Shown here piece by piece: positions 1 through 44,032 of a stretch of 44,032 nt of DNA. The number at the start of each line of letters is the position of its first letter. Position 1 is the first letter of the stretch. A model generated the notes under the pieces. It was given only the letters and a program-made list of their open reading frames with translations, ran no database searches and was not told where the DNA came from. This stretch comes from Fibrobacteria bacterium. Lineage in GTDB: Bacteria > Fibrobacterota > Chitinivibrionia > Chitinivibrionales > FEN-1185. Made by a program: the position numbers and the translations under genes. Location: NCBI GenBank assembly GCA_037447435.1, contig JBBIGR010000043.1, forward strand, positions 1 through 44,032. Reading direction: 5' to 3'.

Positions 1-23
1 ACTGTGAGTTAAGCCTCACAAAA

Positions 24-50
24 TGTGTCTCATTTTTATTGACAGGTTCC
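24..50. mobile_element. Possible IS3-family terminal inverted repeat (element would lie left of the window)
   Basis: TGTGTCTCATTTTTATTGACAGGTTCC resembles IS3/IS150-type ends from memory; no transposase visible to confirm. Confidence 0.3.
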
Positions 51-144
51 GCATGACGGAGCTTAGCAAATGACACGCTGACTTCAAATGCTGGCAATTT
101 GCCGAAGGCCAAGAGCGGCTTTGCGCGCGCTTCCATCTTTGGTA

Positions 145-975
145 TTATAGGTCCAGCGCTTTCATTAATAAATCAGAATCGACAGATGTTAGAATATCTA
201 ACATTAAGTCATAGCTATATTTTCCACAATACCAAGCACCAGCATTAAAATCTGACGGTTTTATGTTAGTCTTTGAGCATAGCTTTAGTATTTTTAATCG
301 TATGGTTTTTTTATCATCGGTTTCATCGGCGACTCCGATAGATTTGCATATTTGTTCAACCCATGTATCAATTGGAAAAACGCATTCGCTTTCTTTGACA
401 AGTTCATCTAAATTATAAAGCATACACGTATCACGTAAATAGAAAGAAGCCGTTTTTTCACCGACTTGATAAATTGAGTCAATTTCATTGAAATGCTCTT
501 CAATCTGTCCTGTTTTGATTTTTTGTATTGTATACGGAATTATGTTATGGTCAGGAATACCATAAATAAATCTTAAGGCATCAAGAACCATGAGTTGATC
601 ACGTTGTTTGCCAGCCCTGTATTCTGCAAGTTGTTCCCAAATTTGATTTTCCTTATGCATATAATCCTTCTCATCCCAAACTGGGGCGTGCGGAATCCAA
701 TTATTCTTCCATGCCTTTTCGAGTTTAAAATTAATGTCTTCTTGATCTTTCCTAAAATAGCTTGAAAGTGCTTTGACTGCCGCTTTCCAGTATCGTGTCG
801 AAAGCGTATCATTACGTCCTTGCGCATAAATATGCAATAAGAAAAAGTCAAAGGAATCCAACCAAGAAGTCATATGTTTTTTAAGGGAATTCTTCCAGAC
901 TGATAGATATTCATCCTTATATTTCTTTGCAAAACCAGCTATTAAAGTTACAGATTTCATTTTATTCTTGTCCAT
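145..975 (-). CDS. HhH-GPD-like DNA glycosylase/DNA-binding protein
   Basis: HhH motif IYQVGEKTASFYL followed by FPIDTWV; RBS AAGGAGG upstream; AT-rich. Confidence 0.65.
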   Translation of the reverse strand: MDKNKMKSVTLIAGFAKKYKDEYLSVWKNSLKKHMTSWLDSFDFFLLHIYAQGRNDTLSTRYWKAAVKALSSYFRKDQEDINFKLEKAWKNNWIPHAPVWDEKDYMHKENQIWEQLAEYRAGKQRDQLMVLDALRFIYGIPDHNIIPYTIQKIKTGQIEEHFNEIDSIYQVGEKTASFYLRDTCMLYNLDELVKESECVFPIDTWVEQICKSIGVADETDDKKTIRLKILKLCSKTNIKPSDFNAGAWYCGKYSYDLMLDILTSVDSDLLMKALDL

Positions 976-1695
976 AGAAATCCTCCTTTAAATTGATTTT
1001 ATCCGCGCGCGCTGCCTTTAAAGACCGGGTGAAATTACACCAACTACCCGCAGAATATCCTTCCAATAAATCTACAAAAATAAGCAAACAGTTTATCCTG
1101 CATATTTTTAATTTTTAAGGTCTCAATGAGCTATTGGGCTTTGGATCCGGCGTATTGCTAACTCCACGCACTCCGCAGCGGGAAAGTCCGTTGCGAAATA
1201 GGGAGAGATATCTTTCGGCAACAAGGATTCGGTCTCATCAATATAGTATTCGCAAAGCGCGATACAAAAAGTTGCACGGCTTTCCGAAACTTGGCCGATT
1301 GTATAAGGGGAATCGTACGAAATGAGGGTGCCCCACAGGATTTGCAATAACTTTTGTGCGCAAAATCGCATAAAAAACTTTTTGAGGCCTAAAAACGCAG
1401 CATAAATCACTAAAACAAATTTGTTTTGTCTTTTTTTTGCGAAAAATTTTCCATATGCAAGAATGGTTTGGCAAATAATGTCCCAATTTTATCGTCTGTA
1501 AGAATTTTCTGCGTAAAATCGTACGGTTTTCGCGAACCCAATATTGTTTTGCATAAAACCGTCATAGATTTCGCGTCCGCAAAATCGGTTTCGTGTTTTA
1601 TTGCGCGAATTTTATCGATAACAATAATGCGGAGCCGTTTCGTGCGGAAAACCGGGCGCATAAAGTTATGCGTTGTCAAATACGGCAGGAGAAAA

Positions 1696-1712
1696 CCTAT
1701 TGCGACAATAGG
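1696..1712 (-). terminator. Hairpin downstream of the 1726-2169 gene
   Basis: CCTATTG-CGA-CAATAGG stem followed by TTTT on the minus strand. Confidence 0.45.
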
Positions 1713-1725
1713 GATGTTATTTAGC

Positions 1726-2169
1726 TTACCTGATTTCCAGCACGTCCCTGGCCGTTTGCGGGTCGATGCGGAACGGGCTTCCGATTCCCTGGAAAAAGCC
1801 GTATTTTTCGATGAGGTGAATTGACAAAGGGGTGATACGGACGCTGGAGCCGTTTTCGGCGGAGACCAAAACTTCGCCTTTTTGAAACGTTCCGTCGTCG
1901 CTGATGGGCGAGGGTATGCGGCCCCGCGTTTCGTGGAGAACCGCAGTCGCACCGCAGGACAGTTTGACCGGATTGCCCAACGCGCGTTCCGCAATCACAT
2001 ACGCGTTCCGCAACGCTGCGGCGAATTTCTTTTTATCAATCCCAAGCGTTCGGAGCGTTGTTTCGTCGGCCTTGATGATATCTTCGGCAGTACGGGAATC
2101 GGTACCCAAATATCCGTCTTTTGAAAAAATGGACGGGCCAAACGCCTGATTGAAATTTTCATTCGTCAT
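1726..2169 (-). CDS. Conserved hypothetical protein (147 aa, start at MTNENF)
   Basis: Protein-like ORF (GYLGTDSR, RGRIPSP, YGFFQGIGSPFRIDP) 17 bp after the oxidoreductase stop. Confidence 0.7.
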   Translation of the reverse strand: MTNENFNQAFGPSIFSKDGYLGTDSRTAEDIIKADETTLRTLGIDKKKFAAALRNAYVIAERALGNPVKLSCGATAVLHETRGRIPSPISDDGTFQKGEVLVSAENGSSVRITPLSIHLIEKYGFFQGIGSPFRIDPQTARDVLEIR

Positions 2170-2186
2170 ACTCGTGTCGTTGCCTT

Positions 2187-3212
2187 CTACGAAAATTTGT
2201 CGTAAAAAATATTTTGTACCGGCATACCGCAATCCGTCAGGACTTTTATGCAGGCATTTATCATTCCCGGCGACCCGCACAAATACGCTTCGTAATCTTT
2301 GCAATTTGGAATATTCCTGCAAACAACGTCGGTAATAAGGCCGCGTTCGCCTTTCCAATCGCTGCCGGCGGGCTCGTTCGAAAGCGCGGGAATGAATTTA
2401 AAACAGGAACAATCTTTTTCCATTGCGGATAATTGATTAACATGAAAAAGATCGCGTTGGGTTTGGGCGCCGAAAAAATAACATGAATTACGCATCTGCT
2501 TTTTTTCGTACAGGTCCTGCAGAATGCTGAATATAGGCGCCATGCCGCTGCCGCCGGCGATAAGAAGCATCGGCGTTTTCACGTTATTCGATGCGCGGAA
2601 TTCGCCGTAGGGACCGGTGAAGGAAATCGAGTCGCCGATTTTAAGCACATCGAACGCCCACGGCGTGAATATGCCGTTTGGAATTTTGCGAATCATCAAT
2701 TCGATTTGCGTTTTATTTGACGGCGACGACGCGATTGAAAAATCCCTGAGTACCGGATCTTTGCCGTTGTAGGCCGCGCTTTTTAATTGGACATATTGTC
2801 CGGCAATAAAATCTATGGTTTGCGGAGAAACAAGATCTATGGTCAAATGAAGGATGTCGTAGGTTAACAGGCTTTTTTTTGCGATTTTTCCGGAAAACCG
2901 CTTTACTGAAAACAAATGTTGGGGGATTTCTATTGCACAATCCGCCTGTACCTTAAACTGGCAGCCGAGGCGGAAATTGGCGTCCTTTTCTTCCTGCGAA
3001 ATCAACGGTTCTTCCGGAGGGGTAAGTCCGCCGTTGCCTTGCACAACTTTAACTTTGCAGTATCCGCAACGTGCATTACCGCCGCAAGCCGAAGGGATGA
3101 AAATGCCGTTTCGGGCCAACCCGGCAAGCAATGATGCTCCCTGGCGGATTTGTACTTTTTTAAAATCGTTATTTATTGAAACCGTATATGAAGGACTTTG
3201 TGTTTGATCCAT
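2187..3212 (-). CDS. 2Fe-2S/FAD/NAD(P)-binding oxidoreductase (NqrF/phenol hydroxylase reductase-like)
   Basis: CGGNARCGYC...C ferredoxin domain, RDFSIAS FAD motif, GPYG, IAGGSGMAP, YLCGSPGM, terminal YDKF. Confidence 0.9.
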   Translation of the reverse strand: MDQTQSPSYTVSINNDFKKVQIRQGASLLAGLARNGIFIPSACGGNARCGYCKVKVVQGNGGLTPPEEPLISQEEKDANFRLGCQFKVQADCAIEIPQHLFSVKRFSGKIAKKSLLTYDILHLTIDLVSPQTIDFIAGQYVQLKSAAYNGKDPVLRDFSIASSPSNKTQIELMIRKIPNGIFTPWAFDVLKIGDSISFTGPYGEFRASNNVKTPMLLIAGGSGMAPIFSILQDLYEKKQMRNSCYFFGAQTQRDLFHVNQLSAMEKDCSCFKFIPALSNEPAGSDWKGERGLITDVVCRNIPNCKDYEAYLCGSPGMINACIKVLTDCGMPVQNIFYDKFS

Positions 3213-3508
3213 GTAACTCTTTCTGATCTGTTGCTTCCCCCGAGGTTTTGCTTTGGAGGACATGCCACAACTGGATAGTTTTAGCTGCGATCATATCTAC
3301 GCAAAATGCGTAGACCGTTTCCATATAGATACTAATAATATAACTCACTAAGACGTATTAAATTAATGATGTACAGTGAAAGGATACAATTATACAAAAA
3401 AATGTATAAAATCCATTTGGCGCCATTACAACAAATAAAGGTTCTTATTTACGAAACGCTTTGGCAGGTTATTGAAAACATGTATTTTCCTTATGGAGCG
3501 AATAAACC

Positions 3509-4312
3509 GTGTTTTTCGAATTAAACCAATACATTACCGAGGTTTTTAACGAGTACCATAAACCCGGTTACATGGCTCTTGACCCATTGGAATTCGTGCA
3601 TGGGCTCAAAGGACTGGGAAATCGCGAAGTCGGCGGATTGCTATGTTCGGCATTGGCGTACGGTCGCGTTGAACAGATACGGAAAAGCATTGCCTCTGTT
3701 TTTGACATAACGGGAAAGAATGTGCTTCGGTACAGCGTCGAGGTACCGTATAAAGACAAAAAGCATGATTTTTCGACTTTTAAGCATCGGTTTAATTCGG
3801 GGTTGGATATAGCATTGTTACTGGATTGTGCCGGAACAATGATTTGCAGATTCGGATCGCTGGAACGATTGTTTACGCAAGGTCATCGCCGCGACCACGG
3901 TTCGATAAAACCGGCGCTCGAAGCGTTTTGCACGGAAATGATCTCGTTGGCAAATAAAAAAGAAAAGGGCGATATCGCGACGTTCGGTTTTCTTTTTCCA
4001 TTGCCCAGTTGCGGCAGCGCGTGTAAACGATTGAATATGTTTTTGCGATGGATGGTCAGGAAAAGCGACGGTATCGACCTTGGCTTGTGGAAATCGGTTT
4101 CACCGGAAGCGCTCATAATGCCTGTTGATACGCATATTGCGAAAATCGCCCGGCACTATAAAATGACAAAACGAAAAACTGCCGATTGGGCAATGGCCGA
4201 GGAAATAACCGGTGAATTGAAGAGTATCGATGTTCACGATCCCGTACGGTTCGATTTTTCTTTATGCCGGGCCGGGATGGTGGATTTTAGGGACATACAG
4301 AGGACGGCTTGA
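3509..4312 (+). CDS. TIGR02757/DUF2400 family protein
   Basis: DPLEFVH, LAYGRV, SACKRLNMFLRWMVR, DLGLW, PVDTHI, DPVRFDFSL motifs. Confidence 0.9.
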   Translation: MFFELNQYITEVFNEYHKPGYMALDPLEFVHGLKGLGNREVGGLLCSALAYGRVEQIRKSIASVFDITGKNVLRYSVEVPYKDKKHDFSTFKHRFNSGLDIALLLDCAGTMICRFGSLERLFTQGHRRDHGSIKPALEAFCTEMISLANKKEKGDIATFGFLFPLPSCGSACKRLNMFLRWMVRKSDGIDLGLWKSVSPEALIMPVDTHIAKIARHYKMTKRKTADWAMAEEITGELKSIDVHDPVRFDFSLCRAGMVDFRDIQRTA

Positions 4313-4317
4313 TTACC

Positions 4318-5976
4318 ATGATGGAATTTGAAGGTCTTGCAATCAACTCGGGTCGCGTTTTGGCGCCTGCATGCCTGTATTCGTCTAACCTGCATAAATC
4401 GGTTGATGAATACGATATCGGCGAGTATGAAATCGACGATGAATTGCTCAGGTTTGAAAATGCCTTAAAGGAAAGTTCGTTTGACCTGGAGAACATTTCC
4501 TTACGCGTTGCCGAGCATGTCGGATCCGTCGAATCCGAGATCTTTTTGGCGCAAAAGCATATCATGAACGATGCGGCAATCATTCGGCAAATCAAGGAAA
4601 TCGTCCGTGATACCAGAAAAAACGTCGAGGCCGTGATATTCGAGGTATATCGCAATTATGAGGAAAAGTTCAGGAGTATGGACAATAAATATCTCCGGGA
4701 ACGCGTTTCAGATATTACCGAAATTCGCAGAAGGCTGCTTGATAATCTTAAAAAATCAAAACCGGCGTTTTTCTGCGAAGGCCAGCGTCATTGTCAACGC
4801 GGTGCGGGGAGAATCATCGTTGCCGAGGAATTTACCGCAGACATGATGGCGCATATGAATTTTGAACGCGTGCGCGGTTTTGCCACCGAGCACGGCGGTA
4901 TTTCGTCGCATGCGGCGATCATTGCCCGATCCCTGGGAATTCCTGCAGTCACCGGTATAAAAAACATCACCGAATTTGCCAAATGCGGTCAGCGCGTACT
5001 TGTCGACGGCGACAGAGGCCGGGTATATTTGGATCCGACCGAGGCCGTGGTTGAAAAGGTGATTTCGGTCGTTGAAGTGCAGGCAACCCGGAAAATCATC
5101 ATCGCGACGCCCAAAGGCATGGAAGTATTGGCAAATGCGAGCATGATTGAAGATGTCAAGTTGGCGCGAACGCTGAATGCCGACGGCATCGGACTGTACC
5201 GGACGGAAATCGATTTCATCATGGCCGACCGGTTGCTTTCGGAAGAAGAACAATACGATAAATACAAAGCGGTTTCCGACGAAATGGGCGATCGGGTGGT
5301 GACATTCCGGTTGCTGGACGTCGGCGGCGATAAACCGTTGCCGTTTTTACGCATTCAAAAGGAATCGAACCCGTATTTAGGCTGGCGCGGCGCGCGCTTT
5401 TTACTGGGTAATCCCGATATTTTCGGCATGCAGATCAATGCCTTGGCAAAAGTGACAAAGCATAAAAAAATCAAAATTATGGTGCCCATGGTTATCGACG
5501 ACAAGCAGTACGGCATGGTTGTGGACGCCATACGTGAAGTCGGCATGTCGATGGATATAGTGCCGGAGAACCTGACCATCGGAGCGATGTTCGAGGTTCC
5601 CAGCGCCTGCATTCAGGCTAAAAAGATCATGAAAATGGCGGACTTCGGCAGCATCGGCTCGAACGATTTGATACAGTATTTATTTGCCGTTGACAGAAAC
5701 AACGAACAGGTTTCGGCGGATTATAATCCGGAACATCCGATTTTATGGGACATTTTGGATTCGCTGGCCGAGGCGGCGCGCCTGCATAAAAAGCCGTTGT
5801 CGATTTGCGGTGAAATGGCGGGGCGCGAAGGCATGGTTGACAGATTATTGGAAACCGGCATCACGTCGCTCAGCGTTTCCCCGCGGTTGATTCCGCAGGT
5901 GCGGCACGAAATGGCGATGCATGTCGAACGTTTGGAAGCAGTGAAGGAAAATGTGGCAATTTCCTCTTTGTCGTAA
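4318..5976 (+). CDS. ptsP: Phosphoenolpyruvate-protein phosphotransferase (PTS enzyme I)
   Basis: Phospho-His motif TEHGGISSHAAIIARSLGIP; GIGLYRTE, DVGGDK, ESNPYLGWRG, SIGSNDLIQY, ICGEMAG. Confidence 0.92.
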   Translation: MMEFEGLAINSGRVLAPACLYSSNLHKSVDEYDIGEYEIDDELLRFENALKESSFDLENISLRVAEHVGSVESEIFLAQKHIMNDAAIIRQIKEIVRDTRKNVEAVIFEVYRNYEEKFRSMDNKYLRERVSDITEIRRRLLDNLKKSKPAFFCEGQRHCQRGAGRIIVAEEFTADMMAHMNFERVRGFATEHGGISSHAAIIARSLGIPAVTGIKNITEFAKCGQRVLVDGDRGRVYLDPTEAVVEKVISVVEVQATRKIIIATPKGMEVLANASMIEDVKLARTLNADGIGLYRTEIDFIMADRLLSEEEQYDKYKAVSDEMGDRVVTFRLLDVGGDKPLPFLRIQKESNPYLGWRGARFLLGNPDIFGMQINALAKVTKHKKIKIMVPMVIDDKQYGMVVDAIREVGMSMDIVPENLTIGAMFEVPSACIQAKKIMKMADFGSIGSNDLIQYLFAVDRNNEQVSADYNPEHPILWDILDSLAEAARLHKKPLSICGEMAGREGMVDRLLETGITSLSVSPRLIPQVRHEMAMHVERLEAVKENVAISSLS

Positions 5977-6024
5977 CACCCTATACACGTGCGAGAAAAA
6001 TCGTATCTAAGGAGCCTCCCGATT

Positions 6025-7248
6025 ATGAAGGTAGAGAAAAAACTTGCTTTTTTTATTATGTTGTTTGCCTCGTTTCAGGCAATCGCACAAAGCAATAGCC
6101 GCATAAGCGAGCTGATCGATCAAATCCGTAAGGGGCCGTCGTTGTACCGCACCGACGAAGCGGTTCTTGCCAGCGGCACGATTAATCCTTCGGGCAGCGT
6201 TCATGCGGCAAGCGGACCGGAATCAAAGGCCGCGATAAAGCAGAGTATCCGGGCTGCCGTGTTGCTCGGCGATATGGGAAACGACGCCAAGGAAGCGGTT
6301 GCAACGCTCATCGAGATGTTTCCGGTTGCCGAACATGTCGCTGTTATCAATAACGCGCAATACGGCCCGGGCATGGGCAGTTTTGAAGATTGGGTACAAA
6401 CCTATGTCGTGAGCCAGAAAAACAAATTCATTTTGGAGGCCCCGTTTATCGAATACAATACGTTGACTCGTTGCGAGAAATGGGTTGAGGCTTCGGCGTC
6501 GACGACCGTTAAGCAGCAACGGAAAGTGGGGACGCGCATAGTCGAGGCGCAAGTTGACATATATGTTACCCTTCGCATCAATGCCGCGGCATGCGCTTTG
6601 TCGCGGATTACCGGGTACGACGTCGGCAACACGCGCGAATCGTGGCGGGATTGGTATGACCGCAACGGCGCATTGAACGGGTATGTTTCATCGACCCCGG
6701 CGCCTGCGGCTTCGGAACCCCTGAAATCGCAAACGCAGGTTGAAAGCGCTTTTCCGGTTGTCGATTATACCACGGGTTTGCGATATCAAATTACATTGAC
6801 GACGGGGGATGTCGTCGTGGGTATCGTCGATGCCGTTGATGACAATTCGGTCACCATTAAAATCGATGACGGCGGAAGGTATAATTACCAGAAAAGTTTC
6901 ATTCGCAACAGGACATTGCTGTCCGTCGTTTCTCCTGCAACGACTGTTTCCCGGCAGGATGCGAGCGCACGGGCGCAATCGCAAACCTCGGACGGATCAA
7001 TACCCTATGAAAAACTGCTTGACATGTCGTATTCAGGAAAAACCATGGAAGTGACGATCAAAAACGGTTCGAAATTTATCGGAACATTGGGTGTGGTTGA
7101 CGTTTCTATTTTACGCATTAACGTTGAGGGAACCGAAATGCCGATATCCCGAAGCGTTATTTCCCGTATAGCTCCGGCTGCCGAAAAGGCACCGCAACCG
7201 AAAGGTCAGGATTCCACAGCTTCTACCGCAACGCCATCGTATTGGTAA
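6025..7248 (+). CDS. Secreted hypothetical protein with HEAT-like segment and two Sm-like beta domains
   Basis: RBS AAGGAG then ATG at 6025; signal peptide ending AIA-Q; two repeats of IxLxxGxxxxGxxxxVD. Confidence 0.6.
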   Translation: MKVEKKLAFFIMLFASFQAIAQSNSRISELIDQIRKGPSLYRTDEAVLASGTINPSGSVHAASGPESKAAIKQSIRAAVLLGDMGNDAKEAVATLIEMFPVAEHVAVINNAQYGPGMGSFEDWVQTYVVSQKNKFILEAPFIEYNTLTRCEKWVEASASTTVKQQRKVGTRIVEAQVDIYVTLRINAAACALSRITGYDVGNTRESWRDWYDRNGALNGYVSSTPAPAASEPLKSQTQVESAFPVVDYTTGLRYQITLTTGDVVVGIVDAVDDNSVTIKIDDGGRYNYQKSFIRNRTLLSVVSPATTVSRQDASARAQSQTSDGSIPYEKLLDMSYSGKTMEVTIKNGSKFIGTLGVVDVSILRINVEGTEMPISRSVISRIAPAAEKAPQPKGQDSTASTATPSYW

Positions 7249-7250
7249 GG

Positions 7251-7275
7251 GAGACGTAGCGCGCTACGTCTCTAC
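7251..7275 (-). repeat. GTAG-type REP-like palindrome
   Basis: Minus strand GTAGAGACGTAGCGCGCTACGTCTC, perfect palindrome right after a stop codon. Confidence 0.7.
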
Positions 7276-7308
7276 CACGGTTTCTATGACGGTTCTTTCG
7301 GGCGATGA

Positions 7309-7348
7309 ACAAAACTGTTTCATTTATACCGGTTCGACACAAAATTGT
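7309..7348. promoter_or_regulatory. Tandem ACA-N4-TGT candidate enhancer boxes
   Basis: ACAAAACTGT 7309-7318 and ACAAAATTGT 7339-7348. Confidence 0.6.
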
Positions 7349-7415
7349 ATCGGTTTTTTAAGCTCTGTTTTTACCCTTGCATCTTTTCCCGTCGGCAATG
7401 AACAAAGTATATTTA

Positions 7416-7431
7416 TGGTTCGATAATTGCT
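7416..7431 (+). promoter_or_regulatory. sigma54 (-24/-12) promoter for the P-II pair
   Basis: TGGTTCGATAATTGCT, GG-N10-GC. Confidence 0.65.
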
Positions 7432-7492
7432 TCTATTGCATAGATTGTTTCCATGTCATAAACCTCTCACTATGATCGCGCACAAAATCGCC

Positions 7493-7801
7493 ATGAAAAT
7501 GATTACCGCCATAGTTCGGTCCCAAAAATTACAGGACATTCAAACATTGTTGGTAACCGAGGGTATCGAGCGCTTTACCGTTGCTACCGTTATGGGATGC
7601 GGCAGCCAATGCGGATATTCGGAAGGCGGGAAGAAATCGGCGATTGAAGTGAATTTGCTTAAAAAAATCAAATTCGAAATCGAGGTTCCGGCAGATAAAG
7701 TGGGAGGGTTGGTCGATAAGATCATGACCCTGTGCCGTACGCCGCGTTTTGGGGACGGAAAGATTTTTGTCATGAATATTCCCGAATGTTTCGGAATGTA
7801 A
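7493..7801 (+). CDS. P-II family protein, divergent (no Tyr51, short C-terminus)
   Basis: MKMITAIVR, GCGSQ, LLKKIKFEI, TPRFGDGKIF. Confidence 0.85.
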   Translation: MKMITAIVRSQKLQDIQTLLVTEGIERFTVATVMGCGSQCGYSEGGKKSAIEVNLLKKIKFEIEVPADKVGGLVDKIMTLCRTPRFGDGKIFVMNIPECFGM

Positions 7802-7815
7802 GGATATAAAAAACA

Positions 7816-8154
7816 ATGAAAATGATCCACGCGATAATCCAGCCGTCGAAGCTTTCGGATGTCAAGCAAGCCCTGTTCGACGCGGGGCTCGGGAAAATGA
7901 CCGTGTATAGTGTCAATGGCTCCAGCCAATTGACTCATTACCCCGACGTGCATCGCGCCAACGATTATGAGCCGAATTTGATGTCCAAGGTGAAAATGGA
8001 AATTGCCGTAAACGATAAACAGGTCAAGAAAGTCGTGGAAGTCATTGCAAAAGCCGCAAAAAACGTTTTCAACGGCAATGGAAAGATTTTTGTTTACGAT
8101 ATCGAACAATGTTACAGGATCAGGACCGGAGAACAAGGCCCGCAGGCGATATAA
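7816..8154 (+). CDS. P-II family protein, divergent T- and B-loops
   Basis: MKMIHAIIQPSKL, KVKMEIAV, GNGKIFV, RIRTGE. Confidence 0.88.
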   Translation: MKMIHAIIQPSKLSDVKQALFDAGLGKMTVYSVNGSSQLTHYPDVHRANDYEPNLMSKVKMEIAVNDKQVKKVVEVIAKAAKNVFNGNGKIFVYDIEQCYRIRTGEQGPQAI

Positions 8155-8156
8155 CC

Positions 8157-8588
8157 GTGAATACCGCCGCAGAAGACGTTACACTTCAATTTTTGGAAAT
8201 GAAGCCCGGGGACAGGGAAAAGGGACATGTTCCGTACTTCAAATTCAAAATCGTGTTAGGCAATTCCGTTGACGTCGGGTATATAAATTTTCGCATCGGC
8301 GATACGGACCATATAAAATATTATGCCGGTCACATCGGCTATGAAATCAATGAAGCGCACAGGGGGCATTCCTATTCTTATTATGCATGCATTGCCCTGG
8401 CTCCGATTATTCGGCCGATTTACAATTCGGTTTTAATAACCTCGGACCCTGAAAACCGCGCATCCATCAGAATCATTGAAAAACTCGGCTGCGAATTCAT
8501 TGACGAAATAAATATCGATAAAAATGAAATCGGCTATCAAAACGGCGAAAGACGAAAAAAACGCTATCGCTGGTTTCCGCCCGATTAG
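8157..8588 (+). CDS. GNAT family N-acetyltransferase
   Basis: GHIGYEI..HRG, N.ASIRIIEKLG; start taken at GTG 8157. Confidence 0.8.
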   Translation: MNTAAEDVTLQFLEMKPGDREKGHVPYFKFKIVLGNSVDVGYINFRIGDTDHIKYYAGHIGYEINEAHRGHSYSYYACIALAPIIRPIYNSVLITSDPENRASIRIIEKLGCEFIDEINIDKNEIGYQNGERRKKRYRWFPPD

Positions 8589-10030
8589 TGGACGAGTAGC
8601 ACGCAATCGCCGGATTCCGTTCCGCCGCTTGCTGAAACCGCATATGTACCCGGTCTCAGGTTCAGTGCGGCGAGTGAAACACTGTTTCCCGACAAGCACA
8701 ATCTGCGGACCAGCGCGCCGTTCACGGTGAAAATTGTCAATTGCTTCATATTGCTTTCGAATCCTTGCAACAGAATGCGGCCGCAAACGATGGAAATGCG
8801 TTTTTTCACGGTTTGCGCATGAGGAAAAACGCGATTTGCTGCAGGCGGGGTTCCCGGAAACGCCGCCATATACGGTTTCAGCATATCGAGCTTCCATTGT
8901 ACGATTGTGGTCCAATCGTTTTCCAAAATCCCGCCGGTGTCGCCGGAATCCGGGTTTAAACTCCAAAATGTCCAGGAAATGTATTTGCAGAGCGTTGAAA
9001 GCAGCGTGGCAAACCAGATTTTTTCTTTCCCGGAAAATGACGACGAGTCGCGTATCCCGAATTCACCGAGCAGCAAATGGCCCTTGTTTTGATTTTTGAT
9101 AAATGCGAACGAACTGTCCCATTGGGCCGCGAGGTTTGCGGGAAATGCGGGATCGTCGAACCAGGGCTGGTCGAACACTTCGGGCCCGTATTCGTGCGGC
9201 GAATACACCAGCTTTGCAGGATTGGAAAGCACGACCGGATCGGTTTTGACGCCGCGTAAATTGCCACCCCACCATGATGAGGTGCTACCGAATTTTTCCA
9301 CGCCTTCAACGACGATCAAAAGGTTAGGGTTTGCAGCAAGAATGGCGTTACCGCAGCGCTGGGCAGCGCTTTTCCAATCGTAAAGGGGATCGTTGCCGCC
9401 CCATTGGGAACCGCCGGCCGAGGCGCTGCCGTGCGGTTCGTTATCAAGGTCGCATCCGACAACTGCGGGACTGTTTTTATACCGTGATGCTAAAAATACC
9501 CAATCGTTAATCCATTGTTGTTCCGACGTTTTCGCCGTATACCATACCAGTTCGCCCATATAGTTGTCAGCTTCGCGAGAATGATTGTCCAGCACCACCG
9601 AAATGCCCAATTCTTCGCATCCGCCTATAATGATATCCATTATTTCGAGCGGGCTTTTTTGGATAAGCTCCTTGTTCATTTCGGTAGGCGCGTTTTTCCG
9701 GTATGGGTCCACACCGTATGAATTGATGCTGTTTGCCGTGGCGCCGCTCCGAAGTATCGCATTGCACCAGGGAAGCCTGATGCAATTGAAGCCCATTTCC
9801 TTGACTTGCAATAGCATTCCTTTCCAGTCGCGCGCCCAAAGGCCGTGCGGGCACATATTCGATGTTTCCAAGCCGAACCAGTTAACGCCGGTGAGCCGTA
9901 CTTCGGTTCCGTTTTCGTCTTTGAGAGCGGCTCCGTCGACATGCAGGTTTCCTGCAAATCCGGGACAATGGAAAGCAAGAACAAGCAACAGGGCGCCTAT
10001 CGCAGAACCGAGGATACTTTTTATCATCAT
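8585..10030 (-). CDS. GH5 endoglucanase, secreted, with C-terminal sorting-like domain
   Basis: GVNWFGLET, GFNCIRLP, catalytic DNEPHG and LGEFG, YSPHEYG, WSLNPDSGDTGG; signal peptide. Confidence 0.93.
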   Translation of the reverse strand: MMIKSILGSAIGALLLVLAFHCPGFAGNLHVDGAALKDENGTEVRLTGVNWFGLETSNMCPHGLWARDWKGMLLQVKEMGFNCIRLPWCNAILRSGATANSINSYGVDPYRKNAPTEMNKELIQKSPLEIMDIIIGGCEELGISVVLDNHSREADNYMGELVWYTAKTSEQQWINDWVFLASRYKNSPAVVGCDLDNEPHGSASAGGSQWGGNDPLYDWKSAAQRCGNAILAANPNLLIVVEGVEKFGSTSSWWGGNLRGVKTDPVVLSNPAKLVYSPHEYGPEVFDQPWFDDPAFPANLAAQWDSSFAFIKNQNKGHLLLGEFGIRDSSSFSGKEKIWFATLLSTLCKYISWTFWSLNPDSGDTGGILENDWTTIVQWKLDMLKPYMAAFPGTPPAANRVFPHAQTVKKRISIVCGRILLQGFESNMKQLTIFTVNGALVRRLCLSGNSVSLAALNLRPGTYAVSASGGTESGDCVLLVH

Positions 10031-10048
10031 AACTCCTTTACTTTTATA

Positions 10049-12298
10049 CTATCGCTGCAAAACGATCGGTTTTGCCGAAACCGGTTTACCGTATTTGTCG
10101 GAAACGACGCAGATGTACATGCCGTTACCGAAGCCAAGCATCGAAATCCTTTGTGCATGGCCGACGGGGACCGCGGTTGCGATTTTGCCGTTTACCGCGA
10201 CGACGGATACCGTCGCGGCGCGGGGATCGGCGTCTTCGACTACAAGATAGTTGCCTATGTGTTTGACGAAGGAGCAGCTTTTTGATTTTGCAAATATATG
10301 GTTTTGGGGAGACACAATACTAATCGGGGGTTTGCCCGGTTCGGCACCCCAAATTTGTACACCGTTGTCGTATATGGGCGTGTTGGCCGATTCCATTGCC
10401 GTTTGCGACGAGCCGCCAACGGTTTCGTACGACCAATCGTTGGACGTGATCCACGACGATGCGATTGCGTTTTGCGGCAACGACAGACGGAATTGCGCTT
10501 CCCGTTTGTACGAGTCTTGCGTGCCGGGATACAAGGAATCGTTGTCATATGAAATCTCGACATAATAAATACTGCTTGAGCCGTTATACGGGGTGACACC
10601 GGAAATTTTTGCCTTGCCTTGAAGGTAATTGGTTTGCACCGTGATATCGTTTGCGGACAGTCCCGCAGAAATCGCTTCGCTTATGTTGAAAAAATACCGG
10701 TATGAGAGTTTCGTGCATATGCGGGCCGGCTCATTGGTTTTGTTGCATAAAACGGCCTTGATTTCGGTGAAACGGTCTCCCGATGCATTGATATTGGCTA
10801 ATACGTAAAATTGTTCGGATACCGAATCTTTGGGCGGAAATTGGGCCAGCGGCGCACCGCCGTATTCCTTATATAGGCGCGCAAGCGCACCGGTAAATCC
10901 GGCATTGTAATCGCAAGCCACTTCATTGGCGGTATAATTATTCCGTTGATCGGTGTAGGCGTCGCTTGCGTCGGGGCCGCCGACCAGGGCGCCGTACAGG
11001 GTGTGCCTGCACGCGACCGTATCGCTTGCATCGCCGGGATATACACCCTCGGCCGTTCTGTGATGTTCGCGGCACGGCGGGTTATTGCCGAAACCGACCA
11101 CAAACGATCGATGCAGCGGATTGCTTCCGAGAAGATAATTGATTTGTGAAACGGCAAAATCATGGTACCGCGTTTTCAACGAATCGCCGGTTATCCAATC
11201 CGAATAAATAAGGGCGAGGAACGCGGTGTTCGCCGCATACCGGTTTGACCCCCAGGTGTCAAGCCATGCAAGGCCGCCGGGCGTGTATTTTATTTTTTGC
11301 CCGTCGACGCCGATTGTCCAGTAATTAAGGCATCGCTCGGCATCGTCTTTATACTTTTGTTTGCCCGTGAGTTTAGCCAGAAGCACATAGCAGCCGAATC
11401 CCTTGTCGTCCCAGGCGATGGTCCATTTATAGGAGCGTGTTGTTGACTGCGGTTCCGTATTCAGGCTGTCGTAATATGATTGCGCTTTGAAAAGGTATGA
11501 GCTGTCTTTATTTGCCAAAAATAACCATGTGGCGCCCCAGACCAGTTCGTCTTTATAGCCGCTCCATGAATTGTAATATCCCTGCGCCGCAATGATTGAC
11601 GCATCGTATTTGCCGCGGTATGCGTCGGCAAACGAATACAACTGTTTCGCATGGGTGAGGCATATTGATGAATAAGCTTCGTCGGTCGTTTTGAATACAA
11701 TCGATGTTGCGGCCAAGGCTGCCGCGGCTTCGCCGGCCAAATCCGTTCCGGGATGCGTTGCATCGATTTTGGCGGAAGGTCGTTGCATTTTCGCCTCAAC
11801 AGATTCGGCGGGGCCCCAAAACGAATGATCGAGACCGCCGTCTCCTATTTGTCCGTAAAATTCGTTTGGACCGGTATGGCAACGAATAAGATAGTCGGCG
11901 GCAAAACGGATGGAATTGAGAATAAAAGGGAGTTGGCCGCTTTTTTCATAGGCGTCACGGTTTTCGATCACTCCCCAACACAGCATTGTCAGTGAAAAGG
12001 CCATAGGGAAATTGAATTTGACATGGTCGCCCGCATCGTACCATCCGCCGGTGAGGTCTTTTCCCGCGTCCGCACCGTCGTGGAGGCAACTTGGCCCCCG
12101 CCATTGCACCCTGTTCCATGCAGGCAAGGGGCCCGATTGTTGGCATTCGTAAAAGTAGATAGCCTTTTGAAGCGCTTCCCCGTAATTGGGTTCGCCGGTA
12201 GCATAGGAGTTTGATGCGTTTGAAAAGCATGCAATCGATATGAGAATAAAAACTACATACGTTTTCAACACGTCATTCTTAAAAATTTTATAATTCAT
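10049..12298 (-). CDS. GH9 endoglucanase with CBM3(c) module and C-terminal sorting-like domain
   Basis: DLTGGWYDAGDHVKF, HHR, NEVACDYNAG, then CBM3-like FTEIKA..LSYRYFFN..REAQFR. Confidence 0.93.
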   Translation of the reverse strand: MNYKIFKNDVLKTYVVFILISIACFSNASNSYATGEPNYGEALQKAIYFYECQQSGPLPAWNRVQWRGPSCLHDGADAGKDLTGGWYDAGDHVKFNFPMAFSLTMLCWGVIENRDAYEKSGQLPFILNSIRFAADYLIRCHTGPNEFYGQIGDGGLDHSFWGPAESVEAKMQRPSAKIDATHPGTDLAGEAAAALAATSIVFKTTDEAYSSICLTHAKQLYSFADAYRGKYDASIIAAQGYYNSWSGYKDELVWGATWLFLANKDSSYLFKAQSYYDSLNTEPQSTTRSYKWTIAWDDKGFGCYVLLAKLTGKQKYKDDAERCLNYWTIGVDGQKIKYTPGGLAWLDTWGSNRYAANTAFLALIYSDWITGDSLKTRYHDFAVSQINYLLGSNPLHRSFVVGFGNNPPCREHHRTAEGVYPGDASDTVACRHTLYGALVGGPDASDAYTDQRNNYTANEVACDYNAGFTGALARLYKEYGGAPLAQFPPKDSVSEQFYVLANINASGDRFTEIKAVLCNKTNEPARICTKLSYRYFFNISEAISAGLSANDITVQTNYLQGKAKISGVTPYNGSSSIYYVEISYDNDSLYPGTQDSYKREAQFRLSLPQNAIASSWITSNDWSYETVGGSSQTAMESANTPIYDNGVQIWGAEPGKPPISIVSPQNHIFAKSKSCSFVKHIGNYLVVEDADPRAATVSVVAVNGKIATAVPVGHAQRISMLGFGNGMYICVVSDKYGKPVSAKPIVLQR

Positions 12299-12398
12299 AT
12301 GACCATTCCGTTTGTTGATGGAGCTTCCTGACACGGCTTAAAATATAGACAAAAATTTCCGGATGCACACGGGTAAAGACGAGGTATCGGAAAAAAAA

Positions 12399-12416
12399 GG
12401 TGACAAAAATGTCCCC
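12399..12416. promoter_or_regulatory. Imperfect palindrome, candidate operator between divergent genes
   Basis: GGTGACA-AAAA-TGTCCCC; AAATGTCCCC recurs at 12540-12549. Confidence 0.45.
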
Positions 12417-12533
12417 ATAATAACCAGGATAAAACGATTAATAAAAATATGTAATAAATTGAATTTAAATAAAATAAATAGTATTAAATCTTGTGATTAA
12501 TGCGGATAATAAAATTCTATTCAAATAAATAGC

Positions 12534-12563
12534 TTGACTAAATGTCCCCGTATGTCGTATAAT
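12534..12563 (+). promoter_or_regulatory. sigma70-type promoter of the TIGR02147 gene
   Basis: TTGACT-N18-TATAAT. Confidence 0.65.
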
Positions 12564-12612
12564 TGTATTTGAACGATAAAGAGGCGAATCCGTTTCGACA
12601 AAGAGCTGCCGT

Positions 12613-13446
12613 ATGAAAAAGGTTTTCGAATATCTTGATTATCGCGATTATCTGAGCGATTTCTACGATTGTCAGAAAGAGCGGAATTATTTCTATTCGT
12701 ACCGGTTTATGGCAGCCAAGCTCGATATCGACCACAGTTTGCTTGTCAAGATACTCTCCGGTAAACGGCATATAACCGAGAAACACGTCAAACCGCTCGT
12801 GTCCCTCTGCAAGCTCGCAGGCAGGGAGGCTTTGTATTTTGAAACATTGGTGGAGTTTTGCAAATCAAAATCGGACCGGCAATCCAAAATTCTTTTTGAG
12901 AAGATGCTGAATTTGAAAAGCCATCAATCCCGGACGCTTGAGCACTATCAATATGAATATTTTAAAGCGTGGTACTATGCCGCGACGCGTTCGCTTCTTG
13001 ATTATTATGAATTTGACGGGGATTACGCGGCGCTTGCGGAAAAACTGAATCCGTCGATTACTGTTTCGCAAGCAAAGAAAACAATCGAAGTGCTCGACAA
13101 TCTGGGCCTCATAAAAAAAGATGAACAGGGAGTATACCGGCCGACCGACAAGCATGTGAGCACGGGGGAGAAGTGGCGATCCGTGGTAATTTCCGATTAT
13201 CAACGGGAAACCATACAGATGTCCGCCTGGTCCATCGAGCGCGATCCTCGTGAGACCCGGGACATATCTTCCGTTACCATGTCCGTTGACAAAGAGTGCT
13301 TTGACGACATTATCCTGATGCTCAATGAATGCCGGTCTTCAATAATAAAACGGGTGAACGAAATCCCCGACGGCCGGCGCGATCGCGTGTATCAACTTAA
13401 TATGCAATTTATACCCCTGTCGAGAATTGAAGGGGGAATGAAATGA
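12613..13446 (+). CDS. TIGR02147 family putative transcriptional regulator (HTH + DUF4423)
   Basis: VFEYLDYRDYL, FYSYRFMA, WYYAATR, RDISSVT, VYQLNMQFIPLS. Confidence 0.9.
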   Translation: MKKVFEYLDYRDYLSDFYDCQKERNYFYSYRFMAAKLDIDHSLLVKILSGKRHITEKHVKPLVSLCKLAGREALYFETLVEFCKSKSDRQSKILFEKMLNLKSHQSRTLEHYQYEYFKAWYYAATRSLLDYYEFDGDYAALAEKLNPSITVSQAKKTIEVLDNLGLIKKDEQGVYRPTDKHVSTGEKWRSVVISDYQRETIQMSAWSIERDPRETRDISSVTMSVDKECFDDIILMLNECRSSIIKRVNEIPDGRRDRVYQLNMQFIPLSRIEGGMK

Positions 13447-15128
13447 CCAGCACCCGGCTATTGGCATACTTTGCAATGGCGGCAACCGCGCTTTTCTTTG
13501 CCTGTACGAGCGATCGTATCGCCGGCGGTACGACGACCGAAACGACCAACGGTCTTCGTGCGGGGATTTATCTGCCCGACGGTACGCCCGTTACCGGGGC
13601 CCGGGTCGTGTTGCGTCCCGATGCATATATTTCGGGTGAAACTTCCTGGGACAGCCGTATGTTGCGCGATACGCTCACCTCTTTGAACGGGTCGGTTTTA
13701 TTCGGGAACTTGCCTAATGGTAATTATTCTCTGAGTGCGGTTACCGCGGATTCTTCTTTGGGTGCCGTTGTCTTTCACATTACCTTATCGGACGGAAACC
13801 GTTCGTCGGACACGGTAAATCTCGATTCGGTCAAGCTTCGCGCCACCGGTGCCGTTTCCGGTCTCATCGCGAATTCTTCGGTTGACGCCGATTTGCGCGT
13901 GACAATAAACATGCAAGGTACTGAATTTGGTTTTGTCGCATTGCCCGGGACTTCGTTCGTATGGCGCGGATTGCCGGAAGGAACCTATCGGGCCGTCGTC
14001 TCGGCGAAGTATCCGGCGCTGCTCGACACGCAGGCGGTGAATATCCAAAGCGGGGATACGGTTCTTCTCACTTCTGCGCCTTTTATCGATACGATGTCGT
14101 TTTACGGTTTCAAAAAGGTGCGTTTCAATACCGCAGGATCCGGTGCGAACGTCGCGGGCGATGTGACCATGTTTCCGTTGTTGATACGATTAACAAGTAA
14201 TAACAAGGAAGACTCGCTTTTGTTCGCCCACACCGACGACCCGTCCCGATTGCGTTTTTTGGCCAGTGACGATCACACCTGGCTTCCGTTTGAAGTTGAG
14301 TCGTGGAGTACGGCGGGAGCAATTAAGGATGCATCGATTTGGGTTCGCACCGCGGTCATTTACGGCAATAATTCGACGGACTATCTGCGTATTTGCTATG
14401 GCGCGGCTCTGCCGGACGGTCGGGCCGCCTCTGAAGTCTTTGCTCAGGGCGCCGGGTATGCGAGCGTTTGGCATCTTGGCGAACAAAACGGGGACACGCT
14501 TTTTGACGCCACGGGAATGTTCAATGTGAAAAGCCTTGCCGCATACCGCTTTCCGCGTGCAGGGATCATAGACGGATGTCAATGGCTTGACGGAACAGGA
14601 GATTTCATCGACGCAGGATCGGACGCGGGGTATTTGAACGATGTGCATCAGGCAAGCATGTCGGCGTGGATAAATGCAGAGGCATTTCCGTTTCACGTGA
14701 TCCATATCATGGGCGGCGGTGCGGCCGAGCGCGCATATGTCTATGTTGACAGCAGCGGCAGAGTTGTCGTGGGGGGATCGTCGTCGGACAACGCGGGGGG
14801 CGGACGGGTATCGGTCAGCCTGGATACGCTTCAGACTGGGACATGGTATTATCTGGCCGCGGTCCTTGATTATGAAAACGACAGCATCGCCGTGTATGTG
14901 AACGGCGAGCGAGTTGCCGTTTCGACAGCGGGCCTGTTTGCAAATGCGAGCACGCCGCCGACAAATTCTTCGCGCGCGGTCATGGGTGCTCTTCCCGATG
15001 CCGCTTCAGGTTTTTCCCGCGGCAGTATCGATGAATGCCGCATTTTCCGCGGACCCCAGTCGGCAGATTGGATCCGCCTATGCTACCAGACCCAGCGGAT
15101 AAATTCTTCGTTTTTCATTTCGCCGTAA
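13443..15128 (+). CDS. Lipoprotein with carboxypeptidase-regulatory-like, DUF2341-like and LamG domains
   Basis: Lipobox FFAC followed by AGGTTTETTNG; FPLLIRL..LPFEVE..IWV; SVWHL; GSIDECRI..SADWI. Confidence 0.8.
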   Translation: MTSTRLLAYFAMAATALFFACTSDRIAGGTTTETTNGLRAGIYLPDGTPVTGARVVLRPDAYISGETSWDSRMLRDTLTSLNGSVLFGNLPNGNYSLSAVTADSSLGAVVFHITLSDGNRSSDTVNLDSVKLRATGAVSGLIANSSVDADLRVTINMQGTEFGFVALPGTSFVWRGLPEGTYRAVVSAKYPALLDTQAVNIQSGDTVLLTSAPFIDTMSFYGFKKVRFNTAGSGANVAGDVTMFPLLIRLTSNNKEDSLLFAHTDDPSRLRFLASDDHTWLPFEVESWSTAGAIKDASIWVRTAVIYGNNSTDYLRICYGAALPDGRAASEVFAQGAGYASVWHLGEQNGDTLFDATGMFNVKSLAAYRFPRAGIIDGCQWLDGTGDFIDAGSDAGYLNDVHQASMSAWINAEAFPFHVIHIMGGGAAERAYVYVDSSGRVVVGGSSSDNAGGGRVSVSLDTLQTGTWYYLAAVLDYENDSIAVYVNGERVAVSTAGLFANASTPPTNSSRAVMGALPDAASGFSRGSIDECRIFRGPQSADWIRLCYQTQRINSSFFISP

Positions 15129-15231
15129 GTTTTTTATGTATGCGGAAAGCCTTTTGAAATGGAAGTTGCCCCAAAGTAATTTCCCAATCCGGGGAAATAT
15201 TTATAATCAAAAAAATCTAATGGAAATAGCG

Positions 15232-16011
15232 ATGAACAACAATATTGAAAAGTCTTTGAGTAAAGTTCCGCAAGTTACTGTAATGTTTTGGATAATTAAA
15301 ATCTTTGCAACGACAGTAGGGGAAACCGGGGGTGACGCACTTTCAATGTCTTTGCAACTCGGATACGGAATAAGCAGCCTGATTTTTATCGGCTTCTTTT
15401 TTGCATGCCTTTTTGCCCAGATTAAAACAAAACGCTATTATGCATTTGTCTATTGGTTTCTTGTGATTGCGACGACTACCGTTGGAACAACGATGTCGGA
15501 TTATTTCGATCGGTCTTTGGGAATGGGTTATATCAAATCTTCAAGCATACTTTTTTTATGTGTTATCGGTGTTCTTATATCTTGGCATTTTATTGCCGGT
15601 CGTATAGAATTCCAAAGAATCAGCACGCGCAAAGACGAAGTTTTTTATTGGTTGACAATTTTGATTTCCAATACCCTTGGAACAGCACTTGGCGATTTCA
15701 CCGCGACGGACTTGGGATGTGGTTTCCAATGGGGTGCACTCGTATTCCTTGGAATGCTTGCATTGATTGGACTAGCTTTTTTCCTGACAAAAATTCCCAA
15801 GAGCATATTGTTTTGGTCTGCATACGTTTTAACGCGTCCTCTGGGTGCAACCCTGGGCGACACTATTACAAAACCGATTACCGAAGGCGGTTTTAACCTC
15901 GGGCGCATTACGTCGTCTGTAGTGATTGCAGCGCTCATGTTCGCCTTTGTCGTTATTCGTTACAGGAAATCAGGGCTTGTGCCGTCGTTAGTACGAGTGA
16001 AAAAGGATTGA
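15232..16011 (+). CDS. COG4705/DUF347 repeat membrane protein
   Basis: SKVPQVT.FWIIKI.ATTVGETGGD, TLGTALGD, VLTRPLGATLGD. Confidence 0.88.
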   Translation: MNNNIEKSLSKVPQVTVMFWIIKIFATTVGETGGDALSMSLQLGYGISSLIFIGFFFACLFAQIKTKRYYAFVYWFLVIATTTVGTTMSDYFDRSLGMGYIKSSSILFLCVIGVLISWHFIAGRIEFQRISTRKDEVFYWLTILISNTLGTALGDFTATDLGCGFQWGALVFLGMLALIGLAFFLTKIPKSILFWSAYVLTRPLGATLGDTITKPITEGGFNLGRITSSVVIAALMFAFVVIRYRKSGLVPSLVRVKKD

Positions 16012-16015
16012 CATG

Positions 16016-16043
16016 AAAAAAGCCGGGAGGCATCCCGGCTTTT
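16016..16043. terminator. Bidirectional intrinsic terminator
   Basis: AAAAAAGCCGGGA-GGCA-TCCCGGCTTTT between convergent genes. Confidence 0.85.
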
Positions 16044-16068
16044 AATACGTCTTCATACGCTGTATAAG

Positions 16069-16893
16069 TTATTTTTTATCAGCTTTTTTGAACCAATCCT
16101 GAATTGCGGGAAGGTTTATATCAATTTGAACGGTTGCAGTTGGTTTTAATGCATCACTATCATTCCAAATATCATACCCTATAATGAAACTCGCATCCGG
16201 AACAATTGCATATGACAACCCGAAAGACAGTGCACCATATCCACTTTTTCCACTGAAATAATCGATAGCAAGCCATAATTTGTCGCTGATCTCACTCATG
16301 GTTCGATCCCATGACAGCAAAAAACCTTTGTCATCCGTCGTTTTATAAGTTTGTGTTGCAGTATCAAATGAACTAAGTACGTAAAATACACTTTTGGGGT
16401 TAACGCCGACGCCGCCTTTGAAGCCGCCAACCGAAAATCGTCCGAGCTTCCAAATGTTTTTTGCAAGCAAACCATAAACAACATTATACGAAGTGGCATT
16501 TGGTGCATCCGCTATTTGTGTTCCGAAATCAAATCCACCAAATGCAATTGCAGGCATATTTTTAAAAAAAGCATCTTCAGGCACGCCCAATTTTGCGTTA
16601 TAATACATTGGATAGTGGTGGTTTGAACCAAGGTCGCGATAATCGATGCCGATTTCCAGCCCCAAATTTTTAAAAGGCAATACACCGACTGTTATGCCTC
16701 CATTTGTGACCGTTGGTGCATCTCCTGCTAATACATCAGTTTTTATGTATGAATCCCAACCGAGGTGAAGAACGCCAAACCCTTGAACATCAGTAGAAGG
16801 AATCCATATCTGTGTTGACGGAGTAGCACTTATATAAGAATACGATAATAACAGTGCCGTAACCATTGTTACTATTGGTAAAAACTTTCTCAT
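16069..16893 (-). CDS. Secreted, probably outer-membrane beta-barrel protein, last gene of the amtB operon
   Basis: Signal peptide MRKFLP...ISA; alternating amphipathic strands (LEIGIDY, LSFGLSY, FIIGYD). Confidence 0.6.
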   Translation of the reverse strand: MRKFLPIVTMVTALLLSYSYISATPSTQIWIPSTDVQGFGVLHLGWDSYIKTDVLAGDAPTVTNGGITVGVLPFKNLGLEIGIDYRDLGSNHHYPMYYNAKLGVPEDAFFKNMPAIAFGGFDFGTQIADAPNATSYNVVYGLLAKNIWKLGRFSVGGFKGGVGVNPKSVFYVLSSFDTATQTYKTTDDKGFLLSWDRTMSEISDKLWLAIDYFSGKSGYGALSFGLSYAIVPDASFIIGYDIWNDSDALKPTATVQIDINLPAIQDWFKKADKK

Positions 16894-16944
16894 GTTCAGG
16901 CTCCTTGTTTGAATATATTCAAAAGTTGTAGTCATTTTTTAACA

Positions 16945-16978
16945 TACCCCTCCCAAATCAATTTGAAGAGAGGGGTAT
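16945..16978. other. Intergenic hairpin between glnK and the porin-like gene
   Basis: ATACCCCTC...GAGGGGTAT arms. Confidence 0.5.
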
Positions 16979-16997
16979 AGGGCTAACAATCTAACAA

Positions 16998-17345
16998 TTA
17001 AATAGCTTCAGAACCTCGTTCACGCGTGCGAATTCTTAAAACATCCTCAAGGGGCAGAATAAAAATCTTACCATCGCCGATTTTGCCTTCTGCGCCTGTT
17101 CGTGCGGCCTTTGTTATTGCCTCGATTGTGGGTTCTAAAAATTCATCGTTTACTGCGATTTCGAGTTTTGTTTTACGGACAAAATTGATTTTATATTCAT
17201 GGCCGCGATAAATCTCGGTATGTCCTTTTTGGCGGCCAATACCTTCGGCATCAGTCACGGTTAACCTGAATACTTCGATATGACTTAATGCTTCCTTGAC
17301 AGATTCGAGTCGAGTGGGCTGTATAATTGCGATAATGTATTTCAT
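16998..17345 (-). CDS. glnK: P-II nitrogen regulatory protein (canonical)
   Basis: GIGRQKGHTEIYRGHEY (Tyr51), KIGDGKIF, RIRT; adjacent to amtB. Confidence 0.93.
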   Translation of the reverse strand: MKYIIAIIQPTRLESVKEALSHIEVFRLTVTDAEGIGRQKGHTEIYRGHEYKINFVRKTKLEIAVNDEFLEPTIEAITKAARTGAEGKIGDGKIFILPLEDVLRIRTRERGSEAI

Positions 17346-17411
17346 TTTTTCTCCTTTTCTTATTTTAAAATAGTCGGCTTTTAACGATTTTAATCAATGA
17401 GAAAGTATGGG

Positions 17412-18785
17412 TTAAGCCCTTTCTCCGTGTGCGCTCTGGTCCATACCCACCATTTCCTCCTCAGGCGTTACTCTGAGTCCCACAACAGCCTTGACTATGA
17501 GGAATATCACTATTGTTACAATCGCATCGTAACCAATGGTTGTTCCTATGGCGATTAGCTGAATTTTGACCTGTGCCGGATTGCCGTAAAAAAGCCCCTT
17601 TCCTGCCGAATTGATGGCTGGATCTGCAAGAAATCCGGTCAAAAGCGCACCAATTGTTCCGCCAATGCCATGAATACCAAATGCATCGAGAGTATCATCA
17701 TAACCGAATTTAGATTTTACGAATGCAACCATGCAATAACAAACGACACCGGCAATTGTGCCGATGATTAGGGAGCCGCCAACATTGACAAATCCGGCAG
17801 CCGGAGTGATAGCAACCAAACCCGCAACAGCTCCCGAAGCAAGACCCAGAACCGTTGGTTTTTTATTGAAAAACCATTCTGTAACCATCCAAGCAATAGC
17901 TGCCATAGCAGTGGCGGTATTAGTATTGATAAATGCGGCTCCTGCAATTCCGTTTGCAGCAAGTGCTGAGCCGGCATTAAAACCGAACCATCCAAACCAC
18001 AAAAGCCCGGCGCCTGTGACAGTTGCGGTTAAATTGCAAGGGATAAGGCCCGGTTCGTTACGTTTTCCTAAAAAGAGAGCGCCAATAAGCGCGGCTATAC
18101 CGGCATTGATATGAACAACCGTTCCTCCTGCAAAGTCAAGAGCGCCAAGTTTTGCAAGAAACCCGTTTCCCCAAACCCAGTGAGCTACCGGCAAATAAAC
18201 AAATGTTAACCAGAGAATTGAAAAAAGCACCCAAGCGGAAAATTTCATTCTTTCAATATATGCACCGCTTGCCAATGCTACCGTGATTGCCGCAAAGGTC
18301 AATTGGAATACGACAAAAATAAGTTCGGGAATTGTTCCGGAAAGCGTATCGACTTTAATTCCGTTCATCATGAATTTATGCAGATTACCAATAATTCCAT
18401 GCACATCATCGCCGAAAGCAAGTGTATAGCCATAAACTATCCACAAAACACTTACAATGCAGAATGTGACAAACGACATAGCAATCACATTAAGCGTGTC
18501 CTTTTTCTTTGCTATACCTCCATAAAATAAGGCCAAACCAGGTATGGTCATAAGCATTACCAGTGCTGTTGCCACTATCATCCAGGCTGTATCTCCGGTA
18601 TTTAAAACTGCTACTGGAGCAGAAGTCGCTGGAGCCGGCGCCACAGTTGCCGGCGCAGCAGCTGTACTTACTATTGTCGAAATCGCTTTTGCCGATGTAT
18701 CTGATACTGCAGATTGTCCAACGGAATACGCTACAAAAGCAAGGACAAACCCCACTATCATTGCTACCAGTGCTTTTTTAATCAT
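17412..18785 (-). CDS. amtB: Ammonium transporter
   Basis: GLALFYGG, DFAGGTVVH, LWFGWFGFNAGS, DDTLDAFGIHG. Confidence 0.97.
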   Translation of the reverse strand: MIKKALVAMIVGFVLAFVAYSVGQSAVSDTSAKAISTIVSTAAAPATVAPAPATSAPVAVLNTGDTAWMIVATALVMLMTIPGLALFYGGIAKKKDTLNVIAMSFVTFCIVSVLWIVYGYTLAFGDDVHGIIGNLHKFMMNGIKVDTLSGTIPELIFVVFQLTFAAITVALASGAYIERMKFSAWVLFSILWLTFVYLPVAHWVWGNGFLAKLGALDFAGGTVVHINAGIAALIGALFLGKRNEPGLIPCNLTATVTGAGLLWFGWFGFNAGSALAANGIAGAAFINTNTATAMAAIAWMVTEWFFNKKPTVLGLASGAVAGLVAITPAAGFVNVGGSLIIGTIAGVVCYCMVAFVKSKFGYDDTLDAFGIHGIGGTIGALLTGFLADPAINSAGKGLFYGNPAQVKIQLIAIGTTIGYDAIVTIVIFLIVKAVVGLRVTPEEEMVGMDQSAHGERA

Positions 18786-19016
18786 TCTTTCCTCCTATTT
18801 TTAAAAATGACAATAACGATATAACTAAAAGCATTTCTTTAAACACGAACATTTCATTCACATTTCTAACCTTTAATGGGACTGCATCTGCTTCATATGG
18901 GAATTTCCTATCTAGGTTGAGGTTTGTTTTTATTTTGTGTTATGTATTGTTCTCAATATTTTGGTTTTTTATTTTGTAATATCCTGAATGCGTGATAAAT
19001 TTTCGTAAATAAATAA

Positions 19017-19033
19017 TGCAAGCGTCGTGCCAA
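19017..19033 (-). promoter_or_regulatory. sigma54 promoter of amtB-glnK
   Basis: Minus strand TTGGCACGACGCTTGCA, near-consensus. Confidence 0.9.
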
Positions 19034-19099
19034 ATCATTCGGTGAGAGTGCGTCTGGGTAAGGAGTATTGTCTTCTTCGTAATTAAAGCTCTAAGCGTG

Positions 19100-19138
19100 A
19101 CATTTTTGTTTAATTTTTTGTAAAAAATACAAAATTGT
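19100..19138. promoter_or_regulatory. Tandem ACA-N4-TGT candidate enhancer boxes
   Basis: ACATTTTTGT 19100-19109 and ACAAAATTGT 19129-19138. Confidence 0.65.
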
Positions 19139-19313
19139 ATTAAAATGTTTTAATTTGTTTAAAGGTAACCCCGGCGGTAATTATAATATGTAAACATATT
19201 GTCCGAACTAATTAACAATACAATTTTCCTCAATATTGTAGTTATTAAAAGGAAAAAGAATAGCTATTCAACCGATATGTAATTTTCGCAGTGCGCAAAA
19301 GATTGGAAACGAA

Positions 19314-19598
19314 TTATGGAAGCAAAAAATGGCCAATATTGGGGGAAGTTGTTTGGTTTTTTTCGGATGAAAGGTTATACCATTTGGTAAGATTATCGCT
19401 CGTATCCGGATTTTGTCTTTTAATTAAGATAAAATCGATATTGTATTTTTTGATTTTATACTGAATTTTGCGTTTGCTAATTCCCAGTAGTTTAGCAGCC
19501 TTGCTTTGATTTCCATGAGTGTCTTTAAGAGTTTTCTCTATAATATTTTTCTCAAAAGAGTTAATAATTTGATCCAAGTTTTTTTGCAATTGTTCCAT
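19314..19598 (-). CDS. Stand-alone Fis-type HTH protein similar to the C-terminus of the upstream activator
   Basis: FEKNIIEKTLKDTHGNQSKAAKLLGISKRKIQYKIKKY; RBS AGGAG upstream. Confidence 0.85.
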   Translation of the reverse strand: MEQLQKNLDQIINSFEKNIIEKTLKDTHGNQSKAAKLLGISKRKIQYKIKKYNIDFILIKRQNPDTSDNLTKWYNLSSEKNQTTSPNIGHFLLP

Positions 19599-19637
19599 AC
19601 TTTTATACTCCTGCGATTGTGAAGAAAAGTATGTAAT

Positions 19638-19653
19638 TGCAATAGACGTGCCA
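19638..19653 (-). promoter_or_regulatory. sigma54 promoter of the mini-HTH gene
   Basis: Minus strand TGGCACGTCTATTGCA. Confidence 0.85.
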
Positions 19654-19665
19654 GATAATAATCCT

Positions 19666-21246
19666 TCAGGTTGTTCCGCGTAACTTACGATAATCTATTC
19701 CATAATTCTGGATTTTATATTGAATAATTCGTTTAGTCGTTCCAAGTATTCGTGCTGCTTCACTTTGGTTGCCTCTAGCATCTTTCAATGCTTCTACAAT
19801 GATTTCCTTTTCATAGGATGCGACCATAGATTCAAAATTTTTTTCACGAACTCCAGACTTATCCAATTCCTTCATTTGTAGTGTTGGAGGTAAATCATGC
19901 CCGTTGATCACATTGCCGCTTGAAACTAAAACCGATCGCTCAATTACATTCTCAAGTTCTCGAACATTTCCTGGCCAATGATACGCGGAAAGCATGTCGA
20001 TTGCAGGGGTAGAAATTCTTTCGATTTTTTTATTATGGGTGCCAGTATATTTTTTTACAAAATAATCAGCAAGTAATAAAACATCGGCACCACGTTCGCG
20101 AAGGGGGGGGAGTAAAATTGTGAATACATTAATCCTATAATATAAATCTTCTCTGAATCTACCTTCTGCAACATCTATTTCAAGGTTCCGATTTGTAGCA
20201 CAAATCAATCGTACATTAACTTTGACTGAATTTGATCCGCCAACACGTTGAATTTCCTTTTCCTGAATAGCTCTTAAAAGCCGTCCTTGAGCCGACAATG
20301 TCATTTCACCAACTTCATCAAGAAATAATGTTCCATTGTCTGCAGCTTCAAACCGTCCAATTCTTTTTGTAAGCGCCCCAGTGAACGATCCTTTTTCGTG
20401 CCCAAACAGCTCGCTTTCCAATAGGGATTCAGGTAAGGCTGCACAATTCACGGGAATAAATGGGCCATGAGAAAAAGGGCTTTTCTTATGAATGGCCTGT
20501 GCAACAAGTTCTTTTCCCGTGCCTGTTTCACCGCGAATAAGAACCGTTGTTGATGAAGGAGCTACTTGAGCTATCTGTCGGTAGACTTCGCGCATCGAAC
20601 CACTATTGCCTACCATTTCATCGGGTTTTCCTTTTTCCTCCAGTGTCTTGCGCAATTCCAAATTTTCTTTTTCAAGAGCTTGAATGCGCTCTTGATGTTT
20701 TCGTCGTGCTACGACAACCTGAGCGATTAAGTCTGCCACTGCTTCTAAAAACTCCAACTCACCATCTAACGTTTTTGCATTATGGACCGCCACCTTGTCG
20801 ACAGATAATGCCCCAACAACTTCATCACCGGATTTAATCGGAACACAAAGGAATGCTAGATCCGTATCCTTGAGATTTTTTCTTGCGCCGGTTTTATCGA
20901 GAAATGTTGGTTCATTATGCAACTTTGGAATTGCAATCGGTCGTCCTGTTGCAACAACCTTACCTGTAATTCCTTCACCCATGCGATATTTGCCACGTTG
21001 TTTACTGCTTTCGGATATCCCTTTGGCAATGTCAACACGTACTTCAGAATTAGTAGGGTTAACAATAGAAATCATGCCCCGCTTCATTCCTGCGTTAAAT
21101 TCTAATATTTCAAGTACGTTTTCCATAACGCCTTCCATAGTGCCGCCCGAATTTAACAGACGGGCAATTCTATACAAGGCAGTAAGCCCGTTGAAACTGA
21201 GATGTGGGTCGATTTCTTTAGAACCGTCTTGAAGTGGTAATGACAT
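19666..21246 (-). CDS. NifA-like sigma54 enhancer-binding protein (GAF-AAA+-HTH)
   Basis: GAF motif [53 protein letters not shown]-terminal Fis HTH. Confidence 0.92.
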
Positions 21247-21326
21247 ATCTCAACCTTTATTTAAATGGAAATTATGAAGTTCATAACGGAAAGGAGATTA
21301 AAATAAAAAATTAAAATAATTAATGG

Positions 21327-21339
21327 CACAAAAATGTAT
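21327..21339. promoter_or_regulatory. ACA-N4-TGT box upstream of the activator gene (possible autoregulation)
   Basis: CACAAAAATGTAT, similar to CACAAAATTGTAT (7338) and TACAAAATTGTAT (19128). Confidence 0.5.
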
Positions 21340-21445
21340 CGCAAATTTAATATGCAAATTTTTGCATCTTGTTAATATTCTAATCTCCCAATATCAATCG
21401 CAACGCAATCGGTCATTTAAACTCGAATTTATTTGTTAAATAATT

Positions 21446-21519
21446 AACTTTAAAGTTCGTAATATTACCTAAACGTATTGACAACTAACCTTAAAGTTGT
21501 TATATTTAACTCTAAAGTC
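21446..21519. promoter_or_regulatory. Three candidate TetR operators overlapping a sigma70 promoter
   Basis: AACTTTAAAGTT 21446, AACCTTAAAGTT 21487, AACTCTAAAGTC 21508; TTGACA(21478)-N17-TATATT(21501). Confidence 0.8.
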
Positions 21520-21547
21520 ATAACGGTGACTAAGGAGTCAGTGTAAA

Positions 21548-22198
21548 ATGGATGCTAAAACTACCAGAGACCAAATTGTTCGTGATGCAAAAAGTACGCT
21601 CATTTTAGATGCGGCGCTAAAGGTTTTTGCTGAAAAGGGATTTCATGAAGCAAGGCTTGATGACATCGCTGCAACTGCTGGATTTTCAAAGGCTTCGTTG
21701 TACAATTATTATGAAGATAAAGAATCAATATTTCTAAATATACTCATTCGAATGCATGAAAAAATTATTGAAACTTTAAAGGCGGGCATACAAAAGGATC
21801 AGAATATTGTAGAAAACCTTTCGTCCATGCTTCGATCGATTTTAAAAATCTATAATGAAAATTTTTCATTTTCAATGACTATTGGTGATTTAAAAAGTAT
21901 GGCCCCTTCAAGTGTTGAAAAGTTCCAAAAGCATCATGAGGCATTAATGCTTCGATTTAAAGACCATAGTGCACAAATGTTAGAATTATCTGTAAATGTA
22001 TTTTCAACAGCCCGTGCCAGGGGTGAAATCAATTCAAGTTTGAGTGATAAAAAATTGTCCGAATTTGTTTCCGCTTTAATACGGAGTGTATTATTCGATT
22101 GCAAAGCAATGGGTAAAATCGACAATGAGGAAATTCTTATAAAAAACGTTATCGAATTCATCACTAATGGTATAGGAATAACTAAAAAACCCGTGTGA
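21548..22198 (+). CDS. TetR/AcrR family regulator
   Basis: ILDAALKVFAEKGF..IAATAGFSKASLYNYY. Confidence 0.93.
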   Translation: MDAKTTRDQIVRDAKSTLILDAALKVFAEKGFHEARLDDIAATAGFSKASLYNYYEDKESIFLNILIRMHEKIIETLKAGIQKDQNIVENLSSMLRSILKIYNENFSFSMTIGDLKSMAPSSVEKFQKHHEALMLRFKDHSAQMLELSVNVFSTARARGEINSSLSDKKLSEFVSALIRSVLFDCKAMGKIDNEEILIKNVIEFITNGIGITKKPV

Positions 22199-22398
22199 GG
22201 ATTTTCACCAAAAATGATTAAAAAGAGAAACTTGGAACGAATTTAAACTTGAAAAACAACCGATCGTGATGACTGTGACTTGTTAAATATCAAATAGTTA
22301 TAATTGCTAATAGCTAATGGCATTCCTTTTGCAAAGTATTATTACCTTATGAAAACAAAAAAAATGAAAAGCAAAATATGATAAACTGGAGAAAAAGT

Positions 22399-23832
22399 AT
22401 GAATTTAAAACGTATGGCTATTCTTGCATTGGGAATCTCAATCCCGTTTTTGACTCCGGCATTTGCAGAAACTTTAACTCTTGAACAAGTCATTAAAGAA
22501 GTTTGCACCAATAGCGATTCAGTAAAAATGATGAAAGAATCCATTATTAAAGGCGATCAGATGGTTCGGGAAAAATGGGCAAATGCTTTACCAAATATTT
22601 CTGCGACAGGTGCAGCAATTCATAATTATGGATCTGCATTTGGCAGCAGCAGTAGTTCCGGGTCTTCCAGAAGTTTGTCAAAAACGACTGCTCAGCCAAA
22701 TTCAAGCGATCCTGTAACATATGGCGATTTACCGAATGTTATTCAGAATTTAATGAGCTCAATTGATTTTTCATCACCGACCCATTCCAATATTTATACC
22801 GCTGGTATTTCCTTTAATCAGCCAATCTATACCTTTGGGAAAATTGGTACAGCCATTGACGTTGCCAACCATTTCAATGAATCTACTAAAAATTCTTATA
22901 CACGAAATATGCAGACATTACAATTAGGCGCACTTGATATGTTTTTCAGGACAATGATGGCAGAAAAAGCAGCGAGTATTTCCGAGAGATCGTTAGAACG
23001 AAAAAAAGAACTTAATAGTTTTTTAGAGCGTAATTTTCAAAACGGATCCGGGAGCAAAGCACAGGTTCTAAAAACAAAAGCCGACGTTGCCGACCAGGTA
23101 GCGCAAACAATAGTTGCTAAAAGAGACTCAAAGGTCGTTCGTATGAATTTGAACGCGATGATGGGCCGATCTCTTGTCGATTCGACGGCATTGGACACTA
23201 TTGCTTTTTTTGATAAATTGATGACCATGAAAATACCAGTACCTGAGGAGGCGATTAAAAACTCTCTTGATAATCGTGCAGATATTAAGTCCATCAAATT
23301 GCTTGCGGAAACCAATAAAGGCGGAGCAAAAATATTCAGTGCCATGTATTTACCTTCGATTGCAGCGACCGGTTCGGCTGGATATACCAAAATGCAATCC
23401 GATTCCAAATTAATAGGCACGTCCTCAAATCCGAGTTGGTCATTAGGTCTGGGTGCACAATGGACGCTTTTTGACGGCTTTTCAAACAGTGCCAAGGCTG
23501 CGCAATATGCAAGTGACGGACGTAAACTTGATGTCGTCGCGTCAACCATGGAAAAAATGGTGGAAATCGAAATCCGATCAGCCGTTCTCGAATGTTCCGC
23601 TGCCGACAGCAATATTGTTGCTTCCCGTGAAATGTATAAAGCCGCTCAAGAAAGTTATGGCTTAACAAACAATAACTTCAAGCAAGGAAGCGGACAATTT
23701 GCCGATTTGCAGCTTGCCGATGAACTTTTGCAACAGGCGGAACTCGGGCTGACTAATGCGCAATATCGTTTGGTTCGGAGTCGTGCTGCGCTGCAAATTG
23801 CAATGGGTAATCCGATCATAACCATTAAATAA
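22399..23832 (+). CDS. TolC family outer membrane efflux protein
   Basis: Signal peptide, QPIYTFGK, YLPSI, WTLFDG; context. Confidence 0.9.
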   Translation: MNLKRMAILALGISIPFLTPAFAETLTLEQVIKEVCTNSDSVKMMKESIIKGDQMVREKWANALPNISATGAAIHNYGSAFGSSSSSGSSRSLSKTTAQPNSSDPVTYGDLPNVIQNLMSSIDFSSPTHSNIYTAGISFNQPIYTFGKIGTAIDVANHFNESTKNSYTRNMQTLQLGALDMFFRTMMAEKAASISERSLERKKELNSFLERNFQNGSGSKAQVLKTKADVADQVAQTIVAKRDSKVVRMNLNAMMGRSLVDSTALDTIAFFDKLMTMKIPVPEEAIKNSLDNRADIKSIKLLAETNKGGAKIFSAMYLPSIAATGSAGYTKMQSDSKLIGTSSNPSWSLGLGAQWTLFDGFSNSAKAAQYASDGRKLDVVASTMEKMVEIEIRSAVLECSAADSNIVASREMYKAAQESYGLTNNNFKQGSGQFADLQLADELLQQAELGLTNAQYRLVRSRAALQIAMGNPIITIK

Positions 23833-23855
23833 GAAAAATATACACAGGAGGAATC

Positions 23856-24926
23856 ATGAAAAAGGTCTGGAAAAAATCGCTTGTGGGGATTGCGGCGGTT
23901 TCGCTCTCCCTAGTCGTAGCTTTGGCCGCAGGCGGCTGCGGTTCCGAAGGAAAGAAAAAGGCTGTCGCCGAAATAAAAAAATCCGCCGATTCTGCAGTTG
24001 TCAAAGTGGTTGTCACGGAAGTTAAAGAATGCGCTTTTGAGGATTGGGGAAGTTTTTCCGCGGATCTGCGCGGAATCGAAGACGCAAACCTGATCGCTCC
24101 ATCCCAAGGCGGCCGCGTAAATCTCGTCAAACCGGTTGGTACGAAGGTCAAAGCAGGTGAGGCCTTATGCGATATCGACGGTGAAAAATATGAAGCGGCT
24201 CTTGAAGCAGCAAAGGCGCAGGTCGAGGTTACCAAAGGCGATTTGGAACGTGCAAAATCCAATGTGGAGAACGGTTCCGTTGGTCGCTCTGCAATCGATG
24301 CGGCGAATTTGGCGTATCAGAATGCCAAAATGTTGCTGGCGAATGCGCAACGAGCCGATGAAGATTGCCATTGCCAGGCACCTTTCGACGGTATACTCGT
24401 GAGCCGCAATATCGAAAAATATCAGACCGTTGCGCCGGGCGCACAAACGGTCCGCTTGTCGCGACTCGACCAGCTCGAAGCGGTCATTGCCATTCCCGAA
24501 ACCGAAGCATTCAGTTATCAGGAAGGTATGAAAACCGATTTCCGCTTATTGCAGAATCCCGACCGTGTTTTCGAAGGCCGATTGTCGAGCCTGGATCGAG
24601 CGGTAGACTCGCGTTCAAGAACCGTGCTGGCGAGAATCATCGTCACGAACCGCGACGGGTTGCTCAAGCCGGGTATGGTTGGTAAAGCGAATATCCTTCG
24701 GAGAAAATATACCAAAGCAATTGTTGTTCCGTCAACTGCGCTTTTACGATTGCAAAACGGAATTTCGGCAATGGTCGTGGAAAACGGTCTCGCTCATCAG
24801 CGTACGCTGAAAATCGGGGCAACCGGTACAGACAGCACGTTGATTACCGACGGCCTAAAGCAAGGCGATAATCTTATCGTGACCGGGGCATTCCAGGTCA
24901 GCGAAGGAACAAAGGTAAGTTTTTAA
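23856..24926 (+). CDS. RND periplasmic adaptor (MFP)
   Basis: APFDG, LKPGM, IVVPSTAL, GLKQGD. Confidence 0.92.
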   Translation: MKKVWKKSLVGIAAVSLSLVVALAAGGCGSEGKKKAVAEIKKSADSAVVKVVVTEVKECAFEDWGSFSADLRGIEDANLIAPSQGGRVNLVKPVGTKVKAGEALCDIDGEKYEAALEAAKAQVEVTKGDLERAKSNVENGSVGRSAIDAANLAYQNAKMLLANAQRADEDCHCQAPFDGILVSRNIEKYQTVAPGAQTVRLSRLDQLEAVIAIPETEAFSYQEGMKTDFRLLQNPDRVFEGRLSSLDRAVDSRSRTVLARIIVTNRDGLLKPGMVGKANILRRKYTKAIVVPSTALLRLQNGISAMVVENGLAHQRTLKIGATGTDSTLITDGLKQGDNLIVTGAFQVSEGTKVSF

Positions 24927-24997
24927 TTTGACGTTTGCGATTTAAATATTCCCCTCATCCCGCCGGCGAAATGCCTGTGTGGAAAGTGGGGGGGCCC

Positions 24998-25025
24998 TAG
25001 GTTGGGCGACGTGAACCCAGCCTAC
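24998..25025 (-). repeat. GTAG-type REP-like palindrome
   Basis: Minus strand GTAGGCTGGGTTCACGTCGCCCAACCTA. Confidence 0.55.
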
Positions 25026-25052
25026 TTTGAATGAATTCAAGGAGAAATCAAC

Positions 25053-28000
25053 ATGACAAAGTTTGCCCTTAAAAACCCGGTCTCGGTCATTGTTTTGGCC
25101 GTCATATTATTTATTACCGGGCTCACAAGCTTTACCGGAATGCGGCGGGAGTCTTTTCCTGAAATCAAGATCCCGTATATTTTCGTCACGACATTGTATC
25201 CGGGCGCCAATCCGCCCGAAATCGAAAATCTCATTACCCAAAAAATCGAAGACAAGCTCGACGGTATAGACGGTGTCAAGACCATGACCAGTTCGAGTAA
25301 CGAGAGTTATTCGAACATATTTTTGGAATTCGATCCGTCGGTCAAGGTCGAAGACGCGCTTCGCCGGGTCAAAGACAAGGTCGATCAGGCTCGGGGCGAT
25401 CTGCCGACCGATGCCGAAGATCCGATTTGTCAGGAATTGAATTTTAACACCATTCCCATTGCGAACATCGCTTTGTACGCGGACTACGATCTCGAACGCC
25501 TCGAAACACTGGCCGATAATTTAAAAGACAAAATGGCCAAAATACCGGGAGTTCTGGAGGCGAAGGTATTGGGAAAACAGGACAAGGAAATAGCCGTCGA
25601 CGTCGATCCGGCTCTGCTTCGTCAATATGGGTTGACGTTGCACGATATTTCGCAGGCAATATCCACGCAGCATGTGAACATCCCCGGCGGTACCATGAAA
25701 ACCTCCGGATTCAGATTTTCGGTGAAAGTAACTGGCGAACTTTCCGACCCGCAATTGTTCAACGATCTCATAGTGCGTTCCCTTAACGACAAAATGATCA
25801 GAATAAAGGACGTTGCAAAAGTATCCTTTACCTATACTCGCGACCGGCAGTCGATTTCCCGCACCAATGGCAAACCGTCGCTGACCTTGACCGTTGCGAA
25901 ACGCACCGGCGAAGACATCGTCCGTATCGTCGAAGAAGCGAAGAAAATAATCGAAGACGAACGGCCGCATTGGCCTTCCGGCACGCATTGCGAAATCACT
26001 TTCGATATGTCGAAAAATATCAAGGAAATGGTAGACGAATTGCAAAACCATTTACTCATGGGTATAATGCTCGTTTTGCTCGTGCTGAGCTTTTTCCTCG
26101 GCGTCCGCAATTCGATGTTCATTTCAACGGCAATACCGTTCTCGATGGCAATGGGCTTTATCGTGCTCAGCTATATGGGCGTTACCCTCAACATGGTCGT
26201 GCTCTTTTCTCTTGTTATGGCGCTCGGTATGCTCGTCGACGACGGCATCGTGGTCGTCGAAAATATTTATCGCCATTTACAAATGGGTAAAGGCCGCTTC
26301 CAGGCCGCGCTCGACGGTACCAAAGAAGTCATGGTGCCCGTGTTTACGGCGACGCTTACGACCGTTGCGGCGTTTGCTCCCGTTCTTTGGATGCCGGGCA
26401 TTATGGGCGAATTCATGAAATATCTCCCTATAACCGTGGGAATAACGCTTTCCGGATCGCTTTTCGTTGCATTCGTGTTTAATCCTGTTTTCGCATCCCT
26501 GACAATGACCGCAAAGGATGTCAGCAAAATGGATGGCGAATCAAAAGGATGGTTTGAAAATTTCAAAGATCTGTATCGCAAATCCCTGCAGCGTGCGCTC
26601 AATCATCCGATTTTACTTGCGCTGTTGTGCATCGCATTCGTGATTTCCGGGATAATGGCGTATGGGAAATTCGGGCCCGGCGTCGTCTTTTTTCCCATCA
26701 GCGAACCGGACGTGGCTTCGGTACAAATCGAAGGCCCCTTGTCGCAAGACATTTCGATTACCGATGCTACTTTGTCTATTCCGGAAAAAATATCTTTGGC
26801 AATGTCCAAGGATATCGCATCGGTCAAAACCGTTAATACGATAGTAGGATCCGGAAAAGGAAACCGTTTCGGCGGCGGACAATCCGAATCAAACAAGGGG
26901 TATTTGGATCTGGTATTCGACGACTTTGAGGAACGCACCGTACCTGCGCATACGACAATGAAATGGCTTGAAGATACGTTGCCGAGCCTTGTTCCGGGCG
27001 TAAAGCTCCAGGTTATTAAGCAGCAAAACGGACCGCCGACGGGCAAACCAATCGAACTCGAAGTCACCGGCGACGATTATGCGCAGCTCAGCGTGCTTGC
27101 CGATTCCTTGAAACAAATACTTAAAAAAATTCCGGGGTTGACAAATGTCACACATGATTACGATCCGGCTCGTCCCGAAATCCGAGTCAACGTCGACCGT
27201 GAACAGGCGAAGCGAATGGGGCTGTCCACCTTGGATGTCGCCTCTGCGGTTCGCGGTGCGATTTACGGAAACGAAGCAGGGAAGTTCCGTGTCGGGAAAG
27301 ACGAATATAAAATCATGGTCCGTCTTAACCCCGATGTCCGTGAAAATTTAAACGGCCTCAACCAGATCGTCGTGTCCAAAGAAGGCAAAGAGGCACCGCT
27401 TACCAGTTTGGCTCTCATCAGCCAGGGGGCGAACATCGCATCGATCAAACATGTCGACGGTAAACGTACCATACAAGTGACTGCGGAACTTGCGCCCGGC
27501 CAAAAAGACGAGCGTAAACCAAAATCGCTCGCTATGGCTGCAATTAAAAAACTCGTTCCGCCGATGGGATATACGATAAATCCGGGAAGCGGCAACAGAA
27601 TGCAGGCGGATTCGCAACAATTCCTCGTCAAGGCGTTTTTCATAGCGATGAGTCTGGTTTTCCTGACCATGGTTTTCCAGTTCAACTCGCTGTTCCAACC
27701 GTTTTTGATTTTGTTTGGAATATTGCTGTCGTTGGGAGGGGTGTTCTGGGGGCTTTTAATCACCAATCAATTTAGTGCGGTTGTCAATATGCTTACCGGC
27801 GGAAAAGCGAACATGGGCGGTGTGACGTTTGCAATTCTCATGAGCGGTGTCGGAATCATCGCACTTGCCGGTGTTGTCGCCAAAAACGGCATCGTACTTA
27901 TCGATTACATGAATCGCCTGCGGAGAGAAGGAAAACCGTTACGCGACGCGGTTATCGAAGGCGGCGCAACGCGTTTACGCCCCGTTCTTTTAACGGCGAT

Positions 28001-28238
28001 AACGGCAATGATCGGTTTATTGCCTATTGCAACCGGGGTCGGTATCGATTTCCTTCATTTCGGAATTGTCACCAAATCATCGTCCACCCAATGGTGGGCG
28101 CCAATGGCCTGGGCAATTTTCTGGGGATTGCTTTTCAACACGCTTTTGGTTCTTATCGTGACACCGACGTTTTATTATGCCTGGGAAAATTTTAAGGCAA
28201 AACGCAAGGCAAAGAAACTGTCAAAAGCAACCGTGTAG
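25053..28238 (+). CDS. RND efflux permease (AcrB/AcrD/AcrF family)
   Basis: YPGANP, GMLVDDGIVVVENI, KNGIVLID, RLRPVLLT. Confidence 0.95.
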   Translation: MTKFALKNPVSVIVLAVILFITGLTSFTGMRRESFPEIKIPYIFVTTLYPGANPPEIENLITQKIEDKLDGIDGVKTMTSSSNESYSNIFLEFDPSVKVEDALRRVKDKVDQARGDLPTDAEDPICQELNFNTIPIANIALYADYDLERLETLADNLKDKMAKIPGVLEAKVLGKQDKEIAVDVDPALLRQYGLTLHDISQAISTQHVNIPGGTMKTSGFRFSVKVTGELSDPQLFNDLIVRSLNDKMIRIKDVAKVSFTYTRDRQSISRTNGKPSLTLTVAKRTGEDIVRIVEEAKKIIEDERPHWPSGTHCEITFDMSKNIKEMVDELQNHLLMGIMLVLLVLSFFLGVRNSMFISTAIPFSMAMGFIVLSYMGVTLNMVVLFSLVMALGMLVDDGIVVVENIYRHLQMGKGRFQAALDGTKEVMVPVFTATLTTVAAFAPVLWMPGIMGEFMKYLPITVGITLSGSLFVAFVFNPVFASLTMTAKDVSKMDGESKGWFENFKDLYRKSLQRALNHPILLALLCIAFVISGIMAYGKFGPGVVFFPISEPDVASVQIEGPLSQDISITDATLSIPEKISLAMSKDIASVKTVNTIVGSGKGNRFGGGQSESNKGYLDLVFDDFEERTVPAHTTMKWLEDTLPSLVPGVKLQVIKQQNGPPTGKPIELEVTGDDYAQLSVLADSLKQILKKIPGLTNVTHDYDPARPEIRVNVDREQAKRMGLSTLDVASAVRGAIYGNEAGKFRVGKDEYKIMVRLNPDVRENLNGLNQIVVSKEGKEAPLTSLALISQGANIASIKHVDGKRTIQVTAELAPGQKDERKPKSLAMAAIKKLVPPMGYTINPGSGNRMQADSQQFLVKAFFIAMSLVFLTMVFQFNSLFQPFLILFGILLSLGGVFWGLLITNQFSAVVNMLTGGKANMGGVTFAILMSGVGIIALAGVVAKNGIVLIDYMNRLRREGKPLRDAVIEGGATRLRPVLLTAITAMIGLLPIATGVGIDFLHFGIVTKSSSTQWWAPMAWAIFWGLLFNTLLVLIVTPTFYYAWENFKAKRKAKKLSKATV

Positions 28239-28257
28239 TAAAAGAAACCGTTTTAGT

Positions 28258-28301
28258 TACAATAAGAAAGGGCGACCATCCGGTCGCCCTTTCTTATTGT
28301 A
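28258..28301 (+). terminator. Intrinsic terminator, 20-bp perfect stem
   Basis: TACAATAAGAAAGGGCGACC-ATCC-GGTCGCCCTTTCTTATTGTA. Confidence 0.85.
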
Positions 28302-28372
28302 TATTTACATGAGGACTCTTTAAAGGCAAATAGAGGATTTATATACACGAAAAGGATTTCTCCGGAAAGGGA

Positions 28373-29320
28373 ATGAAAATGAAACATGGTTTAGCACTTG
28401 TATCCTTTTTCCTTCTCCTGATCACCTGCACCAATCCGATTCAGGATGCGATCAATCAATTTACCAAAACTCCCGAAATCGGGGCCTTTACCCGGTCGGT
28501 CAAGGTAAGTCTGCCGCTTGCGTACGCGGCAAATATCGCCATGGACATGGTGAATAAAAAACCGGTAACGGGTGTCACCATGCTTCGATCGCCGGGCGAT
28601 TCCTTTCCCTGCAATGCCATTGTCCAGATACCCGTCGATGCCGGCCATCCGCTTCCGGTCGGCAGCGCAACCGTGACCGGTTCGATGATGGTGGCAGGTT
28701 TGTGGAGCGACTCGGTTTCCGCCGTCGTGTCCGTGTTTTTTACAAATACTAACCTAAGCGACGGAAGCTTTACGGCTAAAAATGTGGCTTTTATTCCGGT
28801 TGTTCGCGATACGGCGCAAGGGTGCATGATCGTGTATGCGAGTGAAGACGTCAACATGGATTCGAGTATCGTTGTCAATACGAAAATCACCGATTCAATG
28901 GTAACGGTCAAGCTGGCAAGCATCCCCTTTACGCTTCCCACCGACAGTTCCATGGCCGTAAATCAAAAAGCATGGATCACAAAAGTATATCGCCCCGCCG
29001 GTTCTGCAGTGGGCAAGGAAGTGTACTCCCTGTTCGGCGCTAGTCAATATCTCGGGGTTTCCCCTTCAACAACCGAGGTCATACAGGCCGTTATGCTCAA
29101 TGTGACCGTGACGCCTTCACTCTGCAGGCTCAACCCGTCATCCGGCGTGGCCTTCATCCGCGATATAAAAATCGGCTCCGGTCCCAATTCGTCAATGGAA
29201 ATGGGCACGACGGTGCTCACGTTTAAAAATACCTGCGACGGTAAGGCCTTCATTTCGCTTGCAACGGGAAATTATATCGGCAAAACAGGTTCGACAATGG
29301 CGTTGAATCTGGATAGGTAA
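28373..29320 (+). CDS. Hypothetical lipoprotein
   Basis: Lipobox-like LITC; beta-rich sequence. Confidence 0.7.
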   Translation: MKMKHGLALVSFFLLLITCTNPIQDAINQFTKTPEIGAFTRSVKVSLPLAYAANIAMDMVNKKPVTGVTMLRSPGDSFPCNAIVQIPVDAGHPLPVGSATVTGSMMVAGLWSDSVSAVVSVFFTNTNLSDGSFTAKNVAFIPVVRDTAQGCMIVYASEDVNMDSSIVVNTKITDSMVTVKLASIPFTLPTDSSMAVNQKAWITKVYRPAGSAVGKEVYSLFGASQYLGVSPSTTEVIQAVMLNVTVTPSLCRLNPSSGVAFIRDIKIGSGPNSSMEMGTTVLTFKNTCDGKAFISLATGNYIGKTGSTMALNLDR

Positions 29321-29352
29321 TAATCAGCTAATTCCAAGGGGTGGGAAATACG

Positions 29353-31437
29353 ATGAAAATCGTCCGGTTTAGTTTTTGCCTTGTTCTTTTCATTTCATAT
29401 ACCGCTATCGCGGTAAAAGAAAAGGAAATTCCCGTTGCGGATCAAGCGTTGATGCTTATCAAAACCGTGGAAAAATATCATTATTCCCCCAGGGCGGTAA
29501 ATGATTCGTTTTCCGAAATAGTCTATTCCTCTTTCCTGCGCATGCTCGATCCGTTCGGTACGTTATTTACGGAAGAGAGTAATGCGTGCCTGGAACCTTT
29601 CAAGTTTTCCTTAAGCAATCAGATCCTAAGCAAAAAAACCGATTTTTTGGACGCTGCCACGCGGGTGTATGAAATGCAAATACGGGCAGCCGATTCGCTT
29701 GTCCGGGGATTTTCAAAAAAAGAAATGGACCTTTTTGCAAACGATACGTTGCATATAGAGGAAAAAGCGCACTTTGTAAAGCAGAAATCGCTGAGCAAAA
29801 AATGGGAACAATGGATCAAGTATACGATTTTATGGTCCTATCGCAATAAAGGCGATTCGATTCTTTCCGCCATTCGGCCGACGCCTTCCGAAACAAAACG
29901 AATTCTCGGTGACGTCATAACCCGGGAAACTTGCAGGATTTCGGCCAAATTGAATCCGTTGGGCGGTATCCGGGCATTTACCGGATTGTGTTATCTCAAG
30001 GCGCTATCAAATGCCTTTGATCCTCATACGGAATATATGTCGCTTTCCGAGAAAAATCAGTTCGAATCCGATTTGTCTAAGGAATCGGGGCTTTTTGGTC
30101 TGCGTTTCAATTTTAACGTCATCGGCGAAATCGAAATCTCCGGGATAATGCCGGCAAGTCCTGCCTGGCTTTCCAATAAAATCAATGAAGGCGACGTGGT
30201 TTTGGACATAAAAAAATCCGACGGCAGCCGGATCGATATGCGGTGCATTAATGAATCGGATATCGACAAGTTCTTGTTTTCTACAGACGACAAACCCGTT
30301 GATTTCAGGATACGGAAGAAAAACGGAAAAATCCTGACTGTGACGCTGAGAAAGGAAATGGTCGATGTCGAAGATAACACTATCCGCAGTTTTATCTTAA
30401 AAGGAAATACTTCCATCGGCTACATTTATCTGCCTTCTTTTTATACGGATTTTTCCTACAATAGTTATTTGTCCGCCGGTTGCGCCAATGATGTCGCAAA
30501 GGAATTGATCAAACTGAAGGGCGCCCGAATCGATGGCTTGATTTTCGACGTACGGTCCAACGGCGGCGGCGCAATGGAAGAGGCCGTTCGCCTGGCAGGC
30601 AGCTTTGTCGATTACGGTGCGTTATGCATCGTCCATGAGCGGGGGAAACAACCGGTGGTATTAAAAGATAATGCGAAAGGAACAGTGTACGACGGTCCGC
30701 TCGTCATATTGACAAATTCATCTTCGGCTTCCGCGGCAGAGCTTTTTGCCGGAGTCTTACAGGACTATAACCGGGCGATTATCGTCGGCAATCCGACTTT
30801 CGGCAAAGGCACTATGCAACAAATCTTGCCGATCGATGCGGGAAATTTCGATTCCCTTTCCCTGTATAAGGGCAACCCGCCGGGGTATTTACGATTGACT
30901 CATGGCAGTTTTTATCGGGTGACCGGGGCATCGAATCAAAGGACGGGCATTATTCCGGACATTGCATTGCCGCAATATCCGGAAAACTCCATCGACAGGG
31001 AATGCGCATACGACGGCGCATTGGAGCTTTCTCCCATTTCAAAGAAAGCCTATTATTACCCGCTCGAACCCATACCGAAAGCTCCCTTGAAAGCACAAAG
31101 CGAGGAGCGTGTCAGGAATAATGCGGGGTTCAAACTGATCAAGAAAAACCAAATCGTAGCGGGAAAAACGAATTCGGAACTGAACATACCGCTTTCGTTT
31201 CAATTGTTTGTCAATTACATGAAACGTTTCGACGCGTCCGAAGATTCGCTCACCGCAAAAAATTGCCCTTTTAGCGTGCAGCCGCTGGATTTCGGCAACA
31301 CGGGGAAGACCATGGTAAAGAAAAACGCAGCCGATGAAATCGTCATGAAAAACATCAAAGCCGATTTATATATCAACGAATCGTATGCGGTTGTCAATGA
31401 TCTGATCAACGCAAAGGGTAAGAGAGAGGAAAAATGA
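29353..31437 (+). CDS. Carboxy-terminal processing protease (S41, Prc/Tsp-like)
   Basis: FDPHTEY, PDZ region, DVRSNGGG, SASAAE, TFGKG. Confidence 0.92.
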   Translation: MKIVRFSFCLVLFISYTAIAVKEKEIPVADQALMLIKTVEKYHYSPRAVNDSFSEIVYSSFLRMLDPFGTLFTEESNACLEPFKFSLSNQILSKKTDFLDAATRVYEMQIRAADSLVRGFSKKEMDLFANDTLHIEEKAHFVKQKSLSKKWEQWIKYTILWSYRNKGDSILSAIRPTPSETKRILGDVITRETCRISAKLNPLGGIRAFTGLCYLKALSNAFDPHTEYMSLSEKNQFESDLSKESGLFGLRFNFNVIGEIEISGIMPASPAWLSNKINEGDVVLDIKKSDGSRIDMRCINESDIDKFLFSTDDKPVDFRIRKKNGKILTVTLRKEMVDVEDNTIRSFILKGNTSIGYIYLPSFYTDFSYNSYLSAGCANDVAKELIKLKGARIDGLIFDVRSNGGGAMEEAVRLAGSFVDYGALCIVHERGKQPVVLKDNAKGTVYDGPLVILTNSSSASAAELFAGVLQDYNRAIIVGNPTFGKGTMQQILPIDAGNFDSLSLYKGNPPGYLRLTHGSFYRVTGASNQRTGIIPDIALPQYPENSIDRECAYDGALELSPISKKAYYYPLEPIPKAPLKAQSEERVRNNAGFKLIKKNQIVAGKTNSELNIPLSFQLFVNYMKRFDASEDSLTAKNCPFSVQPLDFGNTGKTMVKKNAADEIVMKNIKADLYINESYAVVNDLINAKGKREEK

Positions 31438-32531
31438 ATATGGGTAGGCTTAAAATCATTTTAGCAGCAATGCTTTTAACCGGCGTCGTTCACCCTTTTG
31501 CGCAGCTTGCTCCCGGACCGGGGAGCGGCATAGACCGCAATGTTAAACCGCCGACATCGTTCGCATCGTCCTACGATGCGGTCCAGTATTATAAAAAGTT
31601 GACAGAGCCGATGCCGGAGCTTAAAAAAGCGAATTTCGAGTACGTGCAGGCGGTTACGCGCATGCGAAGTGCCAAATCCGTTGAACGAAAGCGGCAGGAT
31701 CTTTTAAATGTCATGACAAAGAACAAGGCCTATTTCCAATCAAATCCCGCATTCGGCAACGATTCGACGCTCAAATGCGAGCTTGTCCGGTTTTTAGACC
31801 TTACCGAAATCGTTCTGCGCGAGGATTTTGTCAAAATACTCGATATGGAAGATATTGCTGCCCGCTCATACGATCAGGAAGAGGCGCATCAGCTTGCCAT
31901 CGACATGGCTGTCGACAAAATAAATGCTTGTCACGACACGCTGCGAAAGGCCGATGACGGTTTTTTCGCGAAATACAATATCATACAAAAAAAGGACAAG
32001 GATGAACTGGCATTAAAAATCGAAAAAGCGGATACCGCGATTCGGTACTATAATTCCATCACAAGAATTTTTTCCAAAGCGCATCGCGAAGATCTCTATG
32101 CTCGCGAAGCCTCGAATAAAAAAGATATTGCCGGATTGGAACAGCATAAGGCAAGCTTGCTTTCGTTTTCCGAGGAGGGACTTAACCAATTAAAAAAGAA
32201 AGACGGTTTGGACGGCGACAAGTATTTGTTGTCCGCTGCCGAAGCGTTGCTGGAATTTTATAAAAACGATGGGCAAATAACATATCAGGCGAATATAGAT
32301 TTTTATATGAAAACCGACGAGTTGAGCAATGCCAACAAGCGGATTAATTCAATCCGTCCCGAAGACCGGAAAAAGGAAGATGTCGATCGGTTCAATGAAA
32401 TGGTCGACGCATACAATAAGTCTGTCAAGCAAATCAACGATATCAACAAGAAATCGTTTAAAATCCATTCGCAGCTTCTGGACATGTGGAATGATCAGGT
32501 GGAAAAATTCTTTAAGCGCCACGCGCCGTAA
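31434..32531 (+). CDS. Secreted alpha-helical hypothetical protein
   Basis: Signal peptide, long ORF overlapping the protease stop (ATGA). Confidence 0.75.
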   Translation: MNMGRLKIILAAMLLTGVVHPFAQLAPGPGSGIDRNVKPPTSFASSYDAVQYYKKLTEPMPELKKANFEYVQAVTRMRSAKSVERKRQDLLNVMTKNKAYFQSNPAFGNDSTLKCELVRFLDLTEIVLREDFVKILDMEDIAARSYDQEEAHQLAIDMAVDKINACHDTLRKADDGFFAKYNIIQKKDKDELALKIEKADTAIRYYNSITRIFSKAHREDLYAREASNKKDIAGLEQHKASLLSFSEEGLNQLKKKDGLDGDKYLLSAAEALLEFYKNDGQITYQANIDFYMKTDELSNANKRINSIRPEDRKKEDVDRFNEMVDAYNKSVKQINDINKKSFKIHSQLLDMWNDQVEKFFKRHAP

Positions 32532-32538
32532 TATTATT

Positions 32539-32564
32539 GTAGGGGCAAATCACTATTTGCCCCT
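32539..32564 (+). repeat. GTAG-type REP-like palindrome
   Basis: GTAGGGGCAAAT-CACT-ATTTGCCCCT between convergent genes. Confidence 0.65.
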
Positions 32565-32584
32565 TCCTTCGCATCCCAAATTTC

Positions 32585-33320
32585 TTATTGGCACAACGGA
32601 AACTGCAGACTTCCCGCAACATCGCCGCTGTCCTTCACCACCAAACCGCTGTCGATAACGGCATGGCCGTAAATATCCGTTGCCCGCAGCGTAAAAGGCT
32701 TTGGACCTAAACCGTCCGATTTAATGAAGTAATTGTAACTTTCGCGTGGAATTTCAATAAAGGTCCCTGCAGTAGAAAGATACTCAAGTCGAATCACCGG
32801 ATACCGATGATTTCTTATCTGAACTCCAGCCCACCATTGACTGCTGCCTTCTTTAAAATGATACACGATCGGACCGGCAACAGGGCAGGGAATAAGGTGC
32901 CATGAAATTGGAACACGGCCGCGGGTGGTGTCTGCAATCGAGGAAAAAGCTTTTGGACTTAAATCGATATCGCCGGCATTGCATCCCGGGCATAAATCAA
33001 CAATGCGAATATCAATGGTGCTGTCCGGACCGTTTACCCTCAACACAAGACCCGCATACATATGAATCATAGTAATCAACATGGTTCATGGCGCCGATCA
33101 TCAAATCGTTTGGTGTGGCATCAAAACAACATGCGCCAGTGCCGTTTGCCTCGGTGTAATACGTAGCCTGGCCTACATGCCTGGGCGGTTGCTGCGCGCA
33201 TCCCATTTCAATCAAAGGGACAACATTTGTAACTTTATTGCTGCAACCAAGTTGCAGAAAAATGACAACTGCAACTATATTTCGGAACAGGATGGCGGAT
33301 GGGCGAGTACAGGTTTTCAT
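32585..33320 (-). pseudogene. Bacterial expansin (EXLX1/YoaJ-like lipoprotein) split by a +1 frameshift
   Basis: GQATYY..GTGAC..AMN..CGSCV in one frame and VDLCPGC..DIDLS..AF..WWAGVQIRNHRYPV..YNYF in another; extra G at 33037-33039. Confidence 0.88.
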
Positions 33321-33862
33321 ATAGTAAAATATAACCCAAATACTGTTCGCTAAGGCTTGCAATATTTCAATGATTTAAAAAATCAGATTTGTTTAAAGGA
33401 CAAAACGTTTTAATTGACAAATTAATGTTAGGTAATTACTTGAGGATGTACTTCGTAATATCCTAATAATATTAAAGTTACAACGATAAATCAGTATTGC
33501 TAAATAGCAATAATTTTACGAGGCAAATAGTTTCACCCACACTCTTTTAAATTTTTACTTGCGTGTTTAATGTCATAAAAATCATAGTCATCCATTAATC
33601 ATAGTAATCGTGTTCAAACAATTTACCGTTCGCGAGTGCGGGCAAAATCAAATTCAAAGTAATTTTCTTTAGCTAAAGACAGCATGTGGGGTGTGGGGTG
33701 GGCACCATTCTTATCATGATTTAAGCATTTACAACCCCCACCCGCAAAGAGTAGTAAATGCAAATACGCAACTACCTATCATTAGGCAGTTTACGTACAA
33801 AAAGTATTTTCCCTACCTGGTTTAAGGACCGGCGAGGTCCTTCCAGACATTTAAAATTTTTA

Positions 33863-35266
33863 TTATTTAGTTTGCAGCAAATCCTCGATAATGCTTTTTG
33901 CCGCAGCCTTACCTGCGCCCATCGCTAAAATCACTGTCGCTGCACCGGTTACGATGTCGCCGCCGGCATACACGAATTTTTTCGATGTTCTGCCGTCAGC
34001 TTCATTCGCTTCAATAGTACCCCATTTTGAGGTTTTAATATCCGGAGTGGTTTCCTGGATCAATGGATTCGGATTATTTCCAATGGCAATAATGACCACA
34101 TCGCAATCAACAACATACTCGCTGCCATTGACCACAACCGGACGTCGCCTGCCCGAATCGTCAGGCTCTCCAAGTTCCATTCTAACACATCGTAACCCTT
34201 TGACAAATCCGTCGTTACCGGCAAGCACTTCAATTGGATTTGTAAGCAGGGTAAACTGAATTCCTTCTTCTTTTGCATGGTGAATTTCAGCTGCGCGCGC
34301 AGGCATTTCCGCCTCGGTTCTCCGGTACACGATGGCCGATGAAGCAGCGCCCAATCGAAGCGCTGTGCGTGCGGCATCCATGGCAACGTTGCCGCCGCCA
34401 ACCGTAACCACACGCTTGCCTTTAATAAGCGGCGTATCTGAGTTTTCCAAATACGCTTTCATCAAATTGCTTCGGGTAAGGTATTCATTTGCCGAATAAA
34501 CGCCAATGCTGTTTTCGCCCGGAATGCGCATAAAAGAGGGCAAGCCTGCGCCCGATCCTATAAATATCGCGTCAAAACCTTCTTCTTTCATAAGACTGTC
34601 TACGGTAGCGGTTTTTCCGACAATAAAGTTTCTTTCAAGCGTAACGCCAAGTTTTTCCAGGTAATTAATTTCCTTTTTAACTATTTCCTTGGGCAGCCTG
34701 AATTCAGGAATGCCATACACCAAAACCCCGCCAGGCTCATGCAAAGCCTCGAAAATCGTGACCTCAAAACCTTCCTTTACCAGTTCTCCTGCTGCGGTTA
34801 ATCCTGCCGGTCCGGATCCTACAATGCCGACCTTTTTGCCGTTCTTCGGCTTCATCACCGGCATTTCAAATTCAAAGTTTGCCATTTCAAAGTCAGCGGC
34901 AAAACGTTCCAGATTGCCTACTGCTATTTGATTGCCTTTTTTCGCTAAAATGCATTTTTGCTCGCATTGGGTTTCCTGGGGACAAACTCTGCCGCATATA
35001 GCAGGTAATGCATTGGTTTCTTTTATCTTGCGAGCTGCTTCCTTATATTTTCCTTCAACAATCAGTTTTATGAATTCCGGTATTTTCACGTTAACCGGAC
35101 AGCCGTCCATGCAAAGCGGTTTTTTACATTGCAGGCAGCGTTTTGCTTCTGCAACAGCTTCTTCGATAGAATAGCCAAACGGAACTTCTTGAAAATTTTT
35201 AGCCCTAACCTGCGGTTCCTGTTCCCTCATCGGGACCTTAGTTTGTTTTTTATTTTCAGTATTCAT
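33863..35266 (-). CDS. nfnB: NfnB/SudA (GltD-like) large subunit of NADH-dependent ferredoxin:NADP oxidoreductase
   Basis: RCLQCKKPLC..GCP, CGRVCPQETQCE, GSGPAG, GGGNVAMD, GGDIVTGAATVILAMG. Confidence 0.88.
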   Translation of the reverse strand: MNTENKKQTKVPMREQEPQVRAKNFQEVPFGYSIEEAVAEAKRCLQCKKPLCMDGCPVNVKIPEFIKLIVEGKYKEAARKIKETNALPAICGRVCPQETQCEQKCILAKKGNQIAVGNLERFAADFEMANFEFEMPVMKPKNGKKVGIVGSGPAGLTAAGELVKEGFEVTIFEALHEPGGVLVYGIPEFRLPKEIVKKEINYLEKLGVTLERNFIVGKTATVDSLMKEEGFDAIFIGSGAGLPSFMRIPGENSIGVYSANEYLTRSNLMKAYLENSDTPLIKGKRVVTVGGGNVAMDAARTALRLGAASSAIVYRRTEAEMPARAAEIHHAKEEGIQFTLLTNPIEVLAGNDGFVKGLRCVRMELGEPDDSGRRRPVVVNGSEYVVDCDVVIIAIGNNPNPLIQETTPDIKTSKWGTIEANEADGRTSKKFVYAGGDIVTGAATVILAMGAGKAAAKSIIEDLLQTK

Positions 35267-36105
35267 GCTGGCCTTCCTGTGAGTAAGCAGTTATGCTTTT
35301 CCAAAGATTCAGCTTCCTGTTTTTTATACGCTCCAAGCCGTTTTATCATTTCATCCCAATCAATCAAACTTGCGTCAAATTCAGGACCATCGACACAGGC
35401 AAATTTTGTTTGATTGCCAACGGTTATCCGGCAGCCGCCGCACATTCCCGTTCCATCAATCATAATCGGATTCAGCGACACAAAGGTTTTTATTCCCGCA
35501 GCGACCGTAATTGCCGAAGTGAATTTCATCATGATCGCAGGCCCGATCACAACGGCAAAATCAAACTTTTCTCCATCACCCAAAAGCTTCTTCACCAGAT
35601 CAGCCGCAAAGCCCTTTTGTCCCTTCGATCCATCGTCGGTCGTAACGAATAAACGATCTGAAGTGGATTTCATATCTTCTTCAAGCATAATGAGTTCCGA
35701 GTTGCGGGCGCCAATGATTGTCGTTATGGTATTGCCTGCTTCTTTCAGCGAGCGAACAATAGGGTAAAGCGGGGCAGTTCCAACACCGCCGCCAATACAA
35801 AGGCAATTGCCGAAATTTTCAATATGTGTGGGCTTGCCGAGCGGTCCTGCCAAATCAATGATTTCATTTCCTTCATGAAGAATCGAAAGTATCTTTGTCG
35901 ATTTGCCGACCATTTGGAAAATGATTTCTATCCAGCCTTCTTTTGCGTTTGCATTTGCAATGGTCAGCGGAATTCTTTCGCCTTCGCTTGTCGGGCGAAC
36001 CATGACAAACTGGCCGGCCTTGCGCATTTTCGCTATGCGCGGAGCGTCTATTCGATAGCGGTACACAATATCACTCAGCCGCTCTTTTTTAATAATTTTC
36101 GGCAT
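35263..36105 (-). CDS. nfnA: NfnA/SudB small subunit (FAD, 2Fe-2S)
   Basis: GERIPLTI, GPLGKP, GGGVG, DGTGMCGGCR, CVDGPEF. Confidence 0.9.
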   Translation of the reverse strand: MPKIIKKERLSDIVYRYRIDAPRIAKMRKAGQFVMVRPTSEGERIPLTIANANAKEGWIEIIFQMVGKSTKILSILHEGNEIIDLAGPLGKPTHIENFGNCLCIGGGVGTAPLYPIVRSLKEAGNTITTIIGARNSELIMLEEDMKSTSDRLFVTTDDGSKGQKGFAADLVKKLLGDGEKFDFAVVIGPAIMMKFTSAITVAAGIKTFVSLNPIMIDGTGMCGGCRITVGNQTKFACVDGPEFDASLIDWDEMIKRLGAYKKQEAESLEKHNCLLTGRPA

Positions 36106-36470
36106 GATTGCTTATACCTTTCAAATATATGGGTTCATTTAATTTACGAAATAAAACGCCCTGTATTTGCGTAAGGTAAAAAATAAGTCATGAGATCATA
36201 TAAAAAGAAATAAATAAATATGTATAATACTCATAACTCACACGCATACTTTGTCTCGCAATATGTACCAACAACCTTGTTTTGTGAAAAAAGGAATTTA
36301 AGGCCCTTCTTTTAATCGAATATACGTTGTTCAAAATGTCCCCCAGGTAAAATCCCAATCGCGACTATCTTCTTTCTGGAAAAAATTCCTATTTTCAAGA
36401 AAGCTCCGCATAAATGCAATTCCTTATCTAATTAATTATTCCAAAAACAATAAAAAAGTTTACTAAATAA

Positions 36471-36486
36471 TGGAACAGGTTTTGCT
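36471..36486 (+). promoter_or_regulatory. sigma54 promoter of the AhpD/CMD gene
   Basis: TGGAACAGGTTTTGCT, GG-N10-GC. Confidence 0.7.
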
Positions 36487-36542
36487 TATTTATAGTTGCC
36501 AAATAAAATCCTTTGTTCCCTAACTTTATTAAAGGAGGCGTT

Positions 36543-37478
36543 ATGTTGAATAAAAGCGCTATAAACGTCATCGTTTTTGTGGTGTTGAGCGGATTTTTAT
36601 TTATGGATTTAGGCGCCGACGCTGCAAAACCGAACCAGGCATTGACAAGTGCGCTCGCCGATATCGAAAAAACGTTCGGGTTTGTGCCGGAGTTTTTGCG
36701 TTCGCTTCCCGACGAAGCTTTGCCCGGAACCTGGGAAGAAATGAAAGGCCTTCAGCTAAATCCGCAATCCGCGCTTCCACCAAAAATCAAGGAACTGATC
36801 GGTTTGGGCGTTGCCGCGCAGGTTCCGTGCCGGTACTGCATTCAGGCGCATACGGAATTTGCAAAAATGCACGGGGCTTCCCAGGAAGAAATCGGAGAAG
36901 CGGTTGCAATGGCTGCGCTTACCCGTCATTGGAGTACCTTTATAAACGGAATTCAGGAAGATGAAGGAAAATATCGGATGGAAGTTCAAATGGCGGTCGA
37001 TAAAATGCAAATGGCCTCAAGTAAAGATACGCAAAAAGCAAAAATCAAAGTTATCGATGCAAAGACCGCGCTTGCGGAGGCAACGCAAATGATGGGCCCG
37101 CCTCCTGAATTTATAAAGAAATTTCCCGAAGTTGGTTTTAAAGGTGCGTGGATGACGGAGCGCGATGTCGAAATGAACCCCAATTCCGCAATTTCGGCCA
37201 AGTATAAAACCCTCATAAGTCTTGGAGTAGCTTCGCAGGTTCCTTGCAGGTATTGCATCATTTCCGATGTCGAGTTTGCAAAAGCTGCAGGCGCGTCCGA
37301 GGCGGAAATCAACGAGGCAATCGCAATGGCATCTTTCACGCGTCAAATGAGTACCATGCTCAACGGAATGCAGGTAAGCGAAACGAAATTCATAACCGAT
37401 CTCAATAGGCTCGTGAAAGATTCAAAGCAAACCTCACAGGCAACCCCAAAACATCCGCAGCAAACGGTTGCGAAATAA
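36543..37478 (+). CDS. Secreted tandem carboxymuconolactone decarboxylase/AhpD-domain protein
   Basis: RBS AAGGAGG; signal peptide; two LI.LGVA.QVPCRYC repeats. Confidence 0.88.
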   Translation: MLNKSAINVIVFVVLSGFLFMDLGADAAKPNQALTSALADIEKTFGFVPEFLRSLPDEALPGTWEEMKGLQLNPQSALPPKIKELIGLGVAAQVPCRYCIQAHTEFAKMHGASQEEIGEAVAMAALTRHWSTFINGIQEDEGKYRMEVQMAVDKMQMASSKDTQKAKIKVIDAKTALAEATQMMGPPPEFIKKFPEVGFKGAWMTERDVEMNPNSAISAKYKTLISLGVASQVPCRYCIISDVEFAKAAGASEAEINEAIAMASFTRQMSTMLNGMQVSETKFITDLNRLVKDSKQTSQATPKHPQQTVAK

Positions 37479-37491
37479 CGAAACCGTCAAA

Positions 37492-39006
37492 TCAAAGGGC
37501 CATGTCGCCGCGACTCGCCATGGCCCGCTGATTTCTCCAGCCAACTACACCGTCCCGTAAACTGGCCACCCGATCGAAGCCTTTTGTTTTTAAATAATAT
37601 GCCACGACATACGATAAATCGCCCGTATGGCAAACAACGAGAATGTCTTTGTCCTTAGGAATTTCCGCCAGGTGTTTCTCTAGCCGGGCAAAACTCATTT
37701 CATGGGAATTCGGCAGGCAAGCCACCATCTTTCTTAAAAATTGCGGACGCACGTCGATGATGAATTTCCGGCAGGTGTCGGACAAATATGCATCATCGAC
37801 CTGGGCCGAATCGATCATGTTGACAAACAGCGTTTTTCCCAGGAAATAATTTTTTAATACCCTGACGGCATGCCGGATGTCCCGCATCGATGTCGCATGG
37901 CCCAAACTGAACCTGATCGTTTCTTTTGTCGCTTTGTCCGATAAACCGATAGCTTTGAGGGTTTTCGACGGCTTGTCATCCTGTGCGCTGCATGCCGATC
38001 CGGCCGAAACCGCGATGCCGTAACTATCCAATACCGTCAGCAATTCCGCATTTTTCACATTTGGAAACGTTACGCTTACCGTGTTGTCCAGGCAATCTTC
38101 CTTAGGGGAATTGATAATGCAGTCTTTTTTTATTTCCCCAAGCCGGGCGATAAAGTCTTGCTTCAGCATGCCGATATGTTCCGCAAGGGCAAGAAGTTTG
38201 CCGATATCGCGGCACGCAGCGCCGAATCCAGCGATATTGTGCAGGCTTTCTGTACCTGCCCGCATGCCGTTTTCCTGATGGCCGCCATGCAAAAACGGCA
38301 TAAAAGGGCTGCCTCGTTTAAGGTACAAAGCGCCGATACCCTTGGGACCATACACCTTATGCGCCGAAAAAGAGGCATAATCTATTCCTAATGCATGCAC
38401 ATCTACGGGAATTTTCCCCAACGCCTGAACGCAATCCGACATAATCGGTATCCGGCGGGTCCCGGCTATTTTTGCAATTGCGCGCATATCCTGAATCGTG
38501 CCTGTTTCATTATTCGCAAGCATACAGCAAATCAAAAACGTTTTATCATCAATCAATTTTGCCAATTCGGCGGCTTTCACCCGGCCGTGTCCGTCAACAG
38601 GACAGTATTCGACGACGATGCCCCGTGTTTTTAAAAATTCCAATGTATTGAGCACCGACGGATGTTCGATAGGCAGGGAAATGATTTTATTTTTTTCCGG
38701 ATAATAGTAATCGGCAAGTGATTTTAATACGGCATTATTGGATTCCGTTGCACAGCTGGTAAAATAAAGTTCCTGCGCATCGGCATTAATCGCATGTGCC
38801 AGGCTTTGCCTGGCTTCCTCGATGATCCTGCCGGACTTCCTTCCGATTTCATACAGCGACGACGGATTGCCAAAGCACTCTTTCAATACCCGGTTCATTA
38901 CGCGCCGTACGCGATTGCTCACCATTGTCGTCGCATTGTTATCGAGGTACACAAAATGATTTAAACGGAAAAAATGTTTGAATAATTTTATTTGTTGTAA
39001 TTCCAT
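37492..39006 (-). CDS. Cysteine desulfurase (IscS/NifS type) fused to a C-terminal rhodanese domain
   Basis: YLDNNATT, SAHKVYGPKG, RAGTE, SAGSAC; tail IIDVR..LVVCHTG..LRDGVVGW. Confidence 0.9.
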   Translation of the reverse strand: MELQQIKLFKHFFRLNHFVYLDNNATTMVSNRVRRVMNRVLKECFGNPSSLYEIGRKSGRIIEEARQSLAHAINADAQELYFTSCATESNNAVLKSLADYYYPEKNKIISLPIEHPSVLNTLEFLKTRGIVVEYCPVDGHGRVKAAELAKLIDDKTFLICCMLANNETGTIQDMRAIAKIAGTRRIPIMSDCVQALGKIPVDVHALGIDYASFSAHKVYGPKGIGALYLKRGSPFMPFLHGGHQENGMRAGTESLHNIAGFGAACRDIGKLLALAEHIGMLKQDFIARLGEIKKDCIINSPKEDCLDNTVSVTFPNVKNAELLTVLDSYGIAVSAGSACSAQDDKPSKTLKAIGLSDKATKETIRFSLGHATSMRDIRHAVRVLKNYFLGKTLFVNMIDSAQVDDAYLSDTCRKFIIDVRPQFLRKMVACLPNSHEMSFARLEKHLAEIPKDKDILVVCHTGDLSYVVAYYLKTKGFDRVASLRDGVVGWRNQRAMASRGDMAL

Positions 39007-39027
39007 ACAGGTTCTTTCATTAAAAAA

Positions 39028-39852
39028 TTATGATCGCGCAAGTATGTCGATAAGTTTGGCGCAGCCGCCGTTTTGAATGAATCCGGTGTGCTCGTCTATG
39101 GTTTTAAATTTGCGGCCGCAAATCCTTTGGCATAAAAATTCCGATCCTGTTTCAGCGCCAAACGCCCGCAGGGATTTTTTTACCGCCGTATTTTTAAAAT
39201 AGGGTGGGGATTTACCCGGATTTTTCCTGCACCAGGCAAGGGTTTTCATCCAGATCGCGGCTCCCAGCGCTCCGCAGGCGTTTCCGCTCAAGCCGATGCC
39301 TCCGGCTAATCCGGCAACCGTGATCGCTTCTTCATCGCTTGCGCCCATTTTTCTGGCAACTTCACAAGCGCAACTCTTGGCTTGCGATAAACCCGTTTGT
39401 TGGCGAAGCAAGCCCTCTTTTGCCGAATCTATGGCCTCAAAAGTCCAGTCTTCCGCAAGGTTAAAACAGGAGAAAGTTTTACCGGTAACAAGATATTTCG
39501 CCATGCCGAAAACGTTTCGCAGATTGCAGCCCGTTATATACCTGCAATCCGTTGATTTTGTCCGTTTTGTAAATGCTTCGACGATGTGTTGTGCCGCTCC
39601 TACCGCCGCGGCAACGGCATGCTGGGGGTTTTTGTTCCTGCGATGCGCTTCCGCCCCTGCCGCCAAAGTCGCTCCCCACAGCATTCCGCATTGATGCCCA
39701 TGTCCGATTATTCCACCGGCAAGCGGATCCGATGCACGTTCCTCGTTCTCCTTATGAAAACCGAATTCCCGGTTCAGCAAGTAATAAAAAGTATGGGAAC
39801 ACATGCCGCATTTCGCAAACACTTTTTTCGTGTCGTTTTTCTTTGTTTTCAT
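39028..39852 (-). CDS. C-GCAxxG-C-C family protein, two domains
   Basis: AGGIIGHGHQCGMLWG and AGGIGLSGNACGALG, each followed by C..I/C. Confidence 0.8.
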   Translation of the reverse strand: MKTKKNDTKKVFAKCGMCSHTFYYLLNREFGFHKENEERASDPLAGGIIGHGHQCGMLWGATLAAGAEAHRRNKNPQHAVAAAVGAAQHIVEAFTKRTKSTDCRYITGCNLRNVFGMAKYLVTGKTFSCFNLAEDWTFEAIDSAKEGLLRQQTGLSQAKSCACEVARKMGASDEEAITVAGLAGGIGLSGNACGALGAAIWMKTLAWCRKNPGKSPPYFKNTAVKKSLRAFGAETGSEFLCQRICGRKFKTIDEHTGFIQNGGCAKLIDILARS

Positions 39853-41012
39853 ACGCCGCTTCTTTCCCGTTCTGCCACGGTTAAGTCCTTATTGAAAAGA
39901 AACGATATATACGTACCCCAACCAATGGCTATAACGAACATCATATACAGAAAATTAACAAACGGTATAATCGAAATAAGCAAACCCGCAAGCGCGCCGA
40001 TCATGAATTGATAATGGCGCTTTTCCACGTTCCATTTGAATTTTGACACCAGATATTTGCCGATAAAAGTCGTGCCGATGGTGTAGGTAATATAAAGAAG
40101 AGGAAAAAACGCCAGAATAAGCACGATGGCAAAGGGTATGGTCAAAATCAACAGAAAGCATAGTACGATCACCGCCGGGTACATAAGCATTGGAATAAGG
40201 CCCCATAAGGCGGTGTTCCAAAAAGTCCTTTCCGACTGTTTCGCATCCAGTTTTTTAAACACCGGAAAGAAAAGCAGCAGGCATCCAACCACCACGCAGG
40301 AAATAAACAACGCAATGGAAAGGATGTATTTGATAGACCGTATAAATTTGACGAAAGAGTTCCAGTTCTTGTCCATTTTATGGTTCTCTTTAAAAGTGAC
40401 GGTCCCAACGATTTTCGCCGCGTCCCGGTCGTTCATTTTCTCTTTCGACGAGTAAACAAGGTTGCCGAGGATTTTCCCCTTTTCACCAAAGAGAATCCTT
40501 CCGCTGTAAACGTTCACATTTCCCCGGATTTCATTGTTAATGACTATTTTGCCCGCAGCGGCGTAAAGGTCGCCGTTGATTTTGCCGTCAATTGCGAGGT
40601 CCGCGGCACCAACAAAAAGGTTGCCGGCTACGATTGCCTTGTCGCTCAACGTGAACGATTTACACCCTATATAGCTGTTGCTTGCAATCGATCCGTTGAC
40701 CACCACATCCATTCCGCCGGCAATGATCCCGTTGCCGGACGATCCGGAATATATCAGTTTTTCACATAACGCAATGAGCCCGAGTTTCGTTTTTCCCTCA
40801 AAGGTGAGGCGTTTGCCCAGGAAAACCAAATCTTCGGCCTGGCCCGAAAAATTGAGTTCATGGCCTAAAAAAAGATAATCCTCATCGAAAATTCCCGACT
40901 CGGTTTTTATAGATTCGTCCTTGTCCGTACAATAGTTATGAATGACCATTGCCGATGCCGACACGGCCAAACAAAAAACCATTCCGATTATGCCGTTTAT
41001 TTTATTTTTCAT
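39849..41012 (-). CDS. Bactofilin-like beta-helix membrane protein
   Basis: RBS GGAGG; signal peptide; IxGxIxGDL repeats; multi-TM C-terminus. Confidence 0.75.
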   Translation of the reverse strand: MKNKINGIIGMVFCLAVSASAMVIHNYCTDKDESIKTESGIFDEDYLFLGHELNFSGQAEDLVFLGKRLTFEGKTKLGLIALCEKLIYSGSSGNGIIAGGMDVVVNGSIASNSYIGCKSFTLSDKAIVAGNLFVGAADLAIDGKINGDLYAAAGKIVINNEIRGNVNVYSGRILFGEKGKILGNLVYSSKEKMNDRDAAKIVGTVTFKENHKMDKNWNSFVKFIRSIKYILSIALFISCVVVGCLLLFFPVFKKLDAKQSERTFWNTALWGLIPMLMYPAVIVLCFLLILTIPFAIVLILAFFPLLYITYTIGTTFIGKYLVSKFKWNVEKRHYQFMIGALAGLLISIIPFVNFLYMMFVIAIGWGTYISFLFNKDLTVAERERSGV

Positions 41013-41404
41013 ACGTCCTCCCTGTAAAACGTGCTTTTTTGTTCTAATCATTTTCTGTTGCATCATGCTCATCTGTTCGCCTTTGGGTCCAGATACGGCG
41101 TAGGCGGGAACAACCCTGAGTATGTATGCTCTAAAGATACGGCTTTACAATGGGGTTGGAAATCGATTTCAGGCGAGCGGTCGGTTTTTCACGTTGAGCG
41201 GTATTTAGAGAGACTTGGGCGGTGGTATGGCTTTTTATTTTTTTGAGTTTGATGATTTTATTGCGAATTATCGTCTTCTGGGAGAATTTGTTTTAAATGG
41301 CGAATTGTTAAGATTGCTTTTGAATGCGGAACACCTTTTCCATCAGAGATTTGGTTAGTTGCAAGTTCAACATCCTGAAACAATTCAATTTTTTAGAGCT
41401 CGTA

Positions 41405-41545
41405 TTATTTGTATATTTCTTTCCGATGACCAATGCGAAGGATTAATATGTCTTTATTTGTAATTGTATAGATTAATCTGTAATCTCCAAAGCGGTAACG
41501 GTAGCAGCCCCTAAAATCACCTTTTAACGGTTTCCCCAGAAATGG
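41405..41545 (-). pseudogene. 3' half of a RelE/StbE toxin (not in ORF track)
   Basis: Translates PFLGKPLKGDFRGCYRYRFGDYRLIYTITNKDILILRIGHRKEIYK*. Confidence 0.85.
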
Positions 41546-41597
41546 AAGTGGTAAAAGGGGATACGCCCGCCGGTCAAGATATGGCGATTGGTTAGGG
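41545..41597 (+). repeat. Right arm of an attC-like site
   Basis: 27-bp repeat shared with 42249-42275, then GGTCAAGATATGGCGATTG and core GTTAGGG. Confidence 0.6.
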
Positions 41598-41633
41598 CTT
41601 GAAGTGTATTGTTATTATAATTATATTTAATGT

Positions 41634-41930
41634 ATGAATCATATTGAATTTGACTGGGATCCGGTTAAGAATAAAAAGAACATTCTTAATCATGGTATTT
41701 CTTTCGAAGAGGCGCAAACGGTTTTTTATGATGAAAATGCACGTTTAATTCCCGATATTTTGCATTCCGAACAAGAAGAACGATTTATTATTCTTGGTTA
41801 TAGTTCCAAAGCAAAACTACTAACAGTGTGCCATTGTTACAGAAAGAACAATAAGATAATTCGTTTGATTTCTGCACGAAAGGCAACAAAATCTGAAACA
41901 AACCAATATTATCAATTTAGCCAGGGGTAA
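41634..41930 (+). CDS. brnT: BrnT family toxin
   Basis: FDWD..KN..N..HGISFEEA, EERF..LG, IRLISARKA; TTGAAG-N17-TATATT ends 6 bp before the ATG. Confidence 0.92.
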   Translation: MNHIEFDWDPVKNKKNILNHGISFEEAQTVFYDENARLIPDILHSEQEERFIILGYSSKAKLLTVCHCYRKNNKIIRLISARKATKSETNQYYQFSQG

Positions 41931-41934
41931 AAAT

Positions 41935-42165
41935 ATGCGTAAAAATTATGATTTTTCCAAATCTATTAAAAATCCTTACATTAAAAAACTGAAAAAGCAA
42001 GTGACAATTCGTTTAGAAAACGATACGATTGATTATTTCAAAACAATTGCCGCTGATGCCGATATTCCTTACCAAAAACTAATTAATTTATTTTTGCGAG
42101 ACTGTGCCGAAACTCACAAAAAACCTGAAATTCATTGGAAGCCTCAACGTAAACATGCTGCATAA
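41935..42165 (+). CDS. brnA: BrnA family antitoxin
   Basis: YDFSK..KNPY..KQVTIRL..YFK..PYQKLIN. Confidence 0.9.
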   Translation: MRKNYDFSKSIKNPYIKKLKKQVTIRLENDTIDYFKTIAADADIPYQKLINLFLRDCAETHKKPEIHWKPQRKHAA

Positions 42166-42189
42166 GTCTTTCTTGTTTTGTATTTTTCA

Positions 42190-42353
42190 GCCCTACTATA
42201 GCGCTAATTCGCGAGTGACGCGTCCTCGCGAAGTACCCGAAGCAAAGCGAAGTGGTAAAAGGGGATACGCCCGCCAACATCTGTCCTTAAAGAAACCTTT
42301 CGGCCGCTGAGCTTGTCGAAGTGCGCGCACGCCCACCAGATACCATGTTATAA
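42190..42353 (+). repeat. Degenerate or composite attC-like site
   Basis: GCCCTAC inverse-core-like, arm 17/20 identical to 43855-43874, 27-bp repeat, ends CACGCCCACCAGATACCAT-GTTATAA. Confidence 0.55.
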
Positions 42354-42436
42354 AAGTTCTTGCAAGGGCTCAATAAAAAAGGCTGCCTTCTAAAGAGTAT
42401 TAACTGTCAGCCAATCTTTTAACCGTCTATTATCCG

Positions 42437-42652
42437 TTAGGCCCATTTTGTATGAAGTTTTCTCTGTGATGTTGCGCAATCCGCTAAATATGAGTCAATT
42501 AAATTTTGATAGGGGACTCCAGTTTCATTGGCCATTTCCCTAAAGTATTCAAGAGTTCCTGATGCTATTCGTATAGTAATTTGTTTTTTTAATTTCATAG
42601 CATAAGGATTTTTACGACTTTTCATTTTACTAAAATCATAATGTGTTTTCAT
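42437..42652 (-). CDS. brnA: BrnA family antitoxin (second copy)
   Basis: YDFSKM..KNPY..KQITIRI..YF..PYQNLI. Confidence 0.9.
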   Translation of the reverse strand: MKTHYDFSKMKSRKNPYAMKLKKQITIRIASGTLEYFREMANETGVPYQNLIDSYLADCATSQRKLHTKWA

Positions 42653-42772
42653 TTTATTCCTCCTGCAAAATAATCCAAAGTTTCTTTTTTATCTGCTTTT
42701 CGTATTGATATTATTCTAATGATTTTCTCCGATTCCCTATAACAATAGGAAATAACCAATACCCTCAAGTTT
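42649..42772 (-). pseudogene. 3' remnant of a BrnT toxin, cut by IS
   Basis: Translates NLRVLVISYCYRESEKIIRIISIRKADKKETLDYFAGGIK*, stop overlapping the brnA ATG. Confidence 0.85.
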
Positions 42773-43172
42773 TGTATAATGGTCTGAGAATTTGATACAG
42801 AAAAAAGCGATACGATAAGTGGTTTCCTCTGGTATTTTCAAAATAAACCAAGGAGCCAGAATGAGCAACAAAACAAGAAGAGAACGTCGGAATCACGATG
42901 ATGCCTTTAAGGCAAAAGTCGCGATAGAAGCGATTAAGGAAGCGTCTACGATAAGCGAATTGGCGACAAAGTACGCAGTACATCCCAATCAGATCCGGCA
43001 ATGGAAAGCCCATTTTCTTGAGAATGCGGCTAGTGTTTTCGGTGGAAACAAAGACGAGCAGCAAGAGCTTCAACAGTTGAAACAGGAGCGCGAGCTTCTC
43101 CACCAGCAAATCGGCCTTCAAACGATGGACATTGCATTTCTAAAAAAAGCGCATGGTTATGCCTGGAGTTTT
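42773..43172 (+). mobile_element. Truncated IS3-family element (left end and orfA from 42861; orfB missing)
   Basis: Begins TG; orfA RRNHDDAFKAKVAIEA..ELATKYAVHPNQIRQWK; A7G frameshift window at 43142-43149. Confidence 0.8.
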
Positions 43173-43448
43173 TCAGACTGCTTCTTTATAAAAGCCACTT
43201 GCATATTTGTGAAGAACGCTACCAATTAATGTTTGGTAAGGCATTCCTTCACGTGCAGCTCTTCTCTGGATAGAGTCAAGATCATTTTCCGCAATTCTTA
43301 TATTTATTTTTCTGTTTTTCTTCATCGTATTTCGGGCGATTTCACGGAAATCAGTTTTAGATTTAGAAGGTTTTAATTTGCCTTTTTCAAATGCATCCAA
43401 TATTTCTTTTTCATAATCATCTAATTCAATTGTTTTGATTTTATTCAT
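43173..43448 (-). CDS. CopG/RHH-type antitoxin
   Basis: LDDYEKEIL, KINIRI, AAREGMPYQTLIGSVLHKY. Confidence 0.88.
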   Translation of the reverse strand: MNKIKTIELDDYEKEILDAFEKGKLKPSKSKTDFREIARNTMKKNRKINIRIAENDLDSIQRRAAREGMPYQTLIGSVLHKYASGFYKEAV

Positions 43449-43722
43449 TGTGTCCTCCCAAATACTTTTTGGTCGCTTTTCTGCTTGGTATTATTGTTTT
43501 CAAGAAATATTCATCGCCATTAACTACACATGGAATCAAATATGCATATTGATTTATTTCTAAAGTTATAATTTTCTGATTTGGATATTTAATTTTGTTT
43601 GGATGATCATTTTCAATGTATCTATTTCCAGCTTCAATTTTTTGTACAACTTCTTCGAAAGTAATTCCTCGTTCTTTCGCCAACCATTCGTTTTTTTCAG
43701 CATTCCATTTAAATATCTTCAT
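43441..43722 (-). CDS. BrnT-like toxin
   Basis: FKWNAEKNEWLAKERGITFEE, HPN..KYPNQ, FLKTIIPSRK; TTGACA-N17-TATATT ends 6 bp before the ATG. Confidence 0.88.
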   Translation of the reverse strand: MKIFKWNAEKNEWLAKERGITFEEVVQKIEAGNRYIENDHPNKIKYPNQKIITLEINQYAYLIPCVVNGDEYFLKTIIPSRKATKKYLGGHNE

Positions 43723-43845
43723 GATTAAAATATAAGGCAATGTGGAGACAATGTCAATAATTAAATACAACTATATAATATGATGTAACAACCTGATAAT
43801 AAAAAAGATATGCGCACGATTCGATTGTTTTATTGCATTATATTG

Positions 43846-43988
43846 GCATAACATTGGCGATAATTTGCGAGTGATACGACCGCATATTATGAACCGCTAA
43901 CCTCACGACAATCCAGGTAGAAATCCGTAGCGTCAACCCGAAACGTCAGGCCGTGGCCCACCGGTCAAAATTGAACGACTTGATATTA
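43846..43988 (+). repeat. Degenerate attC-like site
   Basis: GCATAAC inverse core; GATAATTTGC / GTCAAAATTGAAC inner arms; core position reads GATATTA instead of GTTRRRY. Confidence 0.55.
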
Positions 43989-44032
43989 TAGATAAAGGCC
44001 CCCGTTACGGAAGAAAGTTATCTTTTAAGATG

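What the first reader, a model, noticed from the sequence alone, without database searches (positions are those of the whole stretch)
7309..21339. Candidate sigma54 nitrogen regulon with a shared ACA-N4-TGT tandem enhancer at identical spacing
Seen: the P-II pair promoter has boxes at 7309 and 7339 (30 bp apart), the nearer ending 69 bp before the -24 GG (7348 vs 7417). The amtB promoter has boxes at 19100 and 19129 (29 bp apart), the nearer also 69 bp from its GG (19100 vs 19031). A further YACAAAAWTGTAT lies upstream of the activator gene (21327). Known: classical NifA binds TGT-N10-ACA and NtrC binds TGCAC-N7-GTGCA, and neither matches. Inference: the GAF-AAA-HTH protein at 19666-21246 activates ammonium uptake and all three P-II genes through its own operator, in place of NtrBC.
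Basis: partly seen in the sequence, partly recalled or inferred. Interest (0 to 1): 0.85.

Follow-up and report, generated by a model that had tools for sequence, protein, structure and literature searches.

The report
Nitrogen enhancer pairs, NifA-like activator
Pairs of a short palindrome sit in front of this bacterium's ammonium-uptake and ammonium-assimilation genes and likely let a neighbouring NifA-like activator switch them on when nitrogen is scarce; the same core site was already predicted by computer for sulfate reducers, and the local extra is a small stand-alone copy of the activator's DNA-binding part that would act as a brake.

Summary
A scan of the whole 5.05-Mb genome for paired boxes plus a sigma54 promoter gave 6 hits; the top 5 are nitrogen genes: second amt-glnK-glnD, gltBD, the P-II pair, amtB-glnK and a nif-linked activator. 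The boxes are conserved at amt and glnA across the order, mostly where the activator is found. A GTDB pattern scan found the same layout in many phyla; 68 of 121 loci precede core nitrogen genes. The 69-bp distance is one of several helical phases, not a fixed value. The P-II pair promoter is missing in 4 of 4 congeners that have the pair. The ACA-W4-TGT core and this kind of regulon were predicted in 2015 for Desulfovibrio DVU1949 and DVUA0143 (PMC4641369), and this scan noted it before in at least seven other genomes. Binding is untested. Extras here: a conserved stand-alone copy of the activator's HTH with its own sigma54 promoter, and three relatives that keep activator and boxes with no P-II gene found. 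Verdict: real, new member of a predicted kind.

The parts
7309..7318 (.). distal box of the P-II pair promoter (ACA-AAAC-TGT, weak)
   Evidence: matrix score 6.9
7339..7348 (.). proximal box of the P-II pair promoter
   Evidence: score 19.2, second best single site of the genome
7416..7431 (+). sigma54 -24/-12 element (imperfect -24 half)
   Evidence: none found before the pair in 4 congeners
7493..7801 (+). atypical P-II protein a (start inferred; no Tyr51 equivalent, short C-terminus)
   Evidence: Pfam P-II, alignment
7816..8154 (+). atypical P-II protein b (Tyr51 equivalent kept, GRQ and GDGK motifs altered)
   Evidence: 71-72% orthologues in 4 congeners
16069..16935 (-). 288-aa protein behind glnK, possibly an outer-membrane channel; likely third gene of the operon
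   Evidence: no Pfam hit; Atlas neighbours unnamed, one cluster auto-named outer membrane channel; a look-alike in G018 has its own box pair and sigma54 site
16998..17345 (-). glnK, canonical P-II
17412..18785 (-). amtB ammonium transporter
   Evidence: TIGR00836 471 bits, cut-off 343
19018..19032 (-). sigma54 -24/-12 element of amtB, full consensus
19100..19109 (.). proximal box of amtB
   Evidence: score 8.4; same place in congeners
19129..19138 (.). distal box of amtB
   Evidence: score 14.3; same place in congeners
19314..19598 (-). 94-aa stand-alone Fis-type HTH, copy of the activator's DNA-binding domain
   Evidence: 54% identical over 52 aa; 19 clusters, HTH_8; recognition helix nearly the same as the activator's
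19639..19653 (-). sigma54 -24/-12 element of the stand-alone HTH gene
   Evidence: also in 4 congeners
19666..21246 (-). GAF-AAA+-HTH sigma54 activator, 526 aa, GSFTGA loop
   Evidence: orthologue in 28 of 41 genomes
21328..21337 (.). single box about 80 bp before the activator start, no sigma54 site behind it; likely autoregulatory
   Evidence: best single site of the genome, 19.6; a box scoring 14 or more within 260 bp in 15 of 27 orthologue loci, partly circular

Best explanation
The paired ACA-W4-TGT palindromes lie in front of sigma54 promoters of nitrogen genes and are likely the enhancer through which the adjacent one-component GAF-AAA+-HTH protein acts as this bacterium's global nitrogen activator in place of NtrBC. 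Shown: site layout, targets (amtB-glnK, amt2-glnK-glnD, gltBD, P-II pair, nif-linked activator; single boxes at type III glnA and at the activator gene), conservation, co-occurrence. Inferred: two dimers bind boxes about three helical turns apart (29-32 bp), nucleate the AAA+ ring and contact sigma54 holoenzyme at an in-phase distance (about 47, 58, 69, 80 bp); low nitrogen releases the GAF/coiled-coil clamp, more likely through a small ligand than through P-II; the single box at its own gene represses a non-sigma54 promoter; it induces the nif-linked paralog (a cascade) and the stand-alone HTH, which would compete for the boxes.
For: Matrix built only from relatives' sites ranks, among 540 sites scoring 9 or more, the activator box, the P-II box, the amt2/gltB box and the glnA box 1st to 4th. 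Full layout scan: 6 hits in 5.05 Mb, top 5 nitrogen genes; one pair is shared by two divergent sigma54 promoters. amt loci: layout within 1.5 kb in 23 of 27 loci from activator-bearing genomes (18 of 22 without own locus and the 4 used in training) against 1 of 3 without. Type III glnA: best box 13 or more in 11 of 20 loci with activator (7 of 16 without training loci) against 1 of 10 without; background 51 of 4197 upstream regions reach 11. Activator in 28 of 41 genomes, nifD in 7 of 41, so it is not nif-specific. Activator gene lies beside amt, glnK, glnA or gltB in many relatives. GTDB scan: spacing 29-32 bp in 100 of 120 distinct loci though 27-44 was allowed; distances cluster near 45-48, 54-60, 66-72 with none at 49-51, period 11 R=0.38, 0 of 5000 uniform draws; 68 of 121 precede amt, glnA, P-II, gltB, glnD, nifH or nitrite reductase. 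G015, G026, G037 (96-98% complete) have activator and paired boxes at glnA but no P-II match. Closest solved GAF is Aquifex Nlh1, described as ligand-released and linked to nitrogen assimilation (PMC9866876, passages).
Against: No binding, start-site or expression data. G018 (96% complete) has the full layout at amt but no activator found by two queries; G012 (83%) has a pair at glnA without it. The core is not exclusive: the GTDB scan also hit phenol hydroxylase, acyl-CoA dehydrogenase and other genes (53 of 121 not assigned to core nitrogen genes, 21 of them 700-bp loci), and DVUA0143 is predicted to use it too. 9 of 20 glnA loci in activator genomes lack a box, and own glnA shows no sigma54 site. 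The P-II pair promoter is absent in 4 of 4 congeners. Genomes are related, so counts are not independent.
Confidence: 0.8

Rival explanations
1. The boxes are served mainly by the nif-linked paralog on contig C86 (46% identical), and the window's protein does something else.
For: DVUA0143, the Desulfovibrio nif activator, is predicted to bind the same core. The C86 nifH promoter has a sigma54 site, but no box was scored near it, so the paralog's own site is unknown.
Against: A full-length paralog of that tier shows in only 7 of 41 genomes in the listed rows, and five of those also carry nifD, while boxes occur in genomes without it (G003, G004, G015, G026, G034). The strongest box sits at the window activator's own gene, and the paralog has a different recognition helix.
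Confidence: 0.07
2. The boxes are real but a different, unlinked factor (a receiver-type enhancer-binding protein or a nucleoid protein) binds them.
For: About 21 sigma54 activators in the genome. G018 has boxes and no activator found. In Desulfovibrio a response regulator, DVU3220, is also assigned to DVU1231-1233.
Against: Boxes track the activator in presence and absence and lie at its own gene. The tested Geobacter receiver-type regulator GnfM uses TGC-N11-GCA, another motif (PMC2995071 supplement).
Confidence: 0.08
3. Same regulon, but the nitrogen signal reaches the activator through P-II (GlnK with GlnD) binding the GAF domain, as for Azospirillum and Herbaspirillum NifA, not through a free ligand. 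This changes the sensing step only.
For: Two canonical glnK genes and glnD are in the regulon; P-II control of NifA GAF domains is known (reference titles in PMC9866876; otherwise recalled).
Against: No P-II match in 3 activator-bearing genomes of 96-98% completeness that keep paired boxes.
Confidence: 0.35
4. Chance matches in AT-rich intergenic DNA.
For: Single boxes are only mildly enriched (93 against 69 expected); one pair lies at the atp operon and was not found in congeners.
Against: Pairs exceed every shuffle, rank at nitrogen genes and recur with fixed spacing across phyla.
Confidence: 0.02

Closest known systems
Predicted DVU1949 regulon of Desulfovibrionales (Kazakov et al. 2015, PMC4641369; sections 5, 6, passages, supplements 2, 3 in part, 5)
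   Same: One-component sigma54 activator, nitrogen metabolism and transport, 9 operons, proposed autoregulation, 16-bp sites with CA-W4-TG core (9 of the first 30 rows exact ACA-N4-TGT); sites also listed before the nif activator gene in strain Miyazaki. iorAB-linked proteins that fit DVU1949 are 46% identical to the window's.
   Different: Flanks TT(T/G)ACA there, (T/C)G(A/G)(T/C)ACA here; several listed pairs 41-42 bp apart, here 29-31; other recognition helix; separate clade in my tree; no iorAB link here. Prediction only, no binding test for DVU1949 in what I read.
DVUA0143, predicted nif activator of Desulfovibrio (same paper)
   Same: C(G/T)ACA-W4-TGT(C/A)G sites; GAF-AAA-HTH.
   Different: nif targets only; 40% identical; NifA-type recognition helix.
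Aquifex aeolicus Nlh1/Nlh2 (PDB 4G3K, 4G3V; via review PMC9866876, passages; primary paper not held)
   Same: Closest solved GAF domain (E 1e-24); speculated role in nitrogen assimilation rather than fixation; ligand-released coiled coil.
   Different: Its DNA site was not seen by me; ligand unknown.
Proteobacterial NifA
   Same: Domain order; 37-42% identity; best NCBIfam model.
   Different: Below cut-off; site TGT-N10-ACA (recalled) absent; no NifL; mostly in genomes without nifD.
NtrB/NtrC and Geobacter GnfL/GnfM (PMC2995071, abstract, passages, supplement 2 part 2)
   Same: Same job and targets: tandem enhancer, amt/glnK/glnA, cascade to nif, likely repression from overlapping sites.
   Different: Receiver domain and kinase instead of GAF; TGC-N11-GCA site.

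Membership tests
sigma54 enhancer-binding protein | AAA+ domain with GAFTGA-type loop and C-terminal Fis-type HTH | tested here: met
   PF00158 E 2e-72; GSFTGA, a variant listed as functional in PMC4641369; PF02954
NifA (TIGR01817) | score over curated cut-off | tested here: not met
   514.8 against 528.85 bits
NifA (TIGR01817) | TPRQ-type recognition helix and TGT-N10-ACA sites (recalled) | tested here: not met
   different helix; no such site in three promoters
NifA (TIGR01817) | tied to nitrogenase genes / NifL | tested here: not met
   28 of 41 genomes have it, 7 of 41 have nifD; no NifL over cut-off
NtrC / GnfM | receiver domain; TGC-N11-GCA site | tested here: not met
   GAF instead; no such site; no ntrC over cut-off in the genome
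DVU1949-type nitrogen regulon | ACA-W4-TGT core sites | tested here: met
DVU1949-type nitrogen regulon | nitrogen assimilation and transport targets, site at own gene, site at nif activator gene | tested here: met
   gene names for the DVU locus tags are recalled, the paper gives only the function class
DVU1949-type nitrogen regulon | one clade with DVU1949 | tested here: inconclusive
   quick tree, 79 rows: window clade plus 15 Desulfovibrionales proteins (SH-aLRT 98); iorAB-type clade (100) joins only in an open fork
DVU1949-type nitrogen regulon | co-transcription with iorAB/DVU1952 | tested here: not met
   neighbours are tetR, HTH, amtB
DVU1949-type nitrogen regulon | activator binds the sites and responds to nitrogen | not testable with these tools
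   needs EMSA, footprint, transcript mapping

The most novel reading that the evidence does not exclude
An NtrBC-free, P-II-independent nitrogen switch shared by many anaerobic phyla: the GAF domain reads a nitrogen metabolite directly, and in this genus the activator induces a duplicated stand-alone copy of its own DNA-binding domain that competes for the enhancer and caps the response.
Probability: 0.25. Interest if true: 0.72.

Novelty: new member of a known kind. Interest (0 to 1): 0.42.

Why it matters
How phyla without NtrBC sense nitrogen is poorly described; about 370 GTDB stretches are estimated to hold the strict layout, in Desulfobacterota, Spirochaetota, Planctomycetota, Verrucomicrobiota, Omnitrophota, Nitrospirota, Fibrobacterota and others. 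This genome gives a clean, complete target list and ready probes for a regulator type that has been predicted but, in the papers I could search, not tested. Proteins auto-named 'Nif-specific regulatory protein' would be wrong evidence for nitrogen fixation. The stand-alone HTH offers a simple feedback test.

Tried and rejected
Fixed 69-bp distance: rejected, phases vary. NifA- and NtrC-type sites: none. IHF sites: only 2-mismatch matches, uninformative. atp operon pair: no sigma54 site, not found in 5 congeners. Box for the stand-alone HTH promoter: none in this genome (best 3.1), single boxes in 2 of 4 congeners. Complex prediction of GlnK trimer with the GAF domain: no answer, score 0.00, not used either way. 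RNA runs: none was listed. Exact 12-mer counts in 5 activator-less genomes were uninformative. Nitrogenase alpha/beta not found in this assembly, but nifH-nifI1 run to a contig end, so this may be an assembly gap. The careful tree did not finish; 5 partial rows were dropped. In one search a filter quirk and my ORF caller hid gltB and the P-II pair; one search is the corrected scan. Batchelor 2013 (Nlh1/2) is not held. Literature: DVU1949 appears in 1 paper; a six-term search for stand-alone HTH competitors returned 0; none of the 10 listed papers mentions Chitinivibrionales; seen as listings only. Subscription journals and RegPrecise were not searchable; supplement 1 of PMC2995071 and rows 31-87 of the DVU1949 hits were not read.
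Full report
Observation. The window holds 7 strict ACAWWWWTGT against 1.49 expected (0 of 100 shuffles). In intergenic DNA of the genome 3 pairs lie 27-33 bp apart against 0.05 expected (0 of 60 shuffles). Names of the nearest proteins place the organism in Chitinivibrionales/Chitinispirillaceae, Fibrobacterota.

The site. From 32 sites around the activator gene in 26 loci of relatives I built a matrix; it widens the core to an 18-bp palindrome, (T/C)G(A/G)(T/C)ACA-W4-TGT(A/G)(T/C)C(A/G). This genome's sites were not in the training set. The four best single sites in 5.05 Mb are before the activator, the P-II pair, amt2/gltB and type III glnA; amtB is 8th and the nif-linked paralog 10th. Asking for pair plus sigma54 element gives 6 hits: amt2-glnK-glnD and gltBD (one pair, two divergent promoters, 47 and 80 bp), the P-II pair (69), amtB (69), the paralog on C86 (34, weak promoter match), and one low intragenic hit. 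Gene names off the window rest on BLAST to window proteins, Pfam and my reading of the translations.

Conservation. The activator has orthologues in 28 of 41 genomes searched (27 at 57% or more, one at 47% that groups with them). amt is found in 25 of these 28 and in 3 of the other 13. The layout stands before amt in 23 of 27 loci from activator genomes (18 of 22 without circular cases; two misses have little upstream DNA) and 1 of 3 without. For type III glnA a box of 13 or more is in 11 of 20 against 1 of 10. Against the reading: G018 has the layout and no activator found; the P-II pair in 4 of 4 congeners follows the upstream gene directly with no box or sigma54 site, so that promoter is a local gain or relic; the two proteins are atypical P-II.

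Breadth and geometry. A strict pattern scan of GTDB (21 of 64 parts read) gave 121 loci in many phyla. 68 of 121 have amt (29), glnA types (26), P-II, gltB, nifH, glnD or nitrite reductase within 700 bp (L129 repeats L128). Others include phenol hydroxylase and acyl-CoA dehydrogenase genes, so other activators use the core too. Box spacing is 29-32 bp in 100 of 120; the distance to GG peaks near 46, 57 and 68-69 with a gap at 49-51.

The protein. GAF-AAA+-HTH with GSFTGA; just under the NifA cut-off. No NtrC or NifL passes cut-off in the genome. nifD is in 7 of 41 genomes, five of them among the seven with a C86-type paralog, so that paralog is the likely nif activator and itself sits behind a box pair: a cascade like NtrC to nifA (inference). 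The closest solved GAF is Aquifex Nlh1. Three near-complete relatives keep activator and paired boxes at glnA with no P-II match, which favours direct ligand sensing; 2-oxoglutarate is a guess by analogy with Azotobacter NifA (reference title).

Between activator and amtB lies a 94-aa stand-alone HTH, 54% identical to the activator's DNA-binding domain, with a nearly identical recognition helix, a ribosome-binding site and its own consensus sigma54 promoter. It is in this genome and 4 of 5 congeners and forms 19 clusters of 68-94 aa with a conserved tail. With no AAA+ domain it cannot activate; competition for the boxes is the simplest role (untested). Its promoter has no box of its own here; the amtB pair lies about 515 bp downstream.

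What is known. Kazakov et al. 2015 (PMC4641369) predicted a one-component activator, DVU1949, controlling 9 nitrogen operons through 16-bp CA-W4-TG sites, with autoregulation, and the nif activator DVUA0143 with the same core. I saw no binding test for either. Their supplement 2 seems to have rows permuted: the row named DVU1949 equals the C-terminus of the plasmid protein whose promoter is that of DVUA0143, while the row named DVU0569 matches iorAB-linked proteins, the context given for DVU1949. Those are 46% identical to the window's protein; 15 of 81 genomes of that order carry a closer form (51-55%) with the window's recognition helix, often beside glnK-glnD. The quick tree does not settle one-to-one orthology. 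GnfM of Geobacter uses an NtrC-like site. Earlier notes of this scan report the same motif in seven other genomes; they are leads, not support.

Verdict. Real regulatory sites; regulon and activator assignment likely (0.8); works like NtrC, is not NtrC or NifA; new member of the predicted DVU1949-like kind with local features. Interest 0.42.

Noticed in passing
window 19314-19653 (-): Stand-alone copy of the activator's HTH with its own sigma54 promoter; a 62-aa stand-alone HTH also follows a box pair and sigma54 site in a Nitrospirota locus (L156).
   Followed up: partly
PMC4641369 supplement 2 against L182, L216-L220: DNA-binding-domain rows for DVUA0143, DVU0569 and DVU1949 appear permuted.
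   Followed up: partly
G000 C86:167-3865 (L267): nifH and nifI1 run to the contig end, nifDK not in the assembly; divergent nif-linked activator behind a box pair, molybdate transport genes next to it.
   Followed up: partly
G000 C35:35643: Single strong box before type III glnA overlaps a TTGACA-led sigma70-like promoter and no sigma54 site was seen; could be a repression site.
   Followed up: partly
G000 C6:111871-111910 (L265): Box pair 30 bp apart before the atp operon, no sigma54 site, not found in 5 congeners.
   Followed up: yes
window 4309-8154 (+): A PTS enzyme I-like gene and a 419-aa unknown gene precede the atypical P-II pair; in congeners the pair directly follows the 419-aa gene, which suggests an older operon and possibly a NifI1/NifI2-like heteromer.
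   Followed up: partly
window 8585-12334 (-), 12403: GH5 and GH9-CBM3 cellulases; a lone ACAAAAATGT lies 70 bp before the GH9 frame.
   Followed up: no
G005 C31 (L006, L059): Two copies of the activator (81% and 70%) on one contig, with two amt genes and glnA nearby.
   Followed up: no
L096, L105, L136; L093, L101, L117: The same core pair precedes phenol hydroxylase genes in sphingomonads and acyl-CoA dehydrogenase genes in Kurthia, presumably served by other activators.
   Followed up: no

Follow-up and report, generated by a model that had tools for sequence, protein, structure and literature searches.

A σ54 activator gene and the ammonium transporter gene amtB are near neighbors in a 44,032-nucleotide stretch of DNA (below, the window) from a Fibrobacteria bacterium (assembly GCA_037447435.1, contig JBBIGR010000043.1), and between them sits a reading frame of 94 residues. 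We wondered whether this frame, here called the mini, is a gene at all, whether it descends from the neighboring activator, as the original prediction from the sequence had it, and what such a protein might do at a locus where activator, mini, ACA-N4-TGT boxes, and promoter all lie within 2.3 kb (Table 1).

Table 1. Features of the mini locus, with positions counted in the window
Feature	Position	Strand	Remark
Mini gene, 94-aa stand-alone Fis-type (HTH_8) protein	19314-19598	-	ATG start
HTH_8 match in the mini	19443-19559	-	Pfam, residues 14-52
C-terminal Leu-Leu-Pro-stop of the mini	19314-19325	-	protein-level conservation
RBS AGGAG of the mini	19612-19608	-	9 nt before ATG
σ54 (-24/-12) motif of the mini, TGGCAC-GTCTA-TTGCA	19653-19638	-	kept in 17/17 loci
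Gap between activator and mini	19599-19665		67 bp
GAF-AAA+-HTH σ54 activator, 526 aa	19666-21246	-	
Single ACA-N4-TGT box before the activator	21328-21337		82 bp before activator start
ACA-N4-TGT box pair, predicted enhancer of the amtB promoter	19100-19138		29 bp apart
σ54 motif of the amtB operon	19032-19017	-	
amtB, ammonium transporter	17412-18785	-	predicted target
glnK-type P-II gene	16998-17345	-	predicted target
Gene after glnK	16069-16935	-	without Pfam or NCBIfam match

Identity and conservation of the mini gene

The mini matches the Pfam profile HTH_8 with an E value of 1.5e-14 and 53.9 bits, above the gathering cut-off of 22, and carries HTH_8 as a single domain without AAA+. Residues 1 to 56 comprise a dimer helix and the HTH and are followed by a tail (residues 57 to 94); AlphaFold models residues 1 to 60 confidently as a three-helix fold and the tail with low confidence. 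The solved structures nearest to this fold are DNA-binding domains of σ54 activators and Fis, with no Foldseek hit at an E value of 0.001. Among the 21 HTH_8 matches in the genome, the mini is the sole one outside a long frame (449 to 606 aa), and no further stand-alone HTH_8 was found in the window's genome or in four relatives from its genus. Enhancer-binding proteins of σ54 are recognized by an AAA+ domain with a GAFTGA loop; the mini has neither, and the neighboring gene has both (PF00158 and GSFTGA).

A protein search restricted to 51 to 165 residues recovered 19 relatives of the mini, which measure 68 to 94 aa and have aligned starts. Across 61 related genomes, short-frame minis were confined to the window's genus, where they occur in five of six genomes, one of which has two copies; one extra frame of 87 aa turned out to belong to an activator cut off at the end of its contig. 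When 251 Fibrobacterota genomes were searched with a profile, the mini again appeared in this genus alone. It was not found in the 245 other genomes of that search, and it is absent from one member of the genus itself (G005, 96% complete), none of whose ten HTH_8 matches is a stand-alone protein, which indicates that the mini is dispensable for the regulon.

The original prediction had named dN/dS as a check, and over the HTH (residues 5 to 56, Nei-Gojobori method) this ratio is low, at 0.05 to 0.13 in the four closest pairs and with a median of 0.129 for pairs with pS below 0.7. In the same four closest pairs, the tail shows high values of 0.35 to 0.85. Most mini pairs are saturated at synonymous sites, including all 17 that involve the window's genome, for which pN is at most 0.28. 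Judged by these substitution patterns, the HTH of the mini is under purifying selection. A chance ORF or a pseudogene is ruled out by the aligned starts, the low dN/dS over the HTH, and the conserved promoter (below), and so is a frameshifted tail of the activator, whose own HTH and stop codon are intact while the mini is preceded by a separate RBS and promoter motif. It is likewise extremely improbable that the mini is a non-functional remnant of a partial gene duplication: the narrow distribution and the loosely constrained tail would suit such a remnant, but the reading is largely refuted by the low dN/dS over the HTH in a family with saturated synonymous sites, and against it stand also the intact frames, 88 to 94 aa long with aligned starts, and the conserved promoter, RBS, and C terminus.

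The tail itself contains a feature that the original prediction had missed, namely a conserved tryptophan followed by a C-terminal Leu-Leu-Pro (LLP). The tryptophan is present in 26 of 36 distinct members and the LLP end in 24; the 12 members that lack LLP may in part be truncated. Since all four proline codons and all three stop codons occur, LLP as an overlapping DNA element is ruled out, and an arrest peptide of the TnaC kind is thought unlikely given that the spacing from Trp to Pro varies.

Promoter and genomic context of the mini

The RBS and the TGGCAC-N5-TTGCA promoter proposed for the gap upstream of the mini are located as claimed. Exact matches to the σ54 motif number only two in the window, at the mini and amtB promoters; when one mismatch is allowed, there are four against 1.47 expected, a count reached in 8 of 100 shuffles, so that the motif by itself is weak evidence. 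Its conservation across loci, in turn, is strong evidence for a predicted σ54 promoter of the mini: the motif stands 50 to 92 bp before the mini start in all 17 loci with upstream DNA, with 0.0024 matches expected per 150 bp. Because these loci include near-copies (L124/G003, L119/G002b, and L127/L128), they are not 17 independent cases. The proposal of a real and conserved DNA-binding-only paralogue is thus upheld by HTH_8 without AAA+, by the low dN/dS over the HTH, and by the mini's own σ54 motif.

The order activator-mini-amtB, whose conservation had been suggested as a further check, is indeed conserved. The mini lies between the activator and amtB in nine of the 17 loci, follows the activator at a contig end in L129, and precedes amtB-glnK without an adjoining activator in L120. 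The remaining six loci show an arrangement that the original prediction did not contain, in which the mini is divergent from another GAF activator gene, whose product shares about 45% identity with the first; amt or P-II genes follow in four of these six. Long genes (628 to 648 aa) with a P-II-like part adjoin glnK and a mini gene at L233 (8322-10268) and L128 (1878-3764). Between activator and amtB, the minus strand showed no terminator-like site, and the window gave no match to Rfam.

Two further observations concern the amtB operon. The gene after glnK is conserved beside amtB-glnK in relatives, and its sequence resembles that of an exported outer-membrane protein. The amtB leader includes a short ORF with its own RBS (MKQMQSH, 18873-18896, minus strand), which is kept as MK-x-x-S-S-like 6- to 7-mers with a conserved CAAC...AGGA upstream in L117, L121, L122, L124, L126, G001, and G003. 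This region could be a leader peptide or a site for an RNA-binding protein; the leader yielded no consensus RNA fold among relatives and no Rfam match.

Relationship between the mini and the activator family

At first glance, the mini looks like a copy of its neighbor's DNA-binding end. The alignment that had been noted with the C terminus of the upstream gene was recovered, with 28 of 52 identities to residues 468-519 of the activator (54% over 52 aa in BLASTP), and the next best protein in the genome reaches 36.5%. The recognition helix does fall within this alignment, as had been stated, but it is not identical in the two proteins, reading SKRKIQYKI in the mini and TKRIIQYKI in the activator. 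Across the families, 16 minis have T/S-K-R-K-I-Q-Y-K and 50 activators T-K-R-I/V-I/V-Q-Y-K, which leaves a single fixed difference in the helix: Lys in 16/16 minis, or 35/36 once the set is widened, against Ile or Val in 50/50 activators. This exchange could alter the site that the mini recognizes. Otherwise, the minis keep the K/R-R-x-x-Q-Y-K of the activators, distinct from the helices of Fis and of the NifA type. The dimer helix differs systematically (LDxIxxxFE in minis, FExMVAxYE in activators), and the net charge of the HTH is +4.7 in the 16 minis versus +0.9 in the 50 activators.

In a tree of minis and activators (53 rows, 55 columns, including five genome-derived minis from Desulfobacterota), the minis form a clade (support 100/99) outside the Chitinivibrionales activators (94/79), with support of 69/28 for a placement as their sister group. 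Their mean identity is 46% to the Chitinivibrionales activators and again 46% to those of Desulfobacterota. By its sequence, then, the mini derives from this activator family. The idea of a duplicate of the neighboring activator therefore holds as far as family origin goes, and is weakened as to a local duplication; a recent tandem duplication is unsupported in view of the separate clade, the equal distances, and the low support for the sister placement.

The activator and its predicted nitrogen regulon

We next considered what kind of activator the neighbor is. Its closest named relatives belong to Chitinivibrionales and other Fibrobacterota. With the NifA model TIGR01817, it scores 514.8 bits, below the cut-off of 528.85, and the nifH gene found in the genome adjoins a different GAF activator, so that it does not qualify as NifA. 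That nifH, which lies in the region 167-3865 of contig C86 of G000, scores above the TIGR01287 cut-off, has its own σ54 motif, and is divergent from a NifA-like GAF activator gene; a strong single ACA-N4-TGT box, without a σ54 motif, lies upstream of this activator gene. No nifH above this cut-off was detected in the four genus relatives searched.

The neighbor is instead likely of the DVU1949 type, a predicted assignment that draws on the occurrence of ACA-N4-TGT sites before σ54 promoters of amt, glnA, and gltB. According to the available part of PMC4641369, DVU1949 of Desulfovibrio vulgaris is a predicted single-component σ54 regulator of nitrogen metabolism, with predicted sites centered on ACA-WWWW-TGT and targets annotated as nitrogen metabolism and transport. 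The boxes in the window equal this motif, which is itself a prediction, and the position of DVU1949 after iorA/iorB given in the same excerpt matches that of a Desulfovibrio relative 44% identical to the window's activator, which follows iorA and an iorB-like gene. In supplementary file 2 of PMC4641369, the HTH of the iorAB-linked Desulfovibrio activator sits under DVU0569 and not DVU1949, so the putative orthology to DVU1949 rests on gene context and motif; the first rows of that file may be mislabelled. In contrast to the window's activator, the part of PMC4641369 at hand mentions no stand-alone HTH partner for DVU1949. Tandem or nearby pairs of full-length activators from this family occur near amtB-glnK in relatives without the mini (L014, L015, L018-L021, and L025).

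Ahead of amtB, the box pair reads ACATTTTTGT (19100-19109) and ACAAAATTGT (19129-19138), and a pair with the same 29-bp distance is found in all five genomes of the genus that have the mini. To score boxes, we derived a matrix from 23 training boxes in metagenome loci; these boxes themselves score 12.9 to 17.7. Among the genome loci, 28 of 34 σ54 motifs have a box within 200 bp, as compared with 4.9% of random windows, and the count is 22 of 27 once L001, L009, and L011, which are near-copies of, or congeneric with, training loci, and the duplicate L114 are left out. The boxed promoters serve amtB, glnA-like, and gltB-like genes (translations read by eye) and include genera in which no mini was detected, so that activation can probably proceed without the mini. 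On the scale of the window's genome, the signal is weak, with two of 162 σ54-like motifs having an upstream box that scores at least 12 and 0.56 expected. On contig C24 of G000 (26514-26679), divergent σ54 motifs with weaker boxes in common serve another amt-glnK on one side and a gene resembling glutamate synthase on the other.

Upstream of the mini promoter, by contrast, the window has no box, as had been observed originally: the best score in 600 bp is 2.2 versus 12.9 and above for the training boxes. A box lies at most 260 bp upstream of the mini's σ54 motif in 12 of the 17 loci and is lacking in five (the window's genome, L129, G004, G001, and L122). In the six divergent loci, it is about 240 to 250 bp away and could serve the second GAF activator instead. 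The strong single box before the activator, together with upstream boxes at 14 of 25 related activators, suggests autoregulation, which makes it a likely autoregulatory site. Another strong box (7339-7348) is located upstream of two divergent P-II genes in tandem (7427-8154) without an exact σ54 motif, and L001, L117, and L125 have a similar P-II pair close to their amtB locus.

A second stand-alone family in Desulfobacterota

Stand-alone HTH proteins of this kind are not confined to the minis, which the original prediction had missed. At the metagenome locus L132, a different stand-alone HTH of 75 aa directly follows amtB-glnK, behind a box pair and a σ54 motif, and a cluster member of one of its relatives is annotated as Syntrophus sp. 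In the phylum to which a Desulfobacteraceae record belongs, searches of 301 and of 401 genomes revealed at least seven short-frame members in at least six of 401 genomes, counts that are lower bounds since 13 to 19 candidates were scored per genome; all six genomes also hold a full-length match. Seven of eight loci have the gene directly after a P-II gene, and in the eighth, it is the first gene after a σ54 motif, upstream of a PtsP-amt-P-II cluster. These proteins have neither the LLP tail nor the Lys change. When one origin of the two families was compared with two, p-AU was 0.76 in a quick tree and 0.48 in a careful one (55 columns), values that favor neither, and the two may have arisen separately in two phyla. 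Further short proteins with the same recognition helix occur among the 150 best representatives, some of which may be gene fragments.

Possible roles of the mini

Which function would fit a DNA-binding end that is encoded beside its parent type of activator? By the mechanism of bEBPs, a protein without AAA+ cannot open a σ54 promoter, and this would hold for the mini. Given its activator-type helix, its predicted σ54 promoter in the same regulon, and a promoter layout that does without it, a competitor is the simplest proposal. We therefore favor, at a little below an even chance, the reading that the mini would be a short-lived competitor at ACA-N4-TGT boxes, providing negative feedback that damps amtB-glnK transcription. 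Nitrogen shortage would turn on the activator, which would fire both the amtB and the mini promoter; the mini would then dimerize like other Fis-type domains and bind the same boxes, aided by its more basic surface, and a box pair occupied in this way would hinder activator assembly, so that the response would be capped or delayed. In the weakest step, the non-polar LLP end would keep the mini short-lived or scarce, and the brake would lift quickly. Because no box precedes the mini promoter in the window, its firing would depend on the boxes located 500 bp downstream, on activator that acts from solution, or on transcription that continues from the activator gene. As for the tail, a terminal proline reportedly induces SsrA tagging. 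In Mycoplasma, the available part of PMC7246954 describes that non-polar C termini lowered protein levels via degradation and that a C-terminal proline gave average levels; by analogy, LLP as a degron is plausible.

As the main alternative, the activator might induce the mini as a Nac-like relay that represses or activates other (σ70-type) promoters, such as that of the activator's own gene or those at a different group of sites for which the Ile-to-Lys change would select. The fixed change in the recognition helix would agree with this, as would the single boxes without a σ54 motif before the activator, the P-II pair, and the NifA-like gene on C86, the upstream boxes of related activators, and the second type of mini, divergent from another GAF activator. 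We nevertheless hold a relay to be unlikely, if worth keeping in mind, because the same boxes lie upstream in relatives where no mini was detected and because the full-length activator could repress such sites itself, as GnfM does at gdhA according to the accessible part of PMC2995071.

The conserved ends of the tail point in another direction. Trp and LLP flank a variable stretch of low confidence, as expected of short binding motifs, and linkage to P-II genes is constant; the mini might thus be an inhibitor or sensor at the protein level, forming dead heterodimers with the activator's HTH or docking its W...LLP tail on GlnK or the activator in a nitrogen-gated manner, for which a TnrA/GlnR-like tail is the model. 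The systematically different dimer helices speak against heterodimers, however, the Desulfobacterota family has no such tail, and a recognition helix under such strong selection suggests a role in binding DNA, which makes this reading quite improbable. Still less can be said for a Fis-like architectural co-activator that bends DNA or helps to load the activator at the amtB promoter, an option raised by the original prediction. Although the Fis-type fold, the basic surface, and the mini's place as the sole stand-alone HTH_8 in these genomes would suit it, the same layout of boxes and promoter exists where no mini is detected, and the recognition helix is of the activator type and not that of Fis; we regard this role as very improbable.

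If the competitor reading is correct, the brake would operate in the nitrogen regulon of anaerobes with a DVU1949-type activator, which has received little study. It is tempting to speculate more broadly that GAF-type nitrogen activators of anaerobes have budded off their DNA-binding end as a dedicated, self-induced, short-lived antagonist in two phyla, here one Chitinivibrionales genus and Syntrophus-like Desulfobacterota, a generalization that we consider possible and rather doubtful. Were it true, σ54 activators would be controlled in a novel manner, with the enhancer occluded by a truncated paralogue that carries a degradation tail.

Comparison with known systems

Like Fis, the mini is a small, stand-alone protein with the HTH_8 fold. 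It falls short of the Fis models (32 versus 99 bits for NF001659 and 25.2 versus 122 for NF002517), and where Fis has the helix NR(G/S/N)TLRKK, the mini has that of the activators; it also has no N-terminal extension, carries a C-terminal tail, and is placed under a σ54 motif beside amtB-glnK. In another tree, built without five genome-derived Desulfobacterota minis, six Fis-like rows form a separate clade and the minis cluster with the activators. Helix, tree, and model scores thus rule out an ordinary Fis, and by its sequence the mini is a member of the HTH_8 domain family that is neither a Fis protein nor an enhancer-binding protein. Nac of E. coli is a small LysR-type regulator expressed from a σ54 promoter in the nitrogen regulon and unrelated to its activator; size, promoter type, and regulon are shared with the mini, which differs in being homologous to the activator's DNA-binding end. 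The ancestral link between Fis and NtrC is said to go back to Morett and Bork in 1998. This link is cited in the available part of PMC7166090, and the mini, if the broader reading given above is true, would replay in a living system the proposed origin of Fis from a protein of the NtrC type, without having left the regulon of its parent.

Other nitrogen regulators share single traits with the locus. VnfA1 and VnfA3 of Azotobacter vinelandii, in the accessible part of PMC9542535, are paralogues induced in a nitrogen regulon that bind the same target promoters; they are co-activating enhancer-binding proteins, whereas the mini has no AAA+. Geobacter GnfM represents another route, with a two-component activator and antitermination, and Fis is not mentioned in the part of PMC2995071 at hand. 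In the open-licence literature that we searched, we found no description of an HTH protein that derives from an activator and stands alone beside amtB-glnK.

Enhancer-binding proteins can have dedicated partners, among them NifL and FleN as well as PspA and HrpV, which are anti-activators of σ54 activators. The proposed role of the mini is likewise negative; these partners have no kinship with the activator and target it directly, whereas the mini comes from within the activator family and is predicted to act on DNA. If it competes, as we think nearly as probable as not, it would resemble a dominant-negative truncation of its activator. To our knowledge, the known brakes on σ54 activators are all unrelated proteins that bind the activator, and one that consists of the DNA-binding end of the activator and is induced by it would represent another, very compact type of feedback. 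The mini also offers a testable intermediate for the origin of stand-alone Fis-like proteins from enhancer-binding proteins.
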